IMG/VR virus record: IMGVR_UViG_3300025644_000002
Direction: 5' to 3' (one strand)
DNA length: 64,000 nucleotides
Origin: a virus
Taxonomy: Duplodnaviria; Heunggongvirae; Uroviricota; Caudoviricetes
Shown: positions 1 through 64,000 of the stretch, one piece after another
How positions within the stretch are numbered: position 1 is the stretch's first letter
Layout of the letters: every line of letters begins with the position of its first letter
Notes under the pieces: generated by a model
What the model was told of the DNA's origin: nothing
Databases searched by the model: none
The model's input: the letters and a program-made list of their open reading frames with translations, nothing else
Position numbers and translations under genes: made by a program

Positions 1-1
1 A

Positions 2-147
2 AAGTACAAAAGCACTATTGTTGGGGCTGGAGATTCTTTTAGAGTGATAGATGTGATATATAGCTATAGACTAGAAGATGATAATGATACTTTTATAGAC
101 ACCCACACCGAGAGCATGCCTGTTGATGTTTTGGTGCAGGCTATATG
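2..147 (+). CDS. 3' end of a gene that starts upstream of the window (…VIDVIYSYRLEDDNDTFIDTHTESMPVDVLVQAI, stop TGA 145-147)
   Basis: Open frame from the window edge to TGA at 145-147; a hairpin plus T-run follows. Confidence 0.3.
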
Positions 148-157
148 ACGGATAACC

Positions 158-197
158 GAGAGAAGCTAACGCTTTTCTCTACCTTATTTTTTTTATC
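158..197. terminator. Bidirectional rho-independent terminator (AGAGAAG…CTTtTCTCT hairpin + T8)
   Basis: Inverted repeat followed by TTTTTTTT, lying between convergent genes. Confidence 0.4.
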
Positions 198-473
198 TTA
201 AATTGATATCTTGCTAGTACGGGGGTTCACCAGGCCCTGCCGAGCAATAGGTTTTCTCGTAGGTATCACCTCTTTGGCCTTTAAGTAGAGTCCTTCACTT
301 ACCCTTGTTTTGCTAATCATATCGTTCTCATCTTCAAAAGGATACATACCAATATCCCTCATTAGCATCTCTATTACCCTTTCGTTTGGAGTTTCCCATA
401 CCCAATTGCCATGAAACATTGCCTTGGCAAATAGTTTTACTATCGTCGCTAATTTCCTTTCTCTTGGCCTCAT
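198..473 (-). CDS. hypothetical protein (91 aa from internal ATG; start overlaps upstream stop as TAATG)
   Basis: ORF track 198..506; an internal ATG at 471-473 overlaps the TAA of the upstream gene, a translational-coupling arrangement. Confidence 0.4.
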   Translation of the reverse strand: MRPRERKLATIVKLFAKAMFHGNWVWETPNERVIEMLMRDIGMYPFEDENDMISKTRVSEGLYLKAKEVIPTRKPIARQGLVNPRTSKISI

Positions 474-664
474 TATATTACAATCTCGGTTTCTTCCAGT
501 GCCCATTTCAGAGCAGATATTCTACATGTCATTCGAAAAATATTCTCTGATACAATTTCTCTATTTATAGCAATATTTGGACGACCTAATAAGTCGCCGG
601 CGCGCTGACATGTTAGACTTTCTAGTCTCTCTATTTCGTCTATTAATTCTTGTTTAGTTTTCAT
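473..664 (-). CDS. hypothetical small protein (MKTKQELIDEIERLE…)
   Basis: ORF track; coupled to the downstream minus-strand gene. Confidence 0.4.
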   Translation of the reverse strand: MKTKQELIDEIERLESLTCQRAGDLLGRPNIAINREIVSENIFRMTCRISALKWALEETEIVI

Positions 665-772
665 ATTAAATGTGGTTATATCTCTTTCTTAAATATAGAT
701 ATGTTTTTGGGGTAGAGTCAAATATTAGTTCCCATTGATTGTTCTTTTTACGAAGGAATTAGTATTATATAT

Positions 773-783
773 GGGTATAAGAT
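773..783 (+). promoter_or_regulatory. GGGTATAAGA promoter-like box, ~45 nt upstream of the 826 gene
   Basis: One copy of a motif repeated 9-10 times in the 1-20 kb early region. Confidence 0.4.
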
Positions 784-825
784 ATATAGAGAATGTCATA
801 ACACTAAAAAAATGAAAGGAAAATC

Positions 826-1557
826 ATGAAGTGTCATATCTTTGAGGAAAGATACACTAACAGGATGAAACTACCTGTATCTCGTAAGACAGTTCAGAAA
901 CAGATGGAAGAATTCCCATACTGGGGATTCGCCCACTTAGCTTGTACACTTTTCGGACAATTTAGAAATCTTATGATTACTAAAGAAGATGAAAAGGTTG
1001 GCTTTAAGGGCACCGATTGTTGGACCAATATATGGCTATCACGAACTACTAAGTTCGCAAGTGTCGTAGTTAATGCTGCATGGAATTATCTCAAGTCATA
1101 TAAGTTTGAGAAACAGGCAGACCTTTTACGTCCGATAGTCTTTTTATTTGATCCTGAAGAGGTAATACGTCACGGAATACTGCAGTATGAAACTCCCAGA
1201 AAAAACATAGTTCGGCCGGAACATTTAGTTGATACCCCTATGGAACACCACGTTCCTGGATGGTATAATAACTATAACCTACAGCCGAAGTATATAATAG
1301 TTGGTGAGAATAAATACTCTAGGGGAGACATATCCCCCCGCTTACGTAGTAAGCTTGAAGAGTTATTCCCGAAAAGTGTAGTTATTATTATGAAAGGTAA
1401 TTCTAATAATTCGTCCCCATTAGCGTTAGGAGCTAAACAAAAAAGTCTTCCAGACGGCACACAGTCCTCTGGTGAAGATAAATGTGGATATTATGAATGG
1501 TTAATAATGAGAGCGATACTAGCTTATGAAACTAAGTTTTGTTCGGAAAAAGGGTAG
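826..1557 (+). CDS. hypothetical protein (243 aa)
   Basis: ORF track; a promoter-like box lies upstream; stop is TAG. Confidence 0.5.
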   Translation: MKCHIFEERYTNRMKLPVSRKTVQKQMEEFPYWGFAHLACTLFGQFRNLMITKEDEKVGFKGTDCWTNIWLSRTTKFASVVVNAAWNYLKSYKFEKQADLLRPIVFLFDPEEVIRHGILQYETPRKNIVRPEHLVDTPMEHHVPGWYNNYNLQPKYIIVGENKYSRGDISPRLRSKLEELFPKSVVIIMKGNSNNSSPLALGAKQKSLPDGTQSSGEDKCGYYEWLIMRAILAYETKFCSEKG

Positions 1558-1562
1558 CTCCT

Positions 1563-1589
1563 TTTTTTACCTTAAAAAGGGTATAAGAA
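1563..1589 (+). promoter_or_regulatory. T-run + ACCTTAAAAAGGGTATAAGAA terminator/promoter cassette
   Basis: Full-length motif copy; TATAAATA is also present at ~1605-1612 upstream of the 1638 gene. Confidence 0.45.
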
Positions 1590-1637
1590 GTATAGAAGAC
1601 AATCAATATTTATAAATAATAGAAAGGAGTCAGTAGT

Positions 1638-1982
1638 ATGTCATGGAAGCCGATGTGGGAATTGGAATACTGGTACGAACGTAAATTAGAGACAAGAGCT
1701 AAAGAAATTGAAGCTAATAAACTGGCCATTAAAAAAGCCTTAATTCAACGTGATATAATACTTAATAAAGAAATATACACTGCTTCTACAGTGATACCTG
1801 TTCAAATAAGTAAGAGTTATTCTGGGGGAATTATAGACGTTATATATGCTATGCAGGCGCTTGCCAATTTAGCAAATACGGCTGTTACTTGTGTTCATCA
1901 TAACATACGTTTTGCCGTTGATAAAGACACTAATATACAAAAGAAGTATAAACAACTAATGGAATTTTTGCTGAGCAAGTAA
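1638..1982 (+). CDS. hypothetical protein (114 aa)
   Basis: ORF track; RBS AAAGGAG upstream. Confidence 0.5.
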   Translation: MSWKPMWELEYWYERKLETRAKEIEANKLAIKKALIQRDIILNKEIYTASTVIPVQISKSYSGGIIDVIYAMQALANLANTAVTCVHHNIRFAVDKDTNIQKKYKQLMEFLLSK

Positions 1983-2017
1983 TTTCAATACCAAACTAAT
2001 TAAATGAAAGGAAGCAT

Positions 2018-2404
2018 ATGATAGCTCGCTGGGTCGCTTGGATAGATAATGGGCAATTCTTAAGGATGGACACGCGTCCATACATTGATATAAGCACTAG
2101 AGCTTTTAAAGAAGTAGTGTTAAAGATTTTAACAGGTAATCCTGACCATATTCACATTGTTCCTGTGCACTTTAATCCTGATTTGAGATTCTGGCTAATG
2201 TCTAGAGGTTTTGGTGATACTATAGTCTCCGGAAATCTTCAGGCACAGTATCTAAGGGATGGAAGCATTGTAATTCAATTAACACAAACTATGAAATTAA
2301 AGAAAAATAGCACTAATAGCTATAAACCTTGTAAGGATGTGATTCTTACATTTAGTTTAGCTCGTAGTGAGCTTGATGAATTAGTACAAAAATTTTACAA
2401 TTAA
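2018..2404 (+). CDS. hypothetical protein (128 aa)
   Basis: ORF track; RBS AAAGGAAG upstream. Confidence 0.5.
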   Translation: MIARWVAWIDNGQFLRMDTRPYIDISTRAFKEVVLKILTGNPDHIHIVPVHFNPDLRFWLMSRGFGDTIVSGNLQAQYLRDGSIVIQLTQTMKLKKNSTNSYKPCKDVILTFSLARSELDELVQKFYN

Positions 2405-2422
2405 TAAAAGAAAAGGAAAATA

Positions 2423-2926
2423 ATGTTACACACAAAATCACAATTCACTAAAAAGAGATATGCCATAGCTATAGTATTTGTCGTATCCATTATGGTAGCA
2501 ATTTTTACTGGAGTGCTCAACCAAGGGCTTAGCAGTTATAAAGAGCCCGTAAATAGTCAATTGATATCCGTTGAAGTTGTCTACATCACCGACGAAGTAG
2601 ATACTCTTGTATATCATTCAGTGCTACCTCCGACTCCAAAGAACCTATGGTTAGAGGGTCGAATACTTGCAATTAAATACCCGGTATCAGAAGCTGAAAA
2701 GCAATACTTGAGCGTATTTCAAGACGAAGATTATGTGCCTACGTTTGGAGATCTTTTTTCTTTAGACGATTTTATTGGAAATTGTGAATGTGGGGGATTT
2801 CTTGATTCTGATGGAGATGGCGTGTATGCTACTTCGACCCGGGCTTCGGATATACACATTTACCCTAGTGATGTACCTGATAATGTGAGAACAGATTTTA
2901 GCCATGTAGTGTGGTTTAACAAATAA
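2423..2926 (+). CDS. hypothetical membrane-anchored protein (N-terminal TM helix)
   Basis: ORF track; hydrophobic segment AIAIVFVVSIMVAIFTGVL. Confidence 0.5.
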   Translation: MLHTKSQFTKKRYAIAIVFVVSIMVAIFTGVLNQGLSSYKEPVNSQLISVEVVYITDEVDTLVYHSVLPPTPKNLWLEGRILAIKYPVSEAEKQYLSVFQDEDYVPTFGDLFSLDDFIGNCECGGFLDSDGDGVYATSTRASDIHIYPSDVPDNVRTDFSHVVWFNK

Positions 2927-3102
2927 TATAAGAAATGGAGAAATAGAGAGAATATGGATACAGAGATAATAAAAGATGTGTTATCGTGCTTCGATTTTGA
3001 GGAGCTTTTAGCATTTTATAATGACTTTGAAAATTGGTGTGAGGCCGAAGGTCTGCCTCCGTGCGATCAAAATTTTGCAACATTTGTAAATGAGGAAGGC
3101 TA

Positions 3103-3585
3103 ATGGACAAAAATAAAATAATTATTAGTCACGCAAAAAATGGGTATATCATGCATACCTTTACGGGTCCGCTGCTACTAGACACCATTAATAATGTTGC
3201 AAACGAGGTGGTACTTTGGTTAGACGACAACGGCTATTTCTATAGCGCTAAGTTTCCTCCCAAATATAATTTCTTAATATTAGATAGGGAAGAAATTGGA
3301 GGGTCGCATAGCTATTGGGGTGTTGGTAAAGAAGGGTACCAAATTCACGATATTAGGATAGAAAGAGTAAATAATGGAGTTATCGTACATGTAGGTTGTC
3401 AACTTTTAGTATTTTCAGACTTGACTGACTTTATAGAAAATTTGACTCTGTATTTAACTAATCCTGAGGCCGCCACTAAGAAACTACTGCCCGATTTGGA
3501 TATGGAAGTACCTTATGAAGCTGATGAGCATTGTATTGAGGATTGTAAGTGTGCTGACCGCGTAGAGGATAGAGATAAATTTTAA
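3103..3585 (+). CDS. hypothetical protein (160 aa)
   Basis: ORF track. Confidence 0.5.
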   Translation: MDKNKIIISHAKNGYIMHTFTGPLLLDTINNVANEVVLWLDDNGYFYSAKFPPKYNFLILDREEIGGSHSYWGVGKEGYQIHDIRIERVNNGVIVHVGCQLLVFSDLTDFIENLTLYLTNPEAATKKLLPDLDMEVPYEADEHCIEDCKCADRVEDRDKF

Positions 3586-3606
3586 TAAATAACAAAAAGG
3601 AAAATA

Positions 3607-3864
3607 ATGGATTTTAAATCATTATATGAAGCGCCGTTTATGGCCAGAATAGTCATAGGGTTGGTACTCTTGCTCATTGGTTACTTTGTAATCTTTGTAC
3701 TTAAGATAGCCTTCTCTGTGTTATGGCTCATTTTCGGACTAATAGGAGCTATCGTAGTATTACTAGTGATAGCTGGTATTGGAGTTTGGGTTGTACATGG
3801 AAAGGATACAGCTGATGTTCTCGAAGATTGGGAACGCGCATTTAGTATCTGGTGGAGAAAGTAG
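3607..3864 (+). CDS. small membrane protein (two TM helices)
   Basis: ORF track; highly hydrophobic sequence. Confidence 0.45.
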   Translation: MDFKSLYEAPFMARIVIGLVLLLIGYFVIFVLKIAFSVLWLIFGLIGAIVVLLVIAGIGVWVVHGKDTADVLEDWERAFSIWWRK

Positions 3865-3865
3865 G

Positions 3866-3967
3866 ATGCTAGTAACTATTGTAATCATTGTGTGGATAGT
3901 CTTCATTGGCTATCACGGATGGAAATGGGTTTATGCCTGGAACTCCAATAGGAGTCGTAAAAAATGA
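3866..3967 (+). CDS. small hydrophobic peptide (33 aa, MLVTIVIIVWIVFIGYHGWKWVYAW…)
   Basis: ATG at 3866 directly after the TAG of the preceding gene; ends TGA, overlapping the next start as ATGA. Confidence 0.3.
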   Translation: MLVTIVIIVWIVFIGYHGWKWVYAWNSNRSRKK

Positions 3968-4149
3968 CAGGAGTTATTGCTCTAGTCATTGGATGTTGTG
4001 TAGTTGCTGGTAGTGTTTTATACGCTGGCTATTTTGAAAAGCCGTGTAAAAAATGCTACTGGTATAACTGCAGTTTAAAACGCTGTTTACAATCTGTTAA
4101 TTGTATTAGCAGTTGTAAATGGTTTCGAAGCAAAGATAACCTATGGTAA
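3964..4149 (+). CDS. small Cys-rich membrane protein
   Basis: ORF track. Confidence 0.4.
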   Translation: MTGVIALVIGCCVVAGSVLYAGYFEKPCKKCYWYNCSLKRCLQSVNCISSCKWFRSKDNLW

Positions 4150-4161
4150 GGAGATAAAATT

Positions 4162-4413
4162 ATGGTTAGGATGCGAATAGCTTTTGACGATTCTTCGAAA
4201 ACGAATCTAACCTTTTCCACCAATCACGTCCCTAATGTGGGACAGGATATATGCGCTCATAAGGCAGCCTGGAGAGTATACGTAGTTGTATGGAATTATG
4301 AGGGTATAACAGAAAATGATCGATGGCAAGATGCTCGAGATTTCGCTATTGATGTGACTATAGGAGTCAAACCGATTCCAGGTCATTATCAATTTGAAGT
4401 GCACAATCTTTAA
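4162..4413 (+). CDS. hypothetical protein (83 aa)
   Basis: ORF track; RBS AAGGAG upstream. Confidence 0.45.
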   Translation: MVRMRIAFDDSSKTNLTFSTNHVPNVGQDICAHKAAWRVYVVVWNYEGITENDRWQDARDFAIDVTIGVKPIPGHYQFEVHNL

Positions 4414-4492
4414 TTTTCTACTGCGGAACCGCTTATGCAGTAGCATAAAGTGAGAAACTATAAAAAAGAGCTAGTGTAACAACCCGCTAGTT

Positions 4493-4521
4493 CTTTTTTT
4501 ATCTTAAAATGGGTATAAGAA
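4493..4521 (+). promoter_or_regulatory. T-run + ATCTTAAAATGGGTATAAGAA cassette
   Basis: Copy of the repeated motif. Confidence 0.45.
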
Positions 4522-4763
4522 TACTAGAGTTAAACATAAACTAAAAATGAAAGGAAGATTATGGCTGCTCAAAATAATGAGGCGTTTGACGTCTTATCCC
4601 CAGAAGCTGTTGCTCGCCGTAGAAGCTTTTTACGCCAGCTACAGAATAAGAACCAGAAACAAGATATCAAAAACGGTAAGTACAAAGGCTGTAGAGGTCA
4701 TTTGTATTTCCAGTCCAGGGGCAAGGTTAATTCCTGTTCCTGAGATAAAAGAAAGAGTTGTAC

Positions 4764-4792
4764 CCTCCCCTCCGGGGGAGGTGTATTTTTTT
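4764..4792 (+). terminator. Rho-independent terminator (CCTCCCC-TCCG-GGGGAGG + T7)
   Basis: Perfect 7-bp GC-rich stem followed by a T-run, immediately preceding a promoter motif. Confidence 0.6.
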
Positions 4793-4813
4793 ACCTTAAA
4801 AAGGGTATAAGAA
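4793..4813 (+). promoter_or_regulatory. ACCTTAAAAAGGGTATAAGAA promoter-like box
   Basis: Copy of the motif; followed by a 39-aa ORF at 4854..4973. Confidence 0.45.
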
Positions 4814-5099
4814 TAATAGAGCAAACAATAACTAAAATAACGAAAGGTATATCATGGCAATTAGCAATCTTGAAAAACTAAAATTATTGGATTATTATCT
4901 CGCCATACAAGTCCTTCTTCAAAGAAATAGGAGCTTGCGTAAAATAATTAAATTTTGAAAAAGGAAGCGTTCCTCCTAACAAAACGCACAAGCTGAAAAC
5001 AGAAGGTCGAAGCTGTAGAAGGTCTTATAAAAAAAGTAGCGTATATGATTGTATCCTAACGGATATAGCTGCTTTTTTAACTTAAATATATACTCTTTT

Positions 5100-5124
5100 T
5101 TTTACCTTAAAAAGGGTATAAGAA
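5100..5124 (+). promoter_or_regulatory. T-run + ACCTTAAAAAGGGTATAAGAA cassette
   Basis: Copy of the motif, ~45 nt upstream of the 5167 gene. Confidence 0.45.
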
Positions 5125-5166
5125 GTATAGATACAAGTCAATCATAAATTATGAAAGGAAACTATT

Positions 5167-5601
5167 ATGAAAAACTTAATAAAGGTTGCCCTATTTGATT
5201 TAATAATAATCATTGGAATAGGTTGCCAAGTACAGGCTAAAGATAGAATACACCCTCAAAGCGTAACAGTTGGTCCGTTTTATAGCTATACAGTTAGTTA
5301 TACTTCCTTCGATCCAACCGTCGTTGAAACCCAATCTTCATATGCTACAATATTCGTAGACTTGGAAGATGGGCATTATTTTGAGGGAGAGCATATATTA
5401 ATAGTACGTGATCGTTTAAATGACACAGTGGATCTCTTCGAGTTTGATACGATTCACTGGGATGCTGATAGAGGCGCTTGGATTTATTATAAAGATAATG
5501 TATTCATAGGGGGATATAATCCTTACTATGATATAGTATCTCTTTTAGTAAGTGACGATATAGTGCTTATCTTTGAAGCTGCTCAGGATGAAAAAAACTG
5601 A
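5167..5601 (+). CDS. putative lipoprotein / secreted protein (signal peptide with GIGC lipobox)
   Basis: N-terminus MKNLIKVALFDLIIIIGIGC. Confidence 0.45.
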   Translation: MKNLIKVALFDLIIIIGIGCQVQAKDRIHPQSVTVGPFYSYTVSYTSFDPTVVETQSSYATIFVDLEDGHYFEGEHILIVRDRLNDTVDLFEFDTIHWDADRGAWIYYKDNVFIGGYNPYYDIVSLLVSDDIVLIFEAAQDEKN

Positions 5602-5617
5602 TTAATAACTACAAAGA

Positions 5618-5650
5618 GAACGGTATAATGCCGTTCTTTTTAAATTAAAA
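5618..5650 (+). terminator. Rho-independent terminator (GAACGG-tataat-GCCGTTC + T-run)
   Basis: Inverted repeat plus TTTT after the 5167 gene. Confidence 0.45.
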
Positions 5651-5740
5651 AAAAGGAATGATCGATGAATACACAAGATGCAGAAACGATCGGAAACATC
5701 TCCAGAGAGCTTGAGAAGCAGGCTTTGAGGAGTATAGCTG

Positions 5741-6283
5741 ATGGGTAAAATAATTGATGTACTTGCCCGACAACATGAGAAGCAAATGCTATATCATTGG
5801 TATGAAAGTTACTGGATGATTGATATTCATGGAGTGATTTGCCATCCTAATTATGATTTAGATAAGTTAGAGTTGAATTTTGTTAATAAATTCGCATGTA
5901 CCTGTTTGCAGATGCTTACTTTACGTGACGATACTAGATTAATATTATATACTTCTTCTTATCCTGATCAAATACTAGAATACCTAAAGATATTGGAAGG
6001 GCACCATATTAAGTTTGATTATATAAACGAAAATCCAGAAGTACGTTCATACGAGGACTTTGGCTATTATGAAAACAAGCCTTATTTTGACATATATCTG
6101 GACGACAAAGCCGGCTTTCACCCAAACGAGTGGTTAGATATTATACAGTTTTTAAGCTGTAATAGCGCGCCGAATCCGGAATGGAAAAACCCTAACCGTA
6201 AGAGACTGACTCCTGCGGAGATTAGTGCTCGCCGAAGACGGGTAAAAAGTAATGTAAGTGAGCAAATAATAGAGGGAAAATAA
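5741..6283 (+). CDS. hypothetical protein, possible HAD-like nucleotidase
   Basis: ORF track; weak DxHG motif (MIDIHGV). Confidence 0.35.
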   Translation: MGKIIDVLARQHEKQMLYHWYESYWMIDIHGVICHPNYDLDKLELNFVNKFACTCLQMLTLRDDTRLILYTSSYPDQILEYLKILEGHHIKFDYINENPEVRSYEDFGYYENKPYFDIYLDDKAGFHPNEWLDIIQFLSCNSAPNPEWKNPNRKRLTPAEISARRRRVKSNVSEQIIEGK

Positions 6284-6284
6284 T

Positions 6285-6710
6285 ATGAATTTTGTATACT
6301 TGATATCAGATAAATGGGAAGCTGTAGATCGGGGATTAATGGAAGACTCACGTCGAATTAATCTTTATGCTGACGGAGTAGCCATAGGTTGTAGAAGATT
6401 TAATAAATCTGTGCTAATGAAGGTTATTAGCAAACTAAGAAGATACCCTTTTGGGTGGTTTAATGTATTCATAAAGAGAGACTGCAATGGGCATTACTTC
6501 TATAAAAAACGATATGTGTCTATACCTGAAAGAGAAACTAGGCTTAAAGTTCGTTATGGGTTTGTAAATGTATACATATTATTACAAACTAAGTGCCAAT
6601 GGCACACATACCCTAGTTGGGTTACTCAAGAAAACTTTCATTTTAAAAGAAAAGTTTTTAAAGAAATGAAAAAAGCTATAGAAACTCACGAGAGTACTTG
6701 GCCTCTATAA
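6285..6710 (+). CDS. hypothetical protein; outlying member of the 10.5-12.3 kb paralog family
   Basis: Shares the IGC…SVL…FG…RLKVRYGF motif arrangement with ORFs at 10568-12265. Confidence 0.45.
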   Translation: MNFVYLISDKWEAVDRGLMEDSRRINLYADGVAIGCRRFNKSVLMKVISKLRRYPFGWFNVFIKRDCNGHYFYKKRYVSIPERETRLKVRYGFVNVYILLQTKCQWHTYPSWVTQENFHFKRKVFKEMKKAIETHESTWPL

Positions 6711-6932
6711 AATGTGGAGAAGTGGTGAAATTGGTAAACACGCTAGAGGATAGCCGAAAAATAAATATGACTATTAAGGCTTGAGACTGGTGGGTAATGA
6801 GTGTCTATTCTTATGACATCCCTTGGGGGATGGTAGGTATGACTAAGCAAGAAGTTATCGATGATGGACCTGTTAGTATCCACCCAGTTGAAGTTAACGA
6901 ATAATTATGATGAATAGCAAAAAGGAAGAAAA

Positions 6933-7190
6933 ATGTCATTAGCAACCGCAAAATGTATAACCTGCCTTAAAGAAGACGCTACTTGTTTTAGTGGGCATGT
7001 TTGTCGTGGTGAAGACCAAATAATTGCCGGGTTTTGTCGTGAATGTTTTGACGACGATTCACACCCGTCTTTAAACGAGCCGTTAGACGAACCTTGCATA
7101 GGGCATTTGGGAACGTGGACCCCTGAAATGGGAGAGCAGCCCTTTGGCGAAATAGGTTATTTTGAAGTAGAGAGTGGGTGTCATGAGTAA
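6933..7190 (+). CDS. Cys-rich small protein
   Basis: ORF track; multiple CxxC pairs. Confidence 0.4.
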   Translation: MSLATAKCITCLKEDATCFSGHVCRGEDQIIAGFCRECFDDDSHPSLNEPLDEPCIGHLGTWTPEMGEQPFGEIGYFEVESGCHE

Positions 7191-7422
7191 AGACACTATA
7201 AAAAGTAGGACACTTTCCGCCCCCGTAGAGTTGGGATTACAAGAAATGGTGTATGATTATGGAAATTTAACACTAAGAGAGCATGCCGGTGGTATTTTCA
7301 ATACCGCAAAGGACCAAATAAAACGTGGTTATAGGCATACCAGGTTAAACCCTGTTGATAAGAACTGTAAAAGGTTAGTGATTAGGGTAACTGTAAAAGT
7401 AGAAGAAGTAGAAGATCTATAA
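7174..7422 (+). CDS. hypothetical protein (82 aa)
   Basis: ORF track. Confidence 0.4.
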   Translation: MGVMSKDTIKSRTLSAPVELGLQEMVYDYGNLTLREHAGGIFNTAKDQIKRGYRHTRLNPVDKNCKRLVIRVTVKVEEVEDL

Positions 7423-7451
7423 TGTTCGATAACAATTAGGAGAAAAATAAA

Positions 7452-8054
7452 ATGTATCCGAAAGAAATTCCTATATATGAGCGCGCCTGGATGGTTGCGG
7501 AAGCTGCTCATCGTGGGCAAAGCTATGACATATACCCTTATAAATTTCATTTAAAACAGGTGGTTATAGTTGCTGAATCTAATTTTATACCGGCGTATAC
7601 GCAAACTGCTAGCGATCTCCGAAGGTATATAATGCTAGGTTGTATATTACATGATGTTATTGAGGACTCTGAGATAACTTATGAACAGTTATTAAAAGAG
7701 TTTGGCGAAACTGCAGCGCAAATAGTAAGAAACGTATCAGATTCTCCAGGATACAATAGAGCTAAAAGAAAAGAATCAGTATATGTAGCTTTAGAGCAGA
7801 CAGACATAATTAGTAAAATGTCTTTATATGTAAAATTATGTGATCGATTTGCTAACATGGTATTTAGTGGGTCTCATAGTAAACGCCGTTTTAATATGTA
7901 TATAAAAGAATATCCTATAATTTCTGATCGTTTGAGTTCTACGTGTAATGTTGTTAATGAGAAAACTATAGAAGTAGACACAGAAATGAACCGAATGTTA
8001 ATGAATATTTGGGGATCTTTAAACGAATTAGTTATAGAATTGGAAAAACAATGA
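7452..8054 (+). CDS. HD-domain (p)ppGpp hydrolase-like protein (small alarmone hydrolase)
   Basis: AEAAHRGQSYDIYPYKFH…HDVIED matches the RelA/SpoT hydrolase HD motif. Confidence 0.55.
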   Translation: MYPKEIPIYERAWMVAEAAHRGQSYDIYPYKFHLKQVVIVAESNFIPAYTQTASDLRRYIMLGCILHDVIEDSEITYEQLLKEFGETAAQIVRNVSDSPGYNRAKRKESVYVALEQTDIISKMSLYVKLCDRFANMVFSGSHSKRRFNMYIKEYPIISDRLSSTCNVVNEKTIEVDTEMNRMLMNIWGSLNELVIELEKQ

Positions 8055-8311
8055 CAAAACTAGAAAAATTAAAAGAACAATATACCAAACTTGAAGCTGC
8101 ATCTTGGAAAATAAAGGATGATACATATAGGGTAGTGTTTTACGACACAGATGGGAAGGTAGTTCATTCATATAATCGAAAGAGTTCTGCAGAGCTGTTG
8201 AATGATATAATAGCTGCAGCAAGATCTGCGCTAGACGATAGCCTCATACTTATAGAAGATGAGATTGCCGTAGAGTCGCACAAAACGGGTAAAAAACTAG
8301 GTGGATATTAA
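8009..8311 (+). CDS. hypothetical protein (100 aa)
   Basis: ORF track. Confidence 0.4.
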   Translation: MGIFKRISYRIGKTMTKLEKLKEQYTKLEAASWKIKDDTYRVVFYDTDGKVVHSYNRKSSAELLNDIIAAARSALDDSLILIEDEIAVESHKTGKKLGGY

Positions 8312-8334
8312 AAGACTTAAATAAAGGAATAGTA

Positions 8335-8529
8335 ATGAAAAAAATAAAGATATTACTTCTAATGAGTATATTTGTATTTATTGGTTGTAAAGAGGCTGAT
8401 AGGATTTGGGTCGTCAAGCAACAAGCTATAGACGCCTGTATTAGGGCTGGAGGGATACCTATAACAAGCTCGTACAATAGAGTTACAGATTGTATACTTC
8501 CTCATGAACCTTGTTGTGAGGAGGATTAA
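8335..8529 (+). CDS. small lipoprotein (lipobox FIGC)
   Basis: N-terminus MKKIKILLLMSIFVFIGC. Confidence 0.45.
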   Translation: MKKIKILLLMSIFVFIGCKEADRIWVVKQQAIDACIRAGGIPITSSYNRVTDCILPHEPCCEED

Positions 8530-8531
8530 TT

Positions 8532-8870
8532 ATGGAACCATCGCAAAGATTATTGATAGTTATTAGGGACATGCTTCTTGATGCAGAAAAGGTGTTTAGA
8601 TTAAAACCTAAGCATTCTCTTGGAAATACTTGGGGAATTTGTAATTATATAAGTGAACACCTCTTGTTCCATACGTTAGTTGGGAACGATAGACACGCAG
8701 TTAATGATTGGCTCTTTGACAGGTTCCCTGATTACGACAGTGTGTATAAGTTCACTCACGGTAGAACTCAAGTACATGCTTGGGCTATCCAGGCTGAGGG
8801 GCATAACTATGAACGCTCTGATTGGTGTTTGGCGGAATTGTTGAAATTACCATTATTGATCAAGGAGTAG
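8532..8870 (+). CDS. hypothetical protein (112 aa)
   Basis: ORF track; stop is TAG. Confidence 0.45.
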   Translation: MEPSQRLLIVIRDMLLDAEKVFRLKPKHSLGNTWGICNYISEHLLFHTLVGNDRHAVNDWLFDRFPDYDSVYKFTHGRTQVHAWAIQAEGHNYERSDWCLAELLKLPLLIKE

Positions 8871-8873
8871 ACT

Positions 8874-9059
8874 ATGAAAACAAAAAAAGAGATCCAGGAT
8901 AAGTTAAAAGAGCTTAAAGGGGATGAAAGGTTGGGGTATCCAGCGGCTACCGTATTTGCAAATGCACCACTAGCACTTATACAGCTGGGCTTAGAGTCCG
9001 AAATAGGTATACTAAAGTGGGTGTTAAAAGATAAGGAGAAAGAAAAATGTCAACAATAG
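8874..9059 (+). CDS. hypothetical protein (61 aa)
   Basis: ORF track; RBS AAGGAG. Confidence 0.4.
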   Translation: MKTKKEIQDKLKELKGDERLGYPAATVFANAPLALIQLGLESEIGILKWVLKDKEKEKCQQ

Positions 9060-9325
9060 TTACTACGGTAGATACAGTTCTGCCGACCCCTAGAGAGAAG
9101 ATATTTATCCAGGGTAGGTACTACCTCGGAATACACAGTGATATAGTGGTAGTGGTTCGCTGTGCCAACACCAGCAATAAGGAGCTTTTGGGTATGTGTA
9201 TACACTATAGTTATGGGGAAGAACTTGGCGGCACAGTATATACAAATGGGTTAATAACAAACGTATGGGATCATACAACTTTCGTAGAGTTTTTCGGCAC
9301 TGTTACTATAACACAGGTCCCGTAG
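9047..9325 (+). CDS. hypothetical protein (92 aa)
   Basis: ORF track. Confidence 0.4.
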   Translation: MSTIVTTVDTVLPTPREKIFIQGRYYLGIHSDIVVVVRCANTSNKELLGMCIHYSYGEELGGTVYTNGLITNVWDHTTFVEFFGTVTITQVP

Positions 9326-9360
9326 GCTTTTAAAATATAAATGATTATGGGAGAAAAATA

Positions 9361-9765
9361 ATGAGACAATATATAAAAACAATATGGGAGACTGCCGATA
9401 TTACTGGTGGGCTGTATATTGTGCATACAGATAGAGTAACTCTTGACGATAACAGAAGTATTACTAGTATGTTATACAAAATAGGCTGGCATGTAGACTA
9501 CCTTGCAATAAAAAATCGTAAAGAAGATGACGACGACGTGGCCATTAGTGGCCGAGGCGATTACTGTTTAATATCCATGTCTGATGGTATGGTTGCTGCA
9601 GTTCATCCTAGAGCTAAATTTGCAGAACACTTAAACAGTAGCGGCCTTTTCAGACTTGCAACTAAAGATGAAGTTTTAAGAGGGTTGGCTGCCGGTGAAG
9701 CTAACTTTGCAGAAGGGCGCGAGTTTGTAGGAATTATAGATGAACTTAAAGGGCTTAGGAAATAA
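9361..9765 (+). CDS. hypothetical protein (134 aa)
   Basis: ORF track. Confidence 0.5.
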   Translation: MRQYIKTIWETADITGGLYIVHTDRVTLDDNRSITSMLYKIGWHVDYLAIKNRKEDDDDVAISGRGDYCLISMSDGMVAAVHPRAKFAEHLNSSGLFRLATKDEVLRGLAAGEANFAEGREFVGIIDELKGLRK

Positions 9766-10032
9766 ATGCAAGTACTAATATTAACCTCTGGTAGTGGGAA
9801 TTGGGAAGGTATCTATATTAATGGAGAGCTTCATGACGAGGGACATACCCTTGGCGATGGTGATTCTAGGTTATATTTAATGAAAGTAGCAGAAGGCTTC
9901 AATTTTAAAGTAAAAGATATTACCGTTGACGAAGTTACAGATGAAGATGACTCCTATTTATATAAAATGGGAAGATTTCCAAAATTACTAGAAGATTTGC
10001 CTGATGGCAACACATATATAGGAGACTTATAA
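9766..10032 (+). CDS. hypothetical protein (88 aa)
   Basis: ORF track. Confidence 0.45.
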   Translation: MQVLILTSGSGNWEGIYINGELHDEGHTLGDGDSRLYLMKVAEGFNFKVKDITVDEVTDEDDSYLYKMGRFPKLLEDLPDGNTYIGDL

Positions 10033-10502
10033 TGACTGAATTTCAAATGTACAAAGAGTCCTTCAAAAGACCTAAAAATTATTTTGAACTAAGTTCCCAA
10101 GAGCAGTGGGACCTCGATAAAAACTTGGGTATAGAAGATTGGGAGGGGTGTAACATGACCTTTGCCCAACAACAGCGATACTGGGCCCATTATGACGCAA
10201 TACCGGCCAATACGAACGGTAACAAGGACTCTTATATGACCGTAAATATTGATTCTATTAGGTCAATTGGGACTGCATTAGGATTAGGGCCCGTAACAAG
10301 GGACCCATTTCCTTTCGAAGGTAGCGGATCAACCTGGAAAAGTCTAGAATTTGAAGGACTTGGTGGACAGTTATTTAGATTTCATACTAATATGATATAT
10401 GAAGAACTACTCACAGAGATGGGTAAGGCTCTTATGTTAATAGGAAAAATGCAAAAATGTATAGAAATAAAACAAGTTTTATCTACTAATAATATTTACT
10501 AA
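10032..10502 (+). CDS. hypothetical protein (156 aa)
   Basis: ORF track. Confidence 0.5.
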   Translation: MTEFQMYKESFKRPKNYFELSSQEQWDLDKNLGIEDWEGCNMTFAQQQRYWAHYDAIPANTNGNKDSYMTVNIDSIRSIGTALGLGPVTRDPFPFEGSGSTWKSLEFEGLGGQLFRFHTNMIYEELLTEMGKALMLIGKMQKCIEIKQVLSTNNIY

Positions 10503-10567
10503 TTAAAAGAAAACTCAAATTATTGGAGGCAACAAGATGTCGCATATCAGCCGAGGAGTAAGAAGTT

Positions 10568-10954
10568 ATGTTTGAGACCCGTCCGCACAAGAAAGCCCGT
10601 CGAAGCGTGTGTGCTCACTATAGTGTATACTCTATGCGGTTTACCGACGCGGGTGGCGGATCTTATTTAAAAGTAGGATGTGAAAGGTATGGGGTAGAGT
10701 TATTGGAAAAGATAATACATCGTTCTAAAGGGCTATTTGGTAAGTTCTCTATAGAAATAGTCCATACGGATATTTTTTACGTAGAAGGCGTTAACACAGC
10801 TCCACATCGTGCATATTTAAAGGTTAGTTATAGTCCTAGAAAACTAAGAATACAAAAGATTTATCAAGGTTGGGGATTTTCAGAAGCTTCTGTGATAGAA
10901 GATCTTGTATTCTATAAATCAGACCTAAAAAAAGCATGGAAGGCGTTAATATGA
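10568..10954 (+). CDS. paralog family A member 1 (KVGC…LL.KI domain protein)
   Basis: Tandem paralogs sharing VGC……L.K(I/V)……FG……(K/R)(I/L)R(I/V)……GWG……L.(F/L)K.SDL(K/R).(V/L)W. Confidence 0.5.
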   Translation: MFETRPHKKARRSVCAHYSVYSMRFTDAGGGSYLKVGCERYGVELLEKIIHRSKGLFGKFSIEIVHTDIFYVEGVNTAPHRAYLKVSYSPRKLRIQKIYQGWGFSEASVIEDLVFYKSDLKKAWKALI

Positions 10955-11439
10955 GACACGCAGAATACTATAATAGCCGCCTACCCCATAAGCTAGGTAT
11001 AAGGTTATGGGAGTCTGAAAAACACGGTATGCTTGTAAATATAGGCTGTAATAATTTTCACAAGTCTGTATTAGAACTCGCCCTAAGAAAAGTTATGTGG
11101 CCATTTGGCCGAGGTGATTTGTATATACGCGATCGTGGTGGCATTTTTGGGCTTAGCACCCGTGAAACCCCGAGTCCTGGAGTTAGTGCCACACTTCTAA
11201 AAATGAGTTGGGGTCTTAGGAAGGTAAGAATAAGAAAAATTATTGTTACTACTGGCTGGGGTATAAACTACGACATAGTTTTGCAGGATCTTGTATTTAA
11301 AAAATCAGATCTTAGAGAGTTATGGAGAGAGTTATTGGTTAGAGAGCGGGAAGCTGCAAAGCTTCAGCTAAAAGCTGATACGTTAACCGCTAATAATATC
11401 AAAGAGGATTTACAAAAAGATAAGGAGACAATTTTATGA
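10936..11439 (+). CDS. paralog family A member 2
   Basis: Same motif set as above. Confidence 0.5.
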   Translation: MEGVNMRHAEYYNSRLPHKLGIRLWESEKHGMLVNIGCNNFHKSVLELALRKVMWPFGRGDLYIRDRGGIFGLSTRETPSPGVSATLLKMSWGLRKVRIRKIIVTTGWGINYDIVLQDLVFKKSDLRELWRELLVREREAAKLQLKADTLTANNIKEDLQKDKETIL

Positions 11440-11837
11440 TGCAAGAATATAAATGGACTGCAGATGAACAGTTAAAGAGTATGCAGGTTACTAGAGGTAT
11501 TATCGTAGATACTGAGGTTGTAAAGGTAGGTTGCCTATGTTTCGGCATAAGTATTTTGGATAAAATAGTTTCCTCAATGAGATATTTACCGTTTGGGGAA
11601 TTTAGGCTTGCTATAGAAGATGTTGTTGATTTAAAACTTTATGATTTTTCCGAAAATGTTCTATATAACGCTCGATTAAATGTTCGGTTTGGGCCTAAAA
11701 TTGTAAGGGTCGCTGTTGAAGGGATCAGCTGGCAAGGTTCTTGGTGGCCTGTAAACACCGTCTATTTTAAAAGGAAAGTTTTAAAGGACATGTGGGCTTA
11801 TAACCGGAGTATAGTAGCTATTATGGAGAAGTTGTGA
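11436..11837 (+). CDS. paralog family A member 3
   Basis: Same motif set. Confidence 0.5.
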   Translation: MMQEYKWTADEQLKSMQVTRGIIVDTEVVKVGCLCFGISILDKIVSSMRYLPFGEFRLAIEDVVDLKLYDFSENVLYNARLNVRFGPKIVRVAVEGISWQGSWWPVNTVYFKRKVLKDMWAYNRSIVAIMEKL

Positions 11838-12265
11838 TGAATGATAAATGGCCTTGGAAAGTCAAGGAACGCATAGGAGCGCTCGATCATGAGGTTATTA
11901 ATAGGAATATTGTACCGCATCATGAAGGATTAAGGGTTGGTTGTCATATATATAAATACTCAGTTTTAAAACAAGTGCTTGATAAATTGAAATATTCACC
12001 TTTTGGGAGAATTAAGATAGGTTTAGCATGGCCTGGGGGCACGGATACCTATACATTATCTCCCGAAGGAATTTTAACCCGTATGCGCCTACATGGAACC
12101 TATGGGCCTAAAATCTTACGGATTAGGCTTGAAGTAGCTATTCAGGGCTATGGTTGGGATATTATAAATACCGTGACTCTTAAGAGAAGTGACTTAAAAG
12201 AAGTATGGGCCTGCCATAAGCACCGGGAAAAAATGTTGAAATCTGGGGAAAAAGTTTTAAAATAA
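11834..12265 (+). CDS. paralog family A member 4
   Basis: Same motif set. Confidence 0.5.
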   Translation: MMNDKWPWKVKERIGALDHEVINRNIVPHHEGLRVGCHIYKYSVLKQVLDKLKYSPFGRIKIGLAWPGGTDTYTLSPEGILTRMRLHGTYGPKILRIRLEVAIQGYGWDIINTVTLKRSDLKEVWACHKHREKMLKSGEKVLK

Positions 12266-12463
12266 AAAAAAATAAATTAAAAAATTTTAAAATAAAAAAT
12301 CTCATATAGGAAAAATTTTAAACCCTTCAATTTAGTTTTATTCTGTGCATTTGGATAGGGGGCATGATATGGAACCTTAATCCGCAAGATCGAGTTTAAA
12401 ACGTTAATAATTAAGTGTATGATGCTCATATTAGTCAAAAATGGGCTATTTTGGCCCCAAATA

Positions 12464-12474
12464 GGGTATAAGAA
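12464..12474 (+). promoter_or_regulatory. GGGTATAAGAA promoter-like box
   Basis: Copy of the motif ~80 nt upstream of the 12555 gene. Confidence 0.35.
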
Positions 12475-12554
12475 TGATGCGCCAGAGGATACAATGAGAA
12501 AAATCCATGTCTGGCGTTAATTAAACAACTAAATAACGTAAAAGGAGACATAAC

Positions 12555-12761
12555 ATGTCTGATGAACTTAAGGTCGTTGAGACCCCAGAAGTAGGTTATT
12601 TTCGTAAAGCAGTTAATGGTATTAAAGCCGTTGCCTCAAAACCCGCAGTGAAAAACACTGGATTAGTAGTCCTAAGTGTTGCAGCTGGGGCATTTGGATT
12701 ACGAGCCTATGATAATCGCAATACAGACCTTCCATCCTTGGAAGAATCTGCTATCGATTAG
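12555..12761 (+). CDS. hypothetical small protein (68 aa)
   Basis: ORF track; RBS AAAGGAG. Confidence 0.4.
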   Translation: MSDELKVVETPEVGYFRKAVNGIKAVASKPAVKNTGLVVLSVAAGAFGLRAYDNRNTDLPSLEESAID

Positions 12762-12832
12762 TAATTACGTTGTGTAACACGTCAGTTGCACAAAAGGAGA
12801 GTGAAAGCTCTTCTTTTTACCTTAAAAAGCTA

Positions 12833-13165
12833 TTAATTGCTATTATTATCAATATTATTAAAGTTATTTAAGCCATCTAGCTCCATATGATCGAATATAA
12901 GTCTATTATCCTTATAATCTAATGTACTGCCAAGAAGATACATAGCAGTTTCCGAATCCATGGTGTGTGCATAGTCATCATCATACACTATATTTTTAAT
13001 ATCTTTTATGTCTTTATATGTAAAATCGAAGTGTGCCATCTCAGTTTCGTAATTTGGCGCCAACTTTATGTTTAATATGTGGGATTTTGGGTGATTTAAG
13101 CTAATTTTCTTAGTTTCTAACTGTATTGCAGCTGCTTTTGTAATCGAGAGAGGCGAATTGTGCAT
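12833..13165 (-). CDS. hypothetical protein (110 aa), start of the minus-strand late module
   Basis: ORF track; TAA stop. Confidence 0.45.
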   Translation of the reverse strand: MHNSPLSITKAAAIQLETKKISLNHPKSHILNIKLAPNYETEMAHFDFTYKDIKDIKNIVYDDDYAHTMDSETAMYLLGSTLDYKDNRLIFDHMELDGLNNFNNIDNNSN

Positions 13166-13287
13166 TATTTTTATACTGATTTAATACTTTATTCTTCAAA
13201 TTGTCTTTTATAGAGAGACCCCAGTGTATTATCATTGGAATTACCCCCTTTCTTTAATATAGTTAGATTCTAGGTATTATACAAATA

Positions 13288-13755
13288 TTAATTAGCGATA
13301 GTATCAGGTATTATCACTGGTTCAGGCTGAACATTTTCTATTTTTGGTGTATATTTATCTGAATATGGATACCAAGTGTCTGGTATGACCTGAGATAAGA
13401 AAGAGCCTATAACAAATGTCATAACTAGCCAGAATAACCGTGAAACGTTCGTATTAGCTTTTTTGACTAATTTGATCTGGTCTAACGTTTCTTCTTTCTG
13501 TAATTTGCCTACATATACCGTAGCTTCATTCATTTTGTGAATTACGCCGGTTTCAGGATCTAGAAGTCTTCTTTTAATCTCAGACATATCATTCTTAATG
13601 CCCCCAACTGTCTCTTTTAAAGTATCTACATTATCTTCTAATGATTTAAACTTACCGTTAGTAAAAGTCACTAACGTCTTTTCATGCTCATCCACTTTGT
13701 CTCCGATTTTAACGAAAAACTCTTCTCAGCTCATTGGTCCTTTTTTATCAGTCAT
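13288..13755 (-). CDS. membrane-associated structural/assembly protein; N-terminal extension contains an in-frame TGA (13726-13728)
   Basis: ORF track 13288..13695; the same frame stays open upstream through one TGA to an ATG at 13753-13755 that has an AGGAA RBS. Confidence 0.4.
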
Positions 13756-13784
13756 TCTAATATTCCTATTTTATAATGTGGAGA

Positions 13785-14201
13785 CTAAGCTCCAGGGTAT
13801 CCTAACTCTTGTGGGATTGTTATTGCGATTATCTTCGTATCTTCTAAAGCTACTCCAGAATGCATAACCTCATCTTTAAGAATTACGCAGTCTTGATAAG
13901 AATAGATTACGTCATCTACTCCTTCTTGTGTAATTCTTATACTCCCCTTTAATATGATTCCATACTCTACTATTGGATTTTCGTGAGTATGTGGTGGAAA
14001 CTCTGTTCCTTCTGGCAAAGATAATATCATTACTGATCCATCTTCTTCGTTATAAATACTTCGCCCTATAGAATCTGCCCCTGCAGTAGACTCGTACGCC
14101 TTTTCATATACAACCTCGTCTACGCCTTCTTGATCATTCTGGCTAACCACTAATTTCTGCAATGAAGTCATCTGTCGCGCCATATCCCCTAAAGATCTCA
14201 T
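13785..14201 (-). CDS. cupin-like protein (138 aa)
   Basis: FPPHTHENP…E…ILKG resembles the cupin metal-binding motifs; ends TAG. Confidence 0.4.
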   Translation of the reverse strand: MRSLGDMARQMTSLQKLVVSQNDQEGVDEVVYEKAYESTAGADSIGRSIYNEEDGSVMILSLPEGTEFPPHTHENPIVEYGIILKGSIRITQEGVDDVIYSYQDCVILKDEVMHSGVALEDTKIIAITIPQELGYPGA

Positions 14202-14209
14202 AGTATCTC

Positions 14210-15538
14210 CTAATTAGAGTACAGTTTGTTAACGCCCATAAGCAACAGTACTATTTTAGTTACTGAATCCATGGCGTTCTTTACGGCTTCCTCCGGAAGA
14301 TGCCTCATACCTAACCTAGTCATAAGCAGCATTTTGGCTAATTCACTCATAATCATCTCATATTGAGGTAATAGAGCTATGTATTCTATAATATTCTGTT
14401 TGTTGATAGCTCCAAGAGACAATACAGCATCTACAGTGCTTTTATCAGATAAAACCGCAGCCTCTTTTACTAAGTCTACTTTTAACATCTCTATGTCATT
14501 AGTACTATCTTCATAAGTTTCTGCTATTTTATCAATAAACACTTTTGGAGGTATAGGAGCTTCAATTGGACAAGCAATTAGCATTTCAGTGCCTTTCAGC
14601 AACATTGCCGCCTTATTTATATCAGTCTTGGTTGCTCCACAATGAATTAATGATCATTCTGCCTCTGAGAGGCTTAAATCACGTAATTCATGGCTGTTTT
14701 CTGCATATTTAGAGAACTCTGCACCTTTTAAGTAATAAAGGCCTACAGAGTCTTTTCCAACTGTGTGTTTATTTACTTTAACAGTATGTGGTATTTCATT
14801 TTGTAAGTATGATCCTAGCTTAATGAAGCTCACGTCCTTAGATAAATACCAACTAGATTCTTTTTCTACATATTTTGCTTCAGAAGTAGTTGTGTTGTCG
14901 ATGTAATAAGATACTTTTTCTCTTCCGGCCCATCCTGTAACTTTTAATGGGGTATCTTGATTATCCTCGCTAACTTCAGAAACTTTTCTTAATTCTTTGC
15001 CTAATTTAACAAACTTTGCTTCTTTAGGTAGTAACTTTCCGCCATTCTCTGAGTCCATCAGACTCTTAACAGGCATTTCAGTCAGGTAATACGCAATCTT
15101 CTGCAATCCATCCCAACCTGCTACTTGTACTTGTTTATTGCTAGAAGCTTCTAAGTCTTGTAATAGTTCTCTAATCTCAAAAGGCTTAGTGGCACTGCCA
15201 TCAGGCATAACTCACGCTCCGAAATCTCCTATTTTAGGAAAATCTCCGTCTATTTCTACATTTTCTGAAGACTTTTGTCCTAATTTCTCTAAAATAACCC
15301 AATCTTTATTCTTACTGATGCTAAGATACCCTGGACCTCCGTCTAGTTTATAAAGATTTGAAGAATATGACGATACTTTGTCCATTCCTAGTACTTCAAA
15401 AGGTTCAGAGACTGATTCTCCAAATTTTCAAACGCCAAGATCACCAACTTGTGGTTGGTCTTCTTCTAAAGTAAATGCTTCAGCCGTTTTCACATCATTT
15501 CTACTAAAATCATGATAATCTTTGTCCGATGTTACCAT
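14210..15538 (-). CDS. structural (baseplate/tail) protein, ~442 aa, with three in-frame TGA codons (15428-30, 15212-14, 14654-56)
   Basis: ORFs 14654..15208 and 14210..14605 plus the upstream frame form one continuous frame broken only by TGA; ends TAG at 14210-12. Confidence 0.55.
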
Positions 15539-15650
15539 AAGGTGTCTATCAGTGTCCCAAATCTTGTAGCAATTAGCATCTACAGACTCAGCAGTCTTTT
15601 CTTGGAAACTTGAAGCAGTTAATATCTCAAATTCTTCAGCTTCTGAAGCC

Positions 15651-16387
15651 TTAATAGGGAGTTCTCATACAAAATCTATGTTAGAATTAGCTTGTTTAAC
15701 TGTGTGATTACCTAAAGAGTCTTTAATAACTAACTGTCTATCTATATCAAGGTCCCTAATGAAAGAATCCACGATTTCTTCTTGACTCTCTGTTTTTGAC
15801 GCTAGTTTGTCTAAAACGTCTAATCTTCCGGTCTTTTTGAAGTTATTATGGATTTCTGGGTTGTTTTTAACAGTATTTAGTATTTCAACAACGGCTTTTT
15901 TGTCTATATGCTCAATTTTGTCAATAAATGAAGCTATTTTAGCAGGTCGTTCTTGTGAACTAGACTCGCTAGCTGAATTGTTTATACTCCCATCAGGAGA
16001 ATACTGTAATTGTGAGAACATGTCCAGTCCTGATTTAGGAGGAGACGACGCTACTCCTACAAATGCTCCTGGCGAAGTTAACATAGTTCTTAACACCTCA
16101 GTATTAAGTGGTAAAGTTCTTCCACCTGCCATAACTATGTCTAAAGGAGATAATTTCCAATCTTTGATTACTACTGGTATGGATGCCCCGGATATCTTTA
16201 ATACCCCTACCGCATATCCCTTTGTACTATCTTTTTTCTTCCACTGAACCACTGCAGGCTGATTTTGAGCGAACGGATATTGTTCGTAAAAATACGTAAT
16301 TACATTTCTAACCCACTTCGTTGCGTCCATATCCACTGAGTATGACGCTGTTTTAGTAAAAGAGTTCTTTATAAATAAGTTGTCCAT
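15651..16387 (-). CDS. structural protein (~240 aa); frame ends at TGA 15666-68, then ELPY, then TAA 15651-53
   Basis: ORF track 15665..16399; ATG at 16385-87 with a TGGAGA RBS. Confidence 0.5.
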
Positions 16388-16467
16388 TATTATCTCCAAT
16401 TAATCACTAACTTTGTTTCTTCTAACATTTCAATATAACTAAGCTTAGGTTTTTAGTCAAGTATTAT

Positions 16468-17010
16468 CTACGTTATAGTCCATACTACTGTAAGTACTAC
16501 ACCACTTGCCGACGTTCCTGTCATTTGAAACTTTATTTGTTTTACATAGTTATGGATACTAGTTGCCAAGTCTTCACAAAAGATCTCCACAGTTTGGGCT
16601 ATTAACTCTGCATTGCTGCTACCTCATGTGGGTGTTATAAAGGGTATTATTGGTCCTACAGGAGTATAAGTTATAAATCCTACTGCTGTAGGTACTAATG
16701 TAGTAGCTTCCGCTAGTAAATCTTCATCAGATATACCTCTAGACCCTGAAATCTCCGCCAATGGGTTAGATATAAAAGTTAAAGATACATCAACCTCTGG
16801 TCATTCGGGTATAGTTATTTCTACATTAGAAAAGTTTGTAGTGATTCCAGTAACTCCTACTACAGCCTCGCTCATATATTCACTAATAATCTCCCCTAAC
16901 CTGATGCTTTTTTCATCAACTGTATAAGCTATTCGGTTATCGCCTTCTAAATAATAATACTTATAAAACTCCGCGATTAGCTCAGTCTTTAAATTAGTTT
17001 CACTTAACAT
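16468..17010 (-). CDS. structural protein, 180 aa, with two in-frame TGA codons (16801-03, 16624-26)
   Basis: ORF 16801..17010 continues in the same frame through two TGAs to TAG at 16468-70; the start overlaps the upstream TAA as TAATG. Confidence 0.5.
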
Positions 17011-18569
17011 TATTCTGATAAAGTCTTCACAGTATAAATATTCTCATCCAAAGGATCATAAATACTTGGCTGAATTATTGGAGGTGACGAAGGTCCCACT
17101 CCTGTACCATGTGTATGTCCCGCGTATAATTCTGTAACAAACTCTTTAGTAACTAACGTCTGACCCTCTGAGCCTCCGAGATACACATTTTTACCTTCAG
17201 GCACGTCAAGAGTTATTCCGCTGCTATCCAAAGTTATAGTAAGAGTAGTATCTCCTAGATTCAGTTTAACAGTGTATGCCTCATTATTTAACGTCTTTGT
17301 CAATTTCAACTCTGGAGTTGCAACATCCCCGGACTGCACTGTTGTCTTTAATATATCTGTACCGCCAAACTCTTTAGTATACATTTTACCATTAGTTGTG
17401 GTTTCTAGCTGATGGATGTGTCTTCCTCATATTCTACCCGTGTTTAACTTGCCAAAACTACTTACATATTGCTGTTTAATTCCGGTGTTGATAAAAGTAT
17501 AATCGTAACCTTGCCCAGCTTTCCAGGCTGTAGCATCAAAAGTTCCATCATATATTTGATGTCTATATAACTCTCCCGCTAAACTCCCGGACTCTAATTT
17601 CCCAAATCTATTTATCATTGAGCTATTATTATTTGTTACTGCTCGTTTAAATACCCAATGAAATAAAGAACCTGCCGGGTGTTCTTCTCCTATATCAAAT
17701 AGATCTGTAGCCCCTTGATACCCTAGATGTAACTTAGTATAGGTATTCTTCTGTTTAGAACCTCCAGTAGCTTGTCTAGTCTCTAATTGATACAAATGGG
17801 AATAAGGCGTGCCTTTTAAATTCTTAACATGAGGTATGTATCCAGACTTTATAATAGTTTGATCTGTGAATTGGTGCTTGAAAGGAATACTGCGGTGAGT
17901 CTCAGTGTTTTCTGAGATATGGTCAAGATACCCAGTAGTATCATCAAACTTTGAATATACTTCTAAATGTGATGTAGCTCCTTTATCTATTCCTGCAGAT
18001 TTCTTAGGATGATATGAGTCTCTAACAAAATTAGTTGCGCTTCGTCTTTCATATCGTTTAGTTGTAATATTTAGTTTCTTATAAGCTCCATCCAAAGTTA
18101 TTTCAGCGAAGGCGTTAGAAAACCAACTAAAGAATCCATCTGGAGCCATTAGGAAGTTAGTTTTGTTCTTTCCACCTATTTTTAATAACACTCCCCCCTC
18201 TGGTACAGCTTCTGCAGATAAACCGCCGAAGGCCGAAGATAGTCCTGAGGGGATATAAGTAAGAATCTGTGCAACATTATTTCATTTGTCCAAGGCCACC
18301 AAACACTCCTGATTTTCAGGAGGCACTGATACTACTCCCGACCCAAATGCAGAAGTTGGTATAAATATCGGAGGTAACGCCAAATACGTCTTCTCAGGAT
18401 CTGTCTCATCTATTGCCTGAATATATATGTCTTTTTTATCTAGGGCGTTTACATCAGGACTCTCTACTGAAACTACCCTAGCTCTAAATACTTCATAATT
18501 TCTTTCCATACTTGAATATAACCCAATGTCTTTTAAAAAACAATATTTTCTGGTATAAGAATTTCGCAA
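17010..18569 (-). CDS. baseplate central spike protein, gp5/VgrG-like (OB-fold N-terminus), ~519 aa, with two in-frame TGA codons (18282-84, 17427-29)
   Basis: Three track ORFs (18282..18569, 17427..18191, 17010..17384) are co-linear in one frame, separated only by single TGAs. The N-terminus (ALPPIFIPTSAFGSGVVSVPPENQECLVALDK*NNVAQIL) aligns with the T4 gp5 OB-fold (PTTSAGKGMGGVFSLPRVGTEVLVSFLDGDPNRPIIL). An alternative ATG start lies at 18507-09. Confidence 0.6.
18552..18563 (+). promoter_or_regulatory. TGGTATAAGAAT promoter-like box facing the 18.6-19.7 kb non-coding region
   Basis: Same box as the early promoters, on the plus strand; no plus-strand ORF follows. Confidence 0.35.
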
Positions 18570-18589
18570 TCAAGGCTTAGCCTTAATTA

Positions 18590-19690
18590 GCACCTGGGTG
18601 GTATGACATCCAGTTAAAGATAACCCCAGCAATGGGACTAAAAGCAGTCGGGTCTGTGAAATTATACCTGGCATTGCGTTGTTCTCCTTCGGGAGTGCAA
18701 ACATTTATACACTGCGAACTTCTATTTATCTTGTAAAAAATAGTCCAACACTCCAGGCTAACTGCGAGGCGTGAAGGTCGAGATACGTATCCCCTGAGGG
18801 GTAGGCAGAAATGTCTGTATAGTAATCGCAAGATATCCTGTCTGTCAAGCGGGTTATCAATTATATAGTTTGTCGGGATCAAGATATTGAGGCCTTCATT
18901 GGCTTCTAAGTCAAGAAGAGACAACTACTATGATGAAGGATCGGAGGCTGTCATGGCTAATGACTTACGAGGGCGAGTGGCATTATGTGGCTGAAAACTA
19001 CGTAACCACAACCGGGAACGCGTCCTCCCAATCACAGAAAAACCATAATGTAGCTCAGTTGGTAGAGCAACGGAATATTAATCCGTAGATCACGAGTTCG
19101 ATTCTCGTCATTTATAATGAAAGCAATTAGATTCCTGGCTGCTTATAATAAAAGATCACTAATATCGGCCTGTATAACGTCGAGCTCTGCGCCTCGCAAG
19201 GGTTGCAGCAGTATTTATAAGGAAGCGGTTAAGCTTGGCGGCAGCTAAGATAGTCGTGAAATTGTAGAGTTAATGTAAGTGGAAAGACCTGGCTCCATAC
19301 CTGGAGCTGTGATTGGTGTATTACGACGACGTAAGTCTGCGTGGAAACGAGGGGAATTGAAATGATCCCTTTAAAGATATACCGTACTAACTGTATTCTC
19401 AGGAAAAGTACAAACTTCATAAAACTGGGCCAAAGACGTAATAAAAACGTTGGGTGTCTATCCGAAGGAGTTGCAAGGCTAGAGCCTTCAATTTGGAAAA
19501 GAATTTAAGATAGGGCTTCCTACTTAACGTAGGTGGTGCGGGGATTAATAAGTCTCGCAAAGGGAGTTGCATCCCTCGGAAGAAGAGTTTACCCCTCAGC
19601 CACTCTCATCTTCCATAAAAAGAATACCAGGAAAGCCACCTGAAAAATTGGCCTTACGCCCGTGCACTCTGTGCCATCTTACAAGCGTAT
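18590..19690 (+). ncRNA. Candidate structured non-coding RNA region (~1.1 kb, hairpin-rich, higher GC)
   Basis: No ORF of 60 aa or longer on the plus strand. Hairpins include CTCC-TTCG-GGAG (UUCG tetraloop), GCTCCA-tacc-TGGAGC and GGGA…TCCC. A promoter box lies upstream and a tRNA-like gene is embedded. Confidence 0.35.
19044..19116 (+). tRNA. tRNA-like gene with canonical D and T arms, anticodon loop ATATTAA (formal anticodon AUU) and an imperfect acceptor stem
   Basis: GTAGCTCAGTTGGTAGAGC D-arm, ACGGA/TCCGT anticodon stem, ACGAG-TTCGATT-CTCGT T-arm; acceptor pairs poorly. Confidence 0.35.
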
Positions 19691-19691
19691 T

Positions 19692-19724
19692 CTTTTTTTT
19701 ACCTTAAATTTGTAGGTATAAGAC
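19692..19724 (+). promoter_or_regulatory. T-run + ACCTTAAATTTGTAGGTATAAGAC cassette
   Basis: Variant copy of the motif. Confidence 0.4.
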
Positions 19725-19766
19725 CTATGACAATATTTAACCCTATAACATTATTTAATAAATACC

Positions 19767-19778
19767 GGTATAAGAATA
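19767..19778 (+). promoter_or_regulatory. CGGTATAAGAAT promoter-like box upstream of the 19803 gene
   Basis: Copy of the motif. Confidence 0.4.
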
Positions 19779-19802
19779 CTGGAATACACAGGAGACCCAT
19801 CA

Positions 19803-19988
19803 TTGACTAAATTCGATTTAAACAATCTCTTCGATAAAGAGGTTGTGTTCAAAATTAATAAAGCCTTACGTTCTACAAAATCAAACAAAGAACTAGAACT
19901 AAAAGTTATTATCTCTAAATACATGAAACAATTACCTAAAGACGTAAGCTTATCTGATTTTGCTAAATATCTTATCGAAACTAATTAA
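19803..19988 (+). CDS. hypothetical small protein (61 aa)
   Basis: ORF track. Confidence 0.4.
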   Translation: MTKFDLNNLFDKEVVFKINKALRSTKSNKELELKVIISKYMKQLPKDVSLSDFAKYLIETN

Positions 19989-20007
19989 CAAATAAAAAGG
20001 AGCAGTA

Positions 20008-20694
20008 ATGCTTAAAACTATTACAGACAAATTAACATATGAACTTGCTAAAGAATATATGTCCCTGCAACATAGAATGGGGGACATACATACTCCAGTT
20101 ATTATACAGAGAACTATATTCGGCGATGTTTCGATAGGGTATGTGTTGTCTACAGGAAAATACACAGCTTATTCTCGTAGCTATACAGGCTTACCTCCTA
20201 CCAAAACGATTCACCATTATGAGTTTCCAGAAGAATTAAAGCCTACAGTGTTAAGTAAAAGTGGTACAGCAATTTACGCAGCTTTTAGAAATCATTTTTT
20301 AGTGTATCATCATGAACTTTCCGATTATATATATATTTCCAAAAACTTGATACGTAAGATAGGCCTTCCTACTAAAGTACTGGTACCCTGCGAAGGTGAT
20401 GTTATATTATTTGAAGATACCCCACATACTATAAATTATGTAACTCTTCAAGAAAATAATAATCTTTTCAATTATTCTATAGCCACCACTCGGGGCTACG
20501 ATCGTGAGGTATCTATGAGCTTTGTAAATTCTTGTGAATTTTTACAAACCAAAAGACCACCTCGATTGTTCGGGTATCACGCCAGATTTACTAATGAGGG
20601 TTCTCAGTCCCGGATTGTTCAAATTGGATGTCATAGGATCACTAAATCCTTGTGGGACGTGTTACTTGAATCCGCCAACAACGATTATTTTTAA
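20008..20694 (+). CDS. paralog family B member 1
   Basis: Shared motifs: YxFPEEL.P.VL…NLIRKIGLP.KV..PCEGD…CEFLQ…P.RLFGY…GC……LW..LL. Confidence 0.5.
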   Translation: MLKTITDKLTYELAKEYMSLQHRMGDIHTPVIIQRTIFGDVSIGYVLSTGKYTAYSRSYTGLPPTKTIHHYEFPEELKPTVLSKSGTAIYAAFRNHFLVYHHELSDYIYISKNLIRKIGLPTKVLVPCEGDVILFEDTPHTINYVTLQENNNLFNYSIATTRGYDREVSMSFVNSCEFLQTKRPPRLFGYHARFTNEGSQSRIVQIGCHRITKSLWDVLLESANNDYF

Positions 20695-20715
20695 ACTATT
20701 AAAAAAGGAATAAAT

Positions 20716-21432
20716 ATGCTACAACATATTATTAACAAATATCATCTATCCTTAGTACAAGCTTATCTGCATTTATATGACGAAGTTCTGAGCGGATACA
20801 ACACTTTTAAACTTAAAGACATCTCAATACAGCGAACTCAGGAGGGTGCTGTGTTTATGTGGTTCTCTAAACCCGGCTTCCCTATGAATCAACAACTGCC
20901 TTATAGAACCTGGCACTCAACTCATATAGGGGACCTCGCGCCCATCAAAAAGCTAAAAACTTACACATACCCTGAACACCTCATACCTAACATTATTTAT
21001 GATAAGGATGGAACAAACGATTATATTGTTGCCGACATAGGAGAAGCCTACTTATTACTACACGGAGATGAAATCTGGGTATTTACAAAAAACCTCATTA
21101 GAAAAATACGACGAAGCGACCACACCAACCAACCCTGTGAAGGTGACGTAGTAAGAACTAAAACTGGTGAGATGGTTATGATCTTGGACGCCTGCATAGC
21201 GGGTAATAAACTAATGATGAGATGTACTAGAATAGTAGATGATTATGAAATAGGCATAGAGTACACAGACCTATTAGATTGTGAGTTTTTACAAGACCCT
21301 ACTCCCAAATTTCTATTTGGTAGTAATTGTACAACTTACAATAAAGAAAGAAATGCTATATCAAATGTAGGTTGCCAAGATATTGACCCCAAATTATGGG
21401 ACTTACTTCTAAAAAACGCAATGAAAGGATAA
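20716..21432 (+). CDS. paralog family B member 2
   Basis: Same motifs. Confidence 0.5.
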   Translation: MLQHIINKYHLSLVQAYLHLYDEVLSGYNTFKLKDISIQRTQEGAVFMWFSKPGFPMNQQLPYRTWHSTHIGDLAPIKKLKTYTYPEHLIPNIIYDKDGTNDYIVADIGEAYLLLHGDEIWVFTKNLIRKIRRSDHTNQPCEGDVVRTKTGEMVMILDACIAGNKLMMRCTRIVDDYEIGIEYTDLLDCEFLQDPTPKFLFGSNCTTYNKERNAISNVGCQDIDPKLWDLLLKNAMKG

Positions 21433-21433
21433 C

Positions 21434-22255
21434 ATGAATCTCAAAGACCATCCCCAAATAGCTAATCTAGCAGTAGAAGACTATATGTCAAGGCTCTATT
21501 ATCTTATGTCTAGTCAGCAAAGCATTGACGAGTTAATAGGTCATCTACGAATATGTACTGATATCAATAATAATGTTGTAACAGTAATGCAACAAGACAG
21601 CGTATCTGTAGACACTCCTCATCTATTACTATATAGCTCAGGAGCTAAATTATCTCACTCAGCCTTTAATATATACTACCCCAGAGAGTTAGTACCTAAA
21701 GTGTTGTTCAGCTCTAAAGACTTTGTGTTTGCAATGTTGAAAGGTGCATTTATAGTATATTCTGCTACAGATGCTCGATCAATTATGTTTTCTAAAGATC
21801 TTATAAGAAAGCTATACAACCCCTCAAAAGTTACAACTCCTTGTGAAGGTGATATTGTTCAAATACCTGGAAATGTTGGAAATGACGAGCTATGTGTAAT
21901 AATCGATAGCGCTCTGGACTCTTATTTAGAGCCAATATTTCGAATACACTCCTTAAAAAACTACAGCGATGAGTATGAGAACGAGACTCACCTAATTCCG
22001 GGTAAGAGCACATTCTTCTATCCAGGGTTCAACTACAAACACCTACAAGACCCAAAACCTCAAAGGCTTTTCGGATACAACATAAGATACAGAGAAAACG
22101 GTACCATCAGAAAACTAGGATGTATGAACTTACCTGAAGCAGCCTGGCGTGGGTTAGCTCACATAGCTAACAAACAAGATTCAGTAACTTATGAGTCAGT
22201 CTATGTACCTTGTGCTGAAGATTTAGTATCAAAAGCAGACACCACAACCAAATAA
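21434..22255 (+). CDS. paralog family B member 3
   Basis: Same motifs. Confidence 0.5.
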   Translation: MNLKDHPQIANLAVEDYMSRLYYLMSSQQSIDELIGHLRICTDINNNVVTVMQQDSVSVDTPHLLLYSSGAKLSHSAFNIYYPRELVPKVLFSSKDFVFAMLKGAFIVYSATDARSIMFSKDLIRKLYNPSKVTTPCEGDIVQIPGNVGNDELCVIIDSALDSYLEPIFRIHSLKNYSDEYENETHLIPGKSTFFYPGFNYKHLQDPKPQRLFGYNIRYRENGTIRKLGCMNLPEAAWRGLAHIANKQDSVTYESVYVPCAEDLVSKADTTTK

Positions 22256-22259
22256 TACT

Positions 22260-23360
22260 ACTACATCCTGAAGAAGAATAATTGGCCGTAATTGGCCGTG
22301 CTATCTTTTTCTTCTCGAAAGGCCATTAAACTTCCTGAATGTTCCGTTAGCATATATATCAATAATGCGTACTAAGGAGAACACAAGTTGGTTGCTAGCA
22401 AACCGCTTGTAATTAACTTTAGGAAAAAGTAGGCTTGTAGCCTGCACGGAACACCATTTACACCATCACTTACACCATCATTTATATACTAAAAAGACAA
22501 GCGTATCCTAATTAAGGAAATATTTCCAAATTCTAAACTACACTTTTTTTTATCTATAACATCAGTATTTTTAAGCATTTATAGCAATTACCAATTTCAT
22601 TACTACACGTTACTACACCTATTTTCAAAAGTGTAGTTTGGATATATTCTTTATTTACATACACTTATCAATACTAAACTACATTACTACACTTTTAGGC
22701 CAAAACTAGAGGGTCCTTAATCAGAAAAAAAAGAGATCGACAATTTATAAATATTTGCTGACGTGTCTCTCCTTCCAGAAAGCGTAGTAATCGTAGTAAT
22801 CGTAGTTTAGACCAAATAAGTTATTGTTATTATATATACATATATTTTTTTACTATGTGTAGTAATGGTGTAGTAATGGATTCAAAAGTGTAGTTTGGAT
22901 TTTTTATACTTTTCTCTTATCTTTATTATTTACCTATACTTACACCCAATTTCGACCAAAATGGCACTGGTAAGCAAAACCCCCAAACTGGTAAGCCAAC
23001 CCCCCTAAAGTGGTAAGCGAACGCCCCAAACTGGTAAGCAAAACATCAAAAGTGGTAAAAAAACCATCAAAAAAAGCCAGTGTATTTCTATTTTAGATAG
23101 AGCAAGCAGCTATATAGGTTACCCATATGTTGTGCAGAACTATATCGTACACAAGCTATATACCCATTACACAACATATAGGTCTTACCAAAACTACACT
23201 TTTCTTTACCACTTTGAGCACTTTCGTTACCACTTTCGACCAATTGCTTACCACTTTCAACCACCTTTTGACCACTTTTGCGCTCTTTTTACCAATAAAT
23301 TGTCCCAAAACACACAAATTATTACAAAAATTACAATCAAAATTAACCAGGAACTCACTA
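22260..23360. repeat. Iteron-rich non-coding region (candidate replication origin / regulatory hub)
   Basis: TAATTGGCCG x2 at 22281-22301; AAAGTGTAGTTTGGAT x2 plus inverted AAACTACAC copies; GTAGTAAT(C/G)G repeats; 5 copies of (C/G)TGGTAAGC at 21-22 bp period (22960-23075); inverted ACCACTTTC repeats at 23205-23290; TATAAATA at 22753. Confidence 0.5.
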
Positions 23361-23362
23361 AA

Positions 23363-23959
23363 ATGACACACACGTCCGAATATACTTCATTATATAACTC
23401 CTATTTAAAAACCGGTGATGTAGTACTAGTTACTCACCGAACATCACGCCACTTTGCAGGGAACCCATATTCCTGGGAATACTATATGCACCCAGCAATA
23501 GGTCATGTATTTATCGTAAACAAATTAGAATATAGCGGTATATCTCTTAAGATGCATCCAAAATATAGTATTATATTAAAAGATACCGTAGATACTGAGG
23601 AGTACGAAGCAATTGACTACGCTAGTAACTATCTATACCCGCTATGGAGTCTACAAAAGATAGTACCTCCACATCCAATGTATCCAAAAAACCCAGATGT
23701 ACTCAAAGCTGTAAGTAATGAAATTCGTAGAAATCTAAGTACAACATTAGATAAAAATATGATAGAACAAATAGATTCTATAAATGTAAGCATACAAATG
23801 AGACAATCAATTGAATATATAGACTTAAATTTTGTTGTTGACAAAGATGGCACCTTGGCTCCTCCAAAGCCAGCTGATGTATCTTGCACTTATCCAGAAG
23901 ATGGACCATTAAACAAGCCATCACAAGGATATGAGGTAACCCCTTCTCTCTTTACTTAA
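23363..23959 (+). CDS. paralog family C member (SH3-like GD.V.V…W…MD..IG module)
   Basis: ORF track 23132..23959, but the first ~77 aa are a low-complexity translation of the repeat DNA; likely start is ATG 23363 (MTHTSEYTSLYNSYLKTGDVVLV). Confidence 0.45.
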   Translation: MTHTSEYTSLYNSYLKTGDVVLVTHRTSRHFAGNPYSWEYYMHPAIGHVFIVNKLEYSGISLKMHPKYSIILKDTVDTEEYEAIDYASNYLYPLWSLQKIVPPHPMYPKNPDVLKAVSNEIRRNLSTTLDKNMIEQIDSINVSIQMRQSIEYIDLNFVVDKDGTLAPPKPADVSCTYPEDGPLNKPSQGYEVTPSLFT

Positions 23960-24040
23960 ACATATAGTAAATTATACTTTCAGAATAATAAACAATATTA
24001 ATTCAACACACTAACTTAACATATTAAAGGAAACACAAAT

Positions 24041-25003
24041 ATGAATAACACCCCCAAAAATATCATATTAAGAAAGGCTTATGAAACTTTACAAAGTTCG
24101 TATCTAAAGCCAGGAGATATAGTAGAAGTCCTAAATCCATACACAATCAACAGCCCCTCAGACACTAGCGACATTAGTAAAAAGCTAGGCTGGTCAACGG
24201 ACTGGATACCAGAAATGGATGTAACAATAGGGCATAGATTTATAGTTGAAGGTATACATATAATAGACTCGCCTGAAACACTATCAAACGCTCCTTTCGG
24301 GCACAGACGTTCCTACGTGAATGGCGTAACTTTATGCGAAGATCCAATTTGGTATTCCGAAAGAGGCATATTTACACATACAACTGAAACAATATTAGCA
24401 GCAGTTAAATGCTATTTCCCTATATGGTGCTTAAAGAAGATAGAATTAGAAGAAACTACCAGCGTCTGCAGTAGTAATAATTATACTTCTTTATTAGTTC
24501 CTAAGTTAATTTCTGAAGTAATTGCAGAAGACGTACGTAAAGAGGAAGATAGCGTATTTGGCGCCGTACTTCAAGACCTTTCTATAAAAGAAGCTTACTC
24601 AATATTATTAGAGTCTTATATACACGCTGGTGACTCAGTAAAGATAGTTACTAAAGTGCCAGATGAATATTTGGGAGCTAAAGCTTGTTGGATTCCTAAT
24701 ATGGATGAAGCAATTGGTAGATTTGCTATTGTAGATCGCGTAGATATACATAATGCTCGTGTATGGTTAAAACCTAATCTCGACATTACCGACAAACGTA
24801 GTATATTTGCAGATGAAAGTTTAGTAAAGTGGTCATATCCCTTATGGTCATTAGAAGTAAACCCTAAAATACCTACACATGCTGAGCTATCTGAAGCTTT
24901 TATTAAAACAGTTGGAATGCCAGCTGATGACTACTATGACCATAATGACAGTATAGATAATACGTATAACAACTATGGCGAATCTAAACTATTTTCTGAC
25001 TAA
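24041..25003 (+). CDS. paralog family C member (two copies of the module)
   Basis: SYLKPGDIVEVLN…W.PEMD..IGHRFIV and SYIHAGDSVKIV…CWIPNMDEAIGRFAIV. Confidence 0.5.
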   Translation: MNNTPKNIILRKAYETLQSSYLKPGDIVEVLNPYTINSPSDTSDISKKLGWSTDWIPEMDVTIGHRFIVEGIHIIDSPETLSNAPFGHRRSYVNGVTLCEDPIWYSERGIFTHTTETILAAVKCYFPIWCLKKIELEETTSVCSSNNYTSLLVPKLISEVIAEDVRKEEDSVFGAVLQDLSIKEAYSILLESYIHAGDSVKIVTKVPDEYLGAKACWIPNMDEAIGRFAIVDRVDIHNARVWLKPNLDITDKRSIFADESLVKWSYPLWSLEVNPKIPTHAELSEAFIKTVGMPADDYYDHNDSIDNTYNNYGESKLFSD

Positions 25004-25007
25004 GCTA

Positions 25008-25047
25008 TCAAGCTATCAAGCTATCAAGCTATCAAGCTATCAACCTG
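25008..25047. repeat. Tandem repeat (GCTATCAA) x5
   Basis: gctatcaagctatcaagctatcaagctatcaagctatcaa. Confidence 0.7.
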
Positions 25048-25205
25048 ACGGAGTCTGGGTCTAGGAACCGAGGAACCGTCTCTAACCAAAAATGTGTATT
25101 ACCTATGGATCTTCCACCGCCGAAGCGCGAAACACAGCCATAAGTATATATGACATCAAACATAAACAACATTTATTATAAACAATAAAAATAAGGAAAA
25201 GTCAA

Positions 25206-25844
25206 ATGACTAACGAACGAGAATTATATAGACGATTTACTGAAAACTGCAATATTAGAGTCAGGGATAAAGTAAGAGTCATTAGAACGGCTAAAACTGG
25301 CGAAATGGGGTACGGCTGTGTTTGGACAACGGACATGAACAGTACAGTGGACCATATTTATACAGTAACAGCTGTAGACCCTAGACAGGGAATTATGTTA
25401 GATACACCAGCCGGAACTAGATGGTATCCATGGTTTGTACTAGAACCAGATACAAACACTAACTCATTATATGGAATTTTTGAGGAATACCACGCAAAGT
25501 GTGAGCTGAAAACAGGCAATTTAGTAAAATTAGTCAGAACTGCAGAAGAAGATGAATATGGATGGGCAGAGGAGTGGCCTGAAGAATTAGACGATTGTGA
25601 TGTTGGCGATTTATATAGAATTACTAATAAAGATCACAATAGTTATGAAATTGAAGACCTAGAGGGAGATAACCCGTACTGGGTACCTTGGTTTGTTTTA
25701 GAGTTTGTGGAAGACGTAGCCCTAGTCTTTGATGGATCTATTATGCACTTCCACAAAGAGTATGTAAGGGTTGGAAACCTAACTATATCCAACGATCAAT
25801 TATTAACTGTTGCCAAAAAACAAGGCATCATTGCCAGAAACTAA
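25206..25844 (+). CDS. paralog family C member (two modules)
   Basis: Module repeats plus C-terminal VGN.TISNDQLLTVAKKQGII. Confidence 0.5.
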   Translation: MTNERELYRRFTENCNIRVRDKVRVIRTAKTGEMGYGCVWTTDMNSTVDHIYTVTAVDPRQGIMLDTPAGTRWYPWFVLEPDTNTNSLYGIFEEYHAKCELKTGNLVKLVRTAEEDEYGWAEEWPEELDDCDVGDLYRITNKDHNSYEIEDLEGDNPYWVPWFVLEFVEDVALVFDGSIMHFHKEYVRVGNLTISNDQLLTVAKKQGIIARN

Positions 25845-25873
25845 TAAATCTTTTAAAATAAAGGAAACAAACA

Positions 25874-26281
25874 ATGAACAATAGCGAAACAAGCGCAAAA
25901 CTAAGTATGGCCTACATGACTTTAAGCGAGGCCACTGACTTCGAAGTAGGAGAATCTATTAAAGTTGTTAGAACAGCTGAAGATGGTGAAATGGGTTGGG
26001 GAGACAGCTGGATCCATGAGATGACCGAGGCTGTTGAAGAGGAGCATATCCTTAAAATAACAAATCTAGGCAAAAACTCTAACACAGGAATAGAGTTATC
26101 AGACGGTAATTCATATCCTTTCTTCGTTCTTATGAGAGTGGAGCCAGAAGAAATAGAAGAGGAAACCTTGTATATAGGTGAACATGAAGTAGTCTTTAGT
26201 GAGGATGATATCCAGGTAGGATGCCAATGTATCGATAATGATACTATTAAAATTGTACTAGAACGACAAGGCTTACTGTAA
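25874..26281 (+). CDS. paralog family C member
   Basis: C-terminal VGCQCIDNDTIKIVLERQGLL. Confidence 0.5.
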   Translation: MNNSETSAKLSMAYMTLSEATDFEVGESIKVVRTAEDGEMGWGDSWIHEMTEAVEEEHILKITNLGKNSNTGIELSDGNSYPFFVLMRVEPEEIEEETLYIGEHEVVFSEDDIQVGCQCIDNDTIKIVLERQGLL

Positions 26282-26905
26282 ATGATTGACTATAATATAA
26301 TCCCTAAAAATACTTTAGTGTCTATAACCCACGTTGGGCAACAATATAGTGGCTATGAAGAAATGGCGAGAAAACTTGGTCTCGATAAATACCAGGAATA
26401 CCACTCAGTAGGAGCTAATGGTGACTTGGGAATAATTATGGATTCAGCAATTAATCCCCAGGACCAAAATATTACTATATATGGAGTACAACTTGATTCA
26501 GGACTACAGGGATTATTTAATCAAAATGGAATAAAAGCAGAAGCTCCTCATGGAGTAGCTTTCAGAGAAGGCGATTTCGCACGTATTCATGCGGATAAAG
26601 AATGGCGTAGTTGGCATGGATACATGGACGAATATATAGAAACTGTTACAACGGTATGTGAGGTGTCGGGTCCACGTTATTACCGCGGTATAAACGCCAT
26701 GGATGTGTTATTACAATCGGGATTAGAGGGAGGTCATTTGTTTAGAGCTGGCTTCTGTTCCAGAGTGTTAGATGTTAAAACAACTCCATTAATATTCCTT
26801 GACGGCGACGTAATAGTCTTTGAAGACACAGGATTGAGTATAGGAAATCGTAAAGTACCAAATGAAACACTTATAGCAATCGCAGAAAGACAAGGATTAC
26901 TATAG
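26282..26905 (+). CDS. paralog family C member
   Basis: C-terminal IGNRKVPNETLIAIAERQGLL. Confidence 0.5.
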   Translation: MIDYNIIPKNTLVSITHVGQQYSGYEEMARKLGLDKYQEYHSVGANGDLGIIMDSAINPQDQNITIYGVQLDSGLQGLFNQNGIKAEAPHGVAFREGDFARIHADKEWRSWHGYMDEYIETVTTVCEVSGPRYYRGINAMDVLLQSGLEGGHLFRAGFCSRVLDVKTTPLIFLDGDVIVFEDTGLSIGNRKVPNETLIAIAERQGLL

Positions 26906-26914
26906 AATAATTAG

Positions 26915-26955
26915 GGGCGCCAGATAATTCTGTGCGCCTCTTTCTATTTTTAACT
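26915..26955 (+). terminator. Rho-independent terminator (GGCGC…GCGCC + T-run)
   Basis: aggggcgccagataattctgtgcgcctctttctattttt. Confidence 0.45.
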
Positions 26956-26981
26956 AAAAAGGAAAACAACAATGAAAAACA

Positions 26982-27191
26982 ATGAGTAAAGTAGGAAACA
27001 ACAGCGGAAAAGATTATATTCTATGTTGTTGTATATGCTCTTCAACTAGAAAGGACATCCACATGGTGGGGCATCGTAATAAAGATAACCACTTAATAGG
27101 CTTCCTTTATGTATGTGATGAACACACTAAACAAGTAGAAGGAAAAAACTTTCAAGTAAAGTTCGTAGATGAAAAAGAGGAGACTAAATAA
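26982..27191 (+). CDS. small Cys-rich zinc-finger protein
   Basis: CCCICSS…CDEH. Confidence 0.4.
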   Translation: MSKVGNNSGKDYILCCCICSSTRKDIHMVGHRNKDNHLIGFLYVCDEHTKQVEGKNFQVKFVDEKEETK

Positions 27192-27888
27192 TATGGGAGA
27201 CGGAACCCCACTAGGTGATCGTATGAAAGATTATGAAGCTACCTATAAATACAAGCTTCACAAAAGAATGCCAGTAATAATAAGAGTAGACGGTAGAGCG
27301 TTTCACACTCTTACAAGAAAATTATATGGAAGAGGATGGTCTACCGGATTCTCTGCAAATATGATGGAAACTGCTAGGGCTTCTATGGAAGATATGCAGT
27401 CAACAAAGTTTTGCTATGGTCAATCTGATGAGATCAGTTTTTTATTAACGGATTATAAAACTCATAACACACAGTCGTGGTTCAATAATTCCATACAGAA
27501 AATAGTATCAATTACAGCAGCTATCGTAAGCACTAACTTTTATTCAATAACTGGCGAAAAAGTGCAGTTTGATGCTAGAGCTTTTAATTTGGCAAAAGAT
27601 GAAGTGACAAACTATTATATCTGGAGACAACAAGATGCTATACGCAACGCTGTCCAGATGGTAGGAAGAGAGCATTTCTCTCAGAAAGAACTTCACATGA
27701 GAAGTGTTGAGAATATAAAACATCTTCTATCCAAAAAGATAGGAATTAATTTTGATGACTTCTCTAGTTTAAGACGACAAGGGTACTGTATAGACAATAA
27801 CCACCCAGATATGAATATCCCAGTGTTTGCCTCAGCTAGGGGTAAAGATTACATTGAAAAACATGTATATTTAATAGAAAATAATTAA
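27169..27888 (+). CDS. Thg1-like protein (tRNA-His guanylyltransferase family 3'-5' nucleotide polymerase)
   Basis: VIIRVDGRAFHTL ~ Thg1 VVVRLDGRNFHRF; CYGQSDEISFLL ~ AYGQSDEYSFVF; YYIWRQQDAIRNA ~ YLSWRQADCHINN. Confidence 0.7.
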   Translation: MKKRRLNNMGDGTPLGDRMKDYEATYKYKLHKRMPVIIRVDGRAFHTLTRKLYGRGWSTGFSANMMETARASMEDMQSTKFCYGQSDEISFLLTDYKTHNTQSWFNNSIQKIVSITAAIVSTNFYSITGEKVQFDARAFNLAKDEVTNYYIWRQQDAIRNAVQMVGREHFSQKELHMRSVENIKHLLSKKIGINFDDFSSLRRQGYCIDNNHPDMNIPVFASARGKDYIEKHVYLIENN

Positions 27889-28609
27889 GGAGTGAAAAAG
27901 AAATGAAATTAGAATTAAGTGTAGGAATGGTAGTTGAAACAAAGAGTGAAGGAAACTCAATAATTATACACGACCCTACAGAAAATGGATAAACAGATGA
28001 AAAACTATTATAAAGGAGCATAGTATGGTAATTGATTTCACCCCAACAAGTTACAGACTAACTAGAGAAGAGCTCGACCTAATTTTACATACTAAGCAAC
28101 GAAAAAAGTGGTTTTGCTGGCATAGCTGGATCTATTGGACTTTTGGAATGGCTACAAAAAAGCACAGGGTATGTGAAAAATGTTTTAAGAAACAAAAAAA
28201 TCGAAGTGTTGTAAAAGAAAGCCCATATTGGCACAAAGAAACATATTTTATCAAGGGGACCTAACAACAATGGAAGACTTCATAGAATGGTTAATAGAAG
28301 AAGGGCATCTAAGTCATTATGGACCGACAACTCAGTTAGATTGTGAGTTTTCAGCAGGTGAATTAGATTGCCTATATGAACAGTATACCAGAGAAACTGG
28401 AGGAGACTAAATGAAAAATGATTTAACACAGATTGAAAAAGATTTGCTAAAAAGTATTAATTTCTTTCATGACAAAAGATACAATTATAAAAATCTTATG
28501 GAGTGGGGCAATATTGAAGAAAAGGTGAGGGCGAATTTACAAGAAGGCGAAATAATATATAAAGCCTTAGATTTGTATGTTGCTATTAAACCCTAAATAA
28601 GGAGAAATA

Positions 28610-28870
28610 ATGGAAAATAATTGGAAACTTGATAATATAAGTATCAGGTTTAAACAAGGATATGGTTGGGAAAAGAAAGAACATAAACGACATGATAGAT
28701 ATGAAGGTACAATATCCTTTGTTAACGAAGAGGACGAATCATTCTGTTTTAATATTCCTGAGAATTATACTCAACAGTATTTAGATATTATGGCTAACGA
28801 CATAGTTAGATGCGCTACAGATCTAGGCAAGAGGCTTGCTGAGTCTATTAAGCCGAAGGAGAAAGAATGA
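28610..28870 (+). CDS. hypothetical protein (86 aa)
   Basis: ORF track; one of a run of small overlapping early-type ORFs at 28.0-30.5 kb. Confidence 0.4.
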   Translation: MENNWKLDNISIRFKQGYGWEKKEHKRHDRYEGTISFVNEEDESFCFNIPENYTQQYLDIMANDIVRCATDLGKRLAESIKPKEKE

Positions 28871-29175
28871 AATTAACAAAACTAATGGAACAGTATTTGA
28901 GAGAGGAAAATGTAAGAGCTCAATATGAAGCCGGAGAATCTGGTAATTTTTATTGGGAAACTCCTTTCGTGGTATGGTTGGTGGATAAGATACCAGAACC
29001 AAAAGAAAAATGGGAAAGCTGTGAATGTGTGTGTCATACGAAATATCAAAAACATAAATATCATAGGACATGCTGCTATACCGAATCAGAAAAAGGAAAA
29101 TGTTCAGAATTAGGTGATTTTTTTTACTTGAAAGAACCATATAATAAGCAAAAGGGGAGAACTCATGAATACTGA
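28867..29175 (+). CDS. hypothetical Cys-rich protein (102 aa)
   Basis: ORF track. Confidence 0.4.
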   Translation: MKLTKLMEQYLREENVRAQYEAGESGNFYWETPFVVWLVDKIPEPKEKWESCECVCHTKYQKHKYHRTCCYTESEKGKCSELGDFFYLKEPYNKQKGRTHEY

Positions 29176-29413
29176 AATAGTTCGCACAACTAAAGGCGGG
29201 TGTGCAATAAGAAAAATAAAACATAACTTTCACGAATTAAAAGAAGCTATTGATACTATAAACTATTTCAACAAAATGGATTTTAACCAGTTTGTTGATG
29301 AAATGGAACATTATGTCTGCGATAAATACTCGAAAAAAGACAGAGATTCTTTCAAATTTACCGGGTTAAGTAATGTAGACTTTTTCAAAATGGGAGGGAT
29401 CCGTTCCGAATGA
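29165..29413 (+). CDS. hypothetical protein (82 aa)
   Basis: ORF track. Confidence 0.4.
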   Translation: MNTEIVRTTKGGCAIRKIKHNFHELKEAIDTINYFNKMDFNQFVDEMEHYVCDKYSKKDRDSFKFTGLSNVDFFKMGGIRSE

Positions 29414-29760
29414 GCACCCCAATGACTTTTGTAAAACGAATGAACAAAACCCTAATGATCTATACTAATGCTGAAATATTAAGAAAAATAGTAAAAGGTG
29501 AAATCTTAGAATATAAGGTAGAATTTCTCCCTAAATGTGGAGAAGTCCTTATGAAGTTAGAACCCGGCACTATCCCGGTAGAGTTCGATGAGGTGATGTT
29601 CTACATGGGGGTATCTTATGCTACTTATAAAGAAGATGCCTCTAGTTATGTAACTCGCAAGTGGATAAACACTAAAATATTATTTGAGGATACTACTATT
29701 TACTATGTTGTAGTTTTAGGAGATATCTTACGACAAAACCTGAGAGATGTAAAATTATGA
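29410..29760 (+). CDS. hypothetical protein (116 aa)
   Basis: ORF track. Confidence 0.45.
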   Translation: MSTPMTFVKRMNKTLMIYTNAEILRKIVKGEILEYKVEFLPKCGEVLMKLEPGTIPVEFDEVMFYMGVSYATYKEDASSYVTRKWINTKILFEDTTIYYVVVLGDILRQNLRDVKL

Positions 29761-30008
29761 ACGACATAAAGCCTCTTCAACAAATTCTTAAACTTACAAA
29801 GGCAGATAGAGTAGAGCTTTCTCTTAGAAAAAATGCAGACGGTATCTTAGAAGTTAGAGTTTTCTGGTTTACTCCTGGAGAAGAGATGGTTTCCTTTTCT
29901 CAACATTTAAATATGGCTAGTTTCGTATCTGAAAAACTTTCAATGGATTATGCCAGTAGATACTCGGCATTAGCTAACAGCGAACGCCAAAAATATAACA
30001 ATAAATAA
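29757..30008 (+). CDS. hypothetical protein (83 aa)
   Basis: ORF track. Confidence 0.4.
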   Translation: MNDIKPLQQILKLTKADRVELSLRKNADGILEVRVFWFTPGEEMVSFSQHLNMASFVSEKLSMDYASRYSALANSERQKYNNK

Positions 30009-30249
30009 GGTATAAGAAAAAGGAGATAACATGAAGTTAATGCAAAACTTATTAAAAGTAGTGCATCATAAAAATCAAGAAGATCGATTGGGAGCCTGTT
30101 TACCGGTAACCATGTACGAACTTGAGTCGTTAGTAAGGGCTGCTATAGCTTTAGACGACGGAGAAGCAATAGATACAATTAGTATCGAACGAGCAACTGC
30201 CAGCTCAGGAATAGAGGCAGAAGCATAAAACAACTAACCATCTAGACCG

Positions 30250-30486
30250 ATGAGTACAGTAAACATAAAAGACAACTTATTCCTAATACTGAAAACTGAA
30301 GATATTGACAAAGGTCTAGAGCCTGATGAACGCTTAGTTCTGCAGGCAATAATAATAAAAATACAAAAATATAGAGAGAAAACAGGAAGAGAAGCAGCAC
30401 CTAATTATTGGGTTGTAAATCAGGATGAAGAATATTCTGGAATGATTATAGAACAAATAATTAAAGGCGAAGCTTTAAAGAATTAA
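30250..30486 (+). CDS. hypothetical protein (78 aa)
   Basis: ORF track. Confidence 0.4.
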   Translation: MSTVNIKDNLFLILKTEDIDKGLEPDERLVLQAIIIKIQKYREKTGREAAPNYWVVNQDEEYSGMIIEQIIKGEALKN

Positions 30487-30507
30487 GAAAAATGGAAGGA
30501 GGTTAAG

Positions 30508-30804
30508 ATGTTATCATGGATAGTAGGATTTCTAGTTATATGTTTTTTAGTACCGTGGTATTTTCAAGCAATTGGATTACCAAGATGGAAAACAGAAGCT
30601 ATATATTGGGAGTTAATAGCAGTATTCTGTTTATTTGCCAGTATATGGATATCTAGAGACCTAGTTCATCATAAAATGGAAAACAGTTCGGAGATGGCTG
30701 CACGCGAGTACAACTTGTGGGTCAATCACGTTCAGTTTGATAATGAATATTACTACGATTGGTGGATTCCAGACGAAGTAGACACGTTAAAATACAAGGA
30801 GTAG
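30508..30804 (+). CDS. membrane protein (98 aa)
   Basis: Two hydrophobic helices. Confidence 0.45.
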   Translation: MLSWIVGFLVICFLVPWYFQAIGLPRWKTEAIYWELIAVFCLFASIWISRDLVHHKMENSSEMAAREYNLWVNHVQFDNEYYYDWWIPDEVDTLKYKE

Positions 30805-30810
30805 TGTAGT

Positions 30811-31338
30811 ATGAGTTATTTCATGATAGACATAGAGTCTGACGGGGAATGCCCTGGAATATTCTCTATGGTAGAGTTTGCAGCAATAAGGGTCACGGAA
30901 GCGAAGGACGAGTCCGTCCACGAGCGCCTAAGGCCTATTACTAACCTATGGAAACCTGAAGCTTTAGAAAAGATAGGGGTAACTAGGGAAGAAACTCTTG
31001 GATACGGAGATCCTGAAGAAGCTATAAAAACTTTAGCAGAGTTTGTAAAAGAAACTTCAAAAGGAAGGCCGATGTTTATATCTGATAACAATGGGCATGA
31101 TTGGCAGTTCATAAATTATTACTGTCATAAGTACTTAGGGATAAATCCCTTTGGGCACTCAAGTGCAAACCTAGGAAGTCTTTTTAAAGGGTTGGTTCAA
31201 ACTCCTTTTGAAAACTTCAAACACCTGAGAGATACTCCTCATACACATAGCTCTATCGATGACGCTATGGGTAATTTGGAAGCGTTTCTAAAATTAATAA
31301 AGACTTATAACCTTCCGGGATATTTAGATAAGGAGTAG
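30811..31338 (+). CDS. DEDDh-type 3'-5' exonuclease (DnaQ/RNase T-like)
   Basis: Exo I motif MIDIESDG and Exo III motif HSSIDDAMG. Confidence 0.6.
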   Translation: MSYFMIDIESDGECPGIFSMVEFAAIRVTEAKDESVHERLRPITNLWKPEALEKIGVTREETLGYGDPEEAIKTLAEFVKETSKGRPMFISDNNGHDWQFINYYCHKYLGINPFGHSSANLGSLFKGLVQTPFENFKHLRDTPHTHSSIDDAMGNLEAFLKLIKTYNLPGYLDKE

Positions 31339-31346
31339 TAACATAC

Positions 31347-31538
31347 ATGTTCGGATTACTATTTTTACGAGGGATTATTGGACTACTGATAGTCATAATG
31401 TTATATTATGCTTTAGTACCAAAAGAGGTTCGTAAAGTAAATAAATTAACAAGAGAACTAGGGGATTTACAATTAGGCAACCGCCTGAAAGAACAAATCG
31501 CTAGCCTCAAAGACGCCATAACAAAAGAAAAAGGATAA
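31347..31538 (+). CDS. small membrane protein
   Basis: ORF track; hydrophobic N-terminus. Confidence 0.4.
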   Translation: MFGLLFLRGIIGLLIVIMLYYALVPKEVRKVNKLTRELGDLQLGNRLKEQIASLKDAITKEKG

Positions 31539-31541
31539 CGC

Positions 31542-32465
31542 ATGAACAAAGCGCTAGGCATTTTAATAGCTATAGTCGTTGTAGTGCTCTGGGGTACATT
31601 CTCAGCTGCATACACGCTAGACGCTAATGAACAAGCAGTCGTGCTCCGTTTGGGGAAGTACAATAGTACTACCGCTGTTGGAGGACTACAATTTAAGATT
31701 CCGTTCGGGATTGATGAAGCATACAAAGTGAGAACTGAGTATGAATATAAAGCCGAATTTGGATTTAGAACTGTATCTGCTGGTAAAAATACCAACTACA
31801 ACAAAAGCGGATTCGTCGAAGAATCAGAAATGCTGACAGGGGATTTAAATATTGTGTACCTACAATGGGTTGTACAATATAAGATTAATGATCCTTATCA
31901 GTATTTGTTTGCCACTAGAAACCCTGAAGAGCTCTTGCGAGACGGTTCGGAAAGTGTAATGCGTTTAATGGTAGGGGATCGCTCCTTCTATGAAGTATTA
32001 CAAAAAGATCGTGTAGCTATAGCCAATACGGCCAAGACTCACCTGCAGGATATGCTAACATTATATGAATGCGGCATTATCGTAGAGTTGGTTCAGTTGA
32101 AAACTGTTGATCCACCTCCGCTAGTTCAGGCTGCCTTTAAAGAAGTAAATTCTGCTGAGCAAACGCAGGAGACTACTATTAATGAGGCCAGGGAAGACTA
32201 CACCAAGCAGGTAACAGAAACTGAAGGTGAAGCGGCAAGACTGGTTGAGGAAGCAAATGGTTATGCTATCGAAAGAGTTAACGAAGCTAAAGGTAACACA
32301 GCTTGGTTTACTGCAGTATATAATGAGTATAAAGTAAATCCTAAGGTAACTAAGGACCGTTTATATTTTGAAACAATGCAGAAAATTCTACCGACAGCAG
32401 AAAACGTTTGGTTTATTGATGAAAACATTTCAGCACTACCACACTTTAATTTGGGAGGCAACTAG
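31542..32465 (+). CDS. hflK: HflK-like SPFH/band-7 protein
   Basis: N-terminal TM helix, QAVVLRLGKY…FKIPFGIDE…, long coiled-coil; typical HflK layout. Confidence 0.65.
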   Translation: MNKALGILIAIVVVVLWGTFSAAYTLDANEQAVVLRLGKYNSTTAVGGLQFKIPFGIDEAYKVRTEYEYKAEFGFRTVSAGKNTNYNKSGFVEESEMLTGDLNIVYLQWVVQYKINDPYQYLFATRNPEELLRDGSESVMRLMVGDRSFYEVLQKDRVAIANTAKTHLQDMLTLYECGIIVELVQLKTVDPPPLVQAAFKEVNSAEQTQETTINEAREDYTKQVTETEGEAARLVEEANGYAIERVNEAKGNTAWFTAVYNEYKVNPKVTKDRLYFETMQKILPTAENVWFIDENISALPHFNLGGN

Positions 32466-32467
32466 TT

Positions 32468-33427
32468 ATGGAATTGACAGTTAAAAAAGGGGCTTTCATA
32501 TTCCTCTTTATGTTCCTGCTTTTTGGATTCTTTAGCGGTTTATACGTTATCGATGAAAAAGAACAAGTGGTGATTACTCAGTTTGGTAAAATTCGCGGCG
32601 AAGCGATTACTGACGCAGGGGTTCACCTGAAGATTCCTTACATTCAGAATAAGCATGTTTATGACAAACGTATTCTGGAATGGGATGGGGATGCCGAAGA
32701 ATTACCTACAAAAGATAATAAATATGTCTTTATTGATGTATTTGCCAGATGGAGAATTAGTGATCCTCAGGAATATCATAAAGCTGTAGGTGGTCGTGAA
32801 AACCAGGCACAATCTCGAATTGATGATGTAATAGATGGTAGCTCACGTGACATAATTGCTGAGCATGTAATGTCTCAAATTGTACGGTCTAGTAATCGGG
32901 AGATGGTGTTACGTTCGCAGGAAACCTCAGATACAAATACTGAAGATCAGGGCACCGAGTCCAGCTTCATGCAACCAGGAATCCGAGACGAAATTGTGGC
33001 TAAAATCCTGGCAATGGCTCAATCAAAACTAGCCGAACGTAAATTAGGAATCGAAATTATAGACGTTCAGCTGAAACGGGTAAATTTTACCAATGTAGTC
33101 AAGAAAAAGATACAGGATAGAATGGTTTCAGAGCAGTCACGAATTGCTCAGAAATATCGCGCCCAGGGGCAGAAAGAGAGACAGGAATTAGCTGGAAGAC
33201 GAAATAACAAAATAAAAAATCTAATGTCTGAGGCTTATAATGAGTCTGAGATGATTAAAGGTACAGCTGATGCAACAGCTACCAAGATCTACGCAGAAGC
33301 TTATGGCGCAGATCCAGACTTTTATAATTTTGTGAAATCGTTGGAAACGTTGGAGAAAGCGGTAACACCGTCGACCAACATAATGATGACCAGCAGAAAT
33401 GGTGTCTTAAAAGTATTGTTTGAATAG
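32468..33427 (+). CDS. hflC: HflC-like SPFH/band-7 protein
   Basis: EQVVITQFGKI…HLKIPYIQ…, immediately downstream of the HflK homolog. Confidence 0.65.
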   Translation: MELTVKKGAFIFLFMFLLFGFFSGLYVIDEKEQVVITQFGKIRGEAITDAGVHLKIPYIQNKHVYDKRILEWDGDAEELPTKDNKYVFIDVFARWRISDPQEYHKAVGGRENQAQSRIDDVIDGSSRDIIAEHVMSQIVRSSNREMVLRSQETSDTNTEDQGTESSFMQPGIRDEIVAKILAMAQSKLAERKLGIEIIDVQLKRVNFTNVVKKKIQDRMVSEQSRIAQKYRAQGQKERQELAGRRNNKIKNLMSEAYNESEMIKGTADATATKIYAEAYGADPDFYNFVKSLETLEKAVTPSTNIMMTSRNGVLKVLFE

Positions 33428-33451
33428 ATACTAGAAGCCACATTTAAAAGA

Positions 33452-33492
33452 TTAGAAAGAGAGCGGTGCAATATCCGCCCTCTTTCTTTTTA
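33452..33492 (+). terminator. Rho-independent terminator
   Basis: agagagcggtgcaatatccgccctctttcttttt. Confidence 0.45.
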
Positions 33493-33504
33493 GATAAAAA
33501 ATTA

Positions 33505-33579
33505 GGGATGGTAAGCAAAATTGGTTAATGCGACAGGCTGCAACCCTGGACTGTGTCGGTTCGAATCCGACTCATCCCT
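33505..33579 (+). tRNA. tRNA-Cys (GCA)
   Basis: Hand fold: acceptor GGGATGG/TCATCCC, anticodon loop CTGCAAC, T-arm GTCGG-TTCGAAT-CCGAC. Confidence 0.65.
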
Positions 33580-33629
33580 CAATACTTACGATAAGTATTT
33601 TAATTAATAAAAATAATAAGGAACACAAA

Positions 33630-33809
33630 ATGAATTTTAAATTTTTCGGAGCATTAAGATTACTACTGAACTTCTTGACAGGAGTATTTGTAATAGCTGG
33701 AGGAATTATACTACCTAGTACTCCTATTACGATAGCGGGCTGCCTTTTATTAGCAGGGTGGTTAGCCGCGTTTATAGAACGTTACGATTCCCACTATAAA
33801 GGCTGCTAA
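33630..33809 (+). CDS. small membrane protein (MNFKFFGALRLLL…)
   Basis: Track ORF 33528..33809 starts inside the tRNA; likely ATG at 33630. Confidence 0.4.
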   Translation: MNFKFFGALRLLLNFLTGVFVIAGGIILPSTPITIAGCLLLAGWLAAFIERYDSHYKGC

Positions 33810-34123
33810 TGTTAACTACAACATTTACAGTTCACATAATACTAGTTGTATTGCTAGTTCATTGGGTAGCAGATTTCTTGTTTCAAACACAGGAAATGGC
33901 TTCAAAAAAACATGAACACTGGGGCATTCTAATTTTACATTGTGTAGTATATGCCACTGTATTGACGGCGTTTATAATGCTAGCGCCCTCTCTTGGCACA
34001 ATAATAACTATTTCATTAGGAAATGCAGCGCTATGCTGGTCTTTATTATTTATGTCACATTTATGGATAGACGCTGTTACTAGTAGAATAGTAAAAAAAA
34101 GCATTTGCTTTAAACAAAATTAG
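33809..34123 (+). CDS. membrane protein (104 aa)
   Basis: ORF track; multiple TM helices. Confidence 0.45.
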   Translation: MLTTTFTVHIILVVLLVHWVADFLFQTQEMASKKHEHWGILILHCVVYATVLTAFIMLAPSLGTIITISLGNAALCWSLLFMSHLWIDAVTSRIVKKSICFKQN

Positions 34124-34208
34124 GTTTATGTTTAATACTATAGGTTTTGACCAGTTCCTACATTTTGTAGCACTACTATTAATATTAACACTCATAATAT
34201 AAAAACTG

Positions 34209-34280
34209 TGGAGGCGTAGCTGAGTGGTTTAGCAGCGGCCCTTTAAGCCGCCGACGTAGGTTCGATTCCTACCGCCTTCA
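34209..34280 (+). tRNA. tRNA-Lys (TTT) with C33 instead of the universal U33 (anticodon loop CCTTTAA)
   Basis: Hand fold: acceptor GGAGGCG/CGCCTTC, D-stem GCTG/TAGC, anticodon stem GCGGC/GCCGC, T-arm GTAGG-TTCGATT-CCTAC. Confidence 0.6.
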
Positions 34281-34509
34281 CGCCCCCATTAAAAAGGAAC
34301 CAAATGAAAAAAAATAATTGTTTATAATCATGAGCATACAGTAGATGACGCTGTTGCCAAAAGATATGAAGAGTTAATGGATAATCTTCGAGAAGGTTAT
34401 GATAAACTATTAAATTCAGGAATGTTTTTTGAAATTTATCCAGAGCTTACAGGAAACTGGAAAGAAGATGAAGAGGCTTATTTAGCAAAATCAACCAATA
34501 AAAGATAAA

Positions 34510-34761
34510 ATGAAAAAGTCAATTACAATAAATGTGTATATGCAAGACGGAAGAGTATTCAAGTATGAAGTAAGTGATTCAGCAGTGGCTCGAGAGCATG
34601 CACATAGAATAATAACAGAAGGATGGCGTAACGTTGAAAATGGAATTATGAGTTATTATCCAGTTCATCAAGTATTAAAAGTAAGCTTTGAAATGGAAAA
34701 ACTGGATGTTTTAGCTGGTAAGTATCACGCCTCTTCCATTGATTATCCAAAAATGACCTAA
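34510..34761 (+). CDS. hypothetical protein (83 aa)
   Basis: ORF track. Confidence 0.4.
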   Translation: MKKSITINVYMQDGRVFKYEVSDSAVAREHAHRIITEGWRNVENGIMSYYPVHQVLKVSFEMEKLDVLAGKYHASSIDYPKMT

Positions 34762-34772
34762 TAAATTAAATC

Positions 34773-34845
34773 TGTAACGTAGCTCAATTGGTGGAGCGCT
34801 GCACTGTTAATGCAGTGGTTGCGAGTTCGAGTCTCGTCGTTACAG
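34773..34845 (+). tRNA. tRNA-Asn (GTT)
   Basis: Acceptor TGTAACG/CGTTACA is perfect; anticodon loop CTGTTAA. Confidence 0.7.
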
Positions 34846-34864
34846 CAATCAAAAAAGGAAACCT

Positions 34865-35164
34865 ATGGAATTACAAGACGAAATTAATATACTGACTGAT
34901 AAACAGCTGCACAAATTGAATACTAAACGCCTACTATCTTACTATAAATCGATTCGAAATAAGCTACGAAAAACTTGTATGTTTTACTGTTGCGAATTCA
35001 GATGCGAAGTTCTATGGTATGAAGACAAGGATGGAGTTGTTACATCGAGTTATAAAAATGTAACAGATGAAGAAGCTAAGGCTTTAAAGAAGTTAAGTGA
35101 TGATTGGGAAGCCTTCGTTAAACATGTAAAAGCTATTCTAAATACTAGAGAGCATGTCAACTAA
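34865..35164 (+). CDS. hypothetical protein (99 aa)
   Basis: ORF track. Confidence 0.45.
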   Translation: MELQDEINILTDKQLHKLNTKRLLSYYKSIRNKLRKTCMFYCCEFRCEVLWYEDKDGVVTSSYKNVTDEEAKALKKLSDDWEAFVKHVKAILNTREHVN

Positions 35165-35507
35165 ACTAAATCAAAAAAAAACAATAATGATAACTAAAAT
35201 ATGGTACAGTGTACAAAACGGTGGGGATGGAAGTGCTTATCCACAATTAATGGAAAGTGAAAAATTAGCTGAACTAGATCAAGAACATATGGATGAAGGT
35301 TGGGGTGAACCTTGTATCGGTTCAATTCGAATTGAGCATGACGGCCCTATTAAAATTCTCAACAACATTCAAACTGCACAAGAAATAAAAGAAGAAATGG
35401 AAAGAGTTTATAGTAACTATAGTGAGGCTAAAGAAGAGCCTAAAAAATACGAAGCTGTATGTAAACTAGTACAAAAACAAAAACAAAAGGAAACAGAAGA
35501 TGATTAA
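35154..35507 (+). CDS. hypothetical protein (117 aa)
   Basis: ORF track. Confidence 0.45.
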   Translation: MSTKLNQKKTIMITKIWYSVQNGGDGSAYPQLMESEKLAELDQEHMDEGWGEPCIGSIRIEHDGPIKILNNIQTAQEIKEEMERVYSNYSEAKEEPKKYEAVCKLVQKQKQKETEDD

Positions 35508-35856
35508 TATGAAATATAAGAAGACATTATTACTACTAATACCTGCAATAATGTTCTTACTTCACATAGAGGGACTAATATTCTTTTTCATAACTTTAAC
35601 TACTATAGCGTTAATAACATTAGTTATTATACATATAGTAAAGTTAGCGACGACGGACGATTCTTCTGCTATAGATATAAATACCAAGTCAACAGAGATG
35701 TTAAAATTTACTGAAAATTTTTGCACTTCTAAAGAACTAATAATAATAACTTTTGGAACTGCGTTAATAAGTATGTTAGCCGGATTTATGGGTACTGGGA
35801 TTCTTTGGGTAATTACAGCTATCTTAATAATAATACCGAGATATTTATTTAATTAA
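35500..35856 (+). CDS. membrane protein (118 aa)
   Basis: ORF track; multiple TM helices. Confidence 0.45.
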   Translation: MINMKYKKTLLLLIPAIMFLLHIEGLIFFFITLTTIALITLVIIHIVKLATTDDSSAIDINTKSTEMLKFTENFCTSKELIIITFGTALISMLAGFMGTGILWVITAILIIIPRYLFN

Positions 35857-35869
35857 CCAATAAACTACT

Positions 35870-36151
35870 ATGAGTAGAGCTTATGCTTGGATTATAACCG
35901 AAAGCCATCTTGAAAGTTTAAAAGATGAATTAGGAACATTAGGCCCAGGAGGGGCTGTATATTCCGAAGAAGAAATTACAGAATTCGGCAGAAAATTCGA
36001 AATGTATGACGATGATGATATATTATATTACACCGGATATATTTGCGGAGAATACGACGGATTTGAACCACTAGACGATTTTGGTATGCCCAACGCAGGG
36101 TGCACTAGTATCAAACTAGATAGTGGGCATGGAGACATGCTTACGCTATAA
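35870..36151 (+). CDS. hypothetical protein (93 aa)
   Basis: ORF track. Confidence 0.45.
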   Translation: MSRAYAWIITESHLESLKDELGTLGPGGAVYSEEEITEFGRKFEMYDDDDILYYTGYICGEYDGFEPLDDFGMPNAGCTSIKLDSGHGDMLTL

Positions 36152-36287
36152 ATATAATAGTTGGTTATATTAAAAATAATAGTTATATTTAAGAGACCTG
36201 ATAATTGTATCAGAGTGTCATATTAAATATGTGGCATTTGAGTGTGGCAATTCCACACAAATTTGACGTAAACACAAGGTAACAATA

Positions 36288-37139
36288 ATGAATATAAAAA
36301 CCAACCTTACAATTCAAAAGAATCGTTTAAAAGTATATAGCCAATTAGATGTCTGGAATGGCATAGAAGCAACTTATTACTTAAATGATAAAGACGAATT
36401 TGAAATCGAACTTACTAACTTAGAAACTTCTTCCTGTAAATTGAGGATAAAACTTAATGGAAAATATATTTCCAATGGCGGGCTTGTGCTTGACCCTGGA
36501 CAGCATTATTTTCTGGAACGACATATCGAAGTAGATCGAAAGTTTGAATTTTCAACATATAACGTAGAAGATACTGAGGAAATAGACAAAGCTATAGCCG
36601 AGAACGGATTACTAGAGATAGAGTTTTATCGAGAGTCATTTCCTATCGAGCATAAATACTGTAGCCCATACACTAATCCTAATGTCTACCCAAGACCGTT
36701 TACATGGGAAGGTGATATACTAACCAACGATAATACTTGGTGGACCGACCTTGCTGGCGAATTCACGGGAATTAGCGGCATGTCAGCGCCAAGTATGTAT
36801 AGCGCTAGGGGCACAAGATGCTCAAATCCAGCAGAGCCTCAAATGGCTATGGGTATGATAGAAGATAGTGGCGAAGTACTTACAACCGCATGCTTTGCAA
36901 GCGCGCCTATGAAAGAGACGGGTAGAATTAAACAAGGTAGTCATTCAGAACAAAAGTTCGGAAGAAGCTATCAAAAATTTGAGCATACTCCCTCTCATGT
37001 AGTAACCTATAAATTATTACCTATGTCATTAAAACCTATTACGGTAAATGATTTAGAGAAACGTTATTGCCAAAAATGTGGACTTAGACGAAAAAAGTCT
37101 ACCTGGATATGTTGTCCAGCGTGTACAACTAGATATTAA
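36288..37139 (+). CDS. hypothetical protein with a C-terminal zinc ribbon (283 aa)
   Basis: CQKCG…CCPAC at the C-terminus; TATAAATA at 36148-36155 upstream. Confidence 0.5.
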   Translation: MNIKTNLTIQKNRLKVYSQLDVWNGIEATYYLNDKDEFEIELTNLETSSCKLRIKLNGKYISNGGLVLDPGQHYFLERHIEVDRKFEFSTYNVEDTEEIDKAIAENGLLEIEFYRESFPIEHKYCSPYTNPNVYPRPFTWEGDILTNDNTWWTDLAGEFTGISGMSAPSMYSARGTRCSNPAEPQMAMGMIEDSGEVLTTACFASAPMKETGRIKQGSHSEQKFGRSYQKFEHTPSHVVTYKLLPMSLKPITVNDLEKRYCQKCGLRRKKSTWICCPACTTRY

Positions 37140-37142
37140 TAT

Positions 37143-37170
37143 ATAAACGGGGTTTCGGCCCCGTTTTTCT
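37143..37170 (+). terminator. Rho-independent terminator (CGGGG…CCCCG + T5)
   Basis: acggggtttcggccccgtttttc. Confidence 0.5.
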
Positions 37171-37182
37171 TTATGGAGATTT

Positions 37183-38199
37183 ATGACTAGCAAAATAGAA
37201 GTAGATAAAAAACAAATTGATAAATTTAGGAAAAAAGAGATTACAAGTTCAGAATTATATAATAATAGTGAACCTGAAACTTTTTTATCCGAAGATAGCC
37301 AGAATAGCGCCCTACTCCCCGAAGATAAAAACCTAAATCTTGAAAACGTAACCTCTGGATATTTAACCAATGAACAAGGAACTTTTTTACCAGCTTCAGC
37401 TTTTGTAAAAATTTTACCAGCAGGGTATTATGAAGTATTAGAATCTAGAGGAGCCGCCGTAGAGTTCTTAAATATTGAGCTAGAAGCCTCGGACCTAATT
37501 TTATTTAGTAATTCAATAGCTGAAGAAATATTATTAGAATTAGGAAAATTTTGGAAACTTGGATCAGCTTATAAAGCTTGGGGAGAAAGCCATAAAAGAG
37601 GAATTCTAATTTATGGTGGAGACGGCTCAGGAAAAAATAGTACAATGAAAATAGTAATGTCAAATTGTATTCAAAAAGGATATTTAGTATTTGATAGCTC
37701 TTTTGTAGTATCAGAAGGTATTACTAGAATAAGAGATATTGAGGGGAATAGGCCCATACTTGTTATAATTGAAGACATTGACAGAATTATAATGGATCCA
37801 GTAGCTGAAGCAAAGATTCTGGATTTACTAGATGGAATAGGAGTAATAAATAATGTTGTATTTTTAGCTACAACTGCTTATCCAGAACGGCTTCCTACAT
37901 CTTTAAAAAATAGACCTTCGAGGTTTGACAGGGTTATGCACCAGGATTACCCAGATGAAATTACTCGTAAAAAATATTTACAATTAAAGAGTAGTTTAAA
38001 GGGTAAAGAATTAAATACTTGGGTAAAAGATACTAATAACTGGTCTTTCGCACATATTAAAGAACTCATAGTAAGCGTCATAATGTTAGATACAGATTAT
38101 AAAGTATCAATAGACAGAATTAATAAACTAAGGCAAGAGGTAGCTACGTCTGAAGTAGCAATTTCTTCTCATAATATAGGCTTTAAAACAAAAAGGTAA
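37183..38199 (+). CDS. AAA+ ATPase
   Basis: Walker A GGDGSGKNST, Walker B ILVIIEDID. Confidence 0.55.
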   Translation: MTSKIEVDKKQIDKFRKKEITSSELYNNSEPETFLSEDSQNSALLPEDKNLNLENVTSGYLTNEQGTFLPASAFVKILPAGYYEVLESRGAAVEFLNIELEASDLILFSNSIAEEILLELGKFWKLGSAYKAWGESHKRGILIYGGDGSGKNSTMKIVMSNCIQKGYLVFDSSFVVSEGITRIRDIEGNRPILVIIEDIDRIIMDPVAEAKILDLLDGIGVINNVVFLATTAYPERLPTSLKNRPSRFDRVMHQDYPDEITRKKYLQLKSSLKGKELNTWVKDTNNWSFAHIKELIVSVIMLDTDYKVSIDRINKLRQEVATSEVAISSHNIGFKTKR

Positions 38200-38202
38200 A
38201 TA

Positions 38203-39276
38203 ATGAATACAGTCCTAACAGTTTTAGAAACCCAAATAAAGGAAGGGTGGGTAAAGCGAAGAAAACATCCAGAGTTTCCACTTTGGATATATAATTATAC
38301 CCATGCCACACAGTATGCTCGAAATTGGAACGATACCACTACTAGATGTAGGGGTCTTATACTAGATGAATATGGAACTGTAGTAGCCAACCCTTTTAGA
38401 AAATTTTTCAACTATACAGAATTAGAAGGACTAGGTATCGAGCTCCCAGATGACCACTACAGCATTTTTAATAAACTAGACGGATGTCTATTTATAATGG
38501 TTATGTGGAGGGGGCATTTAATTAAATCTACAAGAGGCTCTTTTGATAATGAATATATTACAGAGGCCAATGTAGTCTTAGAAGAAAAATACCCTGACCT
38601 TACTATAAGGGAGGACTTCACATACTGCTATGAGTTCTTAACACCTACTCTTAAGAAAGGGGGGATGACCTGTATCACCTACCCAGAGAGCGACCTAAGG
38701 CTATTGGCAGTACGCGATACGTTTACTGGCAGAGAGATAGGGTTGCACGCTGTTACTACTTGTATACCAAGAACAGAGCTATATGAACATGATTGCGATG
38801 TAAGTGAGTTATATAATGTACCAAATCAAGAAAACAAAGAAGGATTTGTGTTAGCATATGATAACGGGTTCAGAGTTAAAGTAAAATTTGACTGGTATGT
38901 AAGACATCACCGTATATTGCAGCTTTGCAATGATAAAACGGTATGGAAATACTTATCAGATCCAGAATTAGATATACAAGAGTTAATTGATATTGTACCA
39001 GATGAATACTATAAATGGCTTCATACCTCTATAGATAACTTTAGAGAGAATTATGTGATATTAGCAAACACTGCTTGTAAACAATACATGCACCTTATAA
39101 CTAGTTTCCCAGAATCAATTGATATGAAAAAACGAACTTCCAAAGCAGTAGCAGAAAAAGTCATAAATATTGGAAATAAACAAATAATTTCTTTAGTATT
39201 TACAATGTTACAAGGGAAAAACATAAAGCCCTTAATTTGGAAATATTTAAAACCAAAACAAACGGAGAAAAAATGA
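38203..39276 (+). CDS. rnlA: RNA ligase 1 (T4 RnlA-like)
   Basis: Motif I FNKLDGCL; EGFVLAYDNGFRVKVKFDWYVRHH ~ T4 Rnl1 [24 protein letters not shown]. Confidence 0.65.
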   Translation: MNTVLTVLETQIKEGWVKRRKHPEFPLWIYNYTHATQYARNWNDTTTRCRGLILDEYGTVVANPFRKFFNYTELEGLGIELPDDHYSIFNKLDGCLFIMVMWRGHLIKSTRGSFDNEYITEANVVLEEKYPDLTIREDFTYCYEFLTPTLKKGGMTCITYPESDLRLLAVRDTFTGREIGLHAVTTCIPRTELYEHDCDVSELYNVPNQENKEGFVLAYDNGFRVKVKFDWYVRHHRILQLCNDKTVWKYLSDPELDIQELIDIVPDEYYKWLHTSIDNFRENYVILANTACKQYMHLITSFPESIDMKKRTSKAVAEKVINIGNKQIISLVFTMLQGKNIKPLIWKYLKPKQTEKK

Positions 39277-39437
39277 AAAATCCCGGATTCATACTATTTA
39301 TAGTATTACTTGTCCTAAAGTTAGTTGGAGTCATTACATGGAGTTGGTGGTGGATAACTGCCCCGCTGTGGCTTGGCTTCGTCTTATTATTTTTAGCTGT
39401 AGGCGGTATAGCTGCAATTGCAAGTTGGCTCGATTAG
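39237..39437 (+). CDS. small membrane protein
   Basis: ORF track; two TM helices. Confidence 0.4.
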   Translation: MEIFKTKTNGEKMKNPGFILFIVLLVLKLVGVITWSWWWITAPLWLGFVLLFLAVGGIAAIASWLD

Positions 39438-39939
39438 ATATTTACTAATACTACTCACAAATATATGTTTATGCGTTGGAGCCTTACCTGAGGAATGGAA
39501 AGCTTTAACAAGCCATCAACAAGAATCAATACGGGCATCCTATGAATATGGGGTGCCCTTTGATTTAGGGTGGACATTAGCTGCTATTGAGTGGCAAGAA
39601 TCTGCAGGAGGTAAATACCTTGTAAATTTGCAAGACCCTTCCGCAGGAGCTCACCATATCAATATCAACACATATATGAGTAGACATAGAGATGAGATAG
39701 AGGACACACCCTTTAATAGGAATGTAGTGGCCCAATGGCTCATAGATAGTCACATACTTAGTTGTAGAGAAGCAATAACTGAACTAACCTATTGGAAGAA
39801 TGAGAGACATAATGGTAGCTGGTCCAAAACTGTAAGATCCTACAGGGCGGGCAATCGCTGGGAGTCTCCAGCAGGTTGGCAATATTATAAAAGTATAACA
39901 GCCAGAATAAACTTTTTAAAACAAGAATGGAAATTATAA
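39418..39939 (+). CDS. hypothetical protein (173 aa)
   Basis: ORF track. Confidence 0.45.
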   Translation: MQVGSIRYLLILLTNICLCVGALPEEWKALTSHQQESIRASYEYGVPFDLGWTLAAIEWQESAGGKYLVNLQDPSAGAHHININTYMSRHRDEIEDTPFNRNVVAQWLIDSHILSCREAITELTYWKNERHNGSWSKTVRSYRAGNRWESPAGWQYYKSITARINFLKQEWKL

Positions 39940-39940
39940 A

Positions 39941-41005
39941 ATGAGACATTTAGCAACAATCCAACTCATAGCTAATTTAGAGCCTATCTCTGGAGCAGAT
40001 GTAATTGAAAAAGCAACTGTAAAAGGCTGGCATCTAGTAGTTAAGAAGGGGGAATTTCAAATAGGTGATAAATGCGTCTACTTTGAAGTGGACTCTTTGT
40101 TGCCAGAAATAGAGCCGTTTGAATTCTTAAAGAAAAACGGTGTCAAAACAATAGATGACGGCACAAGAGGTTATCGCTTACGAACTATAAAATTGCGTAA
40201 GCAAATTAGTCAAGGGCTAGCCATGCCATTAGATACTTTCGAAGAGCTCGCCGATGGCCCCGAAGTGGGAACAGACGTAAGTGAACTTTTGAAAGTAGTA
40301 AAATATGAAGCACCCATTCCAGCATGCTTAAGTGGCCAGATTAAAGGCCACAGACCTTCCTGGATTCCTAAGACGGATGAAGAACGTGTACAGAATCTTG
40401 TAGATGAAATAAAAGAATGGGCAGGAACAGAGTGCTACATAACAGAGAAATTAGATGGATCGTCATCTACCTTTTATTATGCACCTAACTACCGAAAAGC
40501 AACACCTTTCGGAGTATGCAGTCGGAAGCTTGACCTAATAGAGAATGACAAAAATTCTTTCTGGAAAGTCGCTAGAGATATTGACGCAGAAGAGAAAATG
40601 TCTAAACTTGGTATAAATGTAATTTTCCAAGGAGAATTACTGGGGCCAGGGATTCAGAAAAATAAATACAAATTGTCTGCTACAGAAGTAAAAATGTTTA
40701 ACGCTTTTACTATACAAGATGGTGGCTTTGGAAGTATTGAGAGCTTTCTAAATCTTATATTTGGGGACTACACAACTGAGGGGGAAGTTCGCGTACGAGG
40801 GTTAGATAGAATATTTAATACTGTACCTGTCCTTAATCCAAAGATGGTGTTAAACCATACAGTAGACGAATTAGTAGAGCTTTCTAAAGGCCCAAGCCTT
40901 CTAAATCCTGATATCCCAAGAGAGGGAATTGTGATTAGAGCGAGAGATGGTAGCTTTAGTTTTAAAGTAATTAACCCTGACTTCTTAATTAAGTTTGGAG
41001 AATAA
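39941..41005 (+). CDS. rnlB: RNA ligase 2-like nucleotidyltransferase (Rnl2 family) with an extra N-terminal domain
   Basis: Motif I TEKLDGSS; FQGELLGPGIQKNKYKL ~ T4 Rnl2 FGEFAGPGIQKNVDY; motifs EGIVIR and SFKVINPDF. Confidence 0.6.
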   Translation: MRHLATIQLIANLEPISGADVIEKATVKGWHLVVKKGEFQIGDKCVYFEVDSLLPEIEPFEFLKKNGVKTIDDGTRGYRLRTIKLRKQISQGLAMPLDTFEELADGPEVGTDVSELLKVVKYEAPIPACLSGQIKGHRPSWIPKTDEERVQNLVDEIKEWAGTECYITEKLDGSSSTFYYAPNYRKATPFGVCSRKLDLIENDKNSFWKVARDIDAEEKMSKLGINVIFQGELLGPGIQKNKYKLSATEVKMFNAFTIQDGGFGSIESFLNLIFGDYTTEGEVRVRGLDRIFNTVPVLNPKMVLNHTVDELVELSKGPSLLNPDIPREGIVIRARDGSFSFKVINPDFLIKFGE

Positions 41006-41389
41006 ATGAAAAGTAACCAGCTTTTAAAAACACTGAAAGATGGCGATATAGTATTAATGGTGCTTCCTGGGTTATATGAGCCTTCAGTGTTAGAGATATG
41101 CCAACTCAAAAATACTAAATTCATTCCAAAGGGTGAGGGGCGCTCTTTCGACTGGTTAGACTTTGACTCTGACACTTTGTATGTAAATACTCGCGTACAT
41201 AGTTCACAGTTAGGTGAATCAGCTGGAAACTGTTTGTCAATAACAGAAGTGATAGCTCCCGAGCATCTTGAACAATTTGCACGAAATAAAGATATGTGGA
41301 AAGCATCTTTATACCAATACTCTGACGTTGAGTACAAACACGCCCAGAGTACGGCGGAGAGTTCTATAAAGTTATGGGATAGAGACTAA
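41006..41389 (+). CDS. hypothetical protein (127 aa)
   Basis: ORF track. Confidence 0.45.
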   Translation: MKSNQLLKTLKDGDIVLMVLPGLYEPSVLEICQLKNTKFIPKGEGRSFDWLDFDSDTLYVNTRVHSSQLGESAGNCLSITEVIAPEHLEQFARNKDMWKASLYQYSDVEYKHAQSTAESSIKLWDRD

Positions 41390-41413
41390 GCCATAAATAA
41401 AAGGAAATACAAA

Positions 41414-42328
41414 ATGAGACAAGTAATAATACTACGGGGGTTACCCGCAAGCGGTAAGACTTCGTATGCCGTAGATATGATGGATAAAATGCCAGATACA
41501 TACAAACGTGTAAATAGGGATAGTCTACGAAGCATGGTTGATGGTGGAGTATACTCTAAAGGAAATGAGAAAATAATTAAAGCAATTAGAGACTCTTTAA
41601 TCTTTAGATACTTAGATGCCGGAAGATCAGTATTCGTAGATGATACAAACTTACACAGCTCAAATGAGGAGCATATTAGAAAAATAGTGGCGGACTATAA
41701 CATTTTACGGGAAGTTAAGCACGACGTATTAGTTGTGGTTAGAGAATTCCCTACAGATGTATTTGATGCCATTGATCGAGACGCATTACGTACAGGATCG
41801 GCCCATGTAGGCTCTAAAGTTATTTATGATATGTACAGTAGGTTTCTAAAGAAAGATGAGCCTCACGACTATCCTGAGCCTCCAGGCACGGTTGAGTTGG
41901 TAGACGGCTTACCTAAGGCAATCATTTGTGACTTAGACGGCACGATGGCATTCCTTAAAGGCCGTAACCCTTATGACGCCTCTACTTGTGAGAACGATAC
42001 TTACAATGCGATTTTGGGGGAAATTCTTCACGTTATGGACAAACAGGGATACCAAATAATCTTTTTATCTGGAAGATCGGAAAAATACCTTTCAGAAACT
42101 AGACAGTTTTTGAAAGCAAACCTTCCGTTTCCTCATTGGAAGATGTTCATGAGACCATTGTTTGAGCATAATATAAGAGATTCAATTCTTAAACGCAAAC
42201 TTTATGATGAACACGTTAAAGATAAATACAACGTATTTTGCGTGTTTGATGATAGAGACCAAGTAGTTGGTCTATGGCGTAAAGACTTAGGTCTACAATG
42301 TTTCCAAGTAAACTACGGAAACTTCTAA
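41414..42328 (+). CDS. pnk: polynucleotide kinase / 3'-phosphatase (T4 Pnk-like)
   Basis: N-terminal P-loop GLPASGKTS; C-terminal HAD motif ICDLDGT. Confidence 0.65.
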   Translation: MRQVIILRGLPASGKTSYAVDMMDKMPDTYKRVNRDSLRSMVDGGVYSKGNEKIIKAIRDSLIFRYLDAGRSVFVDDTNLHSSNEEHIRKIVADYNILREVKHDVLVVVREFPTDVFDAIDRDALRTGSAHVGSKVIYDMYSRFLKKDEPHDYPEPPGTVELVDGLPKAIICDLDGTMAFLKGRNPYDASTCENDTYNAILGEILHVMDKQGYQIIFLSGRSEKYLSETRQFLKANLPFPHWKMFMRPLFEHNIRDSILKRKLYDEHVKDKYNVFCVFDDRDQVVGLWRKDLGLQCFQVNYGNF

Positions 42329-42382
42329 ATTAATAAACTGACGAAATAATAACATACAAGTTAGAAAAGGAAAAAAAACAAA

Positions 42383-43246
42383 ATGCAAAAATTGCACTTC
42401 TTAATAATTGATCCACAAAACTCTTTTATGGATCGAAACAATGATTTAGTCTTACTTCAAAAAGCCGGCATAAATTTGGCGGATATAGGATTACGACTTC
42501 CAGAACCAGAATTACCGGTACCGGGGGCTTATGAGGACTCTGAGAGGTTAGCTATGGTGCTTAACCGCTTAAGAGGTAAAATTACTGGGATCCACGTGAC
42601 GCTAGATACCCACCAATTGTTGGATATTTCGCATCCATTATTTTGGATGAATAGTGCTGGAGAACATCCGGGCCCGTTTACACTTATAAGTCTAGACGAC
42701 TTAAACGGATCAGTTTGGACACCGACTAGCCCAGATCGAATTCCAAGAGCCAGAGCTTACCTGCAAGCTCTCCAAGACAACGACAGATACCTTCTGTGTA
42801 TATGGCCACCACATTGTAAAGTGGGCACATGGGGCCACAATGTAGTAGATGTTGTAAACGCAGAACTTGAAGCCTGGGAAGAAAGCAGAAAACGCAGAAT
42901 AAACTATGTTACAAAAGGACACAACCCTTGGACAGAACATTACTCTGGCGTTATTGCTGATGTACCTGACGATGAAGATCCTACTACGCAGTTAAACGTC
43001 ACTCTTTTAAAACTTTTAAAAGACGCAGACATAATTGCCCTTTCAGGTCAGGCTCTATCACACTGTGTAGCTAATACAGTTAAAGATATTGCAGACAACT
43101 TCGGAGAAGAGAATATCAAAAAACTAGTACTGCTTGAAGACACTTCTTCAAATGTTACTGGGTTTGAGAAATTGGGTACCGACTTTGTAACGGAAATGGT
43201 TTCACGCGGTATGCAGATCTGTAAAGCTGAAGACTTTTTGAAATAA
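42383..43246 (+). CDS. isochorismatase-family hydrolase, putative nicotinamidase (PncA-like)
   Basis: LIIDPQNSF resembles the isochorismatase/nicotinamidase N-terminal motif; fits the NAD salvage set. Confidence 0.45.
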   Translation: MQKLHFLIIDPQNSFMDRNNDLVLLQKAGINLADIGLRLPEPELPVPGAYEDSERLAMVLNRLRGKITGIHVTLDTHQLLDISHPLFWMNSAGEHPGPFTLISLDDLNGSVWTPTSPDRIPRARAYLQALQDNDRYLLCIWPPHCKVGTWGHNVVDVVNAELEAWEESRKRRINYVTKGHNPWTEHYSGVIADVPDDEDPTTQLNVTLLKLLKDADIIALSGQALSHCVANTVKDIADNFGEENIKKLVLLEDTSSNVTGFEKLGTDFVTEMVSRGMQICKAEDFLK

Positions 43247-43276
43247 ACAAACACACAAAGATAAAGGAGATTATCA

Positions 43277-44041
43277 ATGGTAGATACCATGCAAAGTGTG
43301 GACTTATTAGGAGCTGGAAATTTTAAGTTTTCAGCAATAGGCTTAGATGAACTAGAAGCCTCCGAATATACCTTAGTAGGTATAGTCGTTGACATTACCG
43401 GATCAGTGGGCGGTTATGAAACTATGTTACAAAAGATGATTGAAGAAATAGTGGGGGCATGTAAAATGTCTGCACGTTCTGAAAATCTACTTGTTAGGGT
43501 AACACTGTTTAATAGTCAGACTGATATTTTGGAAATCCATGGATTTAAGCCTGTAAACGATATAGATTTAAGTGAGTATTCAGGGAAATTAGTACCTGAC
43601 GCAGCTACTAACCTGTTTGATGCCACTTATGATATGATCGGATCAATTGAACAGTATGGTAAATCCCTAGCGGACCAGGAATACAGTGTAAATGCTGCCG
43701 TGTATGTTATTACAGACGGAGATGATAATTCTTCGACTATGACAGCCACTAATGTAAAGGACAGAATACACTCCATTAAACGTGCCGAAGAATCAATTGA
43801 ATCTTTAATTTCCGTATTAATCGGGATAGGCACAGACGGCAACCATGGTTGGGGCTCTAGGGTTTCACAACTATTAAAAGAGTTTAAAGATGATGCAGAC
43901 CTCACGCAATATATTGATGCGGGCAATGCAAATGCTAAAACTCTTGCAAAATTAGGGAATTTCATTAGCCAAAGCATTAGTTCACAGAGCCATTCACTTG
44001 GCACTGGCGGACCTTCTGCTCAAGCTAGTATGAAATTCTAA
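43277..44041 (+). CDS. von Willebrand factor A domain protein (TerY-like)
   Basis: MIDAS DITGSVGG…TDGDDN. Confidence 0.55.
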   Translation: MVDTMQSVDLLGAGNFKFSAIGLDELEASEYTLVGIVVDITGSVGGYETMLQKMIEEIVGACKMSARSENLLVRVTLFNSQTDILEIHGFKPVNDIDLSEYSGKLVPDAATNLFDATYDMIGSIEQYGKSLADQEYSVNAAVYVITDGDDNSSTMTATNVKDRIHSIKRAEESIESLISVLIGIGTDGNHGWGSRVSQLLKEFKDDADLTQYIDAGNANAKTLAKLGNFISQSISSQSHSLGTGGPSAQASMKF

Positions 44042-44072
44042 CTTACAAAACGTACGTAAGAAACGGCGTAAC

Positions 44073-44140
44073 GGGGCGGTATCTCAGCAGGGTAGAGTTA
44101 GGGGATACCCTAGACATTGGTTCGAATCCAATCCGCGCTG
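44073..44140 (+). tRNA. tRNA-like gene (68 nt) whose anticodon arm is replaced by a TAGGG-GATA-CCCTA tetraloop hairpin
   Basis: Acceptor GGGGCGG/CCGCGCT, D-arm, canonical T-arm ATTGG-TTCGAAT-CCAAT, but no 7-nt anticodon loop can be folded. Confidence 0.35.
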
Positions 44141-44169
44141 TTACGTTCGTTCTTATTAAAAGGAAAACT

Positions 44170-44949
44170 ATGAACATAGATTCACATTTTATTCAAGGGG
44201 CCACTCATCGGGTTTGTGAAGATTATACACTTCATGGGGAAACAGATGAGATAGCTTATATTATTGTATGTGATGGGTGTTCAAGCGCTCCTCACACAGA
44301 TTTTGGAGCTAGATTAATAGCCCATAGTGTAGAACAAGCCATTAGAGAATTTGGAGAGCTGACTCGTCAAAAATTAGAGTGGCAACTTCAATTATGTAAA
44401 GGTTATACTGATGTCCAAGGCCTGGACCGCCGTATGCTGCTGTCAACTGTGTTGGTAGCTATCTATAATAAAGAAAAACAAAGCTTTTATATTCTTATGG
44501 CCGGAGATGGACATTGTTTCTTAGATTCAAAAGAAGGACCGCTTCATATAGATATTCAATCACCTCATAATACTCCATACTATCCTGCGTATAACATTAC
44601 TCGAAAAGATCAGGAAGAATACAAAGAGTGTTTAAAGGACAAAGGACAAACAGTTGTTCACATGAATGATGGTGACGAGGATCCTACCAATGTAGCATTA
44701 GAAACTGGAATGCCCTTTATATTTCAGCCTGATTACCCGATAGCTTCGGTAATTTTAACTACTGATGGTATAGACCAAGTAATAGATAGGGATACTGGAG
44801 AGAGAGTAGTGATTGATGATATCATCACTCATTTCCCAAGTGCCGCAGGAGCATTCGCTGTAAGAAAACTAAGGTTTCTTAAGAAAACCTGGAATAGAAA
44901 TTATATTACTAACGCAGACGATATTGGAATTGCTGGAATAATATTATGA
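44170..44949 (+). CDS. PP2C-family Ser/Thr phosphatase
   Basis: VCDGCSSAPHTDFGA ~ PP2C xDGxGGxxxG motif; sits between the vWA and kinase genes. Confidence 0.5.
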   Translation: MNIDSHFIQGATHRVCEDYTLHGETDEIAYIIVCDGCSSAPHTDFGARLIAHSVEQAIREFGELTRQKLEWQLQLCKGYTDVQGLDRRMLLSTVLVAIYNKEKQSFYILMAGDGHCFLDSKEGPLHIDIQSPHNTPYYPAYNITRKDQEEYKECLKDKGQTVVHMNDGDEDPTNVALETGMPFIFQPDYPIASVILTTDGIDQVIDRDTGERVVIDDIITHFPSAAGAFAVRKLRFLKKTWNRNYITNADDIGIAGIIL

Positions 44950-46637
44950 AGGTTTTAGTACAAGGAAAGGGGCAAGTATCATTATTAGACTCTAATTTTG
45001 TAGCTCAAGGTGGAGAGGGTAAAGTATATGTAAAAGGTGGAAGAGCTTATAAAATATTTCATGACCCAAAAACTATGATACCTGAAGAAAAAATTAGGGA
45101 ACTGTCAGTTCTTACTAAGAATACCATTATAAAACCTGAGAATTTAATTTACACTACAAAAAACACGTTAATAGGATTTATGATGCAGACTGTACCTCAG
45201 TCTATTCCATTACCAAGAATGTTTACATCTGCGTATCTTAATAGAAACAATTTAAATAACGATACCGTTACTAAATTAGTTACAAATATTAAGGATACAA
45301 TTAGTCATGTGCACGATCATGACATAATAATGGTCGATGGTAACGAATTAAATTATTTAATAGAAACTAGAAAGCATACTACTGCTTATTGTATAGATGT
45401 AAACTCATGGCAAACTCCTAATTATCCAGCTACAGTAATTATGCCCTCTATTAGAGATTGGCATGCTACAGAATTCACAGAAATTTCAGATTGGTTTTCC
45501 TTCGCTGTAATAGCTTGTCAACTGTTTATAGGAATTCACCCATATAAGGGAAAGAATTCTCACTTTAAACGAGCTACATTAGAAGAACGTATGAGAGCAA
45601 ACGTATCAATCTTTAACCCTGAAACGCGTGTTCCGGGCGCAGTAAGGGACTTTACAAATATACCTAAGAGTTATTATGATTGGTTTAAAGAAGTATTTGA
45701 AAATGGTTATAGAAGTACTCCTCCAGACATGAAAGGGCAGTACATTATACTTCCAATAACTCCTATAATAACAACACACACCGGAAGCAAATATTTTACA
45801 ATACAACAATTAAACGATTATCCTGGCGACATAATTGACTGCACTTATTTTGGTAGACAGTATATAATATATACCAAAAAAGATGTTGTCATATATAACA
45901 ATAATAGTTATATTAAAGATACCACCTCCAAGGTTTTTTCACACAGTATGTCTCAAAAGACGTTTCTTGTGAAAACTAAGGATGAATCTTTAGTATACAG
46001 ATCATTGGAAGATAGCCAATCTCCTTATCATAGTACAAATATTAAGGTTGAAAAAACTATGATATACGAAAATAGGCTATATGGCGTAAACAAGGATAGA
46101 TTTTTTGAAATAGATGTATTAGATACCGGCTCAAAGCCTACGTTTTATATTTTAAATACTTGGGAAATATTCAATAATTCTACAGAAATGTTAGATGGAG
46201 TATTATGTTCTAGTATTTTAGGTAAAACTCATTTATATTTACCATACGCACCCAACAAATGTGCAATTGTAGCAATTCCTGAACTAGATAAGTACAAGAT
46301 AATTGATGCAAAATGCCGAGACAGGGTTTGTATGATAATAGGACAATCAGGCAGCAAGTATGATAAATTTATTATCGTATTCGATGAAAATTTCAAAAAA
46401 TATGATATAAGAATCTTGAAGGACGCAGATAATATGTTGAATTTTATCTGCCTACCTAACGGATTAACTATAAGTATACATGAAGATGGCGCTTTAGAAA
46501 TGTTTCGCGCTAAGGCTTCAAGTGATGTGCAGGTCTACAAAGACTCTGCCATCAAGTCGTCGATGACACTGGCCCACGAGGGCAATATTGTTCGGTTCTA
46601 TGAAATGAATCGGATGTATCAACTAAAAATGAAATAA
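44946..46637 (+). CDS. eukaryotic-like Ser/Thr protein kinase
   Basis: Gly-rich loop AQGGEGKVYV, AYKIF (VAIK-like), DWFSFAVIACQLFIGIHPYKG (DxWSxG…P). Confidence 0.55.
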   Translation: MKVLVQGKGQVSLLDSNFVAQGGEGKVYVKGGRAYKIFHDPKTMIPEEKIRELSVLTKNTIIKPENLIYTTKNTLIGFMMQTVPQSIPLPRMFTSAYLNRNNLNNDTVTKLVTNIKDTISHVHDHDIIMVDGNELNYLIETRKHTTAYCIDVNSWQTPNYPATVIMPSIRDWHATEFTEISDWFSFAVIACQLFIGIHPYKGKNSHFKRATLEERMRANVSIFNPETRVPGAVRDFTNIPKSYYDWFKEVFENGYRSTPPDMKGQYIILPITPIITTHTGSKYFTIQQLNDYPGDIIDCTYFGRQYIIYTKKDVVIYNNNSYIKDTTSKVFSHSMSQKTFLVKTKDESLVYRSLEDSQSPYHSTNIKVEKTMIYENRLYGVNKDRFFEIDVLDTGSKPTFYILNTWEIFNNSTEMLDGVLCSSILGKTHLYLPYAPNKCAIVAIPELDKYKIIDAKCRDRVCMIIGQSGSKYDKFIIVFDENFKKYDIRILKDADNMLNFICLPNGLTISIHEDGALEMFRAKASSDVQVYKDSAIKSSMTLAHEGNIVRFYEMNRMYQLKMK

Positions 46638-46649
46638 TCAAGACAACAA

Positions 46650-47036
46650 ATGAGCAATTTATACTCAAAATTAAGTGACGATAAAAAATATGATGCAGTA
46701 GACTTCGTACTGTACTGGAACGAGCCAAACGTAATGGTTGAGCTATTAGTACCAGGTTATCAGGCTTCTAACATTAAAATTAGAATAGCTAAGGCTGGAA
46801 CTGCGTTCGGCAATTCGCCTTCAACTCATGACCGCCTGTTAGTGACAGCTGGACCGGATAAAGAGATTGGTAAAGGAACTTTCTGTAAAGGTTTCTATAA
46901 CGAATTTCCATTACAGAACGGTGAACATTTTAATTATGGAAAATTAACTAGTTCGCTAGTTCGTGGTGTTTTAACCATCGCCATACCTGTAAAAGGGAAA
47001 TTCACTCCACAGGAGTTCACAGTTAGCGAAGGCTAG
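46650..47036 (+). CDS. Hsp20 / alpha-crystallin-family small heat shock protein
   Basis: …GKLTSSLVRGVLTIAIPVK C-terminal alpha-crystallin-like beta strands. Confidence 0.45.
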   Translation: MSNLYSKLSDDKKYDAVDFVLYWNEPNVMVELLVPGYQASNIKIRIAKAGTAFGNSPSTHDRLLVTAGPDKEIGKGTFCKGFYNEFPLQNGEHFNYGKLTSSLVRGVLTIAIPVKGKFTPQEFTVSEG

Positions 47037-47100
47037 CGCTTCTATGTAGATCGTCAATAAAAGACATTATAAAGCTTAACCGCTTTATATCTTTGAAATT

Positions 47101-47140
47101 AGGCCCGGCGATCACTCGCTGGGTCTTTTTTTTAACAATT
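47101..47140 (+). terminator. Rho-independent terminator (CCCGGCGA…TCGCTGGG + T9)
   Basis: ggcccggcgatcactcgctgggtcttttttttaac. Confidence 0.5.
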
Positions 47141-47161
47141 ATTAACAATAGGGAATTATAA

Positions 47162-47839
47162 ATGAGATTATTAATGAGAGCGTTAGTAGGAAGTAGATTG
47201 CATGGGTTAGATACTCCTATAAGTGATTTCGATTATAAAACTGTATTTATTGAGACTACTTCAAATATTTTAGCTTTACCAGAGCACCAGCCCAGCGATC
47301 CAAAGGATCCAGCAGATACCTGGGAATTAGCTAGATTTCTACATTTCGCATTAAGAAGTAATCCTACAATTCTGGAAACTTTTAAAGCGACATTTACTAC
47401 AGAAAACGAGAACTGGTGTGAAGAGTTAAGAAGTCTATTTCCAGACGTTTGGAGTTCTAAATTAGTTTTCCACTCGTACAGGGGTTATGCTCAATCGCAA
47501 CGCAAAAAGCTTTTAGAAAATGATGAAGCCCTTAGTAATGGAAATGTAGAATTAGATACCATTAGAAAAAGAAAATCATCAGCGGCCTGGTTAAGAATGT
47601 TATATAATGGATACGAACTATTACAAACTGGCGATTTTACAGCCAGAATAGCTGATACAGAAGTAGGCATTCTTTGCAGAAAATATAAGGAAGGCGAATC
47701 TACTATACCAGAGGTTATAAAAACTTGTAGCTCTTGGGAAGAAAAACTAGAAGACGCGTTTAATAAGTCTACAAAAAAAGAAGCTAACTCAAAATTAGTA
47801 AATGATTTTCTATTAAAAATAAGAAAAGTTTCTTGGTAA
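47162..47839 (+). CDS. minimal nucleotidyltransferase (Pol-beta superfamily)
   Basis: GSRLHGLDTPISDFDY matches GS…SDxD. Confidence 0.45.
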   Translation: MRLLMRALVGSRLHGLDTPISDFDYKTVFIETTSNILALPEHQPSDPKDPADTWELARFLHFALRSNPTILETFKATFTTENENWCEELRSLFPDVWSSKLVFHSYRGYAQSQRKKLLENDEALSNGNVELDTIRKRKSSAAWLRMLYNGYELLQTGDFTARIADTEVGILCRKYKEGESTIPEVIKTCSSWEEKLEDAFNKSTKKEANSKLVNDFLLKIRKVSW

Positions 47840-47840
47840 T

Positions 47841-47911
47841 GCGGCTATCGTCTAATGGTAGGACACAACCTTGCCATGGTTGGAATGTCGGTTCAAATCC
47901 GTCTAGCTGCT
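47841..47911 (+). tRNA. tRNA-Gly (GCC)
   Basis: Acceptor GCGGCTA/TAGCTGC, anticodon loop TTGCCAT. Confidence 0.65.
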
Positions 47912-47932
47912 CAAATAAATAGAAAGGGCAAC

Positions 47933-48202
47933 ATGAGTTATAAACACAATCAACGACAACACGCTGTAAAAAGATTTGAAGAGCGTTATGATATTACGTT
48001 GACCAAAAAGCTAAGAAAAGAATTATTGAATAGAATTAGGAACGAGTATAACGACCAAGGAGTAAGCGTTCTAGAAAAAGTAGGACACAGGTTAGTTATG
48101 ATTATTGAGCAAAATAGCATTAGATACAAAGTAGTATATGATAAGAAAACTAATGAAATTGTCACAGCTTTACCAATTAAAGCGGCTATGGTCCAACGGT
48201 AA
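47933..48202 (+). CDS. hypothetical protein (89 aa, MSYKHNQRQHAVKRFEERYDI…)
   Basis: Track ORF 47855..48202 begins inside the tRNA; ATG at 47933. Confidence 0.45.
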   Translation: MSYKHNQRQHAVKRFEERYDITLTKKLRKELLNRIRNEYNDQGVSVLEKVGHRLVMIIEQNSIRYKVVYDKKTNEIVTALPIKAAMVQR

Positions 48203-48252
48203 GACTTCTGACTTCCACTCAGACGATGAGAGTTCGATTCTCTCTAGTTGCT
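48182..48252 (+). tRNA. tRNA-Gly (TCC)
   Basis: Acceptor GCGGCTA/TAGTTGC (two GU pairs), anticodon loop CTTCCAC; overlaps the 3' end of the preceding CDS. Confidence 0.6.
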
Positions 48253-48274
48253 CAAATAAAACCAATAAAAAACA

Positions 48275-48670
48275 ATGGCAAGTTATGAAAAGAAAACAGT
48301 TAAAATAATAATAGCACACCCGTATGATTATGATGATCTAGAAGGAAAACTTGAAGACGTACAAGAGGTACTAAGGCACATCATAGCTCTTTCTAGACAA
48401 CAGACAGGGGTAGACAACCCAGATGTGAGGTTTACCGCAGTTTGTAGCCAGTTCAACTCGTGGGACGATAGGATAGAGCTCGACGAATTAGAGGTTAGCG
48501 TGAGTCGAAAAGAGACGGATGAGGAATTTACTATTAGAACGAATGTATTAAAAGATAGAGCAAAAAAATCTGAAATAACTAGAAAGCGAAACGCGACAAG
48601 ACGGAAGAATAAGAAAGAAAAAGACGATTTTGAGCTTTATAAACAATTGGAAAAAAGATTTAAAAAATAA
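48275..48670 (+). CDS. hypothetical charged protein (131 aa)
   Basis: ORF track. Confidence 0.45.
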   Translation: MASYEKKTVKIIIAHPYDYDDLEGKLEDVQEVLRHIIALSRQQTGVDNPDVRFTAVCSQFNSWDDRIELDELEVSVSRKETDEEFTIRTNVLKDRAKKSEITRKRNATRRKNKKEKDDFELYKQLEKRFKK

Positions 48671-48679
48671 GGAAAGCTA

Positions 48680-48919
48680 ATGTCACAAAAATCAAACTCT
48701 AACAAACAGGGTAGAGACAAAATAAAATGCCAACGATACCTGGGGCGTGAAACACGGGAAATGAACATAGCAAGACGAATTGTAAAATTTGCAACAAGCA
48801 AACCAGGGCACAAAGGTAAAGAGGTTAAAATTGCGTTACATATGGCTAGTCAAAATAAACAGCCTGTAATTACAAAACTACATGTAAATCGTATTTTAAA
48901 ACAAAAGAACCTTCTATAG
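48680..48919 (+). CDS. small basic protein (79 aa)
   Basis: ORF track. Confidence 0.4.
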   Translation: MSQKSNSNKQGRDKIKCQRYLGRETREMNIARRIVKFATSKPGHKGKEVKIALHMASQNKQPVITKLHVNRILKQKNLL

Positions 48920-48956
48920 AAGATTCTAGTTTTTTGACATAGAGAGAAAAAATTAA

Positions 48957-49029
48957 TGGGGGCTCATCCAACGTAAAGGACGTCTGCAGAGGCAGGCGAA
49001 TGTGGGTTCAAATCCCACACCCCCAACCA
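48957..49029 (+). tRNA. tRNA-like gene with encoded ACCA, a canonical T-arm, and a 7-bp CGTCTGC/GCAGGCG + AGAG tetraloop hairpin in place of the anticodon arm
   Basis: TGGGGGC…ACCCCCA-A-CCA; GTGGG-TTCAAAT-CCCAC; no 5+7+5 anticodon arm can be folded. Confidence 0.35.
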
Positions 49030-49031
49030 AC

Positions 49032-49103
49032 GCCGTGGTCGTCTAATGGTAAGACGCTCTTAGTCCGCTAAGAGAAATGGAGGTTCAACTCCTTCCCTAG
49101 GCT
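49032..49103 (+). tRNA. tRNA-like gene with a non-canonical anticodon arm (CTCTT-AGTCCGCT-AAGAG, 8-nt loop, or a 6-bp stem with 6-nt loop)
   Basis: D-arm TCGTCTAATGGTAAGACG, T-arm GGAGG-TTCAACT-CCTTC, acceptor GCCGTGG/CCTAGGC with 2 mismatches. Confidence 0.35.
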
Positions 49104-49112
49104 CTAATTTAT

Positions 49113-49185
49113 AGGGTGGAAGTGTTAATGGTAACACGCCGGCCTGTCACGCCGGAGACTGCGGGTTCGATCCCCGTGCGCTCTG
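49113..49185 (+). tRNA. tRNA-Asp (GTC)
   Basis: Anticodon arm CCGGC-CTGTCAC-GCCGG; acceptor AGGGTGG/GCGCTCT (2 GU pairs, 1 mismatch). Confidence 0.6.
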
Positions 49186-49210
49186 CGAAATAAAAAGAAA
49201 GGACAACGTT

Positions 49211-49447
49211 ATGATGGGAATTATAGTACTTCTCATACCAGTGGGAATTATATTTGGGCTTGGAACTATGTTCCTAGTAATGTCGCTAATGCCAAAGTAT
49301 ACAAAGAAAGCCGGATGGGCAAAAACATATGGACTAGCTTGTTATGCCATTTGTGGAATCGTGTGGTATCTTTTAATACTTTCATGGGCCGAATCAGAAG
49401 TAGTCATGGCAGAAGAAGAAAAACAAGCAACAGAACAAACAGAATAA
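49211..49447 (+). CDS. small membrane protein (78 aa)
   Basis: ORF track; two TM helices. Confidence 0.45.
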   Translation: MMGIIVLLIPVGIIFGLGTMFLVMSLMPKYTKKAGWAKTYGLACYAICGIVWYLLILSWAESEVVMAEEEKQATEQTE

Positions 49448-49453
49448 ATTAAT

Positions 49454-49527
49454 GGGGTTGTAGCTCAGTCTGGGAGAGCAACTGCTTTGCACGCAGAGGG
49501 TCAGGGGTTCAAATCCCCTCTTCTCCA
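49454..49527 (+). tRNA. tRNA-Ala (TGC)
   Basis: Anticodon loop TTTGCAC; D-arm TAGCTCAGTCTGGGAGAGC; acceptor GGGGTTG/CTTCTCC has T5-T68 and T6-T67 mismatches. Confidence 0.55.
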
Positions 49528-49539
49528 CTCATTAATAAC

Positions 49540-49611
49540 GGCGCATTCGTCTAATGGCTAGGACACCAGGTTTTCAGTCTGGGTACAGGAGTTCGATTCT
49601 CCTATGCGCTA
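49540..49611 (+). tRNA. tRNA-Glu (TTC)
   Basis: Anticodon arm CCAGG-TTTTCAG-TCTGG; acceptor GGCGCAT/ATGCGCT. Confidence 0.65.
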
Positions 49612-49637
49612 CGAAGGTAACAAACCAGAAAAATAAA

Positions 49638-49874
49638 ATGACAAGACAGAAGAATTTATGTGGAAAGACCAGACCTCTTGACAACCCATATGAAATATGG
49701 AGAACTTTAGATCAGTCTTGGGAATGGAAAGTTTTAAAAAAATGGCAAATAGATGATAACAAAGAAGGCGCTAGATGGTTTTGCGGAGTTAAGTCTCCCT
49801 ATACTTATGGCAGCTATGAATTGGGAGATGTATTTGTACATGAAATAATAGCGGTAGCTAGGAAAGTTAGGTAG
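49638..49874 (+). CDS. hypothetical protein (78 aa)
   Basis: Track ORF 49554..49874 begins inside tRNA-Glu; ATG at 49638. Confidence 0.4.
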   Translation: MTRQKNLCGKTRPLDNPYEIWRTLDQSWEWKVLKKWQIDDNKEGARWFCGVKSPYTYGSYELGDVFVHEIIAVARKVR

Positions 49875-49886
49875 CTAAATAGGTTT

Positions 49887-49959
49887 AGTGCGGTGACCGG
49901 GGGCGAGGCTCTTGGGTTTTGGAAACCTGGGAAGGTGGGTTCGACGCCCACTCGTGCTA
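49887..49959 (+). tRNA. tRNA-Pro (TGG) with an aberrant D-arm
   Basis: 73 nt fits standard numbering; anticodon arm TGGGT-TTTGGAA-ACCTG; T-arm GTGGG-TTCGACG-CCCAC; D-stem does not pair. Confidence 0.45.
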
Positions 49960-49981
49960 CAGAAAAAAAAGAGAAATAATT

Positions 49982-50167
49982 ATGAAACAAGAAACTAAAG
50001 ATAAAATTACTACCGGGCTTTTCCAAGTAATTGACACCTTTTTAAAAGGAGTACTATTCGGAATAAATACCCGTATAGCCCCAAAAATGACATGCCATAG
50101 TTGCGGACTATTAGCAACCAAAGTTTATAAAGGACGCTGGGAGTGTGAGTGCGGGAGACGTTGGTAA
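49982..50167 (+). CDS. small zinc-ribbon protein
   Basis: CHSCG…CECG; track ORF 49919..50167 begins in tRNA-Pro. Confidence 0.4.
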   Translation: MKQETKDKITTGLFQVIDTFLKGVLFGINTRIAPKMTCHSCGLLATKVYKGRWECECGRRW

Positions 50168-50388
50168 TGAATAAATTAACTCAAGAGGAAATGAAAACCC
50201 TCTTTCAAACAACAAATAAAATGGGACTAAACAACCCCCTCTGGAGACGTGGGCAATGTATTTTTAATGCACTTTATATACTTTATCCGGAAGTAGCAGA
50301 AGAGATTAGAGCTACAGCAATGGATCCATTTTACCAGGATAGTAGAATAGCTGCCTGTATAAACCACATTACAAAGGATGAAGGATGA
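50149..50388 (+). CDS. hypothetical protein (79 aa)
   Basis: ORF track. Confidence 0.4.
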   Translation: MRETLVMNKLTQEEMKTLFQTTNKMGLNNPLWRRGQCIFNALYILYPEVAEEIRATAMDPFYQDSRIAACINHITKDEG

Positions 50389-51092
50389 AAAATAAAATAT
50401 TTGTACTGGGAGACGTACATGGTAATTACCAGGGCATGCTCCAATGTTTCGAACGTTCTAACTTCAATTATGAGGAGGATACATTAGTCTTTCTTGGCGA
50501 TATAAATGACGGGTGGCCAGATACGGCAAAGTGTTTCGAAGAACTTTTAAAGATTAAGAATTTAATATAGGTTATAGGTAATCACGACGTATGGCTACTT
50601 GGGTGGTTAGAATATGGACAAACTCCCTCATTGTGGACTAGACAAGGTGGTATGGCTACAATTGCCAGCTACGTGTCAGCCCCACTAGAATGGAGAACTA
50701 AGCACCTACATTATCTACGTAACAAAACAGTATTTTACCACATCGATGATGAGAACAAAATCTACGTACACGGAGGATTCGATCAAAAGGTCCCTATCCG
50801 GGATCAGGATCCGTATAATTTGTATTGGAATCGTCACATCATTGAAGTGGCAAAAATTTACGTAACTCAAAAGCGTGAATTTAAAGATTATAAAGAGGTA
50901 TTCGTTGGGCATACAACTACAGGAATGTTTGGAACGGATAAACCTTTAAATATTTCCAATCTATGGATGTTAGACACCGGATCAGGTTGGGAAGGAAAAC
51001 TTACTATCATGGATGTAAATACGCATGAGTACTGGCAATCAGACTTATCAGAAGATTTATATCCGAACGACTACCATGGAAGAGAACGATAA
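50385..51092 (+). CDS. ApaH / PP-lambda-type metallophosphoesterase interrupted by a single in-frame TAG (50568-50570)
   Basis: Motif 1 GDVHG and motif 2 FLGDINDGWPD lie before the TAG; motif 3 VIGNHD lies immediately after it in the same frame; VHGG and GHT follow. Track ORFs 50385..50570 and 50631..51092 are the two halves. Confidence 0.6.
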
Positions 51093-51099
51093 TTAAGTT

Positions 51100-51182
51100 G
51101 GGCAGCTGGCCGAGCGGTCAAAAGCGCCAGATTGTAGATCTGGTCCCTACGGGGTTCGGAGGTTCGAATCCTTCTCTGCCCA
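51100..51182 (+). tRNA. tRNA-Tyr (GTA), class II
   Basis: Anticodon arm CCAGA-TTGTAGA-TCTGG; long variable arm; acceptor GGGCAGC. Confidence 0.65.
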
Positions 51183-51213
51183 CACTTTTAAATAATAAAA
51201 ATCAAACTAACAA

Positions 51214-51675
51214 ATGAAAAACACAAACCAAATAATTTTCTCCGCAAAGAAGCCATCAGGCTATGATCAATATTTTTCTAATTTTGCACATTCCCCTATT
51301 ACTATAGAAGGTATTGAATATCCAACAGTAGAGCATGCGTTTCAAGCACATAAAACATTTAATAACACAATACGTAAAGAAATAGCACAGTTAAAAACCC
51401 CTGGCAAATCTAAACGTGCGGGTAATAAAGTAAATCTTCGCCCAGATTGGGAAGAAGTAAAATATGACATTATGGTTATGTGCTTAAGAGAAAAATTCAA
51501 AATAGATCTTTACAAAAAGATTTTACTATGTACACAAGATGCAGAATTAATAGAAGACGCGGCTGAATGGAACGACGCAATATGGGGCATCGGAAAAAAT
51601 GGTAAAGGTACAAACCTTTTAGGAAAAGCATTAATGAAAGTAAGAAAGGAACTAAAAGAAAATGAATGGAAGTAA
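51214..51675 (+). CDS. NADAR-domain protein (YbiA-like)
   Basis: EYPTVEHAFQAHK…W…NLLGKALMKVR matches the NADAR/DUF1768 signature. Confidence 0.55.
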   Translation: MKNTNQIIFSAKKPSGYDQYFSNFAHSPITIEGIEYPTVEHAFQAHKTFNNTIRKEIAQLKTPGKSKRAGNKVNLRPDWEEVKYDIMVMCLREKFKIDLYKKILLCTQDAELIEDAAEWNDAIWGIGKNGKGTNLLGKALMKVRKELKENEWK

Positions 51676-51997
51676 AAAAGGATTTACAATAATAGAACTA
51701 ATTATTGTTCTAGTAATTGCAGGGATTATAGGCTCAGTGGCAATACCAAAGCTTTTTAATTCTGGTGTTATAGATGCGAATGGTACGAAAACAGAATTAG
51801 GTTATGGAAATGATTCTAGAACTACCTATACTCTTACAGTTTATGACAAAGCTTATAATATTAAATATGACAAAGAATACTTAGCGGATCGTGTGTCAAT
51901 AGGTGACAACAAACTAACTTTTTTTGTCAATGGCGAAATAGTTCAAGTAATTAATATTCCCGAGGCACGTTGGGAAATACTCGAGAAGGTTTATTAA
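51662..51997 (+). CDS. prepilin-like protein (type IV pilin-type N-terminus)
   Basis: KKGFTIIELIIVLVIAGIIGSVAIP class III signal/pilin N-terminal helix. Confidence 0.45.
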   Translation: MNGSKKGFTIIELIIVLVIAGIIGSVAIPKLFNSGVIDANGTKTELGYGNDSRTTYTLTVYDKAYNIKYDKEYLADRVSIGDNKLTFFVNGEIVQVINIPEARWEILEKVY

Positions 51998-52135
51998 TGA
52001 GTGAGGTTATACTACCTTTAGAAGCTACCATAGATGAGGATTTACAACTTATTTTGGAAACCAAATTTGGAAATGGCAGACTAACCCTTACAGATATACT
52101 TCTATTACAAATTTGTAGAAAACTCGATAAACTTA

Positions 52136-52429
52136 ATGGAGAGGAAACAGATGTTTAAATTAAAAGTAGATGACGTTATAACGGTACGAGCTAGTACTGG
52201 CGAAGACCACATTCCGTCATACTGGACACAACGTAGGTGGGCAATAACTAAAGTTAGTCCCACTAAAATAGACGTTCAAGGATACGATAACTACGGTTGG
52301 AGAAAGATAGCAGAAAGACACTTTTTATTGAAAGACTATGCTATCGAGCGTTGTATAATAGAGGTGGTTGACGGTTCTTCCAGCCTAACCGTATTACGTA
52401 CAATACACTCTGGAAAGGATACCAAATAA
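52136..52429 (+). CDS. hypothetical protein (97 aa)
   Basis: ORF track. Confidence 0.4.
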   Translation: MERKQMFKLKVDDVITVRASTGEDHIPSYWTQRRWAITKVSPTKIDVQGYDNYGWRKIAERHFLLKDYAIERCIIEVVDGSSSLTVLRTIHSGKDTK

Positions 52430-53574
52430 TGTTAATTAATTCAATTTTAGATAACGACATATATAAATTTACACAACAAATGTTTGTTTGTCAGCAATTT
52501 CCAAACCTGGAAGTAGAATACAAGTGGATATTGAGAACTCCAGTTGAGTTTAGTGACTCGTTTGCTACAAAATTGATAAGCAATATTAACGCAATGGGAT
52601 CACTACGGTTAACTGATTCAGAAGCAACTTTTTTAAAAAAGAAATGTTATTATTTCACTCCCGTGTATAGGGACTTTTTAAAAGGGTATGCGTATGACTC
52701 TTCTGAAGTAGAAGTAATTTATGAACCCGGTAAACAACATCAATTTGAGATATGTATTAGAGGTCCCTGGTATAGGACTATACTGTGGGAAGTACCTATT
52801 ATGGCTATTATTTCAGAGATGTCTAATGGGGAATTAAGCCCGCTGTATGAGTTAGAAAAACAGAATATAGAAAAATTGAGAATTATACACGATAATCATT
52901 TAAGCGTAGCCGACTTCGGAACTAGACGAAGGCACTCTTATGACGTACATGATAAAACTCTTAATATTTTAAAGCATGGATTGGTAGGAACCTCTAATGT
53001 TCATTTTGCCAAAAAATATAATTTAACCCCAACAGGTACACAAGCTCACGAAGTATATATGGTCTTATCACGCCTATACGGTTACAAGATGGCAACTACT
53101 ATGGTATTAGAGAAATGGGTAGAAGTGTTTCAAGGAAGTCTGGGAACAGCTTTACCAGATACCTTTACTACAGACGTTTTTCTTAAAGAATTTGCCATGA
53201 AGTATTCTAAACTATTTGACGGTGTGAGGCAAGACAGTGGGGACCCGCTTGTGTTTGCTAACAAAATTATTAACCACTATGAGCATTTAAACATTGATCC
53301 GAAAAGTAAATTAATAATCTTTTCAGACAGTTTAAATCTCGAAAAAGCGGTACACATCGAAAAAGAAGTGAATAAGCACATTAAAACGGCTTACGGAATT
53401 GGTACCAACTTCACTAATGATACAGACGTTACACCATTGAATATGGTAATCAAAATTAACGCTGTTAAATTAAATGATGTATGGGAACCAGCTATTAAGT
53501 TGTCAGATTCCCCGGGAAAACATACAGGCGATCCAGACGAGATTGCGTTATGTAAACAAATATTAAAGGTTTAA
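52429..53574 (+). CDS. pncB: nicotinate phosphoribosyltransferase (PncB)
   Basis: LDNDIYKFTQQMFV, GPWYRTILWEVPIMAIISE, FGTRRRHS, TPTGTQAHE, RQDSGDP, KLSDSPGK all match E. coli PncB blocks. Confidence 0.75.
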   Translation: MLINSILDNDIYKFTQQMFVCQQFPNLEVEYKWILRTPVEFSDSFATKLISNINAMGSLRLTDSEATFLKKKCYYFTPVYRDFLKGYAYDSSEVEVIYEPGKQHQFEICIRGPWYRTILWEVPIMAIISEMSNGELSPLYELEKQNIEKLRIIHDNHLSVADFGTRRRHSYDVHDKTLNILKHGLVGTSNVHFAKKYNLTPTGTQAHEVYMVLSRLYGYKMATTMVLEKWVEVFQGSLGTALPDTFTTDVFLKEFAMKYSKLFDGVRQDSGDPLVFANKIINHYEHLNIDPKSKLIIFSDSLNLEKAVHIEKEVNKHIKTAYGIGTNFTNDTDVTPLNMVIKINAVKLNDVWEPAIKLSDSPGKHTGDPDEIALCKQILKV

Positions 53575-53576
53575 AT

Positions 53577-53606
53577 ACGTGGGGGCCAAGCGTCCCCACT
53601 TTTAAA
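53577..53606 (+). terminator. Rho-independent terminator (GTGGGGG…TCCCCAC + TTTT)
   Basis: cgtgggggccaagcgtccccactttt. Confidence 0.5.
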
Positions 53607-53610
53607 TAGA

Positions 53611-53694
53611 GCTGGTGTTACCTGAGCGGTCGAAAGGTCCTGATTTGTAATCAGGTGACGAAAGTCCACGTAGGTTCGAATCCTACCATCAGCC
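53611..53694 (+). tRNA. class II tRNA (Ser-like body, GAAA-capped variable arm) with anticodon loop TTTGTAA = anticodon UGU
   Basis: Acceptor GCTGGTG/CATCAGC, D-stem ACCT/AGGT, anticodon stem CCTGA/TCAGG, variable arm TGACGAAAGTCCAC, T-arm GTAGG-TTCGAAT-CCTAC. Confidence 0.45.
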
Positions 53695-53695
53695 C

Positions 53696-53780
53696 GTTGT
53701 CGGTGGCAGATTTGGTAATGCACTCGGCTGTGACCCGAGTTGGAGTTGCTCCTCATGCGGGTTCAAATCCCGTCCGACAC
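53696..53780 (+). tRNA. tRNA with a GUG (His) anticodon, a possible G-1, a T1:C72 mismatch and an unusually long variable arm
   Basis: Anticodon arm ACTCGG-CTGTGAC-CCGAGT; variable hairpin GGAG-ttg-CTCC; T-arm GCGGG-TTCAAAT-CCCGT. Confidence 0.45.
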
Positions 53781-53804
53781 CCCAATTAACTTAGGAACTA
53801 AAAA

Positions 53805-54161
53805 ATGAAAAATCCAAAATATATAGTCAGGCCAGACGATTCCTATATATGGGAATTAGACGAATCAAACAATTGCTATAGAAGCTATAAACCTATAAAA
53901 TATTCAGACGGCACAAGAGCAAACGCTCATGACAACTACACCTTTAAACGTTTAACAGAAATTTATGACTTTTTTCCTATTGAAGAAGACGAATTAGCGA
54001 AATATGAAGCTAAATGCAAGGATCATTATGCCTTTGTTGGTTGGCAGATCAGATCAGACGGTCACGGAGGGTGCAAAGGCGGAACTCGAGCCGAGTATGA
54101 GATATATTTGGAAAGAGTTGAACGTTACCAGAAATGGAAAAAAGAAGAAGGAATTGAATAA
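53805..54161 (+). CDS. hypothetical protein (118 aa)
   Basis: ORF track. Confidence 0.45.
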   Translation: MKNPKYIVRPDDSYIWELDESNNCYRSYKPIKYSDGTRANAHDNYTFKRLTEIYDFFPIEEDELAKYEAKCKDHYAFVGWQIRSDGHGGCKGGTRAEYEIYLERVERYQKWKKEEGIE

Positions 54162-54665
54162 TTGAAAGTAATATTTTTAGATATCGACGGCGTACTCAAT
54201 AATCGTGAGTCGGTACATAAACGACATGAAGAAAAGTTAGGAAATGTATGGCTTCCAGACATAACGCTAGTAGAACGCTTAAAGCAAATAATTGACGCAA
54301 CTGGAGCACAAATAGTAGTATCCTCAACTTGGAGACTTCATGGTGATTCATTTATGTTTAGACATCTATTTGCTGCCTTGGGATTCAATTTACCCTTCGT
54401 AATAGGGAAGAGTACCCCAAGACTACATAAAAGAAGAGGCATAGAAATTCAACAATGGCTTGATGAGCATAATGCCGAATACGACGCAGATCCTGAGTTC
54501 TCTAAAGAACATTACCACGAAAGAGCCGATTCCTTCATAATTTTGGACGATGACTCAGACATGGAGCATTTAATGGATCGACTAGTACAAACAAAAACAG
54601 ATTTAGGTCTACAAGATGAGCATGTAGAACAAGCAATTAAATTATTAAATACTCCGGCGGGGTAG
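54162..54665 (+). CDS. HAD-superfamily phosphatase
   Basis: Motif I FLDIDGVLN; TTG start per track. Confidence 0.5.
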   Translation: MKVIFLDIDGVLNNRESVHKRHEEKLGNVWLPDITLVERLKQIIDATGAQIVVSSTWRLHGDSFMFRHLFAALGFNLPFVIGKSTPRLHKRRGIEIQQWLDEHNAEYDADPEFSKEHYHERADSFIILDDDSDMEHLMDRLVQTKTDLGLQDEHVEQAIKLLNTPAG

Positions 54666-54727
54666 CTCAGGGGTAGAGCGGTGGATTGAAGATCCACGCG
54701 ACGGTGGTTCGATTCCATCTTTCGCCA
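54656..54727 (+). tRNA. tRNA-Phe (GAA)
   Basis: Anticodon arm GTGGA-TTGAAGA-TCCAC; D-arm TAGCTCAGGGGTAGAGC. Confidence 0.65.
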
Positions 54728-54821
54728 CAGACTCATCTGCCATCGCTTGCGTGTAAGAGCAGAAGGAGATGGGAGCGCGCAATATAATAACTGCAGAAAA
54801 AAGTATCGCGTCGCTCTTTAC

Positions 54822-54914
54822 GGAGAGGTGTAAGAGAATGGTATTCTGCCGGTCTTGAAAACCGGTGCGCCCCCGCAAGGGGGTCTGCAGGTTCGATCCC
54901 TGTCCTCTCCTCCA
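54822..54914 (+). tRNA. tRNA-Ser (TGA), class II, CCA encoded
   Basis: Acceptor GGAGAGG/CCTCTCC is perfect; anticodon arm CCGGT-CTTGAAA-ACCGG; variable arm GCGCCCCCGCAAGGGGGTC. Confidence 0.7.
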
Positions 54915-54987
54915 GGGCCTTTAGCTCAATTGGCTGAGCAACACACTCATAATGTGTAGGATGCTGGTTCGAGTCCAGCAGGGCCCA
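54915..54987 (+). tRNA. tRNA-Met (CAT), elongator type
   Basis: Acceptor GGGCCTT/AGGGCCC; anticodon arm ACACA-CTCATAA-TGTGT. Confidence 0.7.
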
Positions 54988-55035
54988 CAAAAAAAATGGT
55001 TAGGTGATGTAATTGGGAAACATCTTCGCGTAGTA

Positions 55036-55120
55036 GGCTGTTCGACTCAGTAACACTTCAGTAGATATACTATATAGTGGACGCATGGTGCGTATGCAGG
55101 TTCGAGTCCTGTCCTAGCCA
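55036..55120 (+). tRNA. class II tRNA-like gene or pseudogene (85 nt) with no foldable anticodon arm
   Basis: T-arm GCAGG-TTCGAGT-CCTGT, variable hairpin ACGCA-tgg-TGCGT, acceptor GGCTGTT/CCTAGCC with 2 mismatches; the anticodon region is ATATACTATAT. Confidence 0.25.
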
Positions 55121-55297
55121 CTAATAACAAAGAGGATAAATGAAAGAAAAGAAAGAAAAACCACAAGTCACATGGACTGGGTTTCTAAAATTATGGGCTA
55201 TTGGAGATGATCAAAAACGAGCCAAAGAAAAAGCTAAATTGTTAAAAACTTATAACAATATCCAAGATGATTTAAACAGTAAAAAAGGAAAGGAACA

Positions 55298-55696
55298 GTG
55301 ATAAACAGAGTATTTTTAGGAGGCACTTGCGCACATACAACCTGGAGGAATCAAATAATTCCTCAACTAACTATAGACTACTTTAATCCAGATGTGGAAG
55401 ACTGGACAGAGGCGTGCCAAGCAATAGAAATGGATGAAAAAGACAATAAATGTAATGTACATTTTTATCTTATTTCTAAAGAAATGCAAGGAGTATTTTC
55501 CATAGCAGAAGTTGTAAATAGCGCACACACCCACGGCAAACGAACTATATTGCACGTTAGGCCTGATGGATTTGATAAAGGACAGCTCAAAAGTTTAAAA
55601 GCTACTGTAGAGTTAGTAAATGCTGCAGGAGGAATAGCTTACATAGATAACAACATACACAGGGCGGTTACCATATTAAACAACTGCTTTGCTTAA
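55298..55696 (+). CDS. hypothetical protein (132 aa) adjacent to the NAD genes
   Basis: ORF track; GTG start. Confidence 0.4.
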   Translation: MINRVFLGGTCAHTTWRNQIIPQLTIDYFNPDVEDWTEACQAIEMDEKDNKCNVHFYLISKEMQGVFSIAEVVNSAHTHGKRTILHVRPDGFDKGQLKSLKATVELVNAAGGIAYIDNNIHRAVTILNNCFA

Positions 55697-55713
55697 TTTA
55701 AAAAGGAAAACAG

Positions 55714-56505
55714 ATGAAACTTAGACAAGACATAATTGACTTACAAGATTTTATAAAAAGAACAGTAGAAGATGCAGGTGCTGATGGGGTAGTCATAGGA
55801 TTATCTGGAGGAGTAGACTCCGCAGTAATTGCGGCTTTAGCTCAAAGAGCTTTAGGGCCAGAGAAGGTTATGGCGGTGTGGCTGCCTTACCATGAAACAG
55901 TTATTCCCTCAATATCTAATTTATTTCATGGAGCTGATAATATACTAGCTCTTGCAAAACATCTCCAATTAAACCTTAATTGTATAGATATTACCACTTC
56001 TGTAGACGCCATGATAGAGGGTATGACTTATATCCAAACAGAGGCAATAACTACCCTCACAAAAGGGAATATGAAAGCCCGGGCCCGCATGTCTGCACTG
56101 TACCTGCTAGCAAATAGTACCAATAACCTCGTAATAGGAACAACTAACAAGTCTGAATACGAAATAGGGTACTTTACTAAATATGGAGACGGTGGAGTAG
56201 ATTTTGAACCATTGTTAGAGTTTTACAAATTTGAAGTTAGAGAAATAGCTAGAGAATTAGAGCTACCTAACGAATATGCAAATGCGGTAGCTTCTGCGGG
56301 ATTATGGGAAGGACAAACTGATGAACAAGAATTTGGATTTACATACCAAGAACTAGATTCTTATTTGATTTGGTGGAGTACTATGGACTGTGAAAATGTA
56401 CCATCTCCGGTTTCTGTAGAAGTTATGAATAATATCGAAAGTATGATAAACAATAGCCGTCATAAACGCGATAATATTCCAAGCTTTTTAAGGGACATAG
56501 CCTAA
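55714..56505 (+). CDS. nadE: NH3-dependent NAD+ synthetase (NadE)
   Basis: PP-loop GLSGGVDSAV. Confidence 0.7.
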   Translation: MKLRQDIIDLQDFIKRTVEDAGADGVVIGLSGGVDSAVIAALAQRALGPEKVMAVWLPYHETVIPSISNLFHGADNILALAKHLQLNLNCIDITTSVDAMIEGMTYIQTEAITTLTKGNMKARARMSALYLLANSTNNLVIGTTNKSEYEIGYFTKYGDGGVDFEPLLEFYKFEVREIARELELPNEYANAVASAGLWEGQTDEQEFGFTYQELDSYLIWWSTMDCENVPSPVSVEVMNNIESMINNSRHKRDNIPSFLRDIA

Positions 56506-57098
56506 TGCCAAAAATTAAGATTAAATTTGTATCAGACGCTTTAATAGAGCCCCAACATGTAATAGCTGAAACATTAAATCTAGAAAATGAAGCTGGAGAA
56601 ACTACTGATTGGGAAATAGTTAGAAGAATTGGAAACCAAAAGTCTGTAGCGGGAGTATTTCATGACCGCTCTGGAAGATTCTTACTAATTAAGGAGTGGA
56701 GACCTGCGTTAGATAACTACATTTGGTCATTTCCAGCAGGTATGATAGAAGAGGGAGAAACTCCAGAAGACGCTATGCGTAGAGAATTGTTGGAGGAAAC
56801 TGGATATGAAGTAGACGGGGCTTGTAGAGTATTTCCTGCAGCCATCAATACCGCAGGAATGTCAGATGAAGCAACTCATTTAGTAATGGGAGCTTTAGGA
56901 AGTTACTTACCAGAGCAACAGTCGTTAGGAGACTTTGAAGATATAGACCAAATAATCTTAATTAATGGTTATAATTTACTTAGTTTCATAGCCTCTGAAA
57001 AAGCAAAAAAAGTAGAAATCTCAAGCAGACTTCTGTCATTTGCAGCAGGATTATCTTTTATGGAATCTCCAAATTACGAATATATAAGGATGAAATAA
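56505..57098 (+). CDS. Nudix hydrolase
   Basis: Nudix box PAGMIEEGETPEDAMRRELLEETG. Confidence 0.65.
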   Translation: MPKIKIKFVSDALIEPQHVIAETLNLENEAGETTDWEIVRRIGNQKSVAGVFHDRSGRFLLIKEWRPALDNYIWSFPAGMIEEGETPEDAMRRELLEETGYEVDGACRVFPAAINTAGMSDEATHLVMGALGSYLPEQQSLGDFEDIDQIILINGYNLLSFIASEKAKKVEISSRLLSFAAGLSFMESPNYEYIRMK

Positions 57099-57634
57099 TG
57101 AGAACAATTCACATATACGGGGGGTCATTTGATCCTCCTCACTTGGGACATATGGCAGCTGTTGAATACTTAAATAATAAAATATATAACTCCGAATACC
57201 CTAGTTCAGATTTATTACTTATTTGCCCGTCATTTAATCCCTTTAAAATAGAACAACCTCTTCAAAGCGATTACAACGACAAAGTAGCAATGTGTGCTAA
57301 AGCTTTCCCAAATAACTTTATATTACATTATAACCATACGTATATGATGAGTTTAATTAATCATATACAGATTATGTATTATAATGTGAATATTGTAATT
57401 TATGTAGGCGATGATGATACTGGGTTAGAAGTTCATAAGTGGCAGGATATTGATGAAATTAAAAAATGCGCAGCTATAGAGTCGATTGATTTAGGAAAGA
57501 TTTCAGAGTATACTCACGCAAGTAGCGGTAAAGTTAGAGAACACATTTGTAAAGCTGAGTATGAGTTGGCTGGAAGATTACTCGACGGAAGTATCTTTGG
57601 CTATATTATAGGACATCAACTATATAAAGAATAA
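57098..57634 (+). CDS. nadD: nicotinate/nicotinamide mononucleotide adenylyltransferase (NadD-like)
   Basis: GGSFDPPHLGH (HxGH nucleotidyltransferase motif). Confidence 0.65.
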   Translation: MRTIHIYGGSFDPPHLGHMAAVEYLNNKIYNSEYPSSDLLLICPSFNPFKIEQPLQSDYNDKVAMCAKAFPNNFILHYNHTYMMSLINHIQIMYYNVNIVIYVGDDDTGLEVHKWQDIDEIKKCAAIESIDLGKISEYTHASSGKVREHICKAEYELAGRLLDGSIFGYIIGHQLYKE

Positions 57635-57637
57635 ATT

Positions 57638-58021
57638 ATGGAAAGAATAATTACAGAAGAATATCTAATAGAAAATCCCACACACATTTTTGTGTTTGGA
57701 GATAATTTATTACGAAAAGGTAAAAAAGGTGCTTCAGAGCTTAGAGACCTCCCTAATGTCCTTGGGTTTATTACAAAAAAGTATCCTAATTATAAAGATA
57801 GCTCATACTACCATCCGGAAGAATACAAAACAGTTTTTGAAAACGAATTTGATATGTTAACAGCTATGATACAAGTCAAACATGATAACATATTCCTCAT
57901 ATCAAAACTAGGAAGCGGGTTGGCTAATAAGTACGGTATCTGGGAAAAAATCATTTGTAATAGACTAAAAGAATTAATTGAAGTAGATAATGTAGAATTC
58001 TTATTTGATTTTGAGAATTAA
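57638..58021 (+). CDS. hypothetical protein (127 aa)
   Basis: ORF track. Confidence 0.45.
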   Translation: MERIITEEYLIENPTHIFVFGDNLLRKGKKGASELRDLPNVLGFITKKYPNYKDSSYYHPEEYKTVFENEFDMLTAMIQVKHDNIFLISKLGSGLANKYGIWEKIICNRLKELIEVDNVEFLFDFEN

Positions 58022-58250
58022 AACCACTATACTTAAGTATATAACCAGTATACAAAATAAAGGAGCAGTTATGCAAAAAATGATAAGGGTGGGAAGTTGT
58101 TCCCAATGCCCTAAATGGACTGGATGCCCTCTAATCAGCAAACTGTCAGAACCGGATAAATGGACGTTACAATTTGGAGAAAAGGCGGACTTTAAAAATA
58201 GAGGTCTTTTAAAAGGTTGTCCATTGGAAAATGCTCCGGAAAAGAAATAG
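58005..58250 (+). CDS. hypothetical Cys-containing protein (81 aa)
   Basis: ORF track. Confidence 0.4.
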   Translation: MILRIKTTILKYITSIQNKGAVMQKMIRVGSCSQCPKWTGCPLISKLSEPDKWTLQFGEKADFKNRGLLKGCPLENAPEKK

Positions 58251-58322
58251 ACGCGGGAAGGATGTTGGCTTCCGGAAAGGACTCATAACTCTTTCAACGC
58301 GGGTTCGATCCCCGCTCCCGCT
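58251..58322 (+). tRNA. tRNA with anticodon loop CTCATAA (CAT; Met or Ile-lysidine type), C1-T72 mismatch
   Basis: T-arm GCGGG-TTCGATC-CCCGC; acceptor CGCGGGA/TCCCGCT. Confidence 0.5.
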
Positions 58323-58326
58323 ACAA

Positions 58327-58378
58327 GGCTCTCAGTGCACAAAACCGTGGCCTCATGAGCTGAGGTTGAGAGCTACCA
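58327..58378 (+). ncRNA. armless mini tRNA-like gene (52 nt): 7-bp acceptor stem GGCTCTC/GAGAGCT + A + CCA around a single CTCATGA-containing hairpin
   Basis: Lies between two CAT tRNAs; has no D- or T-arm. Confidence 0.3.
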
Positions 58379-58392
58379 ATTTAAAAATCAAA

Positions 58393-58470
58393 CGCGGGGT
58401 GATAGCAGTCTGGTAGCTTGCGAGGCTCATAACCTTGAGGTCGGGGGTTCGAATCCCTCCCCCGCAACCA
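58393..58470 (+). tRNA. initiator tRNA-fMet (CAT), CCA encoded
   Basis: CGCGGGG…CCCCCGCAACCA with a C1-A72 mismatch, as in E. coli tRNA-fMet; anticodon loop CTCATAA. Confidence 0.7.
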
Positions 58471-58529
58471 ATTCATTGTCGGAAGGCAATAATCCTATTA
58501 GTTAATAAGGTACAATAAACCTAATAGGC

Positions 58530-58603
58530 GCGGTGTAGAGCAGAGAATAGCTCGCCCCCCAGGCAGGGGGGAGGACACAGGTTAAAGTCCTGTCACCGCA
58601 ACC
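58530..58603 (+). tRNA. initiator-like tRNA-like gene with a C6/G6 anticodon stem, loop AGGCA/CAGGCAG (no U33) and T-loop TTAAAGT
   Basis: CGCGGTG…CACCGCA-A-CCA mirrors the fMet acceptor; D-arm GAGC-AGAGAATA-GCTC. Confidence 0.3.
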
Positions 58604-58606
58604 AAT

Positions 58607-58707
58607 AGTTAGGTCGTCCAAATAGACTAAGACATGTGAAAAACGGGTGGCGTGAACAGTCACTGGCGATTAGTAACATATATAGGTTTAAGTCCTATCC
58701 TAACTGC
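58607..58707 (+). tRNA. 101-nt tRNA-like gene with a perfect acceptor stem (AGTTAGG/CCTAACT), T-loop TTTAAGT and internal GTGA-acag-TCAC hairpin
   Basis: Too long for class I or II; no foldable anticodon arm. Confidence 0.25.
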
Positions 58708-59300
58708 TAGAGGGGAAGTTATCCGGATATATGCTGATGCATATCAGCGCAGGTGCAAGATCCTGTACTTCCCCACCAATTAACGCGAGTTCGTCTAAGT
58801 CTAGGAACCTCTTTGTTAGAGAGGGAATGTAGTGTAATAAACTACACTCGCGACCAAATTATAAGTAGGAAGTAGGCTTAGAAGCAGCCATCTTTTAAAG
58901 AGTGATAACTCATGCTCTAAACATGACGTAGCAGTTGGATAAAATCTACCTCCAGGGAAAAGGCATTGGGGGCTGTAGCTAGGAGTGCCTCCTAGTTGTC
59001 TTTGGCGTAACAGCACACTATTTATATACATTAATTAAACTTTCAAGTTGCCTTGAGGGCACAGAGGATGTACGATTGGAACAGAGGATGTATCGCACAC
59101 AGCGATCTGTTGAGAGGGCCTACGCTATCGGGTTGATCACCGATCGAACTAACGCCAAACATTCATGAGATCCTCGGTGAGCGACCTGAACAACTTGAAA
59201 CACCTTTACCCAGTAGCAATACTGGAGAAGAGTCGTCGAATAGAGCCCCAAGATCCCTTCTATTCGGCGATTTAGTTTATAACTGATAACTTAACCAAAA
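58708..59300 (+). ncRNA. Candidate structured non-coding RNA region (~0.6 kb)
   Basis: Nested stems GGGGAAGT…ACTTCCCC (58712-58774) around GCTGAT-gcat-ATCAGC; CGCGAGT…ACTCGCG (58785-58851); direct repeat ACAGAGGATGTA x2; a T-arm-like ATCGG-GTTGATCA-CCGAT; no plus-strand ORF. Confidence 0.3.
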
Positions 59301-59306
59301 AATAAA

Positions 59307-59666
59307 ATGATACAAATTAAAACATATAAAGATTATACTAACCCAGTAGTCCCTACCTATTCAGAAAAAACTTGGCAGATAGAAGCCCTAACACTAATAC
59401 GAGGAGCTATAGTACAGGCAGGACTCCGCGACTCATGCGATGTTAATAAGTATGCCCAAATAATAGATCCTGACATAATTAGCATATTACATGGGACTCC
59501 GTATGCTAATATGGATATCACGGGCCCTTGTATGGCAGTGGCTTATACACTACATTCCATATCTAGTACTTATATACAATGCGGATATAATGATAATGTA
59601 ATATCCATTAGATTAGACCATGCAGGAACCTGGGCAAAATTTGTGGAAGAGTTTAAGGAGCTATAA
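59307..59666 (+). CDS. hypothetical protein (119 aa)
   Basis: ORF track. Confidence 0.45.
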   Translation: MIQIKTYKDYTNPVVPTYSEKTWQIEALTLIRGAIVQAGLRDSCDVNKYAQIIDPDIISILHGTPYANMDITGPCMAVAYTLHSISSTYIQCGYNDNVISIRLDHAGTWAKFVEEFKEL

Positions 59667-60218
59667 ATGAAGCCTAAAAGAATTAAAGGTATATCTCCTG
59701 CAATAATGCTGACAAACCCAAAGTTTGCAGTTAACGTTGGAGCTACAGTTAGGGCAGCGTCATGTTGGGGAGCAGAGCAAGTTTATTGGACTGGACATAG
59801 AGTGCAGCATCCAGATGAATGGACAGAAAAATATAGACTTCCAAGGGAAGAACGTATGAAGGGATACAAAGAAGTATCTATGCATAGAGTTGATACGTTA
59901 AAACATACATTGAAAAATTTTAGCGAAGACACAGTTCCGGTAGCAATAGAATTAAGGCCTGGATCTGAAATGTTATTTGATTTTGAACATCCTGAAAACG
60001 CAGTGTATGTATTCGGCCCAGAAGATGGTGGGCTGGATTGGAAAACATTACAACATTGTCATCGATTTGTGGTACTACCCACGGCCCACTGTACTAATTT
60101 AGCAGCAGCCGTAAATGTAGTATTAGCTCATCGGAAAGAACAAAGATTTAAAAAGGGGTTAATTCCCGATATTTATGATTCTTTACAAGAGGATCGTGGA
60201 TTTATAGGTAACTGCTAA
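59667..60218 (+). CDS. SpoU/TrmH-family RNA 2'-O-methyltransferase
   Basis: IMLTNPKFAVNVGATVRAASCWG, VYVFGPEDGGLD and TAHCTNLAAAVNVVL match SPOUT motifs 1-3. Confidence 0.55.
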   Translation: MKPKRIKGISPAIMLTNPKFAVNVGATVRAASCWGAEQVYWTGHRVQHPDEWTEKYRLPREERMKGYKEVSMHRVDTLKHTLKNFSEDTVPVAIELRPGSEMLFDFEHPENAVYVFGPEDGGLDWKTLQHCHRFVVLPTAHCTNLAAAVNVVLAHRKEQRFKKGLIPDIYDSLQEDRGFIGNC

Positions 60219-60586
60219 TGAAAGTAAAAATAGTTTGTAAAACGTGCGAGGGTAAGGGTAAATATGACGCTAAAGGTTTAGTACCGTGGCCAATTCCTTG
60301 CCCTACCTGTGAAAGTAAAGGATATGACTTAGCTACCATTTGGGAAATAGATAACTACGATCAGTATTGTAACGGTTGTAAATACTTGGTAGATACTCAT
60401 GAATATACTGCAAATGGGCAGGGAATACAGTACATGCAGTATTGCTGTAAGGTAACAACTTTTCCAAAAATTGGAGGCGAAAACTGCTTTACTACTTTTG
60501 GAGATATACCAAGTCCGAGATGGTGCCCAGGAAAGGAACTAATTCCCAAAGATACAAAAATAACGATAACAATCAAAAATAATTAA
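60218..60586 (+). CDS. Cys-rich zinc-finger protein (122 aa)
   Basis: CKTCEGKGK…CPTCESKG. Confidence 0.45.
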   Translation: MKVKIVCKTCEGKGKYDAKGLVPWPIPCPTCESKGYDLATIWEIDNYDQYCNGCKYLVDTHEYTANGQGIQYMQYCCKVTTFPKIGGENCFTTFGDIPSPRWCPGKELIPKDTKITITIKNN

Positions 60587-60954
60587 TGAAAGACAATCGC
60601 CCTAATATTCGACAACTGAAAACGACGACAATATATTATAGAATTGTGGAAGAGTATAAGGGCGGAGTACGCACACTATTCCATGGAACAAACCGATCTA
60701 GACACTTAGAGCCTAATAAATGGCTAAAGTCTGATCAGAAACCAATAAAGGATGGAAGTCATGCTACGGTATATACTTCAGGTTGGCATTTATTGCCTAC
60801 GAAAGAAGCTGCGGAGGCCTTCAAAAAAGCGCAGTTTAAAACACGTCTCAACAAGCTCAAAATAATCCCTGTGCAAGTTAGGGGACTTATTTGGCCAAAA
60901 ATACATTCTCGAGCAGATATATGGCTTGCGGAATGGATAAAATATAAAAAATAA
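60586..60954 (+). CDS. hypothetical protein (122 aa)
   Basis: ORF track. Confidence 0.45.
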   Translation: MKDNRPNIRQLKTTTIYYRIVEEYKGGVRTLFHGTNRSRHLEPNKWLKSDQKPIKDGSHATVYTSGWHLLPTKEAAEAFKKAQFKTRLNKLKIIPVQVRGLIWPKIHSRADIWLAEWIKYKK

Positions 60955-60966
60955 GAAAGGAAAAAT

Positions 60967-61341
60967 ATGTTCTCATTTATACAATTAGGGAATATACAAA
61001 TAAAAAACGGATTTAGCGTTATGATTCTATGGTATTGCATTTTTCTTGCAATAGGGCTCTTAACTACCTCTGTGGAAATAATAGTATGCAATTTTATATT
61101 TGCAGGGTTAGGGTTACTCTCAATTAGCGCATATAAAACCGCAGGGGTACAGTATAGTCAACAGTTAAGTTTGACTTCAGCTAGTTTAAAAGTTATTGCC
61201 GCAATAGCAATAATCTTAATAGCTAAATACATAATAATCTTACATATTGTAGGGGTGGCTTTTTTAGTACCAGCTTTTGCAGCGCTTTATCACTTTATAG
61301 AGGCTGGATACGTTCAACACTTATTATTAAATGCATCTTAA
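60967..61341 (+). CDS. membrane protein (124 aa)
   Basis: Multiple TM helices. Confidence 0.45.
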   Translation: MFSFIQLGNIQIKNGFSVMILWYCIFLAIGLLTTSVEIIVCNFIFAGLGLLSISAYKTAGVQYSQQLSLTSASLKVIAAIAIILIAKYIIILHIVGVAFLVPAFAALYHFIEAGYVQHLLLNAS

Positions 61342-61347
61342 TAAACT

Positions 61348-61421
61348 GGTCCGGTAGCTCAATTGGTTAGAGCACCCGGCTGATAACCGGGAGGTTGATG
61401 GTTCAACTCCATCCTGGACCA
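61348..61421 (+). tRNA. tRNA-Ile (GAT)
   Basis: Acceptor GGTCCGG/CTGGACC; anticodon arm CCCGG-CTGATAA-CCGGG. Confidence 0.7.
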
Positions 61422-61602
61422 CATATTAAGGCGGTGGCGAAAGATAAAGAAAACAATTGATTTAACCAAAACTAATAGTTATATTTAAAAATGAAGAAGA
61501 ATTACATAATGCAATTTAGCTAGATTTGTTTGCGAGGTCCTCCTTGAAACTTAGATTACATAAAAATACAAGTAACTAAGTAACAAACTTCAAGGAGAAG
61601 AC

Positions 61603-61881
61603 ATGAACAAAACAATTTTAGAAATTAAAGAAGAACAAAAAAGTTTAGGAAAGGGGATCAGAGATCTCAAAAAGGAAAGAAAAGGAAATGGATCAGATTG
61701 GCAATTACAGTGTAATATTGAGACAAAGTCTACAGAGTTTAGACATAGGCATATTGCGCGCTGTGAGCTTAGAGGTCGCACTCGTGAGCAGATCGAGAGA
61801 CATACCAAAAATCCCCCAAATGAAACTAGAATAACATTATATAAAGAAGAATACGTCGAAAGAATTCAGGAGGGGTCATAA
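61603..61881 (+). CDS. hypothetical basic protein (92 aa)
   Basis: ORF track. Confidence 0.4.
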   Translation: MNKTILEIKEEQKSLGKGIRDLKKERKGNGSDWQLQCNIETKSTEFRHRHIARCELRGRTREQIERHTKNPPNETRITLYKEEYVERIQEGS

Positions 61882-61883
61882 TC

Positions 61884-62180
61884 ATGTCCCCTTTTTTATT
61901 TATATTATGTAGAAAGGATTTAGATCCAGTTTACGCAGCAGTCCAAGGAGGGCATGCAGTTGCAGAAATTTTACTTAATGGCAACACACAGGAATGGAAT
62001 AACGATTATCTCATTTATCTTGCAGTTCGGGATGAACAGGAGCTCGAAAAATGGCAATACAAACTTTCATCCCGGGATGTTAGTCATTCCTCTTTTTATG
62101 AGCCTGATTTAGACGGGCAACTAACTGCTATTGCAGTTGAAAATAATAATAAATTATTTAAAAGCTTAAGAACCTTATAA
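61884..62180 (+). CDS. PTH2-like (peptidyl-tRNA hydrolase 2 family) protein
   Basis: ILCRKDLDPVYAAVQGGHAVAE resembles the PTH2 VRxDL…GK…AQxxHA motif. Confidence 0.35.
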   Translation: MSPFLFILCRKDLDPVYAAVQGGHAVAEILLNGNTQEWNNDYLIYLAVRDEQELEKWQYKLSSRDVSHSSFYEPDLDGQLTAIAVENNNKLFKSLRTL

Positions 62181-62183
62181 ATA
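62176..62183 (+). promoter_or_regulatory. TATAAATA (T4-type late-promoter-like box) immediately upstream of the CUA tRNA
   Basis: ttataaatagtggctgggtagc. Confidence 0.3.
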
Positions 62184-62185
62184 GT

Positions 62186-62261
62186 GGCTGGGTAGCTCAA
62201 TTGGATAGAGCGGGGGACTCTAAATCCCTGTCAGCTACAGGTTCGAGCCCTGTCCCGGCCA
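62186..62261 (+). tRNA. putative amber suppressor tRNA (anticodon CUA, loop CTCTAAA)
   Basis: Hand fold: acceptor GGCTGGG/CCCGGCC (1 GU pair), D-arm TAGCTCAATTGGATAGAGC, anticodon stem GGGGA/TCCCT, U33 present, T-arm ACAGG-TTCGAGC-CCTGT. Confidence 0.65.
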
Positions 62262-62265
62262 CAAT

Positions 62266-62348
62266 GCCTTCGTGGTGGAAATGGTATACACGGCGGTCTT
62301 AGACACCGTTGGTTGAAAGATCTTGAGAGTTCAAGTCTCTCCGAAGGT
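62266..62348 (+). tRNA. tRNA-Leu (TAG), class II
   Basis: Anticodon arm GCGGT-CTTAGAC-ACCGT, long variable arm, acceptor GCCTTCG/CGAAGGT. Confidence 0.6.
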
Positions 62349-62393
62349 ACAGTGACATGTGTCACGATAATAGAATAATAAACAAGGAGAAAT

Positions 62394-63143
62394 ATGAAAA
62401 AGATACTTTTGCTATGTGTAACGCTGTTTACATTTACAATGGCCCAGTTCCCTACATTTGATACTACTGTTTCGCAGGATATCACTATTAGTGGGGATTT
62501 TGAAACCTTTTTAAATGTTAGCGATAGCGATTCACTAACAAACGATCTTGGCTATCTGGGATTCCAACTTCAAGGCGAAAATTGGAACCTGGGCCTCAAC
62601 ATTGAGAGTCAATTGGTCAATGTAGAAGAAGCCAACATCCGTTTTGGATTGTTTACAGTAGGACTACAACCACTTCCTTATGGAAATGCTTGGGCCTTAC
62701 ATAGACCTTCTCAAAGCAACTTCTATTCTACTCCTAGAATGCACGACGTGCAAACTGGAGTTTTAGTAGGAGATAGAGATTTTGGAATTTTCTATCAGAA
62801 CAACGATAATTATTGTTGGAGAATTGCTCCAAACTTTAATGATCTTTTAGGAATAGACACGCTTCAGTTAGGATATTCAGATAGTAACGCCCCCGGCGCA
62901 GAACCTATTTGGGATTTTAATACAGAAGCTTCATTTTTCAATATGACTGAAAAAGTTCAGTTTGAATACGTTGAAGATGAGATTCTTTGGTATACTACTT
63001 CACTTCAGTGGGGTAATATGGTAGGTTTATATGGCGAAATGGATGACGAAGCCCTTTGGGGTATTGGTTATAAATTCGGCAACGCCTATTTAGTATACGA
63101 AGACGGAGAGTCTAAGATATTGGCACTATCTGTCGAATTCTAA
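62394..63143 (+). CDS. secreted protein with signal peptide (249 aa)
   Basis: N-terminus MKKILLLCVTLFTFTMAQF. Confidence 0.5.
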   Translation: MKKILLLCVTLFTFTMAQFPTFDTTVSQDITISGDFETFLNVSDSDSLTNDLGYLGFQLQGENWNLGLNIESQLVNVEEANIRFGLFTVGLQPLPYGNAWALHRPSQSNFYSTPRMHDVQTGVLVGDRDFGIFYQNNDNYCWRIAPNFNDLLGIDTLQLGYSDSNAPGAEPIWDFNTEASFFNMTEKVQFEYVEDEILWYTTSLQWGNMVGLYGEMDDEALWGIGYKFGNAYLVYEDGESKILALSVEF

Positions 63144-63165
63144 AGAAAGTGTAGCGGGGCCTATA

Positions 63166-63196
63166 CCTCGACGAGCGGGTGAAAAGCCCGCCCTTT
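63166..63196 (+). terminator. Rho-independent terminator (GCGGG-tgaaaa-GCCCGC + CTTTGG)
   Basis: agcgggtgaaaagcccgccctttgg. Confidence 0.4.
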
Positions 63197-63271
63197 GGCT
63201 CCTTAGCTCAGTCTGGGCAGAGCACCTGGTTTACATCCAGGGTGTCGGCGGTTCAAATCCGTCAGGGGTCA
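63197..63271 (+). tRNA. tRNA-Val (TAC)
   Basis: Anticodon arm CCTGG-TTTACAT-CCAGG; T-arm GGCGG-TTCAAAT-CCGTC. Confidence 0.65.
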
Positions 63272-63294
63272 CAAATTTAAGAAAAGGAAAACAA

Positions 63295-64000
63295 ATGAAA
63301 ACTACAATAGTAGGAGGCAACTGGCAAGAACCAATTTTTGGAGATAAAACTTTAAAAAAAGAATCAAGTATTATAATTAAATTAGCACGCTTTTTTGAGG
63401 TTCCTACAGTTTATAATGGTGGAGATGTCAAAGATTTACCTGAAAAGGTTGACGGGCTTACAATTTGGATGCCTAATATTTCTAATGCAGTAACTAAGCA
63501 GTATCCAATAAAAAAAGTAGGTTCTTGCTTAATTGTTTCTAAAGTGGTTCGTAGGGCGGAAAGCACAGAGAGGTTAATAGAAAAAGCTCTAACAGGCCAC
63601 CATAAATATTTTGAGGCTGTTCAACGAATTTTTAAAATGCGGGCAAATGCAGTAATTGCAATTGAAAATACTCCTAATTTTAAAACTTTTAGTCTTATTG
63701 ACGCTTTAGGAAATATTTGGATAACTACTTGTAATACTTCAGCATTAGCTAATACTATTCATACATTTTATAACTGGAATAGTCAGCAAAAAAGAGTTTC
63801 TACACCAAAACATACTGAAATTGAAGAATTTATGCATTTAGTAAGAGAAAATGCAAAAAATATAATGGAAGGAACTTCCGATAGATACTTTGGCAACTGT
63901 AGCACTAGATGTATGTCTACATTTCCATCTGTAAGAAGTGAAAGCGGTTGTTTAGTTTCCCCTCGTAACGTTAGTAAACTTGAGTTAGAAGCTGGAGACA
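63295..64000 (+). CDS. hypothetical protein, 5' portion (runs off the window end)
   Basis: ATG at 63295 after an RBS GAAAAGGAAAA; open to the end of the window. Confidence 0.45.
   Translation, partial: MKTTIVGGNWQEPIFGDKTLKKESSIIIKLARFFEVPTVYNGGDVKDLPEKVDGLTIWMPNISNAVTKQYPIKKVGSCLIVSKVVRRAESTERLIEKALTGHHKYFEAVQRIFKMRANAVIAIENTPNFKTFSLIDALGNIWITTCNTSALANTIHTFYNWNSQQKRVSTPKHTEIEEFMHLVRENAKNIMEGTSDRYFGNCSTRCMSTFPSVRSESGCLVSPRNVSKLELEAGD

Follow-up and report, generated by a model that had tools for sequence, protein, structure and literature searches.

Layout of the minus-strand block

Six genes are encoded on the minus strand between positions 12833 and 18509 of the window (the whole stretch of 64,000 nucleotides analyzed here), as follows.

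17010..18509, minus strand: VgrG-like central spike gene, 499 codons; in-frame TGA at 18282-18284 and 17427-17429; stop TAA at 17010-17012
16468..17010, minus strand: 180-codon gene; in-frame TGA at 16801-16803 and 16624-16626; stop TAG at 16468-16470
14210..16387, minus strand: 725-codon conserved virion-module gene; in-frame TGA at 15665-15667, 15428-15430, 15212-15214 and 14654-14656; stop TAG at 14210-14212
13785..14201, minus strand: cupin-domain gene (Cupin_2, 30.2 bits), 138 codons without TGA; stop TAG
13288..13755, minus strand: 155-codon gene, hydrophobic near its C-terminal end, matching PHROG "hemolysin" weakly; in-frame TGA at 13726-13728; stop TAA
12833..13165, minus strand: last gene of the block, 110 codons without TGA; homologue in the relative L001

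In four of these genes (499, 180, 725, and 155 codons; 13288-18509), the open frames are interrupted nine times by TGA and never by TAA or TAG. Frame-by-frame listing of stops placed TGA at 18570, 18282, and 17427 in the frame 17010-18704, at 16801 and 16624 within the gene in the frame 16468-17145, at 15665, 15428, 15212, and 14654 in the frame 14210-16399, and at 13726 only in the frame 13288-13770. This agrees with an earlier note on this DNA, which had described minus-strand frames interrupted by TGA alone. The TGA at 18570, which the note had missed, is located upstream of where the spike gene probably starts (ATG at 18509, the start given by the metagenome gene caller). The interrupted frames of the note are real, but its gene boundaries were partly wrong. 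Its 442-aa gene is a part of the 725-codon gene (16387-14210), its "terminal" TGA at 15666-68 is found at 15665-15667 in the interior of that gene, and the stretch 15209-15675 holds three TGA codons (15665, 15428, and 15212) where two had been counted. As terminators, the six genes of the block use TAA (three) and TAG (three), and none uses TGA.

The spike profile yielded a weak match to VgrG (6u9e; E = 1.3e-3). By synteny, L001 has two genes in the place of the 180-codon gene, one of 84 aa and one for a CIS spike tip (PF19267, CIS_spike_tip). No informative homologue of the 180-codon gene was found among 1.84 billion representatives, which returned only its own 69-aa TGA-truncated fragment. 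The VgrG match and the synteny with L001 point to a structural role of the 12.8- to 18.5-kb block as a spike/baseplate module. The source is best explained as a contractile-tailed jumbo phage, abundant in marine waters, with its own tRNA set and a genome of at least ~250 kb.

Continuity of the frames and the residue at TGA

When TGA is disregarded, fused frames of 565, 226, 730, and 161 codons result, while the plus strand is nearly unaltered. Within the block, read-through beyond a TGA continues for 110 to 484 codons before a TAA or TAG is reached. Gene re-prediction with translation table 4, which the earlier note had proposed, raised open reading frame (ORF) coverage of 12801-18710 from 0.70 to 0.89; coverage of the flanks hardly changed (from 0.62 to 0.63 and from 0.71 to 0.75). 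The TGA codons are crossed by full-length homologues in other phages of metagenomic origin, and each recoded frame is therefore a single gene. Homologues of the 725-codon gene are 697 to 730 aa long and extend over 95 to 100% of its read-through product, and both TGA codons of the spike gene are spanned by the homologues P0026-P0028 and by genes of the relatives L001 and L002.

If the TGA codons were not decoded at all, the frames would have to be pseudogenes, assembly errors, or separate small genes that share a frame by chance. Indeed, standard-code gene callers split the block into fragments, some of which start (ATG, GTG, or TTG) shortly after a TGA. However, TGA is the only interrupting codon, conservation is unbroken across it, and the probability that nine junctions fall in the same frame by chance is ~(1/3)^9 = 5e-5, a figure that takes neither the long open extensions nor the homology into account. 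Furthermore, the assemblies ERZ23491642 (scaffold_55) and ERZ508549 (NODE_13; 211,738 bp) from ENA are 100% identical to the window over the stretches retrieved, and the identical stretch of scaffold_55 (locus L007) includes the recoded block. The exact 240-aa product ending at the TGA at 15665 recurs in many samples and is on record in 66 collection blocks. As two other assemblies and this fragment agree, the in-frame TGA codons are no assembly error, a possibility named in the earlier note. Absence of decoding is also at odds with the exchange of TGG and TGA among relatives (see below), and we regard it as highly improbable; conservation, independent assemblies, and TGG/TGA swaps effectively refute it.

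All four TGA sites of the 725-codon gene align with tryptophan or another aromatic residue, and the spike TGA at 17427 lies opposite Trp or Tyr, whereas that at 18282 lies in a variable region. Thus, five of the six alignable sites match tryptophan or another aromatic residue; four of the nine sites (18282, 16801, 16624, and 13726) lie in orphan or variable sequence, from which the residue is not inferable. The residues opposite TGA are Trp, Tyr, or Phe and never Gly or Cys. Two IMG/VR relatives (L014 and L015) have TGG and TGA reciprocally exchanged in the same gene, at three Trp positions. In L001, a tail-fibre-like frame of 1630 codons contains seven TGA codons, and Trp and TGA alternate in its internal repeats, ETDPVFTA[W or TGA]DKSTGIS. 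The TGA-as-Trp trait is therefore also present in relatives. Within the four recoded genes, TGA accounts for 9 of the 23 Trp positions (39%) and TGG for the other 14. As judged from the alignments, the residue at the recoded TGA codons is tryptophan and not glycine. The proposal that TGA is a sense codon in this block of structural genes thus holds, and translation table 25, which the earlier note had kept as a candidate, is excluded.

Glycine would be expected with a table 25 host (Gracilibacteria or Absconditabacteria), and code-25 phages do exist (bioRxiv 10.1101/2021.08.26.457843). For selenocysteine, a tRNA at 54822-54910 passes the Rfam tRNA-Sec threshold. However, the anticodon loop of this tRNA (CUUGAAA) gives the anticodon UGA and not UCA, and it is therefore a tRNA-Ser. 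The nine sites in the four genes, moreover, have heterogeneous sequence after the TGA, with no common downstream hairpin or sequence context. We assign next to no probability to either residue, and both are refuted by the alignments.

Standard code on the plus strand

The 104 plus-strand ORFs of the window contain 285 TGG codons for Trp and no TGA. The zero count follows from ORF calling with the standard code; the independent evidence is that no frames on the plus strand are joined across a TGA. TGA terminates 10 of the 104 ORFs. Four of these ten form ATGA stop/start overlaps (at 11436, 29757, 44946, and 50385), and a fifth overlap, at 11834, is GTGA. Reading through the terminal TGA would extend nine of the ten genes by 1 to 13 codons and one by 32. 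TAG terminates 20 of the 104, often in AAGGAG-TAG-N3-6-ATG junctions. The plus strand carries small early-type genes, tRNA arrays, and genes for RNA repair and NAD metabolism. Recoding is limited to certain blocks, and TGA on the plus strand is a real stop.

A second minus-strand block with in-frame TGA codons lies just to the left of the window (L005 1462-3513; further examples at L008 5367-6668, 6659-7402, and 8096-8743). It includes nonstructural genes, namely, an SNF2 helicase gene without TGA and an adjoining DUF5662 gene with TGA. Whether and where TGA is used differs among close relatives.

A host that itself uses translation table 4 (UGA as Trp, no RF2), as do Mycoplasma and Spiroplasma, would share its code with the phage, and neither a switch nor a decoder would be needed. 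This would fit the lack of a UCA tRNA, RF1, or TrpRS gene in the ~89 kb searched, and the short extensions of the TGA-ended plus-strand genes would be tolerable. Isolated "code 4" phages mostly infect Mycoplasma or Spiroplasma (PMC11210395). However, such a host offers no reason for the contrast, in DNA of 36% GC, between a plus strand in which Trp is written by 285 TGG codons and no frames are joined across a TGA and a block in which 39% of the Trp positions are TGA. Like the present phage, Mycoplasma and Spiroplasma phages read TGA as Trp, but they do so in all gene classes and never use it as a stop; here, ~100 plus-strand genes avoid TGA internally and ten end with it, and the four ATGA overlaps are typical of TGA as a stop. 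The variable use of TGA among close relatives also argues against a code-4 host, as does the abundance of the phage in open-ocean and Saanich-type metagenomes. No abundant free-living code-4 bacteria are known from such waters. Genome contigs queried with the gene family and the phage tRNA-Trp gave no match. Overall, a code-4 host is unlikely, though not far-fetched, in agreement with the earlier note, which had argued for the standard code in the rest of the window.

Decoding of UGA and comparison with known systems

We consider it likely that the minus-strand blocks read UGA as Trp, that the plus-strand genes use the standard code, and that the phage supplies the decoder in mid-infection. 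Most likely, the mechanism matches that described for gut phages, and the host would use the standard code, for which TGA stops in plus-strand genes are indirect support. Partway through infection the phage would provide the decoder of UGA, most probably in the form of a UCA-anticodon tRNA charged with Trp by the host TrpRS, and the decoder gene would lie in the remaining ~160 kb of the genome. Genes containing TGA could then be translated only late, with no premature expression and none in cells lacking the decoder. The late timing, the use of the standard code by the host, and the nature of the decoder are inferred; the block is presumed late from its function and strand.

ARAGORN identified 22 tRNAs in the window and Rfam 2 more, fewer than the ~30 counted previously. 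The phage tRNAs of the region cover all 20 amino acids and include a CUA suppressor. ARAGORN with relaxed thresholds, Rfam, and a scan for anticodon arms detected no UCA-anticodon tRNA in the window, as the earlier note had reported, or in ~25 kb of flanking sequence from the same genome (L003, L004, L005, and L008); window and flanks together make up ~89 kb of a genome of at least 250 kb. This supports the suggestion that the decoder lies outside the window. Likewise, no UCA tRNA was found at the loci of recoded relatives, and no RF1 or TrpRS gene was present among the proteins scanned in the same ~89 kb.

It is conceivable that no UCA tRNA is involved and that the phage tRNA-Trp(CCA) reads UGA by C-A wobble, with RF2 disabled or out-competed by the phage and perhaps with help from its tRNA-modifying enzymes or ribosome-targeting RNAs. 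This tRNA (L005 4549-4621) lies by itself at the margin of the left minus-strand block. Although the phage tRNAs cover all 20 amino acids, none with anticodon UCA was found in the ~89 kb searched, and a detectable Sup-TCA tRNA is also absent from 65 to 85% of published TGA-recoded phages. The phage further encodes a SpoU methylase, Thg1-like and RlaP enzymes, and a mimic of the L11-binding domain of 23S rRNA, all of which can be cited for wobble decoding. However, the phage tRNA-Trp has an ordinary G24 and an E. coli tRNA-Trp anticodon arm and is not of the Hirsh type (A24), and at least 160 kb of the genome lies beyond the sequence searched. For four TGA codons in one gene, read-through would have to be nearly complete, an efficiency that near-cognate decoding is not known to reach. 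Loss of L11 favours read-through of UAG and not of UGA, which also counts against this explanation. We consider C-A wobble unlikely, slightly more so than a code-4 host.

Block-wise TGA-to-Trp recoding in phages is of an already published kind, of which this phage is a marine member in which the UCA tRNA was not found in the ~89 kb searched. TGA-to-Trp gut phages comprise the Agate and Jade clades and some crAss-like phages (Borges et al., 10.1101/2021.08.26.457843, Nat Microbiol 2022; Yutin et al. 2021, PMC7886860). Their recoding is concentrated in structural and lysis genes, their hosts use the standard code, and a TGA suppressor tRNA occurs in only 35% of their genomes (bioRxiv 10.1101/2021.08.26.457843); among code-4 phages, Sup-TCA is carried by 15% (PMC11210395). 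The present phage resembles them in that in-frame TGA aligns with Trp, recoded codons are clustered in virion-module genes with the standard code elsewhere, GC content is low, TAA stops are preferred and TGA stops rare (10 of 104 here), coding varies among close relatives, and searches for the cognate suppressor tRNA often find none. In contrast to the gut phages, it is a pelagic marine jumbo myovirus-like phage, its only visible suppressor tRNA reads TAG and not TGA, and an RF1/TrpRS "code-change operon" was not seen in the ~89 kb scanned. Its recoding is also light (9 TGA codons in ~5.4 kb) and would therefore escape a screen of coding density over whole genomes that applies a +10% threshold (PMC13037316). 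Block-wise dual coding has been modelled by Mgcod for crAss-like phages (bioRxiv 10.1101/2022.06.29.495998). The present phage is similar in using code 4 in minus-strand and code 11 in plus-strand blocks, but it differs in that its blocks coincide with strand switches and in its genome of at least 250 kb with a near-complete tRNA set.

Two plus-strand features concern TAG, and neither was recorded in the earlier note.

62186..62262, plus strand: CUA-anticodon suppressor tRNA, able to read TAG but not TGA; no other suppressor tRNA was found
50385..51092, plus strand: lambda-type Ser/Thr metallophosphatase gene in which one in-frame TAG (50568-50570) separates motif II (GDxxDG) from motif III (GNHD)

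Like TAG-to-Gln phages (Lak, crAss-like; Peters et al. 2022, PMC9523058), this phage encodes a CUA suppressor tRNA and has an in-frame TAG in at least one gene with a conserved domain, the phosphatase gene (at 50568). Unlike in those phages, TAG is otherwise an ordinary stop here (20 of the 104 plus-strand ORFs and three genes of the recoded block). The Metallophos match of the phosphatase covers residues 4 to 177, including the TAG, and in the alignment with lambda PPase (1g5b), which extends over residues 4 to 211, Ala or Ser stands opposite the TAG.

Minus-strand frames interrupted by TGA

All stop codons between positions 13000 and 19000 were tabulated for each of the three frames of the minus strand. 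Four long frames are broken by TGA only, as the earlier note had described for late structural genes in this region:

17010-18704, minus strand: open frame with TGA at 18570, 18282 and 17427
16468-17145, minus strand: open frame with within-gene TGA at 16801 and 16624
14210-16399, minus strand: open frame with TGA at 15665, 15428, 15212 and 14654
13288-13770, minus strand: open frame with TGA at 13726

The TGA coordinates of that note all stand except for the codon placed at 15666-68, which lies at 15665-67 (minus strand), and the stretch 15209-15675, said to hold two stops, contains three TGA codons. With TGA taken as sense, the fragments fuse and give frame lengths of 565, 226, 730 and 161 codons, the plus-strand ORFs being nearly unaltered. 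Downstream of TGA codons that close open stretches of at least 60 codons, neither TAA nor TAG occurs for 110 to 484 codons in the recoded block; for the 10 plus-strand genes that end in TGA, this run is 32 codons in one case and 1 to 13 in the other nine. Likewise, re-prediction with translation table 4, a check named in the earlier note, concentrated its gain in the block, where coverage by ORFs of at least 100 aa rose from 0.70 to 0.89 (12801-18710), compared with 0.62 to 0.63 and 0.71 to 0.75 in the flanks. All six genes of the block end in TAA or TAG, and 9 of its 23 Trp positions are written TGA. Standard-code metagenome callers cut the block into pieces of 75, 240, 124, 69, 240, 36, 57, 184 and 131 aa and more. 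A 44-codon ORF at 18570-18704 (minus strand) carries a lipoprotein-type signal (LLGLSLTGC) and closes with a TGA that shares its frame with the spike gene, 20 codons further on; the ORF may represent either a genuine small lipoprotein or a 5' leader.

Homologues 697 to 730 aa long match the 725-residue read-through product (16387-14210) at 30-39% identity and 95-100% coverage, and they extend over the sequence upstream of the TGA previously called a terminator. Because these full-length homologues cover 95-100% of the product, the previously proposed 442-aa gene corresponds to the C-terminal portion of the 725-codon gene, and its supposed terminal TGA (15665-67) has homologous sequence on both sides. 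Homologues of the spike-like product (18509-17010, 499 codons) similarly run across both spike TGAs. Its profile matches VgrG (6u9e) weakly (E = 1.3e-3), and the C-terminal end of the protein is an HTHGTG motif. At L001, the locus of a syntenic relative, the spike homologue is followed by an 84-aa gene, then by a CIS spike-tip protein (PF19267, 57.6 bits) and last by the 726-aa homologue. The 138-aa gene of the block encodes a cupin. The 725-aa protein is without a relative in Pfam, PHROG or PDB, and four read-through proteins compared with Pfam and PHROGs gave nothing useful except a weak "hemolysin" PHROG match of the 155-aa protein. Neither the recoded block (megablast) nor the 725-aa protein (tblastn) matched any of 50,697 GenBank phages. 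The function and strand of the block genes suggest that they are late genes.

Assembly error as the source of the TGA codons is countered by identical sequence in other assemblies. ENA ERZ23491642 scaffold_55 (HAWL17-1, 138,951 bp) and ERZ508549 NODE_13 (211,738 bp) show 100% identity over the window stretches they cover, the recoded block being covered by the scaffold_55 locus (L007). The window end is overlapped by a marine ENA contig and the left flank is present on JGI contigs from Saanich-type samples, both at 100% identity. Furthermore, the 240-aa product ending at TGA 15665 has an exact match in 66 collection blocks. Placement of the two long contigs implies a genome of at least ~250 kb. 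Relative to window positions ~22458-22480, the HAWL17-1 scaffold (L007 3807-3908) has ~100 nt inserted or duplicated and is otherwise 100% identical.

Residue at TGA and extent of sense TGA

In the alignment of the 725-residue product (alignment A1), 11 of the 14 homologues have W in the column of TGA 15665, and the remaining three Y or F. TGA 15428 aligns with W (GDxGVW) in the three closest homologues, TGA 15212 with W (five homologues) or else F or Y, and TGA 14654 with an almost invariant W. In the spike protein, the column of TGA 17427 is W/Y, and TGA 18282 lies within a variable loop. The close IMG/VR loci L014 and L015 show reciprocal TGG/TGA exchange at three Trp positions in the counterpart of the 725-codon gene. 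This comparative evidence supports Trp as the predicted residue at TGA; Gly (table 25) and Sec were excluded, the aligned residues being W, Y and F. Examples of predicted read-through peptides across TGA sites are IGDFGAWVMPDGSATKPFEIR and DLSLSEAEWSLIHCGATK. The TGAs at 18282, 16801, 16624 and 13726 are in orphan or variable sequence and uninformative on the residue. A HMMER search with the 180-aa protein against 1.84 billion representatives returned solely its own TGA-truncated fragment, and the residues at TGA 16801 and 16624 are therefore not inferable. At L001, a tail-fibre-like frame of at least 1630 codons with SxDxGxTW BNR-type repeats (15502-20394, plus strand) contains 7 TGAs and was made into five genes by a standard-code caller. 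Its internal repeat occurs as ETDPVFTAWDKSTGIS in three copies and as ETDP[VI]F[TI]A-TGA-DKSTGIS in two.

The standard code previously proposed for the plus-strand genes was upheld. A crude standard-code set of 104 plus-strand ORFs contains 285 TGG codons and ends in TAA (74), TAG (20) or TGA (10). The lack of in-frame TGA in these ORFs is a consequence of standard-code ORF calling; independent of ORF calling, no plus-strand frames joined across TGA were found. At four of the 10 TGA stops (11436, 29757, 44946 and 50385) the codon overlaps the next start as ATGA, and at a fifth (11834) as GTGA, which is consistent with TGA acting as a stop on this strand.

A second TGA-containing block lies to the left of the window, on same-genome flanking loci:

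L005 1462-3513, minus strand: 684 codons with 2 TGAs
L008 5367-6668, minus strand: DUF5662 gene with in-frame TGA
L008 6659-7402, minus strand: gene with in-frame TGA
L008 8096-8743, minus strand: gene with in-frame TGA

The SNF2 helicase in this block has zero in-frame TGA. Judged by the gene content of the left block, sense TGA goes with the minus-strand blocks and is not confined to structural genes, the DUF5662 gene being non-structural. At the edge of the left block, a 114-aa product (L005 3510-3854, minus strand) matches Pfam Mito_carr (mitochondrial carrier), which is unusual for a phage. A T4-type late promoter was rejected: TATAAATA was counted 22 times (12.6 expected), and its placement upstream of the recoded block is uninformative.

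Recoding in relatives and in published phages

Block-wise code 4 in structural and lysis genes has been described in gut phages of standard-code hosts (bioRxiv 10.1101/2021.08.26.457843), and the Mgcod preprint (10.1101/2022.06.29.495998) also describes it block-wise in gut phages. The hallmarks given for those phages are shared here: low GC, TAA-dominated stops, differently coded close relatives and suppressor tRNAs that often go undetected. Reports of such recoding from outside the gut are rare: a screen requiring a 10% coding-density gain found it in 0-0.65% of non-gut jumbo phages (PMC13037316), and three opal recoding events have been reported for cold-seep viruses. Among the loci of relatives, L002, L012, L013, L016 and L017 are unrecoded, L001, L014 and L015 are, like this phage, lightly recoded, and L018 is heavily recoded. 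One protein of the phage was found in 84 collection blocks, Hawaii and Saanich-type samples among them.

The kind of recoding is already published; what is added here is the marine jumbo-phage lineage. What the earlier note observed is confirmed, and its interpretation is supported, with gene boundaries corrected and Trp as the proposed residue. Phage stop-codon recoding, so far known almost entirely from the gut, now reaches an abundant pelagic marine lineage. Light, block-restricted recoding slips past whole-genome coding-density screens, and public databases hold these virion genes as fragments because of standard-code gene calling. A lineage with graded recoding and TGG/TGA swapping at the same sites offers a natural series for the onset of recoding.

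Decoder search, amber signal and unusual RNAs

ARAGORN detected 22 tRNAs in the window and Rfam a further two. Outside it, tRNAs lie at L004 12224-15487 and L005 4549-4621; the right flank encodes tRNAs for Leu, Gln, Arg (two) and Ser and a tmRNA with tag GRPAVKLAA (L004 17994-18365, about window +70.4 kb), and the left flank tRNA-Trp(CCA) (L005 4549-4621). Jointly, these tRNAs cover all 20 amino acids. In agreement with the earlier note, no tRNA(UCA) was found in the window by ARAGORN (default and relaxed), Rfam (gathering and E-value thresholds) or an anticodon-arm regex (5-bp stems flanking NT-TCA-NN), nor in the flanks over ~9 kb left, 9 kb right and a further 6 kb left. None was found in the loci of recoded relatives, and an IMG/VR search with a Trp-derived UCA anticodon arm returned suppressor tRNAs of other phages, none related to this one. 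As surveys detect a TGA suppressor tRNA in just 15-35% of TGA-recoded phages (PMC11210395; bioRxiv 10.1101/2021.08.26.457843), a missing UCA tRNA in ~89 kb of a genome of at least ~250 kb is not anomalous.

The sole regex match whose GC-rich stem resembles that of a tRNA lies on the antisense strand of tRNA-Ser(UGA) and was rejected because no cloverleaf was called and Ser is unfit at invariant Trp sites. An Rfam tRNA-Sec match is a tRNA-Ser with loop CUUGAAA, and a Hirsh-type suppressor was rejected, the phage tRNA-Trp having an ordinary G24. No RF1 or TrpRS was found among the proteins scanned or pre-annotated, and GTDB genomes gave no host hints. Most likely, a phage-supplied UGA decoder would act in a standard-code host. 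Its absence among tRNAs for 20 amino acids and an amber suppressor sharpens the question of how phages without a suppressor tRNA of anticodon UCA read UGA.

Two plus-strand features bear on TAG:

62186-62262, plus strand: suppressor tRNA with anticodon CUA, reading TAG
50385-51092, plus strand: lambda-type Ser/Thr metallophosphatase with in-frame TAG (50568-50570) between motif II (GDxxDG) and GNHD

Both the Pfam domain and the lambda PPase alignment extend across this TAG, and the gene is either a read-through gene or a pseudogene. Of three in-frame TAG junctions, it alone lies within a domain; the other two are ordinary AAGGAG-TAG-ATG gene boundaries, and general TAG recoding was rejected. 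As TAG ends three recoded-block genes, any amber suppression would have to be partial or temporally separate.

We consider it improbable that the lineage decodes UGA as Trp without a cognate UCA tRNA and also suppresses UAG with the CUA tRNA, leaving UAA as the sole reliable terminator late in infection. Such non-cognate reading could proceed through the ordinary-looking tRNA-Trp(CCA) together with a phage factor neutralising RF2, or through one of the non-canonical tRNA-like RNAs of the phage. If true, the combined reading of UGA and UAG would mean that an abundant ocean phage takes over termination at two stop codons, and non-cognate reading would be a clue to why most TGA-recoded phages have no detectable suppressor tRNA.

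Several unusual RNAs were observed. Non-canonical tRNA-like genes are present on the plus strand at 44072-44141, 48957-49029, 49032-49104, 53611-53695 and 53697-53784. Two adjoining ones have a 6-nt loop in place of the anticodon loop, or a 7-bp stem with a tetraloop; in another the loop is 8 nt long ("gggg"). Long variable arms are seen in the tRNA-Thr and tRNA-His genes (85 and 88 nt). A GOLLD RNA match (18968-19405, plus strand; E = 1.8e-32, 124.8 bits against a gathering score of 150) adjoins the recoded block divergently. Nested in it is a tRNA-like element (19045-19116; Rfam tRNA, 58.7 bits) that was not called by ARAGORN and whose loop AUAUUAA would give anticodon AUU. Among the tRNA genes, a 59-nt element (58861-58919, plus strand; GGCUUAGAAGCAGCCAUC..UUUAAAGAGUG) is a near-mimic of the 23S rRNA GTPase-associated centre, which binds L11 (positions 1089-1152 of the LSU model, E = 1.7e-7 to 8e-7), and may be a decoy for L11 or a ribosome factor. 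The plus strand also carries a large set of tRNA/RNA repair and modification genes (27169-27888, 38203-39276, 39941-41005, 41414-42328, 47162-47839 and 59667-60218), comprising a Thg1-like enzyme, two RNA ligases, a polynucleotide kinase, an RlaP nucleotidyltransferase and a SpoU-type methylase. Other plus-strand genes encode a NAMPT-like protein, an NAD synthase and a PP2C phosphatase (44170-44949), which adjoins a kinase-like protein of 563 aa.

Follow-up and report, generated by a model that had tools for sequence, protein, structure and literature searches.

A divergent GOLLD-family RNA carrying a tRNA-like module very probably fills a gene-free region in a large marine phage

Introduction

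GOLLD RNA (Rfam family RF02032), a giant non-coding RNA of phages that forms hollow cages, was reportedly described by Weinberg et al. in 2009. The published intermolecular contacts of such cages include kissing loops and A-minor bridges (L20-J13/15, L21a/L21b). GOLLDs occur in phages near tRNA islands and combine a conserved 3' domain with a 5' domain that varies among GOLLDs and a linker that faces the interior of a cage (PMC12286853). The env-38 GOLLD was resolved by cryo-EM as a 14-mer (PDB 9MEE; Kretsch et al. 2025, PMC12286853), with the linker disordered and located in the cage interior, and some GOLLDs have tRNAs within this linker (PMC12286853; PMC12990946). The GOLLD of S. agalactiae, a 12-mer (PDB 9L0R), lacks P9, P11a-c and P21b and still forms a cage (PMC12990946). 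GOLLDs of Mycolicibacterium and Mycobacterium carry a tRNA or pseudo-tRNA in the linker, termed J13/15 (PMC6582537, PMC12990946), and a pseudo-tRNA in one mycobacterial GOLLD gave rise to no separate transcript (PMC6582537).

Here we analyze a 64,000-nucleotide stretch of phage DNA (hereafter the window; IMG/VR record IMGVR_UViG_3300025644_000002), in which a 1.1-kb gene-free and hairpin-rich region (18552-19724) had been predicted to encode one or more structured RNAs or to act as a late-gene control region. Positions 18594-19405 of the plus strand are very probably a GOLLD-family RNA of ~810 nt with a tethered tRNA-like module in its linker. Judged by its sequence, this RNA is a very divergent, sub-threshold copy of GOLLD, and hence an element of an already known type rather than a new one.

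Results

Identification of a probable GOLLD-family RNA

An Infernal/Rfam scan, the check put forward in the original prediction, settled the identity question by revealing a full-length match to the GOLLD model. The features delimited at this locus are the following:

18550-18562, plus strand: promoter box TGGTATAAGAAT pointing into the RNA gene, assigned from GGTATAAGA copy statistics and spacing
18572-18584, plus strand: leader hairpin AAGGC-UUA-GCCUU, read from the sequence
18594-18694, plus strand: recognizable start of the GOLLD 5' domain, assigned from models R2 and R3 and a 27-nt block
18695-18967, plus strand: rest of the presumed 5' domain, divergent, assigned from position, raised GC and lack of ORFs
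18968-19405, plus strand: conserved GOLLD 3' domain, full-length RF02032 match (124.8 bits, E 4.6e-34, model positions 1-416 of 416)
19029-19139, plus strand: variable linker (J13/15 in the published numbering), placed by the Rfam model alignment, with AAAGCAA at 19120-19126
19044/19045-19116, plus strand: tRNA-like module, a pseudo-tRNA of Asn type with anticodon AUU, placed by RF00005
19406-19700, plus strand: 3' trailer of ~295 nt, probably co-transcribed with the GOLLD
19715-19723 and 19767-19775, plus strand: two promoter boxes for the downstream plus-strand gene block, outside the RNA gene

The score of the 3' domain lies below the curated gathering cut-off of 150 bits, which is a curation threshold and not a biological feature, and a default Rfam scan therefore misses this GOLLD. 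On the same model, eight canonical GOLLDs from IMG/VR score 300-325 bits and complete tRNA-bearing ones 194-216 bits. The 3' domain matches over its full length and most of its helices are kept, with 74 of the 98 consensus pairs standard, 12 mismatched and 12 deleted. The losses comprise a 4-bp consensus hairpin of the central three-way region, which is deleted, and another hairpin that is shortened. The first long hairpin of the domain spans 18968-19028, and the long-range helix (19140-19149/19272-19281), which closes the central multi-helix region, retains 9 of its 10 pairs through bases differing from the consensus. The 3'-terminal motif GUGGAAACGAGGGGAA...AAAGA...UGUAUUCUCAG (19341-19402) matches the 3' end of env-38, with GUGGAAAC...UGUAUUCUCAG the same in both RNAs.

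Searching positions 18300-19900 against other Rfam families at E values up to 10, including ROOL and group I/II introns, returned only GOLLD, tRNA and one noise match (E 6.4). ROOL RNA is unrelated to GOLLD in sequence and fold. It resembles the RNA described here in its genomic habitat (phages, near tRNA genes) and in the cage-forming idea, but the window holds no Rfam ROOL match, either at the gathering cut-off or at E values up to 10. The prediction of structured RNA was thus right in kind, while the ribozyme, intron remnant and regulatory leader that it had entertained gave way to a GOLLD RNA.

The recognizable part of the 5' domain opens with the P1 hairpin CUGGGUG-GUAUGA-CAUCCAG (18594-18613) and the junction UUAAAGAUAAC, followed by the GNRA hairpin CCCA-GCAA-UGGG (18625-18636), ACUAAAAG and a long hairpin (18644-18677); a UUCG hairpin (18684-18695) straddles its 3' end. 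The succession hairpin-GAUAA-GNRA hairpin-AAAG is common to other GOLLD 5' domains. Two models built without the window's sequence, each with its top match here among the 128 kb searched, point to the same place: R2, derived from 18 other GOLLD 5' domains, gives 27 bits (E ~5e-8, model positions 1-96), and R3, derived from 32 GOLLDs whose retrieval did not rely on the 5' motif, scores 16.5 bits (E ~0.003). Moreover, a 27-nt block, AGATAACCCCAGCAATGGGACTAAAAG, is common to this RNA and canonical GOLLDs.

The remainder of the presumed 5' domain is assigned to the RNA because of its position, raised GC and absence of ORFs. Neither R1 nor R2 matched this stretch, even when the search was restricted to it; R1 and R2 positions 97-212, which cover the type-B 5' domain past its first third, found no match; and profile HMMs from 43 type-C and 42 env-38-like 5' domains had no match in 18695-18967. 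When profile HMMs were built from type-B, type-C and env-38-like 5' domains, they picked up only short shared motifs, and some 270 nt of the presumed domain are unalignable to any sampled GOLLD subtype. GOLLD 5' domains generally span about 300-420 nt and vary among subtypes. The minimum free energy (MFE) z-score of 18566-18967 is -2.18. A 19-nt complementarity between 18763-18781 and 19180-19198 was dropped, as it is at chance level for two 400-nt stretches.

Overall, the RNA shares with RF02032 GOLLDs a 3' domain matched from end to end, a presumed two-domain layout, a total length of ~810 nt, a variable linker that follows the first hairpin and ends in AAAGCAA, and residence in a phage with many tRNA genes. 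It differs from them in its score below the cut-off, the deleted hairpin in the central three-way region and the unalignable ~270 nt of its 5' domain. The S. agalactiae GOLLD, a natural cage former that lacks helices and has a different subunit number, provides a precedent for a trimmed variant of this kind.

The linker and its tRNA-like module

The region had been predicted to hold a tRNA-like gene with canonical D and T arms, an AUAUUAA anticodon loop and a poorly paired acceptor stem. The tRNA shape was borne out, with 58.7 bits on the Rfam tRNA model RF00005 (cut-off 29), perfect D, anticodon and T arms, which imply that the tRNA elbow is kept, and a 7-nt AUAUUAA loop with U33 and A37. In strict register the acceptor stem forms 4 of 7 pairs, and allowing a 1-nt bulge raises this to 6. 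The element did not hold up as a separate gene, since it is a module within the linker of the GOLLD match, and ARAGORN made no call on it, even at lowered thresholds.

Its acceptor stem contains a single G-C pair, the discriminator is A73, position 34 is A, and CCA is not encoded. Recognition by AsnRS requires G34 and G73 in the E. coli system, and the module has neither of these Asn identity elements, carrying A34 and A73 instead. The window's own tRNA-Asn(GUU) (34773-34846) has G34, G73 and 7 of 7 acceptor pairs, and the 21 tRNAs measured in the window have 5-7 acceptor pairs, 3-6 of them G-C. Given the degenerate A/U-rich acceptor stem, A34, A73 and the missing CCA, we take the module to be a tethered tRNA mimic or pseudo-tRNA and not a tRNA that is released and charged.

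Four further GOLLDs (L097, L103, L073 and L082; 194-216 bits) carry a tRNA at the same point of the linker; one of them, L097, lies on a 360-kb viral contig and embeds a tRNA-Asn(AUU) in the same position. A metagenome scan yielded ~60 further GOLLD-type loci. In tRNAs embedded in GOLLDs other than the window's (n=30), the acceptor stem has a mean of 5.5 pairs out of 7, with 1.27 G-C pairs, and CCA is encoded in none of the 30, whereas in free-standing tRNAs from the same loci (n=318) the means are 6.87 pairs out of 7 and 4.33 G-C pairs, with CCA encoded in 304 (p 2.5e-24 and 1.4e-18 for the comparison). The narrower idea that embedding is restricted to queuosine-family tRNAs in an A34 form (Asn AUU, His AUG) was rejected, given the diversity of anticodons among the 30.

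The module thus resembles those of the tRNA-bearing GOLLDs (Mycolicibacterium/Mycobacterium, the four GOLLDs above and the ~60 metagenome loci) in its tRNA shape, its location directly upstream of AAAGCAA, its weak A/U-rich acceptor stem and its lack of CCA, as well as, for L097, in its Asn-type AUU anticodon. Those GOLLDs differ in their higher scores and in a type C 5' domain that is absent from the window's RNA beyond the first ~70 nt, and outside family-wide motifs they show no detectable sequence similarity to it. The env-38 GOLLD has no tRNA insert, whereas the window's RNA has one of 73 nt.

These comparisons bear on whether the locus might be a decaying GOLLD remnant, no longer a functional cage-forming RNA and with a dead tRNA gene as its tRNA-like piece. 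The lowest RF02032 score among the GOLLDs scored here (124.8 against 194-325 bits), the lost consensus hairpin and 12 mismatched pairs, the largely unrecognizable 5' domain and the degenerate acceptor stem would all fit such decay. Many of the 74 pairs kept, however, have both bases off consensus, as in the long-range helix, and such pairing would not survive neutral decay. Weak acceptor stems are likewise the rule among tRNAs embedded in high-scoring GOLLDs and are therefore not a sign of decay, GOLLD 5' domains are known to vary (PMC12286853), and both the raised GC of the whole unit and the phage promoter box are in place. We thus regard decay as improbable, and favor a divergent GOLLD-family RNA.

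Composition, promoter boxes and coding content

GC content is 0.43-0.46 across 18600-19500, compared to 0.29-0.39 on both sides, in agreement with the elevated GC noted originally, and the whole unit stands 6-15 points above its flanks. The three hairpins reported for the region are all present and fall in different parts of the locus: CUCC-UUCG-GGAG (18684-18695) in the GOLLD 5' domain, GGCUCCA-UACC-UGGAGCU (19291-19308) as a conserved helix of the 3' domain, and (A)GGGA-GUUGCAU-UCCC(U) (19561-19576) within the 3' trailer.

The promoter box GGTATAAGA proposed at 18552 was also confirmed. The window contains 10 exact copies in total, every one of them in plus-strand orientation, whereas shuffling gave an expectation of 0.94 and never reached 10. 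These copies typically lie ~35-55 nt upstream of a start codon, often after a T-run/ACCTTAAAAAG cassette. Transcription from the box at 18552 would start at about 18566-18568, and no further promoter box occurs between 18552 and 19715. Another GGTATAAGA box precedes an ORF-poor stretch (12466-13287) that was considered as a second ncRNA and rejected, because a 68-aa gene preceded by a ribosome-binding site lies there, as does a 110-aa minus-strand ORF.

The distribution of these signals also speaks to a second alternative, in which a free-standing, unusual tRNA-Asn(AUU) gene lies in an otherwise regulatory intergenic region, from which the divergent late and plus-strand blocks would draw their promoters and terminators. 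The tRNA model score, the promoter boxes and T-run that flank the region, and the fact that the promoter of the left minus-strand block must lie somewhere to the right of 18509 are all compatible with this arrangement. Of the 1.17 kb, however, promoters and terminators take up less than 100 nt, and the element sits exactly in the linker of the GOLLD match (E = 4.6e-34), is rejected by ARAGORN and combines A34 with A73 in a phage that already has a tRNA-Asn(GUU) with G73, all of which renders a free-standing gene very improbable. The control-region part of the original prediction accordingly stands only at the edges (the box at 18552, and the T-run and two boxes at 19693-19775), while the 1.1 kb between them is the RNA gene.

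The reported lack of plus-strand ORFs of 60 aa or more was confirmed: the longest in 18570-19800 encode just 55 aa (19341-19508) and 52 aa (18930-19088), and the public annotation of the identical ENA contig has no gene calls in this stretch. A missed coding sequence, such as the 113-aa (18583-18924) or 63-aa (19229-19420) minus-strand ORF or small ORFs in the trailer, is scarcely credible, given that none of the ORFs has a Pfam or PHROG match better than E 0.06, that public gene calls leave the stretch empty and that the two minus-strand ORFs overlap the plus-strand GOLLD (the 63-aa one in the RF02032-matching domain, the 113-aa one in the 5' domain).

Leader and 3' trailer

The leader hairpin has an alternative pairing, an interrupted helix of ~20 bp with trailer positions 19470-19499 (-22.9 kcal/mol), which is likewise part of the MFE structure computed for the whole region. 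Among 1000 shuffles 11 reached this energy, as did 7 among 544 genomic windows, and the value is only suggestive of a leader-trailer helix as a weak idiosyncrasy of the window's RNA. A closing stem of this type as a general GOLLD feature was rejected, being absent from 16 type-B loci.

The trailer contains a hairpin, AAGGC-UAGA-GCCUU (19475-19488), a 20-nt imperfect direct repeat (19456/19552) and, in its 3' part, an 11-bp stem (19617-19627/19687-19697) and a T8 run (19693-19700), and its T-run/ACCTTAAA cassette resembles those found after other genes. It has no match in Rfam, no similarity to ~300 GOLLD loci, no supported ORF and an MFE z-score of -0.92. The terminator of other GOLLDs normally lies ~50-70 nt past the 3' end, whereas the 295-nt trailer of the window's RNA has no counterpart there.

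Phage context and search for relatives

The window contains 22 tRNA genes, the nearest 14 kb from the GOLLD locus, together with an RNA-repair gene set (phage-type RNA ligases and PNKP). The phage contig, of at least 139-212 kb, derives from marine metagenomes, whose source sites include Saanich Inlet at 200 m and the HAWL17 sample. Further contigs of this phage share 99.9-100% identity, and are therefore too alike for covariation analysis within the lineage. When the region was compared by distant blastn with 50,697 phage records, only the tRNA body gave a match. The flanking 254-aa protein had no tblastn match in phages and no homologue but itself among 5.8 billion proteins, and neither this protein nor a 31-mer taken from the 3' domain had a match in IMG/VR scans. 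Single-sequence nhmmer searches of the 5' domain, 3' domain and trailer against ~320 fetched loci gave nothing significant, and none of these searches identified a close relative or one of intermediate divergence.

Discussion

The GOLLD-family RNA at this locus would be made as a primary transcript of ~1.13 kb, probably initiated by the GGTATAAGA promoter at 18552 and extending as far as the T-run (19693-19700). By analogy with the env-38 14-mer and the S. agalactiae 12-mer, it may fold into two domains, a 5' "cap" and a 3' "ring", and self-assemble without protein into a closed homo-oligomeric nanocage. With the linker inside the cage, the tRNA-like module would point into the lumen, where, going by its primary structure, it may act as a permanently tethered tRNA mimic or pseudo-tRNA. 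The working model of function pictures GOLLD as an RNA compartment of the phage, linked to its tRNA economy.

A bolder joint reading is that embedded tRNAs form a distinct, selected class of tethered tRNA mimics in GOLLD linkers and that the window's RNA founds a new GOLLD subtype; we consider it rather unlikely. If it were true, the mimics would keep the elbow and anticodon arm, have a deliberately crippled acceptor end and never carry CCA, and ~10-14 modules would be displayed in each cage interior, where they could bind or sequester a tRNA-recognizing factor, such as an anticodon nuclease, a modification enzyme or another tRNA-binding protein. The new subtype would be set apart by a cap domain of its own, which might entail a different cage stoichiometry, and by a leader-trailer stem for processing.

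The side result on embedded tRNAs is perhaps the most useful one, as it fits published remarks on "pseudo-tRNA" and "inhibited storage" and makes both testable. For the GOLLD family at large, default Rfam thresholds miss divergent members in large marine phages, and a "tRNA-like gene" with a bad acceptor stem beside A-rich linkers can flag a GOLLD. With its 3' ring domain conserved and most of its cap domain replaced, this outlier is a useful sequence for asking which parts of GOLLD set cage geometry.

Gene-free region and its promoter-type signal

The region at 18552-19724 was originally predicted to be free of genes, raised in GC content and rich in small hairpins. On the plus strand the longest open reading frames inside 18570-19800 span 55 and 52 aa, and gene calls on an identical public contig place nothing in the stretch. 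GC content reaches 0.43-0.46 across 18600-19500, against 0.29-0.39 in both flanks, and all three predicted hairpins can be read in the sequence, as follows.

18684-18695, plus strand, hairpin CUCC-UUCG-GGAG
19291-19308, plus strand, hairpin GGCUCCA-UACC-UGGAGCU
19561-19576, plus strand, hairpin

The predicted promoter box, GGTATAAGA, is present at 18552, and a transcript starting from it would be expected to begin near 18566. The window holds 10 exact copies, all of them on the plus strand, where 0.94 would be expected and no shuffle reached 10.

774, 1580, 4512, 4804, 5115, 12465, 18552, 19715, 19767 and 30009, plus strand, exact matches to GGTATAAGA

As a rule a copy is preceded by a T-run plus ACCTTAAAAAG and has a start codon 35-55 nt downstream; often it belongs to a cassette that combines a terminator hairpin, a T-run, ACCTTAAAAAG and GGTATAAGA. 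Judged by this distribution in the sequence, GGTATAAGA is a real, recurrent promoter-type signal. The minus strand of the window carries no exact copy, which means that a different class of promoter must serve the minus-strand block at 13288-18569.

Identification of a divergent GOLLD RNA

At default gathering thresholds, an Rfam scan reports solely tRNAs. The permissive Infernal/Rfam scan needed to detect GOLLD, a large non-coding phage RNA (RF02032), was run over 18300-19900 and returned an end-to-end match at 18968-19405 on the plus strand (124.8 bits, E 4.6e-34, model positions 1-416 of 416). In the alignment, 74 of the 98 consensus pairs are standard, mismatches affect 12 and deletions the other 12; among the consensus hairpins of the 3' domain, one of 4 bp is absent and a second is reduced in length. 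In the long-range helix 19140-19149/19272-19281, 9 of the 10 pairs persist with bases unlike the consensus, the GGCUCCA/UGGAGCU hairpin corresponds to a conserved helix of the GOLLD 3' domain, and the 3'-terminal motif GUGGAAACGAGGGGAA...AAAGA...UGUAUUCUCAG (19341-19402) agrees in type with that of env-38, a GOLLD whose structure was solved as a 14-mer. The region is homologous to GOLLD and retains the helices of the 3' domain, and its promoter is plausible.

Eight canonical GOLLDs score 300-325 bits and complete tRNA-bearing ones 194-216 bits, making the window copy the most divergent GOLLD among those scored. Degenerate motif scans of IMG/VR and a metagenome collection yielded roughly 320 loci, mostly GOLLD loci, none of which resembles the window copy at the sequence level beyond family-wide motifs. 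The low score would fit a decayed GOLLD remnant, a reading that we consider improbable, since compensated helices, a GC content that has been kept up and the promoter fit it poorly. Still less probable is a stand-alone odd tRNA within a control region, which is contradicted by the GOLLD match around it, and a coding sequence, being without support, is the least credible of all. A divergent GOLLD is by far the likeliest reading of the region.

The 5' domain and the ends of the unit

In GOLLD RNAs the 3' domain is conserved and the 5' domain variable (PMC12286853), and the GOLLDs sampled here fall into several 5'-domain types. Covariance models of the 5' domain were built with the window's sequence left out. 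The top window match of model R2 (18 type-B sequences, first 213 positions) lies at 18593-18694, with 27 bits and an E of about 5e-8, and covers model positions 1-96 only. Because a motif from the window's own 5' stretch had served to retrieve the type-B loci, R2 carries a circularity. This is answered by model R3, which was built from 32 type-C 5' starts at loci retrieved by a tRNA-plus-linker pattern and has its top match at the same place (18594-18669, 16.5 bits, E about 0.003). The common architecture comprises a P1 hairpin, UUARGAUAA, a 4-5-bp GNRA hairpin, NCNAAAG and a further stem.

The next ~270 nt (18695-18967) gave no match to model R1 or the remainder of R2, restricted search included, nor to profile HMMs of type-C or env-38-like 5' domains; this segment is assigned to the RNA by position, GC content and absence of ORFs. 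Over 18566-18967 the predicted fold is somewhat more stable than those of shuffled sequences (z -2.18).

In canonical GOLLDs, a terminator follows the conserved 3' end at a distance of no more than about 50-70 nt. In the window, no terminator was found past that end (19405) before the T8 run at 19693-19700, which is part of a T-run/ACCTTAAA cassette that also follows other phage genes. Two local structures lie near the ends of the unit.

18572-18584, plus strand, leader hairpin 5' of P1
19617-19627/19687-19697, plus strand, 11-bp stem preceding the T8 run

The resulting trailer of ~295 nt shows no Rfam match, no similarity to any fetched locus and no supported ORF, and its folding energy is unremarkable (z -0.92). 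Pairing of leader 18562-18591 with trailer 19470-19499 can give an interrupted helix of about 20 bp (-22.9 kcal/mol), which the MFE fold of the entire region also contains. Its energy is reached in 11/1000 shuffles and 7/544 genomic windows (empirical p about 0.01). Each arm can also form a local AAGGC-N3/4-GCCUU hairpin, and 16 type-B GOLLDs do not show the helix. The modelled pairing might possibly serve as a processing stem.

An acceptor-weak tRNA-like module within the linker

On the Rfam tRNA model, the predicted tRNA-like gene at 19044-19116 reaches 58.7 bits, although ARAGORN makes no call there even at lowered thresholds, and the alignment places it as an insertion within the A/U-rich linker of RF02032. 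Its D (GCUC/GAGC), anticodon (ACGGA/UCCGU) and T (ACGAG/CUCGU) stems are perfect, its T loop is standard and its anticodon loop reads A-U-AUU-A-A (anticodon AUU). The acceptor stem has 4 of 7 pairs in register, or 6 with a bulged U, and one G-C pair; A stands at the discriminator position and CCA is not encoded. The phage's own tRNA-Asn(GUU), at 34773-34846, has 7/7 acceptor pairs and G73, and the other window tRNAs have 5-7 acceptor pairs with 3-6 G-C pairs. AsnRS identity in E. coli lies in G34 and G73, so the module, to judge from its bases, would probably not be charged with Asn.

Other GOLLD loci carry tRNAs at the same linker point.

L097 (360-kb contig), 926-998, tRNA-Asn(AUU), with the same odd anticodon as the window
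L103/L077 (L103:524-595), tRNA-Asn(GUU)
L073, 2206-2276, tRNA-His(AUG)
L082, 10349-10422, tRNA with anticodon UUA

A further 60 GOLLD-type loci came from the metagenome scan, and ARAGORN calls the embedded element in 39 of these (30 distinct sequences); in the other 21 it misses it, as in the window. An A34/queuosine-family rule for embedded tRNAs was abandoned because their anticodons are diverse. Across about 60 GOLLD loci among L070-L327, the embedded elements average 5.5/7 acceptor pairs and 1.27 G-C pairs, versus 6.87/7 and 4.33 for 318 distinct free-standing tRNAs of the same loci (Mann-Whitney p 2.5e-24 and 1.4e-18), and CCA is encoded in 0/30 versus 304/318. Weak, A/U-rich acceptor stems are thus systematic in embedded tRNAs, and the poor pairing predicted for the module, which holds, is a feature of its class. 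This agrees with a mycobacterial GOLLD whose internal pseudo-tRNA gave no separate transcript (PMC6582537), and fits the 'inhibited storage' proposed in a recent review (PMC12990946).

At several env-38-like IMG/VR loci (L137, L159, L161, L174, L197, L200 and L203), a tRNA-Met(CAU) begins 13-30 nt past the GOLLD 3' end; a Met-tRNA adjoining env-38 has also been noted in the literature (PMC12286853).

Genomic context

The neighbourhood includes 22 tRNAs, two RNA ligases and PNKP, and is consistent with a role in the phage tRNA economy, without defining one. The tRNA genes include one of amber-suppressor type (anticodon CUA, ARAGORN label 'Pyl'; 62186-62262, plus strand) and one with an abnormal anticodon loop (2-nt 'cc' call; 49032-49104, plus strand). 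The intervals 38203-42328, 52429-53574 and 31542-33427 (all plus strand) hold an RNA-repair set, comprising an Rnl1-type RNA ligase, a PHA02142 OB-fold RNA ligase and a PNKP kinase-phosphatase, together with a nicotinate phosphoribosyltransferase and two SPFH/Band-7 genes; this content fits a large phage defending its tRNA pool. Three tandem paralogues (228, 238 and 273 aa; 20008-22255, plus strand) share 'LIRKI...PCEGD' motifs and have no Pfam or PHROG match.

Every further contig of this phage shows 99.9-100% identity; its genome is met again in assemblies from ENA, JGI (Saanich Inlet 200 m), MGnify and NCBI, the lineage being otherwise unsampled. The 254-aa protein beside the RNA gene (240 aa as called; 17427-18191, minus strand) matched only itself among 5.8 billion clustered proteins and had no PHROG or Pfam match. 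By RNA ligase, the nearest phage-collection record is a 735-kb uncultured megaphage (45% identity).

Proposed mechanism and significance

By analogy with solved GOLLD structures (PMC12286853; PMC12990946), the RNA would fold into a 5' cap domain and a 3' ring domain, and about 10-14 copies of it would self-assemble, with no protein involved, to a closed dihedral cage whose lumen the linker and tRNA-shaped module would face. The acceptor-stem and CCA statistics suggest that the module would stay tethered and not mature into a tRNA. The subunit number of the window RNA may differ from that of env-38: it has a different cap and lacks one consensus hairpin, and a natural GOLLD without several helices forms a 12-mer, not a 14-mer.

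Published work already covers GOLLD, the variability of its 5' domain, its association with phages and tRNAs, and the tRNAs or pseudo-tRNAs embedded in it. The window RNA is a new, unusually divergent GOLLD, one that standard annotation would overlook, and does not represent a new kind of element. Modestly new are its outlier cap domain and trailer, together with the quantitative evidence that GOLLD-embedded tRNAs are a distinct, acceptor-crippled and CCA-less class.

Follow-up and report, generated by a model that had tools for sequence, protein, structure and literature searches.

Positions 27193 to 27888 of the 64,000-nucleotide stretch of viral DNA analyzed here (IMG/VR record IMGVR_UViG_3300025644_000002; the window) encode a Thg1-like protein (TLP), which is, judged by its conserved residues and modeled fold, intact, of bacterial type and catalytically competent. 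The enzyme probably executes general, anticodon-independent, templated repair of tRNA 5' ends, including restoration of G-1, as one component of a phage tRNA maintenance kit; we infer both its substrate and its repair role from sequence. On its homology, the gene is best annotated as a Thg1-like 3'-5' RNA polymerase with its start at 27193. It adds an ordinary member to a family that is known and has been annotated before.

The reading frame 27169..27888 (plus strand) is open throughout and specifies 239 aa in its longest form. The true start is probably the ATG at 27193, 24 nt inside this frame, because the preceding ORF stops at 27189-27191, GAGGAG occupies 27177-27182, and the identical protein in public collections (P0001) is called from this same ATG as a 231-aa product. 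The features concerned are:

26982-27191: upstream ORF, 69 aa, Cys-rich, stop codon TAA at 27189-27191
27177..27182, plus strand: ribosome-binding site GAGGAG (Shine-Dalgarno), 10 nt 5' of the ATG at 27193, read directly from the sequence
27193..27888, plus strand: coding sequence of the TLP, 231 aa, placed by homology and the evidence on its start

The location of GAGGAG within the 3' end of the 69-aa ORF suggests that the two genes are translationally coupled. (Two short minus-strand ORFs inside the TLP gene, of 59 and 61 aa, were given no weight.) A scan for promoters and terminators near the gene yielded counts not above those of shuffled sequence. The TLP gene lies ~10 kb upstream of the ligase and polynucleotide kinase-phosphatase (PNKP) genes described below, surrounded by small ORFs of no assigned function and without PHROG match; 0 of the 14 ORFs flanking it have a homologue in 80 other phage TLP loci.

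The original prediction, of a phage-encoded Thg1-like 3'-5' polymerase, pointed to the motifs RVDGRAFH, YGQSDEISF and YYIWRQQDA, all of which are present verbatim in the translation of 27169..27888, and it is upheld by profile HMMs, the nearest solved structure, the predicted fold and the catalytic residues. The Pfam search that had been proposed as a check did not fail: it places the protein in the Thg1 family (PF04446: 81.6 bits against a gathering cut-off of 29.2 bits, E=6.1e-23, profile positions 2-126 of 130). PHROG 4717 ('tRNA-His guanylyltransferase') aligns with residues 14-215 (E=8e-68, profile positions 4-211 of 250), and NCBIfam yielded no model matching the TLP. The best solved relative is the TLP of Bacillus thuringiensis (BtTLP; PDB 4KGK; E=4.9e-43, 40% identity over 199 aligned residues), followed in the same comparison by the archaeal TLP 5AXK (E=2.3e-11) and by eukaryotic Thg1 (E ~1e-5). 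The AlphaFold2 model computed from a 35-sequence alignment (mean pLDDT 89.5, pTM 0.86) has the palm-like polymerase fold of the solved Thg1/TLP structures, and its top 32 Foldseek matches in the PDB are all Thg1/TLP chains, with TM of 0.88-0.90 for BtTLP (4KGM), 0.78-0.82 for archaeal TLP and ~0.7 for eukaryotic Thg1. E-values and TM give the same order: the window's TLP is nearer to the characterized bacterial and archaeal TLPs than to eukaryotic Thg1.

The enzyme's catalytic carboxylates, D33, D79 and E80 (231-aa numbering; codons 27289-27291 and 27427-27432), sit in the RVDG and QSDE motifs, match D30/D75/E76 of BtTLP and D29/D76/E77 of hTHG1, and are invariant in the 35-sequence alignment (the window's TLP included). 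Residues R31, S78, K103, R129 and N140 are likewise invariant in this alignment and line up with R27, S75, K96, R133 and N161 of ScThg1 (the roles assigned to Thg1/TLP active-site residues are those of PMC3701042). At the position of the ATP-contacting K43 of BtTLP (K44 of ScThg1), which is Lys in the family consensus, the window's TLP has Arg, a conservative change. The C-terminal domain is kept across homologues.

The protein is of the same length class as BtTLP (about 230-245 aa; 4KGK/4KGM), with metal-binding carboxylates and nucleotidyl-transfer residues retained; it differs in being the product of a phage rather than a bacterial gene and in the Arg that replaces K43. The archaeal TLP solved in complex with tRNA-Phe (PDB 5AXK-5AXN) has the same fold and an active site of the templated-repair type, but is more remote than BtTLP (~28% identity in structural alignment). 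Eukaryotic Thg1 (human 3OTB, C. albicans 3WBZ, yeast 5XOX) shares the superfamily and the palm-like catalytic core, but its similarity to the window's TLP is weak (16-22% identity). Moreover, the G-1 that eukaryotic Thg1 places opposite A73 is non-templated, and its addition requires the His anticodon, whereas the phage tRNA-His has C73, so that addition of G-1 to it would be templated and the non-templated step unnecessary. Whatever the identity of a 5'-truncated tRNA, bacterial and archaeal TLPs repair it in templated fashion, and they also place G-1 opposite C73 (PMC3701042, PMC6471195); the physiological substrates of the bacterial TLPs are not established (PMC3701042). Given its homology to BtTLP, we infer that the phage enzyme, too, extends activated 5' ends by templated 3'-5' addition, independently of the anticodon.

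Phage Thg1 genes are known as a class, with annotations and discussion going back to 2013 (PMC3601020, PMC7824862). TLP homologues are found by tblastn in 164 GenBank phage records, most of them already annotated as tRNA-His guanylyltransferase, from phages whose hosts include Bacillus, Prevotella (Lak), Caulobacter, Mycobacterium, Erwinia and Xanthomonas; a TLP homologue occurs in at least 596 IMG/VR stretches, and the GTDB species-representative genomes yield 180 TLP pattern matches, many of them on contigs of metagenome-assembled genomes (MAGs). The phage genes of PHROG 4717 (Bacillus phage Bc431v3 gp143 and those of Xanthomonas phage XacN1, Caulobacter phage CcrColossus and the Lak phages) also reside in large, tRNA-rich phages, and they have been proposed in print to modify or repair tRNAs of the phage or the host; on the other hand, identity of the window's TLP to GenBank phage homologues is only ~37-42%. 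The Thg1 gene of Bc431v3 was noted in 2013 as one that might modify phage or host tRNAs (PMC3601020), and Iyer et al. (2021) grouped Thg1 with jumbo-phage RNA-repair functions, as restoring tRNA 5'-end nucleotides (PMC7824862). Searches of the literature retrieved no experimental study of any phage TLP. The 239-aa version of the window's own protein bears the label tRNA(His) guanylyltransferase at JGI, and NCBI assigns the same protein, as hypothetical, to a 'Candidatus Scalindua sp.' MAG, most likely a phage contig binned into that MAG.

A megablast of 4 kb from the window against 50,697 phage records gave no match, and an exact-peptide scan of IMG/VR for close relatives of the phage retrieved just one TLP, 42% identical. 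Dozens of metagenomic contigs, the longest 211,738 bp, carry the identical TLP and nicotinate phosphoribosyltransferase (NAPRTase); the next-best homologues of both are ~53-55% identical, the nearest metagenomic homologues of the TLP being in the range of ~50-55%. By these comparisons the source is an uncultured marine jumbo phage lineage without close sequenced relatives, and consequently one that offers no orthologous tRNA-His for covariation comparison. (Host assignment through GTDB was tried and is uninformative, the best matches being ~50% identical and in MAGs from unrelated phyla.)

The case for repair comes from what else the window encodes:

33505..63272, all plus strand: array of 22 tRNA genes with interspersed ORFs (ARAGORN)
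19045-19116: an additional tRNA (Rfam), bringing the total for the window to 22-23
30811..31338, plus strand: ORF resembling RNase T-family (DEDD) exonucleases (Pfam PF00929, as precomputed for the identical contig)
38203..39276, plus strand: Rnl1-type RNA ligase, T4 RnlA-like (phrog_562, E=1.8e-52; Pfam RNA_lig_T4_1)
39941..41005, plus strand: second RNA ligase, with PHA02142 OB-fold and RNA_ligase domains (phrog_968, E=1.8e-73; PF21189, PF09414)
41414..42328, plus strand: polynucleotide kinase-phosphatase, T4 Pnkp-like (phrog_505, E=2.6e-74; PF25109 HAD_PNKP, E=3e-42)
47162..47839, plus strand: RlaP-family Pol-beta nucleotidyltransferase, 'RNA repair pathway DNA polymerase beta family' (PF10127, E=8e-22; phrog_388)

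The RNA-repair genes thus occupy 37-48 kb of the window, and the tRNA array 33-63 kb; an AAA ATPase, a PP2C phosphatase and a weak kinase-like ORF also lie amid the tRNA genes. CCA is encoded by only 4 of the 22 ARAGORN tRNA genes, and the RNase T-like ORF is a possible tRNA end trimmer. The Pnkp and ligase homologues predict that this phage is capable of tRNA healing and sealing. Phage T4 is the obvious comparison, since the window has homologues of its Pnkp and Rnl1 and, in addition, a second ligase and RlaP. To our knowledge T4 carries no TLP, and its Pnkp/Rnl1 pathway mends breaks in the anticodon loop, not tRNA 5' ends. A block of NAD-salvage and ADP-ribose-processing genes follows at 51.2-57.6 kb (NADAR, NAPRTase, NAD synthetase, Nudix and a cytidylyltransferase-family protein). 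Ligases, PNKP, RlaP and 22-23 tRNAs within 64 kb constitute a phage RNA-repair gene set in the sense of Iyer et al. (2021), and such gene content has been associated with countering host attack on tRNAs and NAD+ (PMC7824862).

Three roles had been suggested in the original prediction, namely G-1 addition, editing of the 5' ends of phage tRNAs and repair after nuclease cleavage, and they differ in likelihood. The favored reading, general repair of tRNA 5' ends, is the one that fits this gene content. The TLP would activate an RNA 5'-monophosphate end using ATP or GTP and would then add nucleotides in the 3'-5' direction, with the opposite (3') strand of the acceptor stem as Watson-Crick template. 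Working alongside the 22-23 phage tRNAs, Pnkp, the two RNA ligases, the RlaP nucleotidyltransferase and the RNase T-like exonuclease, it would rebuild 5' ends short of nucleotides on phage or host tRNAs, and would put G-1 back on tRNA-His, opposite C73, after its loss through processing or damage. We know of no defense nuclease that strips tRNA 5' nucleotides, which counts against the repair role, as do the Arg at the K43 position and the lack of an operon shared with repair genes. A ligase, PNKP or RlaP is detectable within 10 kb of the TLP in only 6 of 80 IMG/VR TLP loci, so that the link to repair is one of co-occurrence in a single genome.

The candidate substrate that invites alternatives is tRNA-His, which follows directly on a tRNA-Thr gene:

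53611..53695, plus strand: tRNA-Thr(UGU), its variable arm long like that of tRNA-His (ARAGORN, Rfam)
53697-53784, with G-1 at 53696, plus strand: tRNA-His(GUG) (ARAGORN, Rfam)

The original prediction of a tRNA with GUG anticodon and a mismatch between positions 1 and 72 is borne out, in that T1 stands opposite C72 according to both ARAGORN and the Rfam covariance model, whose alignment has the same register and flags 1:72 as non-canonical. The discriminator is C73 and CCA is encoded. Two further properties of this gene had gone unnoticed: a 14-nt insertion that generates a long variable arm, and a G at position -1 (53696), facing C73. The tRNA-Thr discriminator is C at 53694, followed by another C and then by the G that is position -1 of tRNA-His (which is the entire spacer between the end of the tRNA-Thr call, at 53695, and tRNA-His). 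A bacterial-type G-1:C73 pair is therefore encoded in the genome, and the window does not present the tRNA-His gene without encoded G-1 that marks Thg1-dependent maturation. Two independent assemblies, from different samples, have an identical tRNA-Thr/tRNA-His block, so U1·C72 is not an assembly error. A pattern scan of IMG/VR based on acceptor positions 2-7 retrieved four phage tRNA-His genes that have the T arm in common as well, among them that of Streptomyces phage Blueeyedbeauty; all four read T(-1) G1:C72 C73, as against G(-1) T(+1) in the window. The corresponding scan of metagenomes added one more copy of those tRNA-His genes and two tRNA-Thr(GGU), none of them from the window's phage. 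(A BLAST match in phage Lak-A1, considered as a tRNA-His, proved to be a tRNA-Asn.)

Dedicated maturation of this tRNA (RNase P cutting at +1, TLP adding G-1 opposite C73, host HisRS charging the product) is an unlikely account of the TLP. The cut at +1 would come about because U1·C72 destabilizes the isolated G-1:C73 pair; C73, the encoded CCA and the placement of U1·C72 beside the -1:73 pair all suit it, as does the name tRNA-His guanylyltransferase that public annotation gives to the family, and BtTLP-type enzymes do add G-1 opposite C73 in vitro (PMC6471195). However, characterized TLPs favor truncated tRNAs of any identity (PMC3701042), and the need for added G-1 is weakened by its being genomically encoded, here and in three of the four tRNA-His genes found in IMG/VR loci at up to 10 kb from a TLP (with C73, C73 and A73; the fourth has T at -1 and T73). 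Conversely, the homologous tRNA-His of Blueeyedbeauty has T at -1 and C73, yet no TLP is found in its 130 kb genome (tblastn, none better than E=2.4). The notion that presence of a TLP predicts a tRNA-His without encoded G-1 was set aside on these two grounds, the sample being a small one.

It is quite improbable that the TLP acts instead on RNA other than tRNA (extending or modifying 5' ends of phage or host transcripts) or is an inactive relic. The TLP has no operonic tie to tRNA or repair genes, and the unsettled physiological substrates of bacterial TLPs (PMC3701042) leave room for such a function. Nevertheless, all assayed family members act on tRNA-like acceptor stems, the family is widespread and is maintained in tRNA-rich large phages, and retention of all catalytic residues, together with conservation of the C-terminal domain across homologues, argues against a relic.

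There remains the possibility, which like the other readings accords with what the protein is, that the phage edits its tRNAs. Several acceptor stems other than that of tRNA-His had been described as mismatched, and this stands to the extent that six further ARAGORN calls contain a mismatch; apart from a pair of C1·A72 genes, these mismatches are not at the 5' end. Counting as mismatched any acceptor pair that is neither Watson-Crick nor GU, 7 of the 22 ARAGORN calls in the window (tRNA-His counted) qualify:

tRNA-His: U1·C72
58393-58470, initiator-like tRNA-Met: C1·A72
58529-58604, 'Ala(GGC)', an odd paralogue: C1·A72
tRNA-?(cc): mismatches at 4:69 and 5:68
tRNA-Ala(UGC): U·U at 5:68 and 6:67, with G3·U70 intact
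tRNA-Asp: mismatch at 7:66
tRNA-Tyr: mismatch at 7:66

C1·A72 is a normal feature of bacterial initiator tRNA, and both genes that have it are counted here as initiator-type. The mismatch rate of the window (7/22) exceeds that of the other collected phage loci (20/235; Fisher p=0.0037). Among those loci, presence of a TLP does not predict mismatched acceptor stems, an idea that was tried and dropped, the rate being the same in TLP-anchored loci (13/152) and in loci not anchored on a TLP (7/83; p=1).

The precedent is mitochondrial 5' editing in Dictyostelium and Acanthamoeba (DdiTLP3), which likewise brings a TLP together with genome-encoded, acceptor-mismatched tRNAs, and which phage tRNA-His resembles in deviating at position 1, on the 5' strand. 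TLP-dependent editing, where known, is confined to replacing the 5'-most one to three nucleotides (PMC6471195), and the organellar pattern is one of several tRNAs mismatched at positions 1-3; in the window, tRNA-His is the one non-initiator tRNA mismatched there, and the others deviate at 4-7. Editing of phage tRNAs in the amoebozoan manner, with mismatched 5' nucleotides, U1 of tRNA-His and perhaps more interior ones in other tRNAs, removed and resynthesized from the 3' strand, is accordingly most improbable: the mismatch excess of the window, the deviation of tRNA-His on its 5' strand from homologues with G1:C72 and the recurrence of U1·C72 in independent assemblies speak for it, but tRNA-His alone has a non-initiator mismatch within 1-3, TLP-linked loci show no excess, several of the mismatched genes appear to be degenerate or atypical tRNAs, and no candidate for the 5' nuclease emerged.

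Annotation of the gene is in itself routine, and interest attaches to the unusual tRNA-His and to the phage TLPs as uncharacterized enzymes. There is a very slim chance that tRNA-His is non-functional as transcribed and is remodeled by the TLP, with U1 (and G-1) removed and G1 and G-1 resynthesized from C72 and C73. If so, tRNA 5' editing would be known for the first time outside eukaryotic organelles, and bacterial-type TLPs would have their first physiological substrate; a wider version of the idea would extend to the unusually mismatch-rich tRNA set of this phage. With regard to general 5'-end repair, the preferred reading, as well as to its alternatives, the intact TLP, the odd tRNA-His (G-1, U1·C72, C73 and CCA) and the accompanying repair set provide concrete substrates for in vitro analysis, which could separate restoration of G-1, repair of nuclease-damaged 5' ends and mismatch editing.

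Acceptor-stem mismatches are commoner among the tRNA genes of the window (33505-63272) than in other phage loci (7 of 22, vs 20 of 235; p=0.0037). One of the seven is tRNA-Ala(UGC) at 49454-49528, which has tandem U.U pairs in its acceptor stem. The tRNA-His genes of two other IMG/VR phage contigs, L027 (13713-13786) and L070 (3202-3275), resemble it in this respect, with tandem U.U at acceptor positions 4:69 and 5:68, and both lie less than 10 kb from genes for a Thg1-like protein (TLP; it extends tRNA 5' ends in the 3'-5' direction). Across the phage loci compared, an excess of mismatches like that of the window is not a general property of TLP-carrying phages.

The tRNA-Thr and tRNA-His genes of the window form a closely set pair, and a cultured phage provides a relative of the latter:

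Window 53611-53784: tRNA-Thr(UGU) and tRNA-His(GUG), 85 nt and 88 nt
L087 24266-24340 (= NC_048720.1 74266-74340): tRNA-His of Streptomyces phage Blueeyedbeauty, cultured

A single base, G 53696, separates the paired genes (ARAGORN boundaries). Both tRNAs have long variable arms (compared with the Rfam tRNA model, tRNA-Thr has 11 inserted nt and tRNA-His 14); cellular tRNA-Thr and tRNA-His are not known to have such arms. The tRNA-His genes of the window and of Blueeyedbeauty have a 29-nt 3' end in common. The Blueeyedbeauty gene encodes C73 and CCA; T stands at -1, so that G-1 (the extra 5' G of tRNA-His, opposite C73) is not encoded. No TLP is present in the Blueeyedbeauty genome that was examined. 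(What flanks its tRNA array, namely Band-7, Rnl1, PNKP and Ro-like genes, is much like what is found in the window.)

Three tRNA-like genes of the window are atypical in appearance:

Window 49032-49104: 'tRNA-?(cc)', whose anticodon loop has 6 nt and whose acceptor stem has two mismatched pairs
Window 58529-58604: 'Ala(GGC)', in which the first acceptor pair is C1.A72, position 33 is A and CCA is encoded
Window 19045-19116: a tRNA seen by Rfam only (58.7 bits), with anticodon loop AUAUUAA

The 'Ala(GGC)' gene, which lies 58 nt downstream of an initiator-like tRNA-Met, has no Rfam match at the gathering threshold, and the gene at 19045-19116 is absent from the ARAGORN calls.

One further tRNA may bear on the reading of amber codons:

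Window 62186-62262: tRNA with anticodon CUA, called 'Pyl' by ARAGORN (Rfam tRNA, 58.9 bits)

In a calcineurin-like metallophosphatase gene (50385-51092), the stretch between the GDxxDG and GNHD motifs contains an in-frame TAG (50568-50570) that breaks the reading frame; gene callers report the gene as two ORFs, of 61 aa and 153 aa. The presence of this TAG and of the CUA tRNA in the same window suggests either that a suppressor tRNA of the phage allows amber read-through or that the gene is a pseudogene. TAG still terminates 6 of the window's 40 long + strand ORFs, and so gives no indication that the codon is recoded globally. A candidate second read-through site is provided by an ORF at 30508-30804 that ends in TAG and is followed, in the same frame and after a gap of 6 nt, by an RNase T-like ORF (30811-31338), whose own stop is TAG, then TAA.

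Just upstream of the TLP gene, the adjoining ORFs 25874-26281 and 26282-26905 share the C-terminal peptide ERQGLL, and this common end suggests that one is a tandem copy of the other; PHROG gave no match for either. An RNA-repair island (37183-47839) encodes an AAA ATPase, an Rnl1-type ligase, a second ligase of PHA02142/RNA_ligase type, a T4-like polynucleotide kinase-phosphatase (PNKP), a PP2C phosphatase, the nucleotidyltransferase RlaP and a weakly protein-kinase-like ORF of 563 aa. A tRNA-Gly gene begins two bases past the end of the RlaP gene.

The TLP (MBT6050810.1) and nicotinate phosphoribosyltransferase held at NCBI under a 'Candidatus Scalindua sp.' MAG are identical to those of the window. 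The genes of the contig are those of a jumbo phage (its contigs reach 211,738 bp and come from many samples), and a phage contig has therefore probably been binned into a bacterial MAG, whose label may or may not be a hint to the host. The nicotinate phosphoribosyltransferase gene belongs to an NAD+ salvage and ADP-ribose-processing block (51214-57634) in which tRNA genes are interleaved with genes for NADAR, a HAD-family protein, a nucleoside deoxyribosyltransferase-like protein, NAD synthetase, Nudix and a cytidylyltransferase-family protein. This block probably serves the phage in countering NAD+-depleting defences (cf. PMC7824862).
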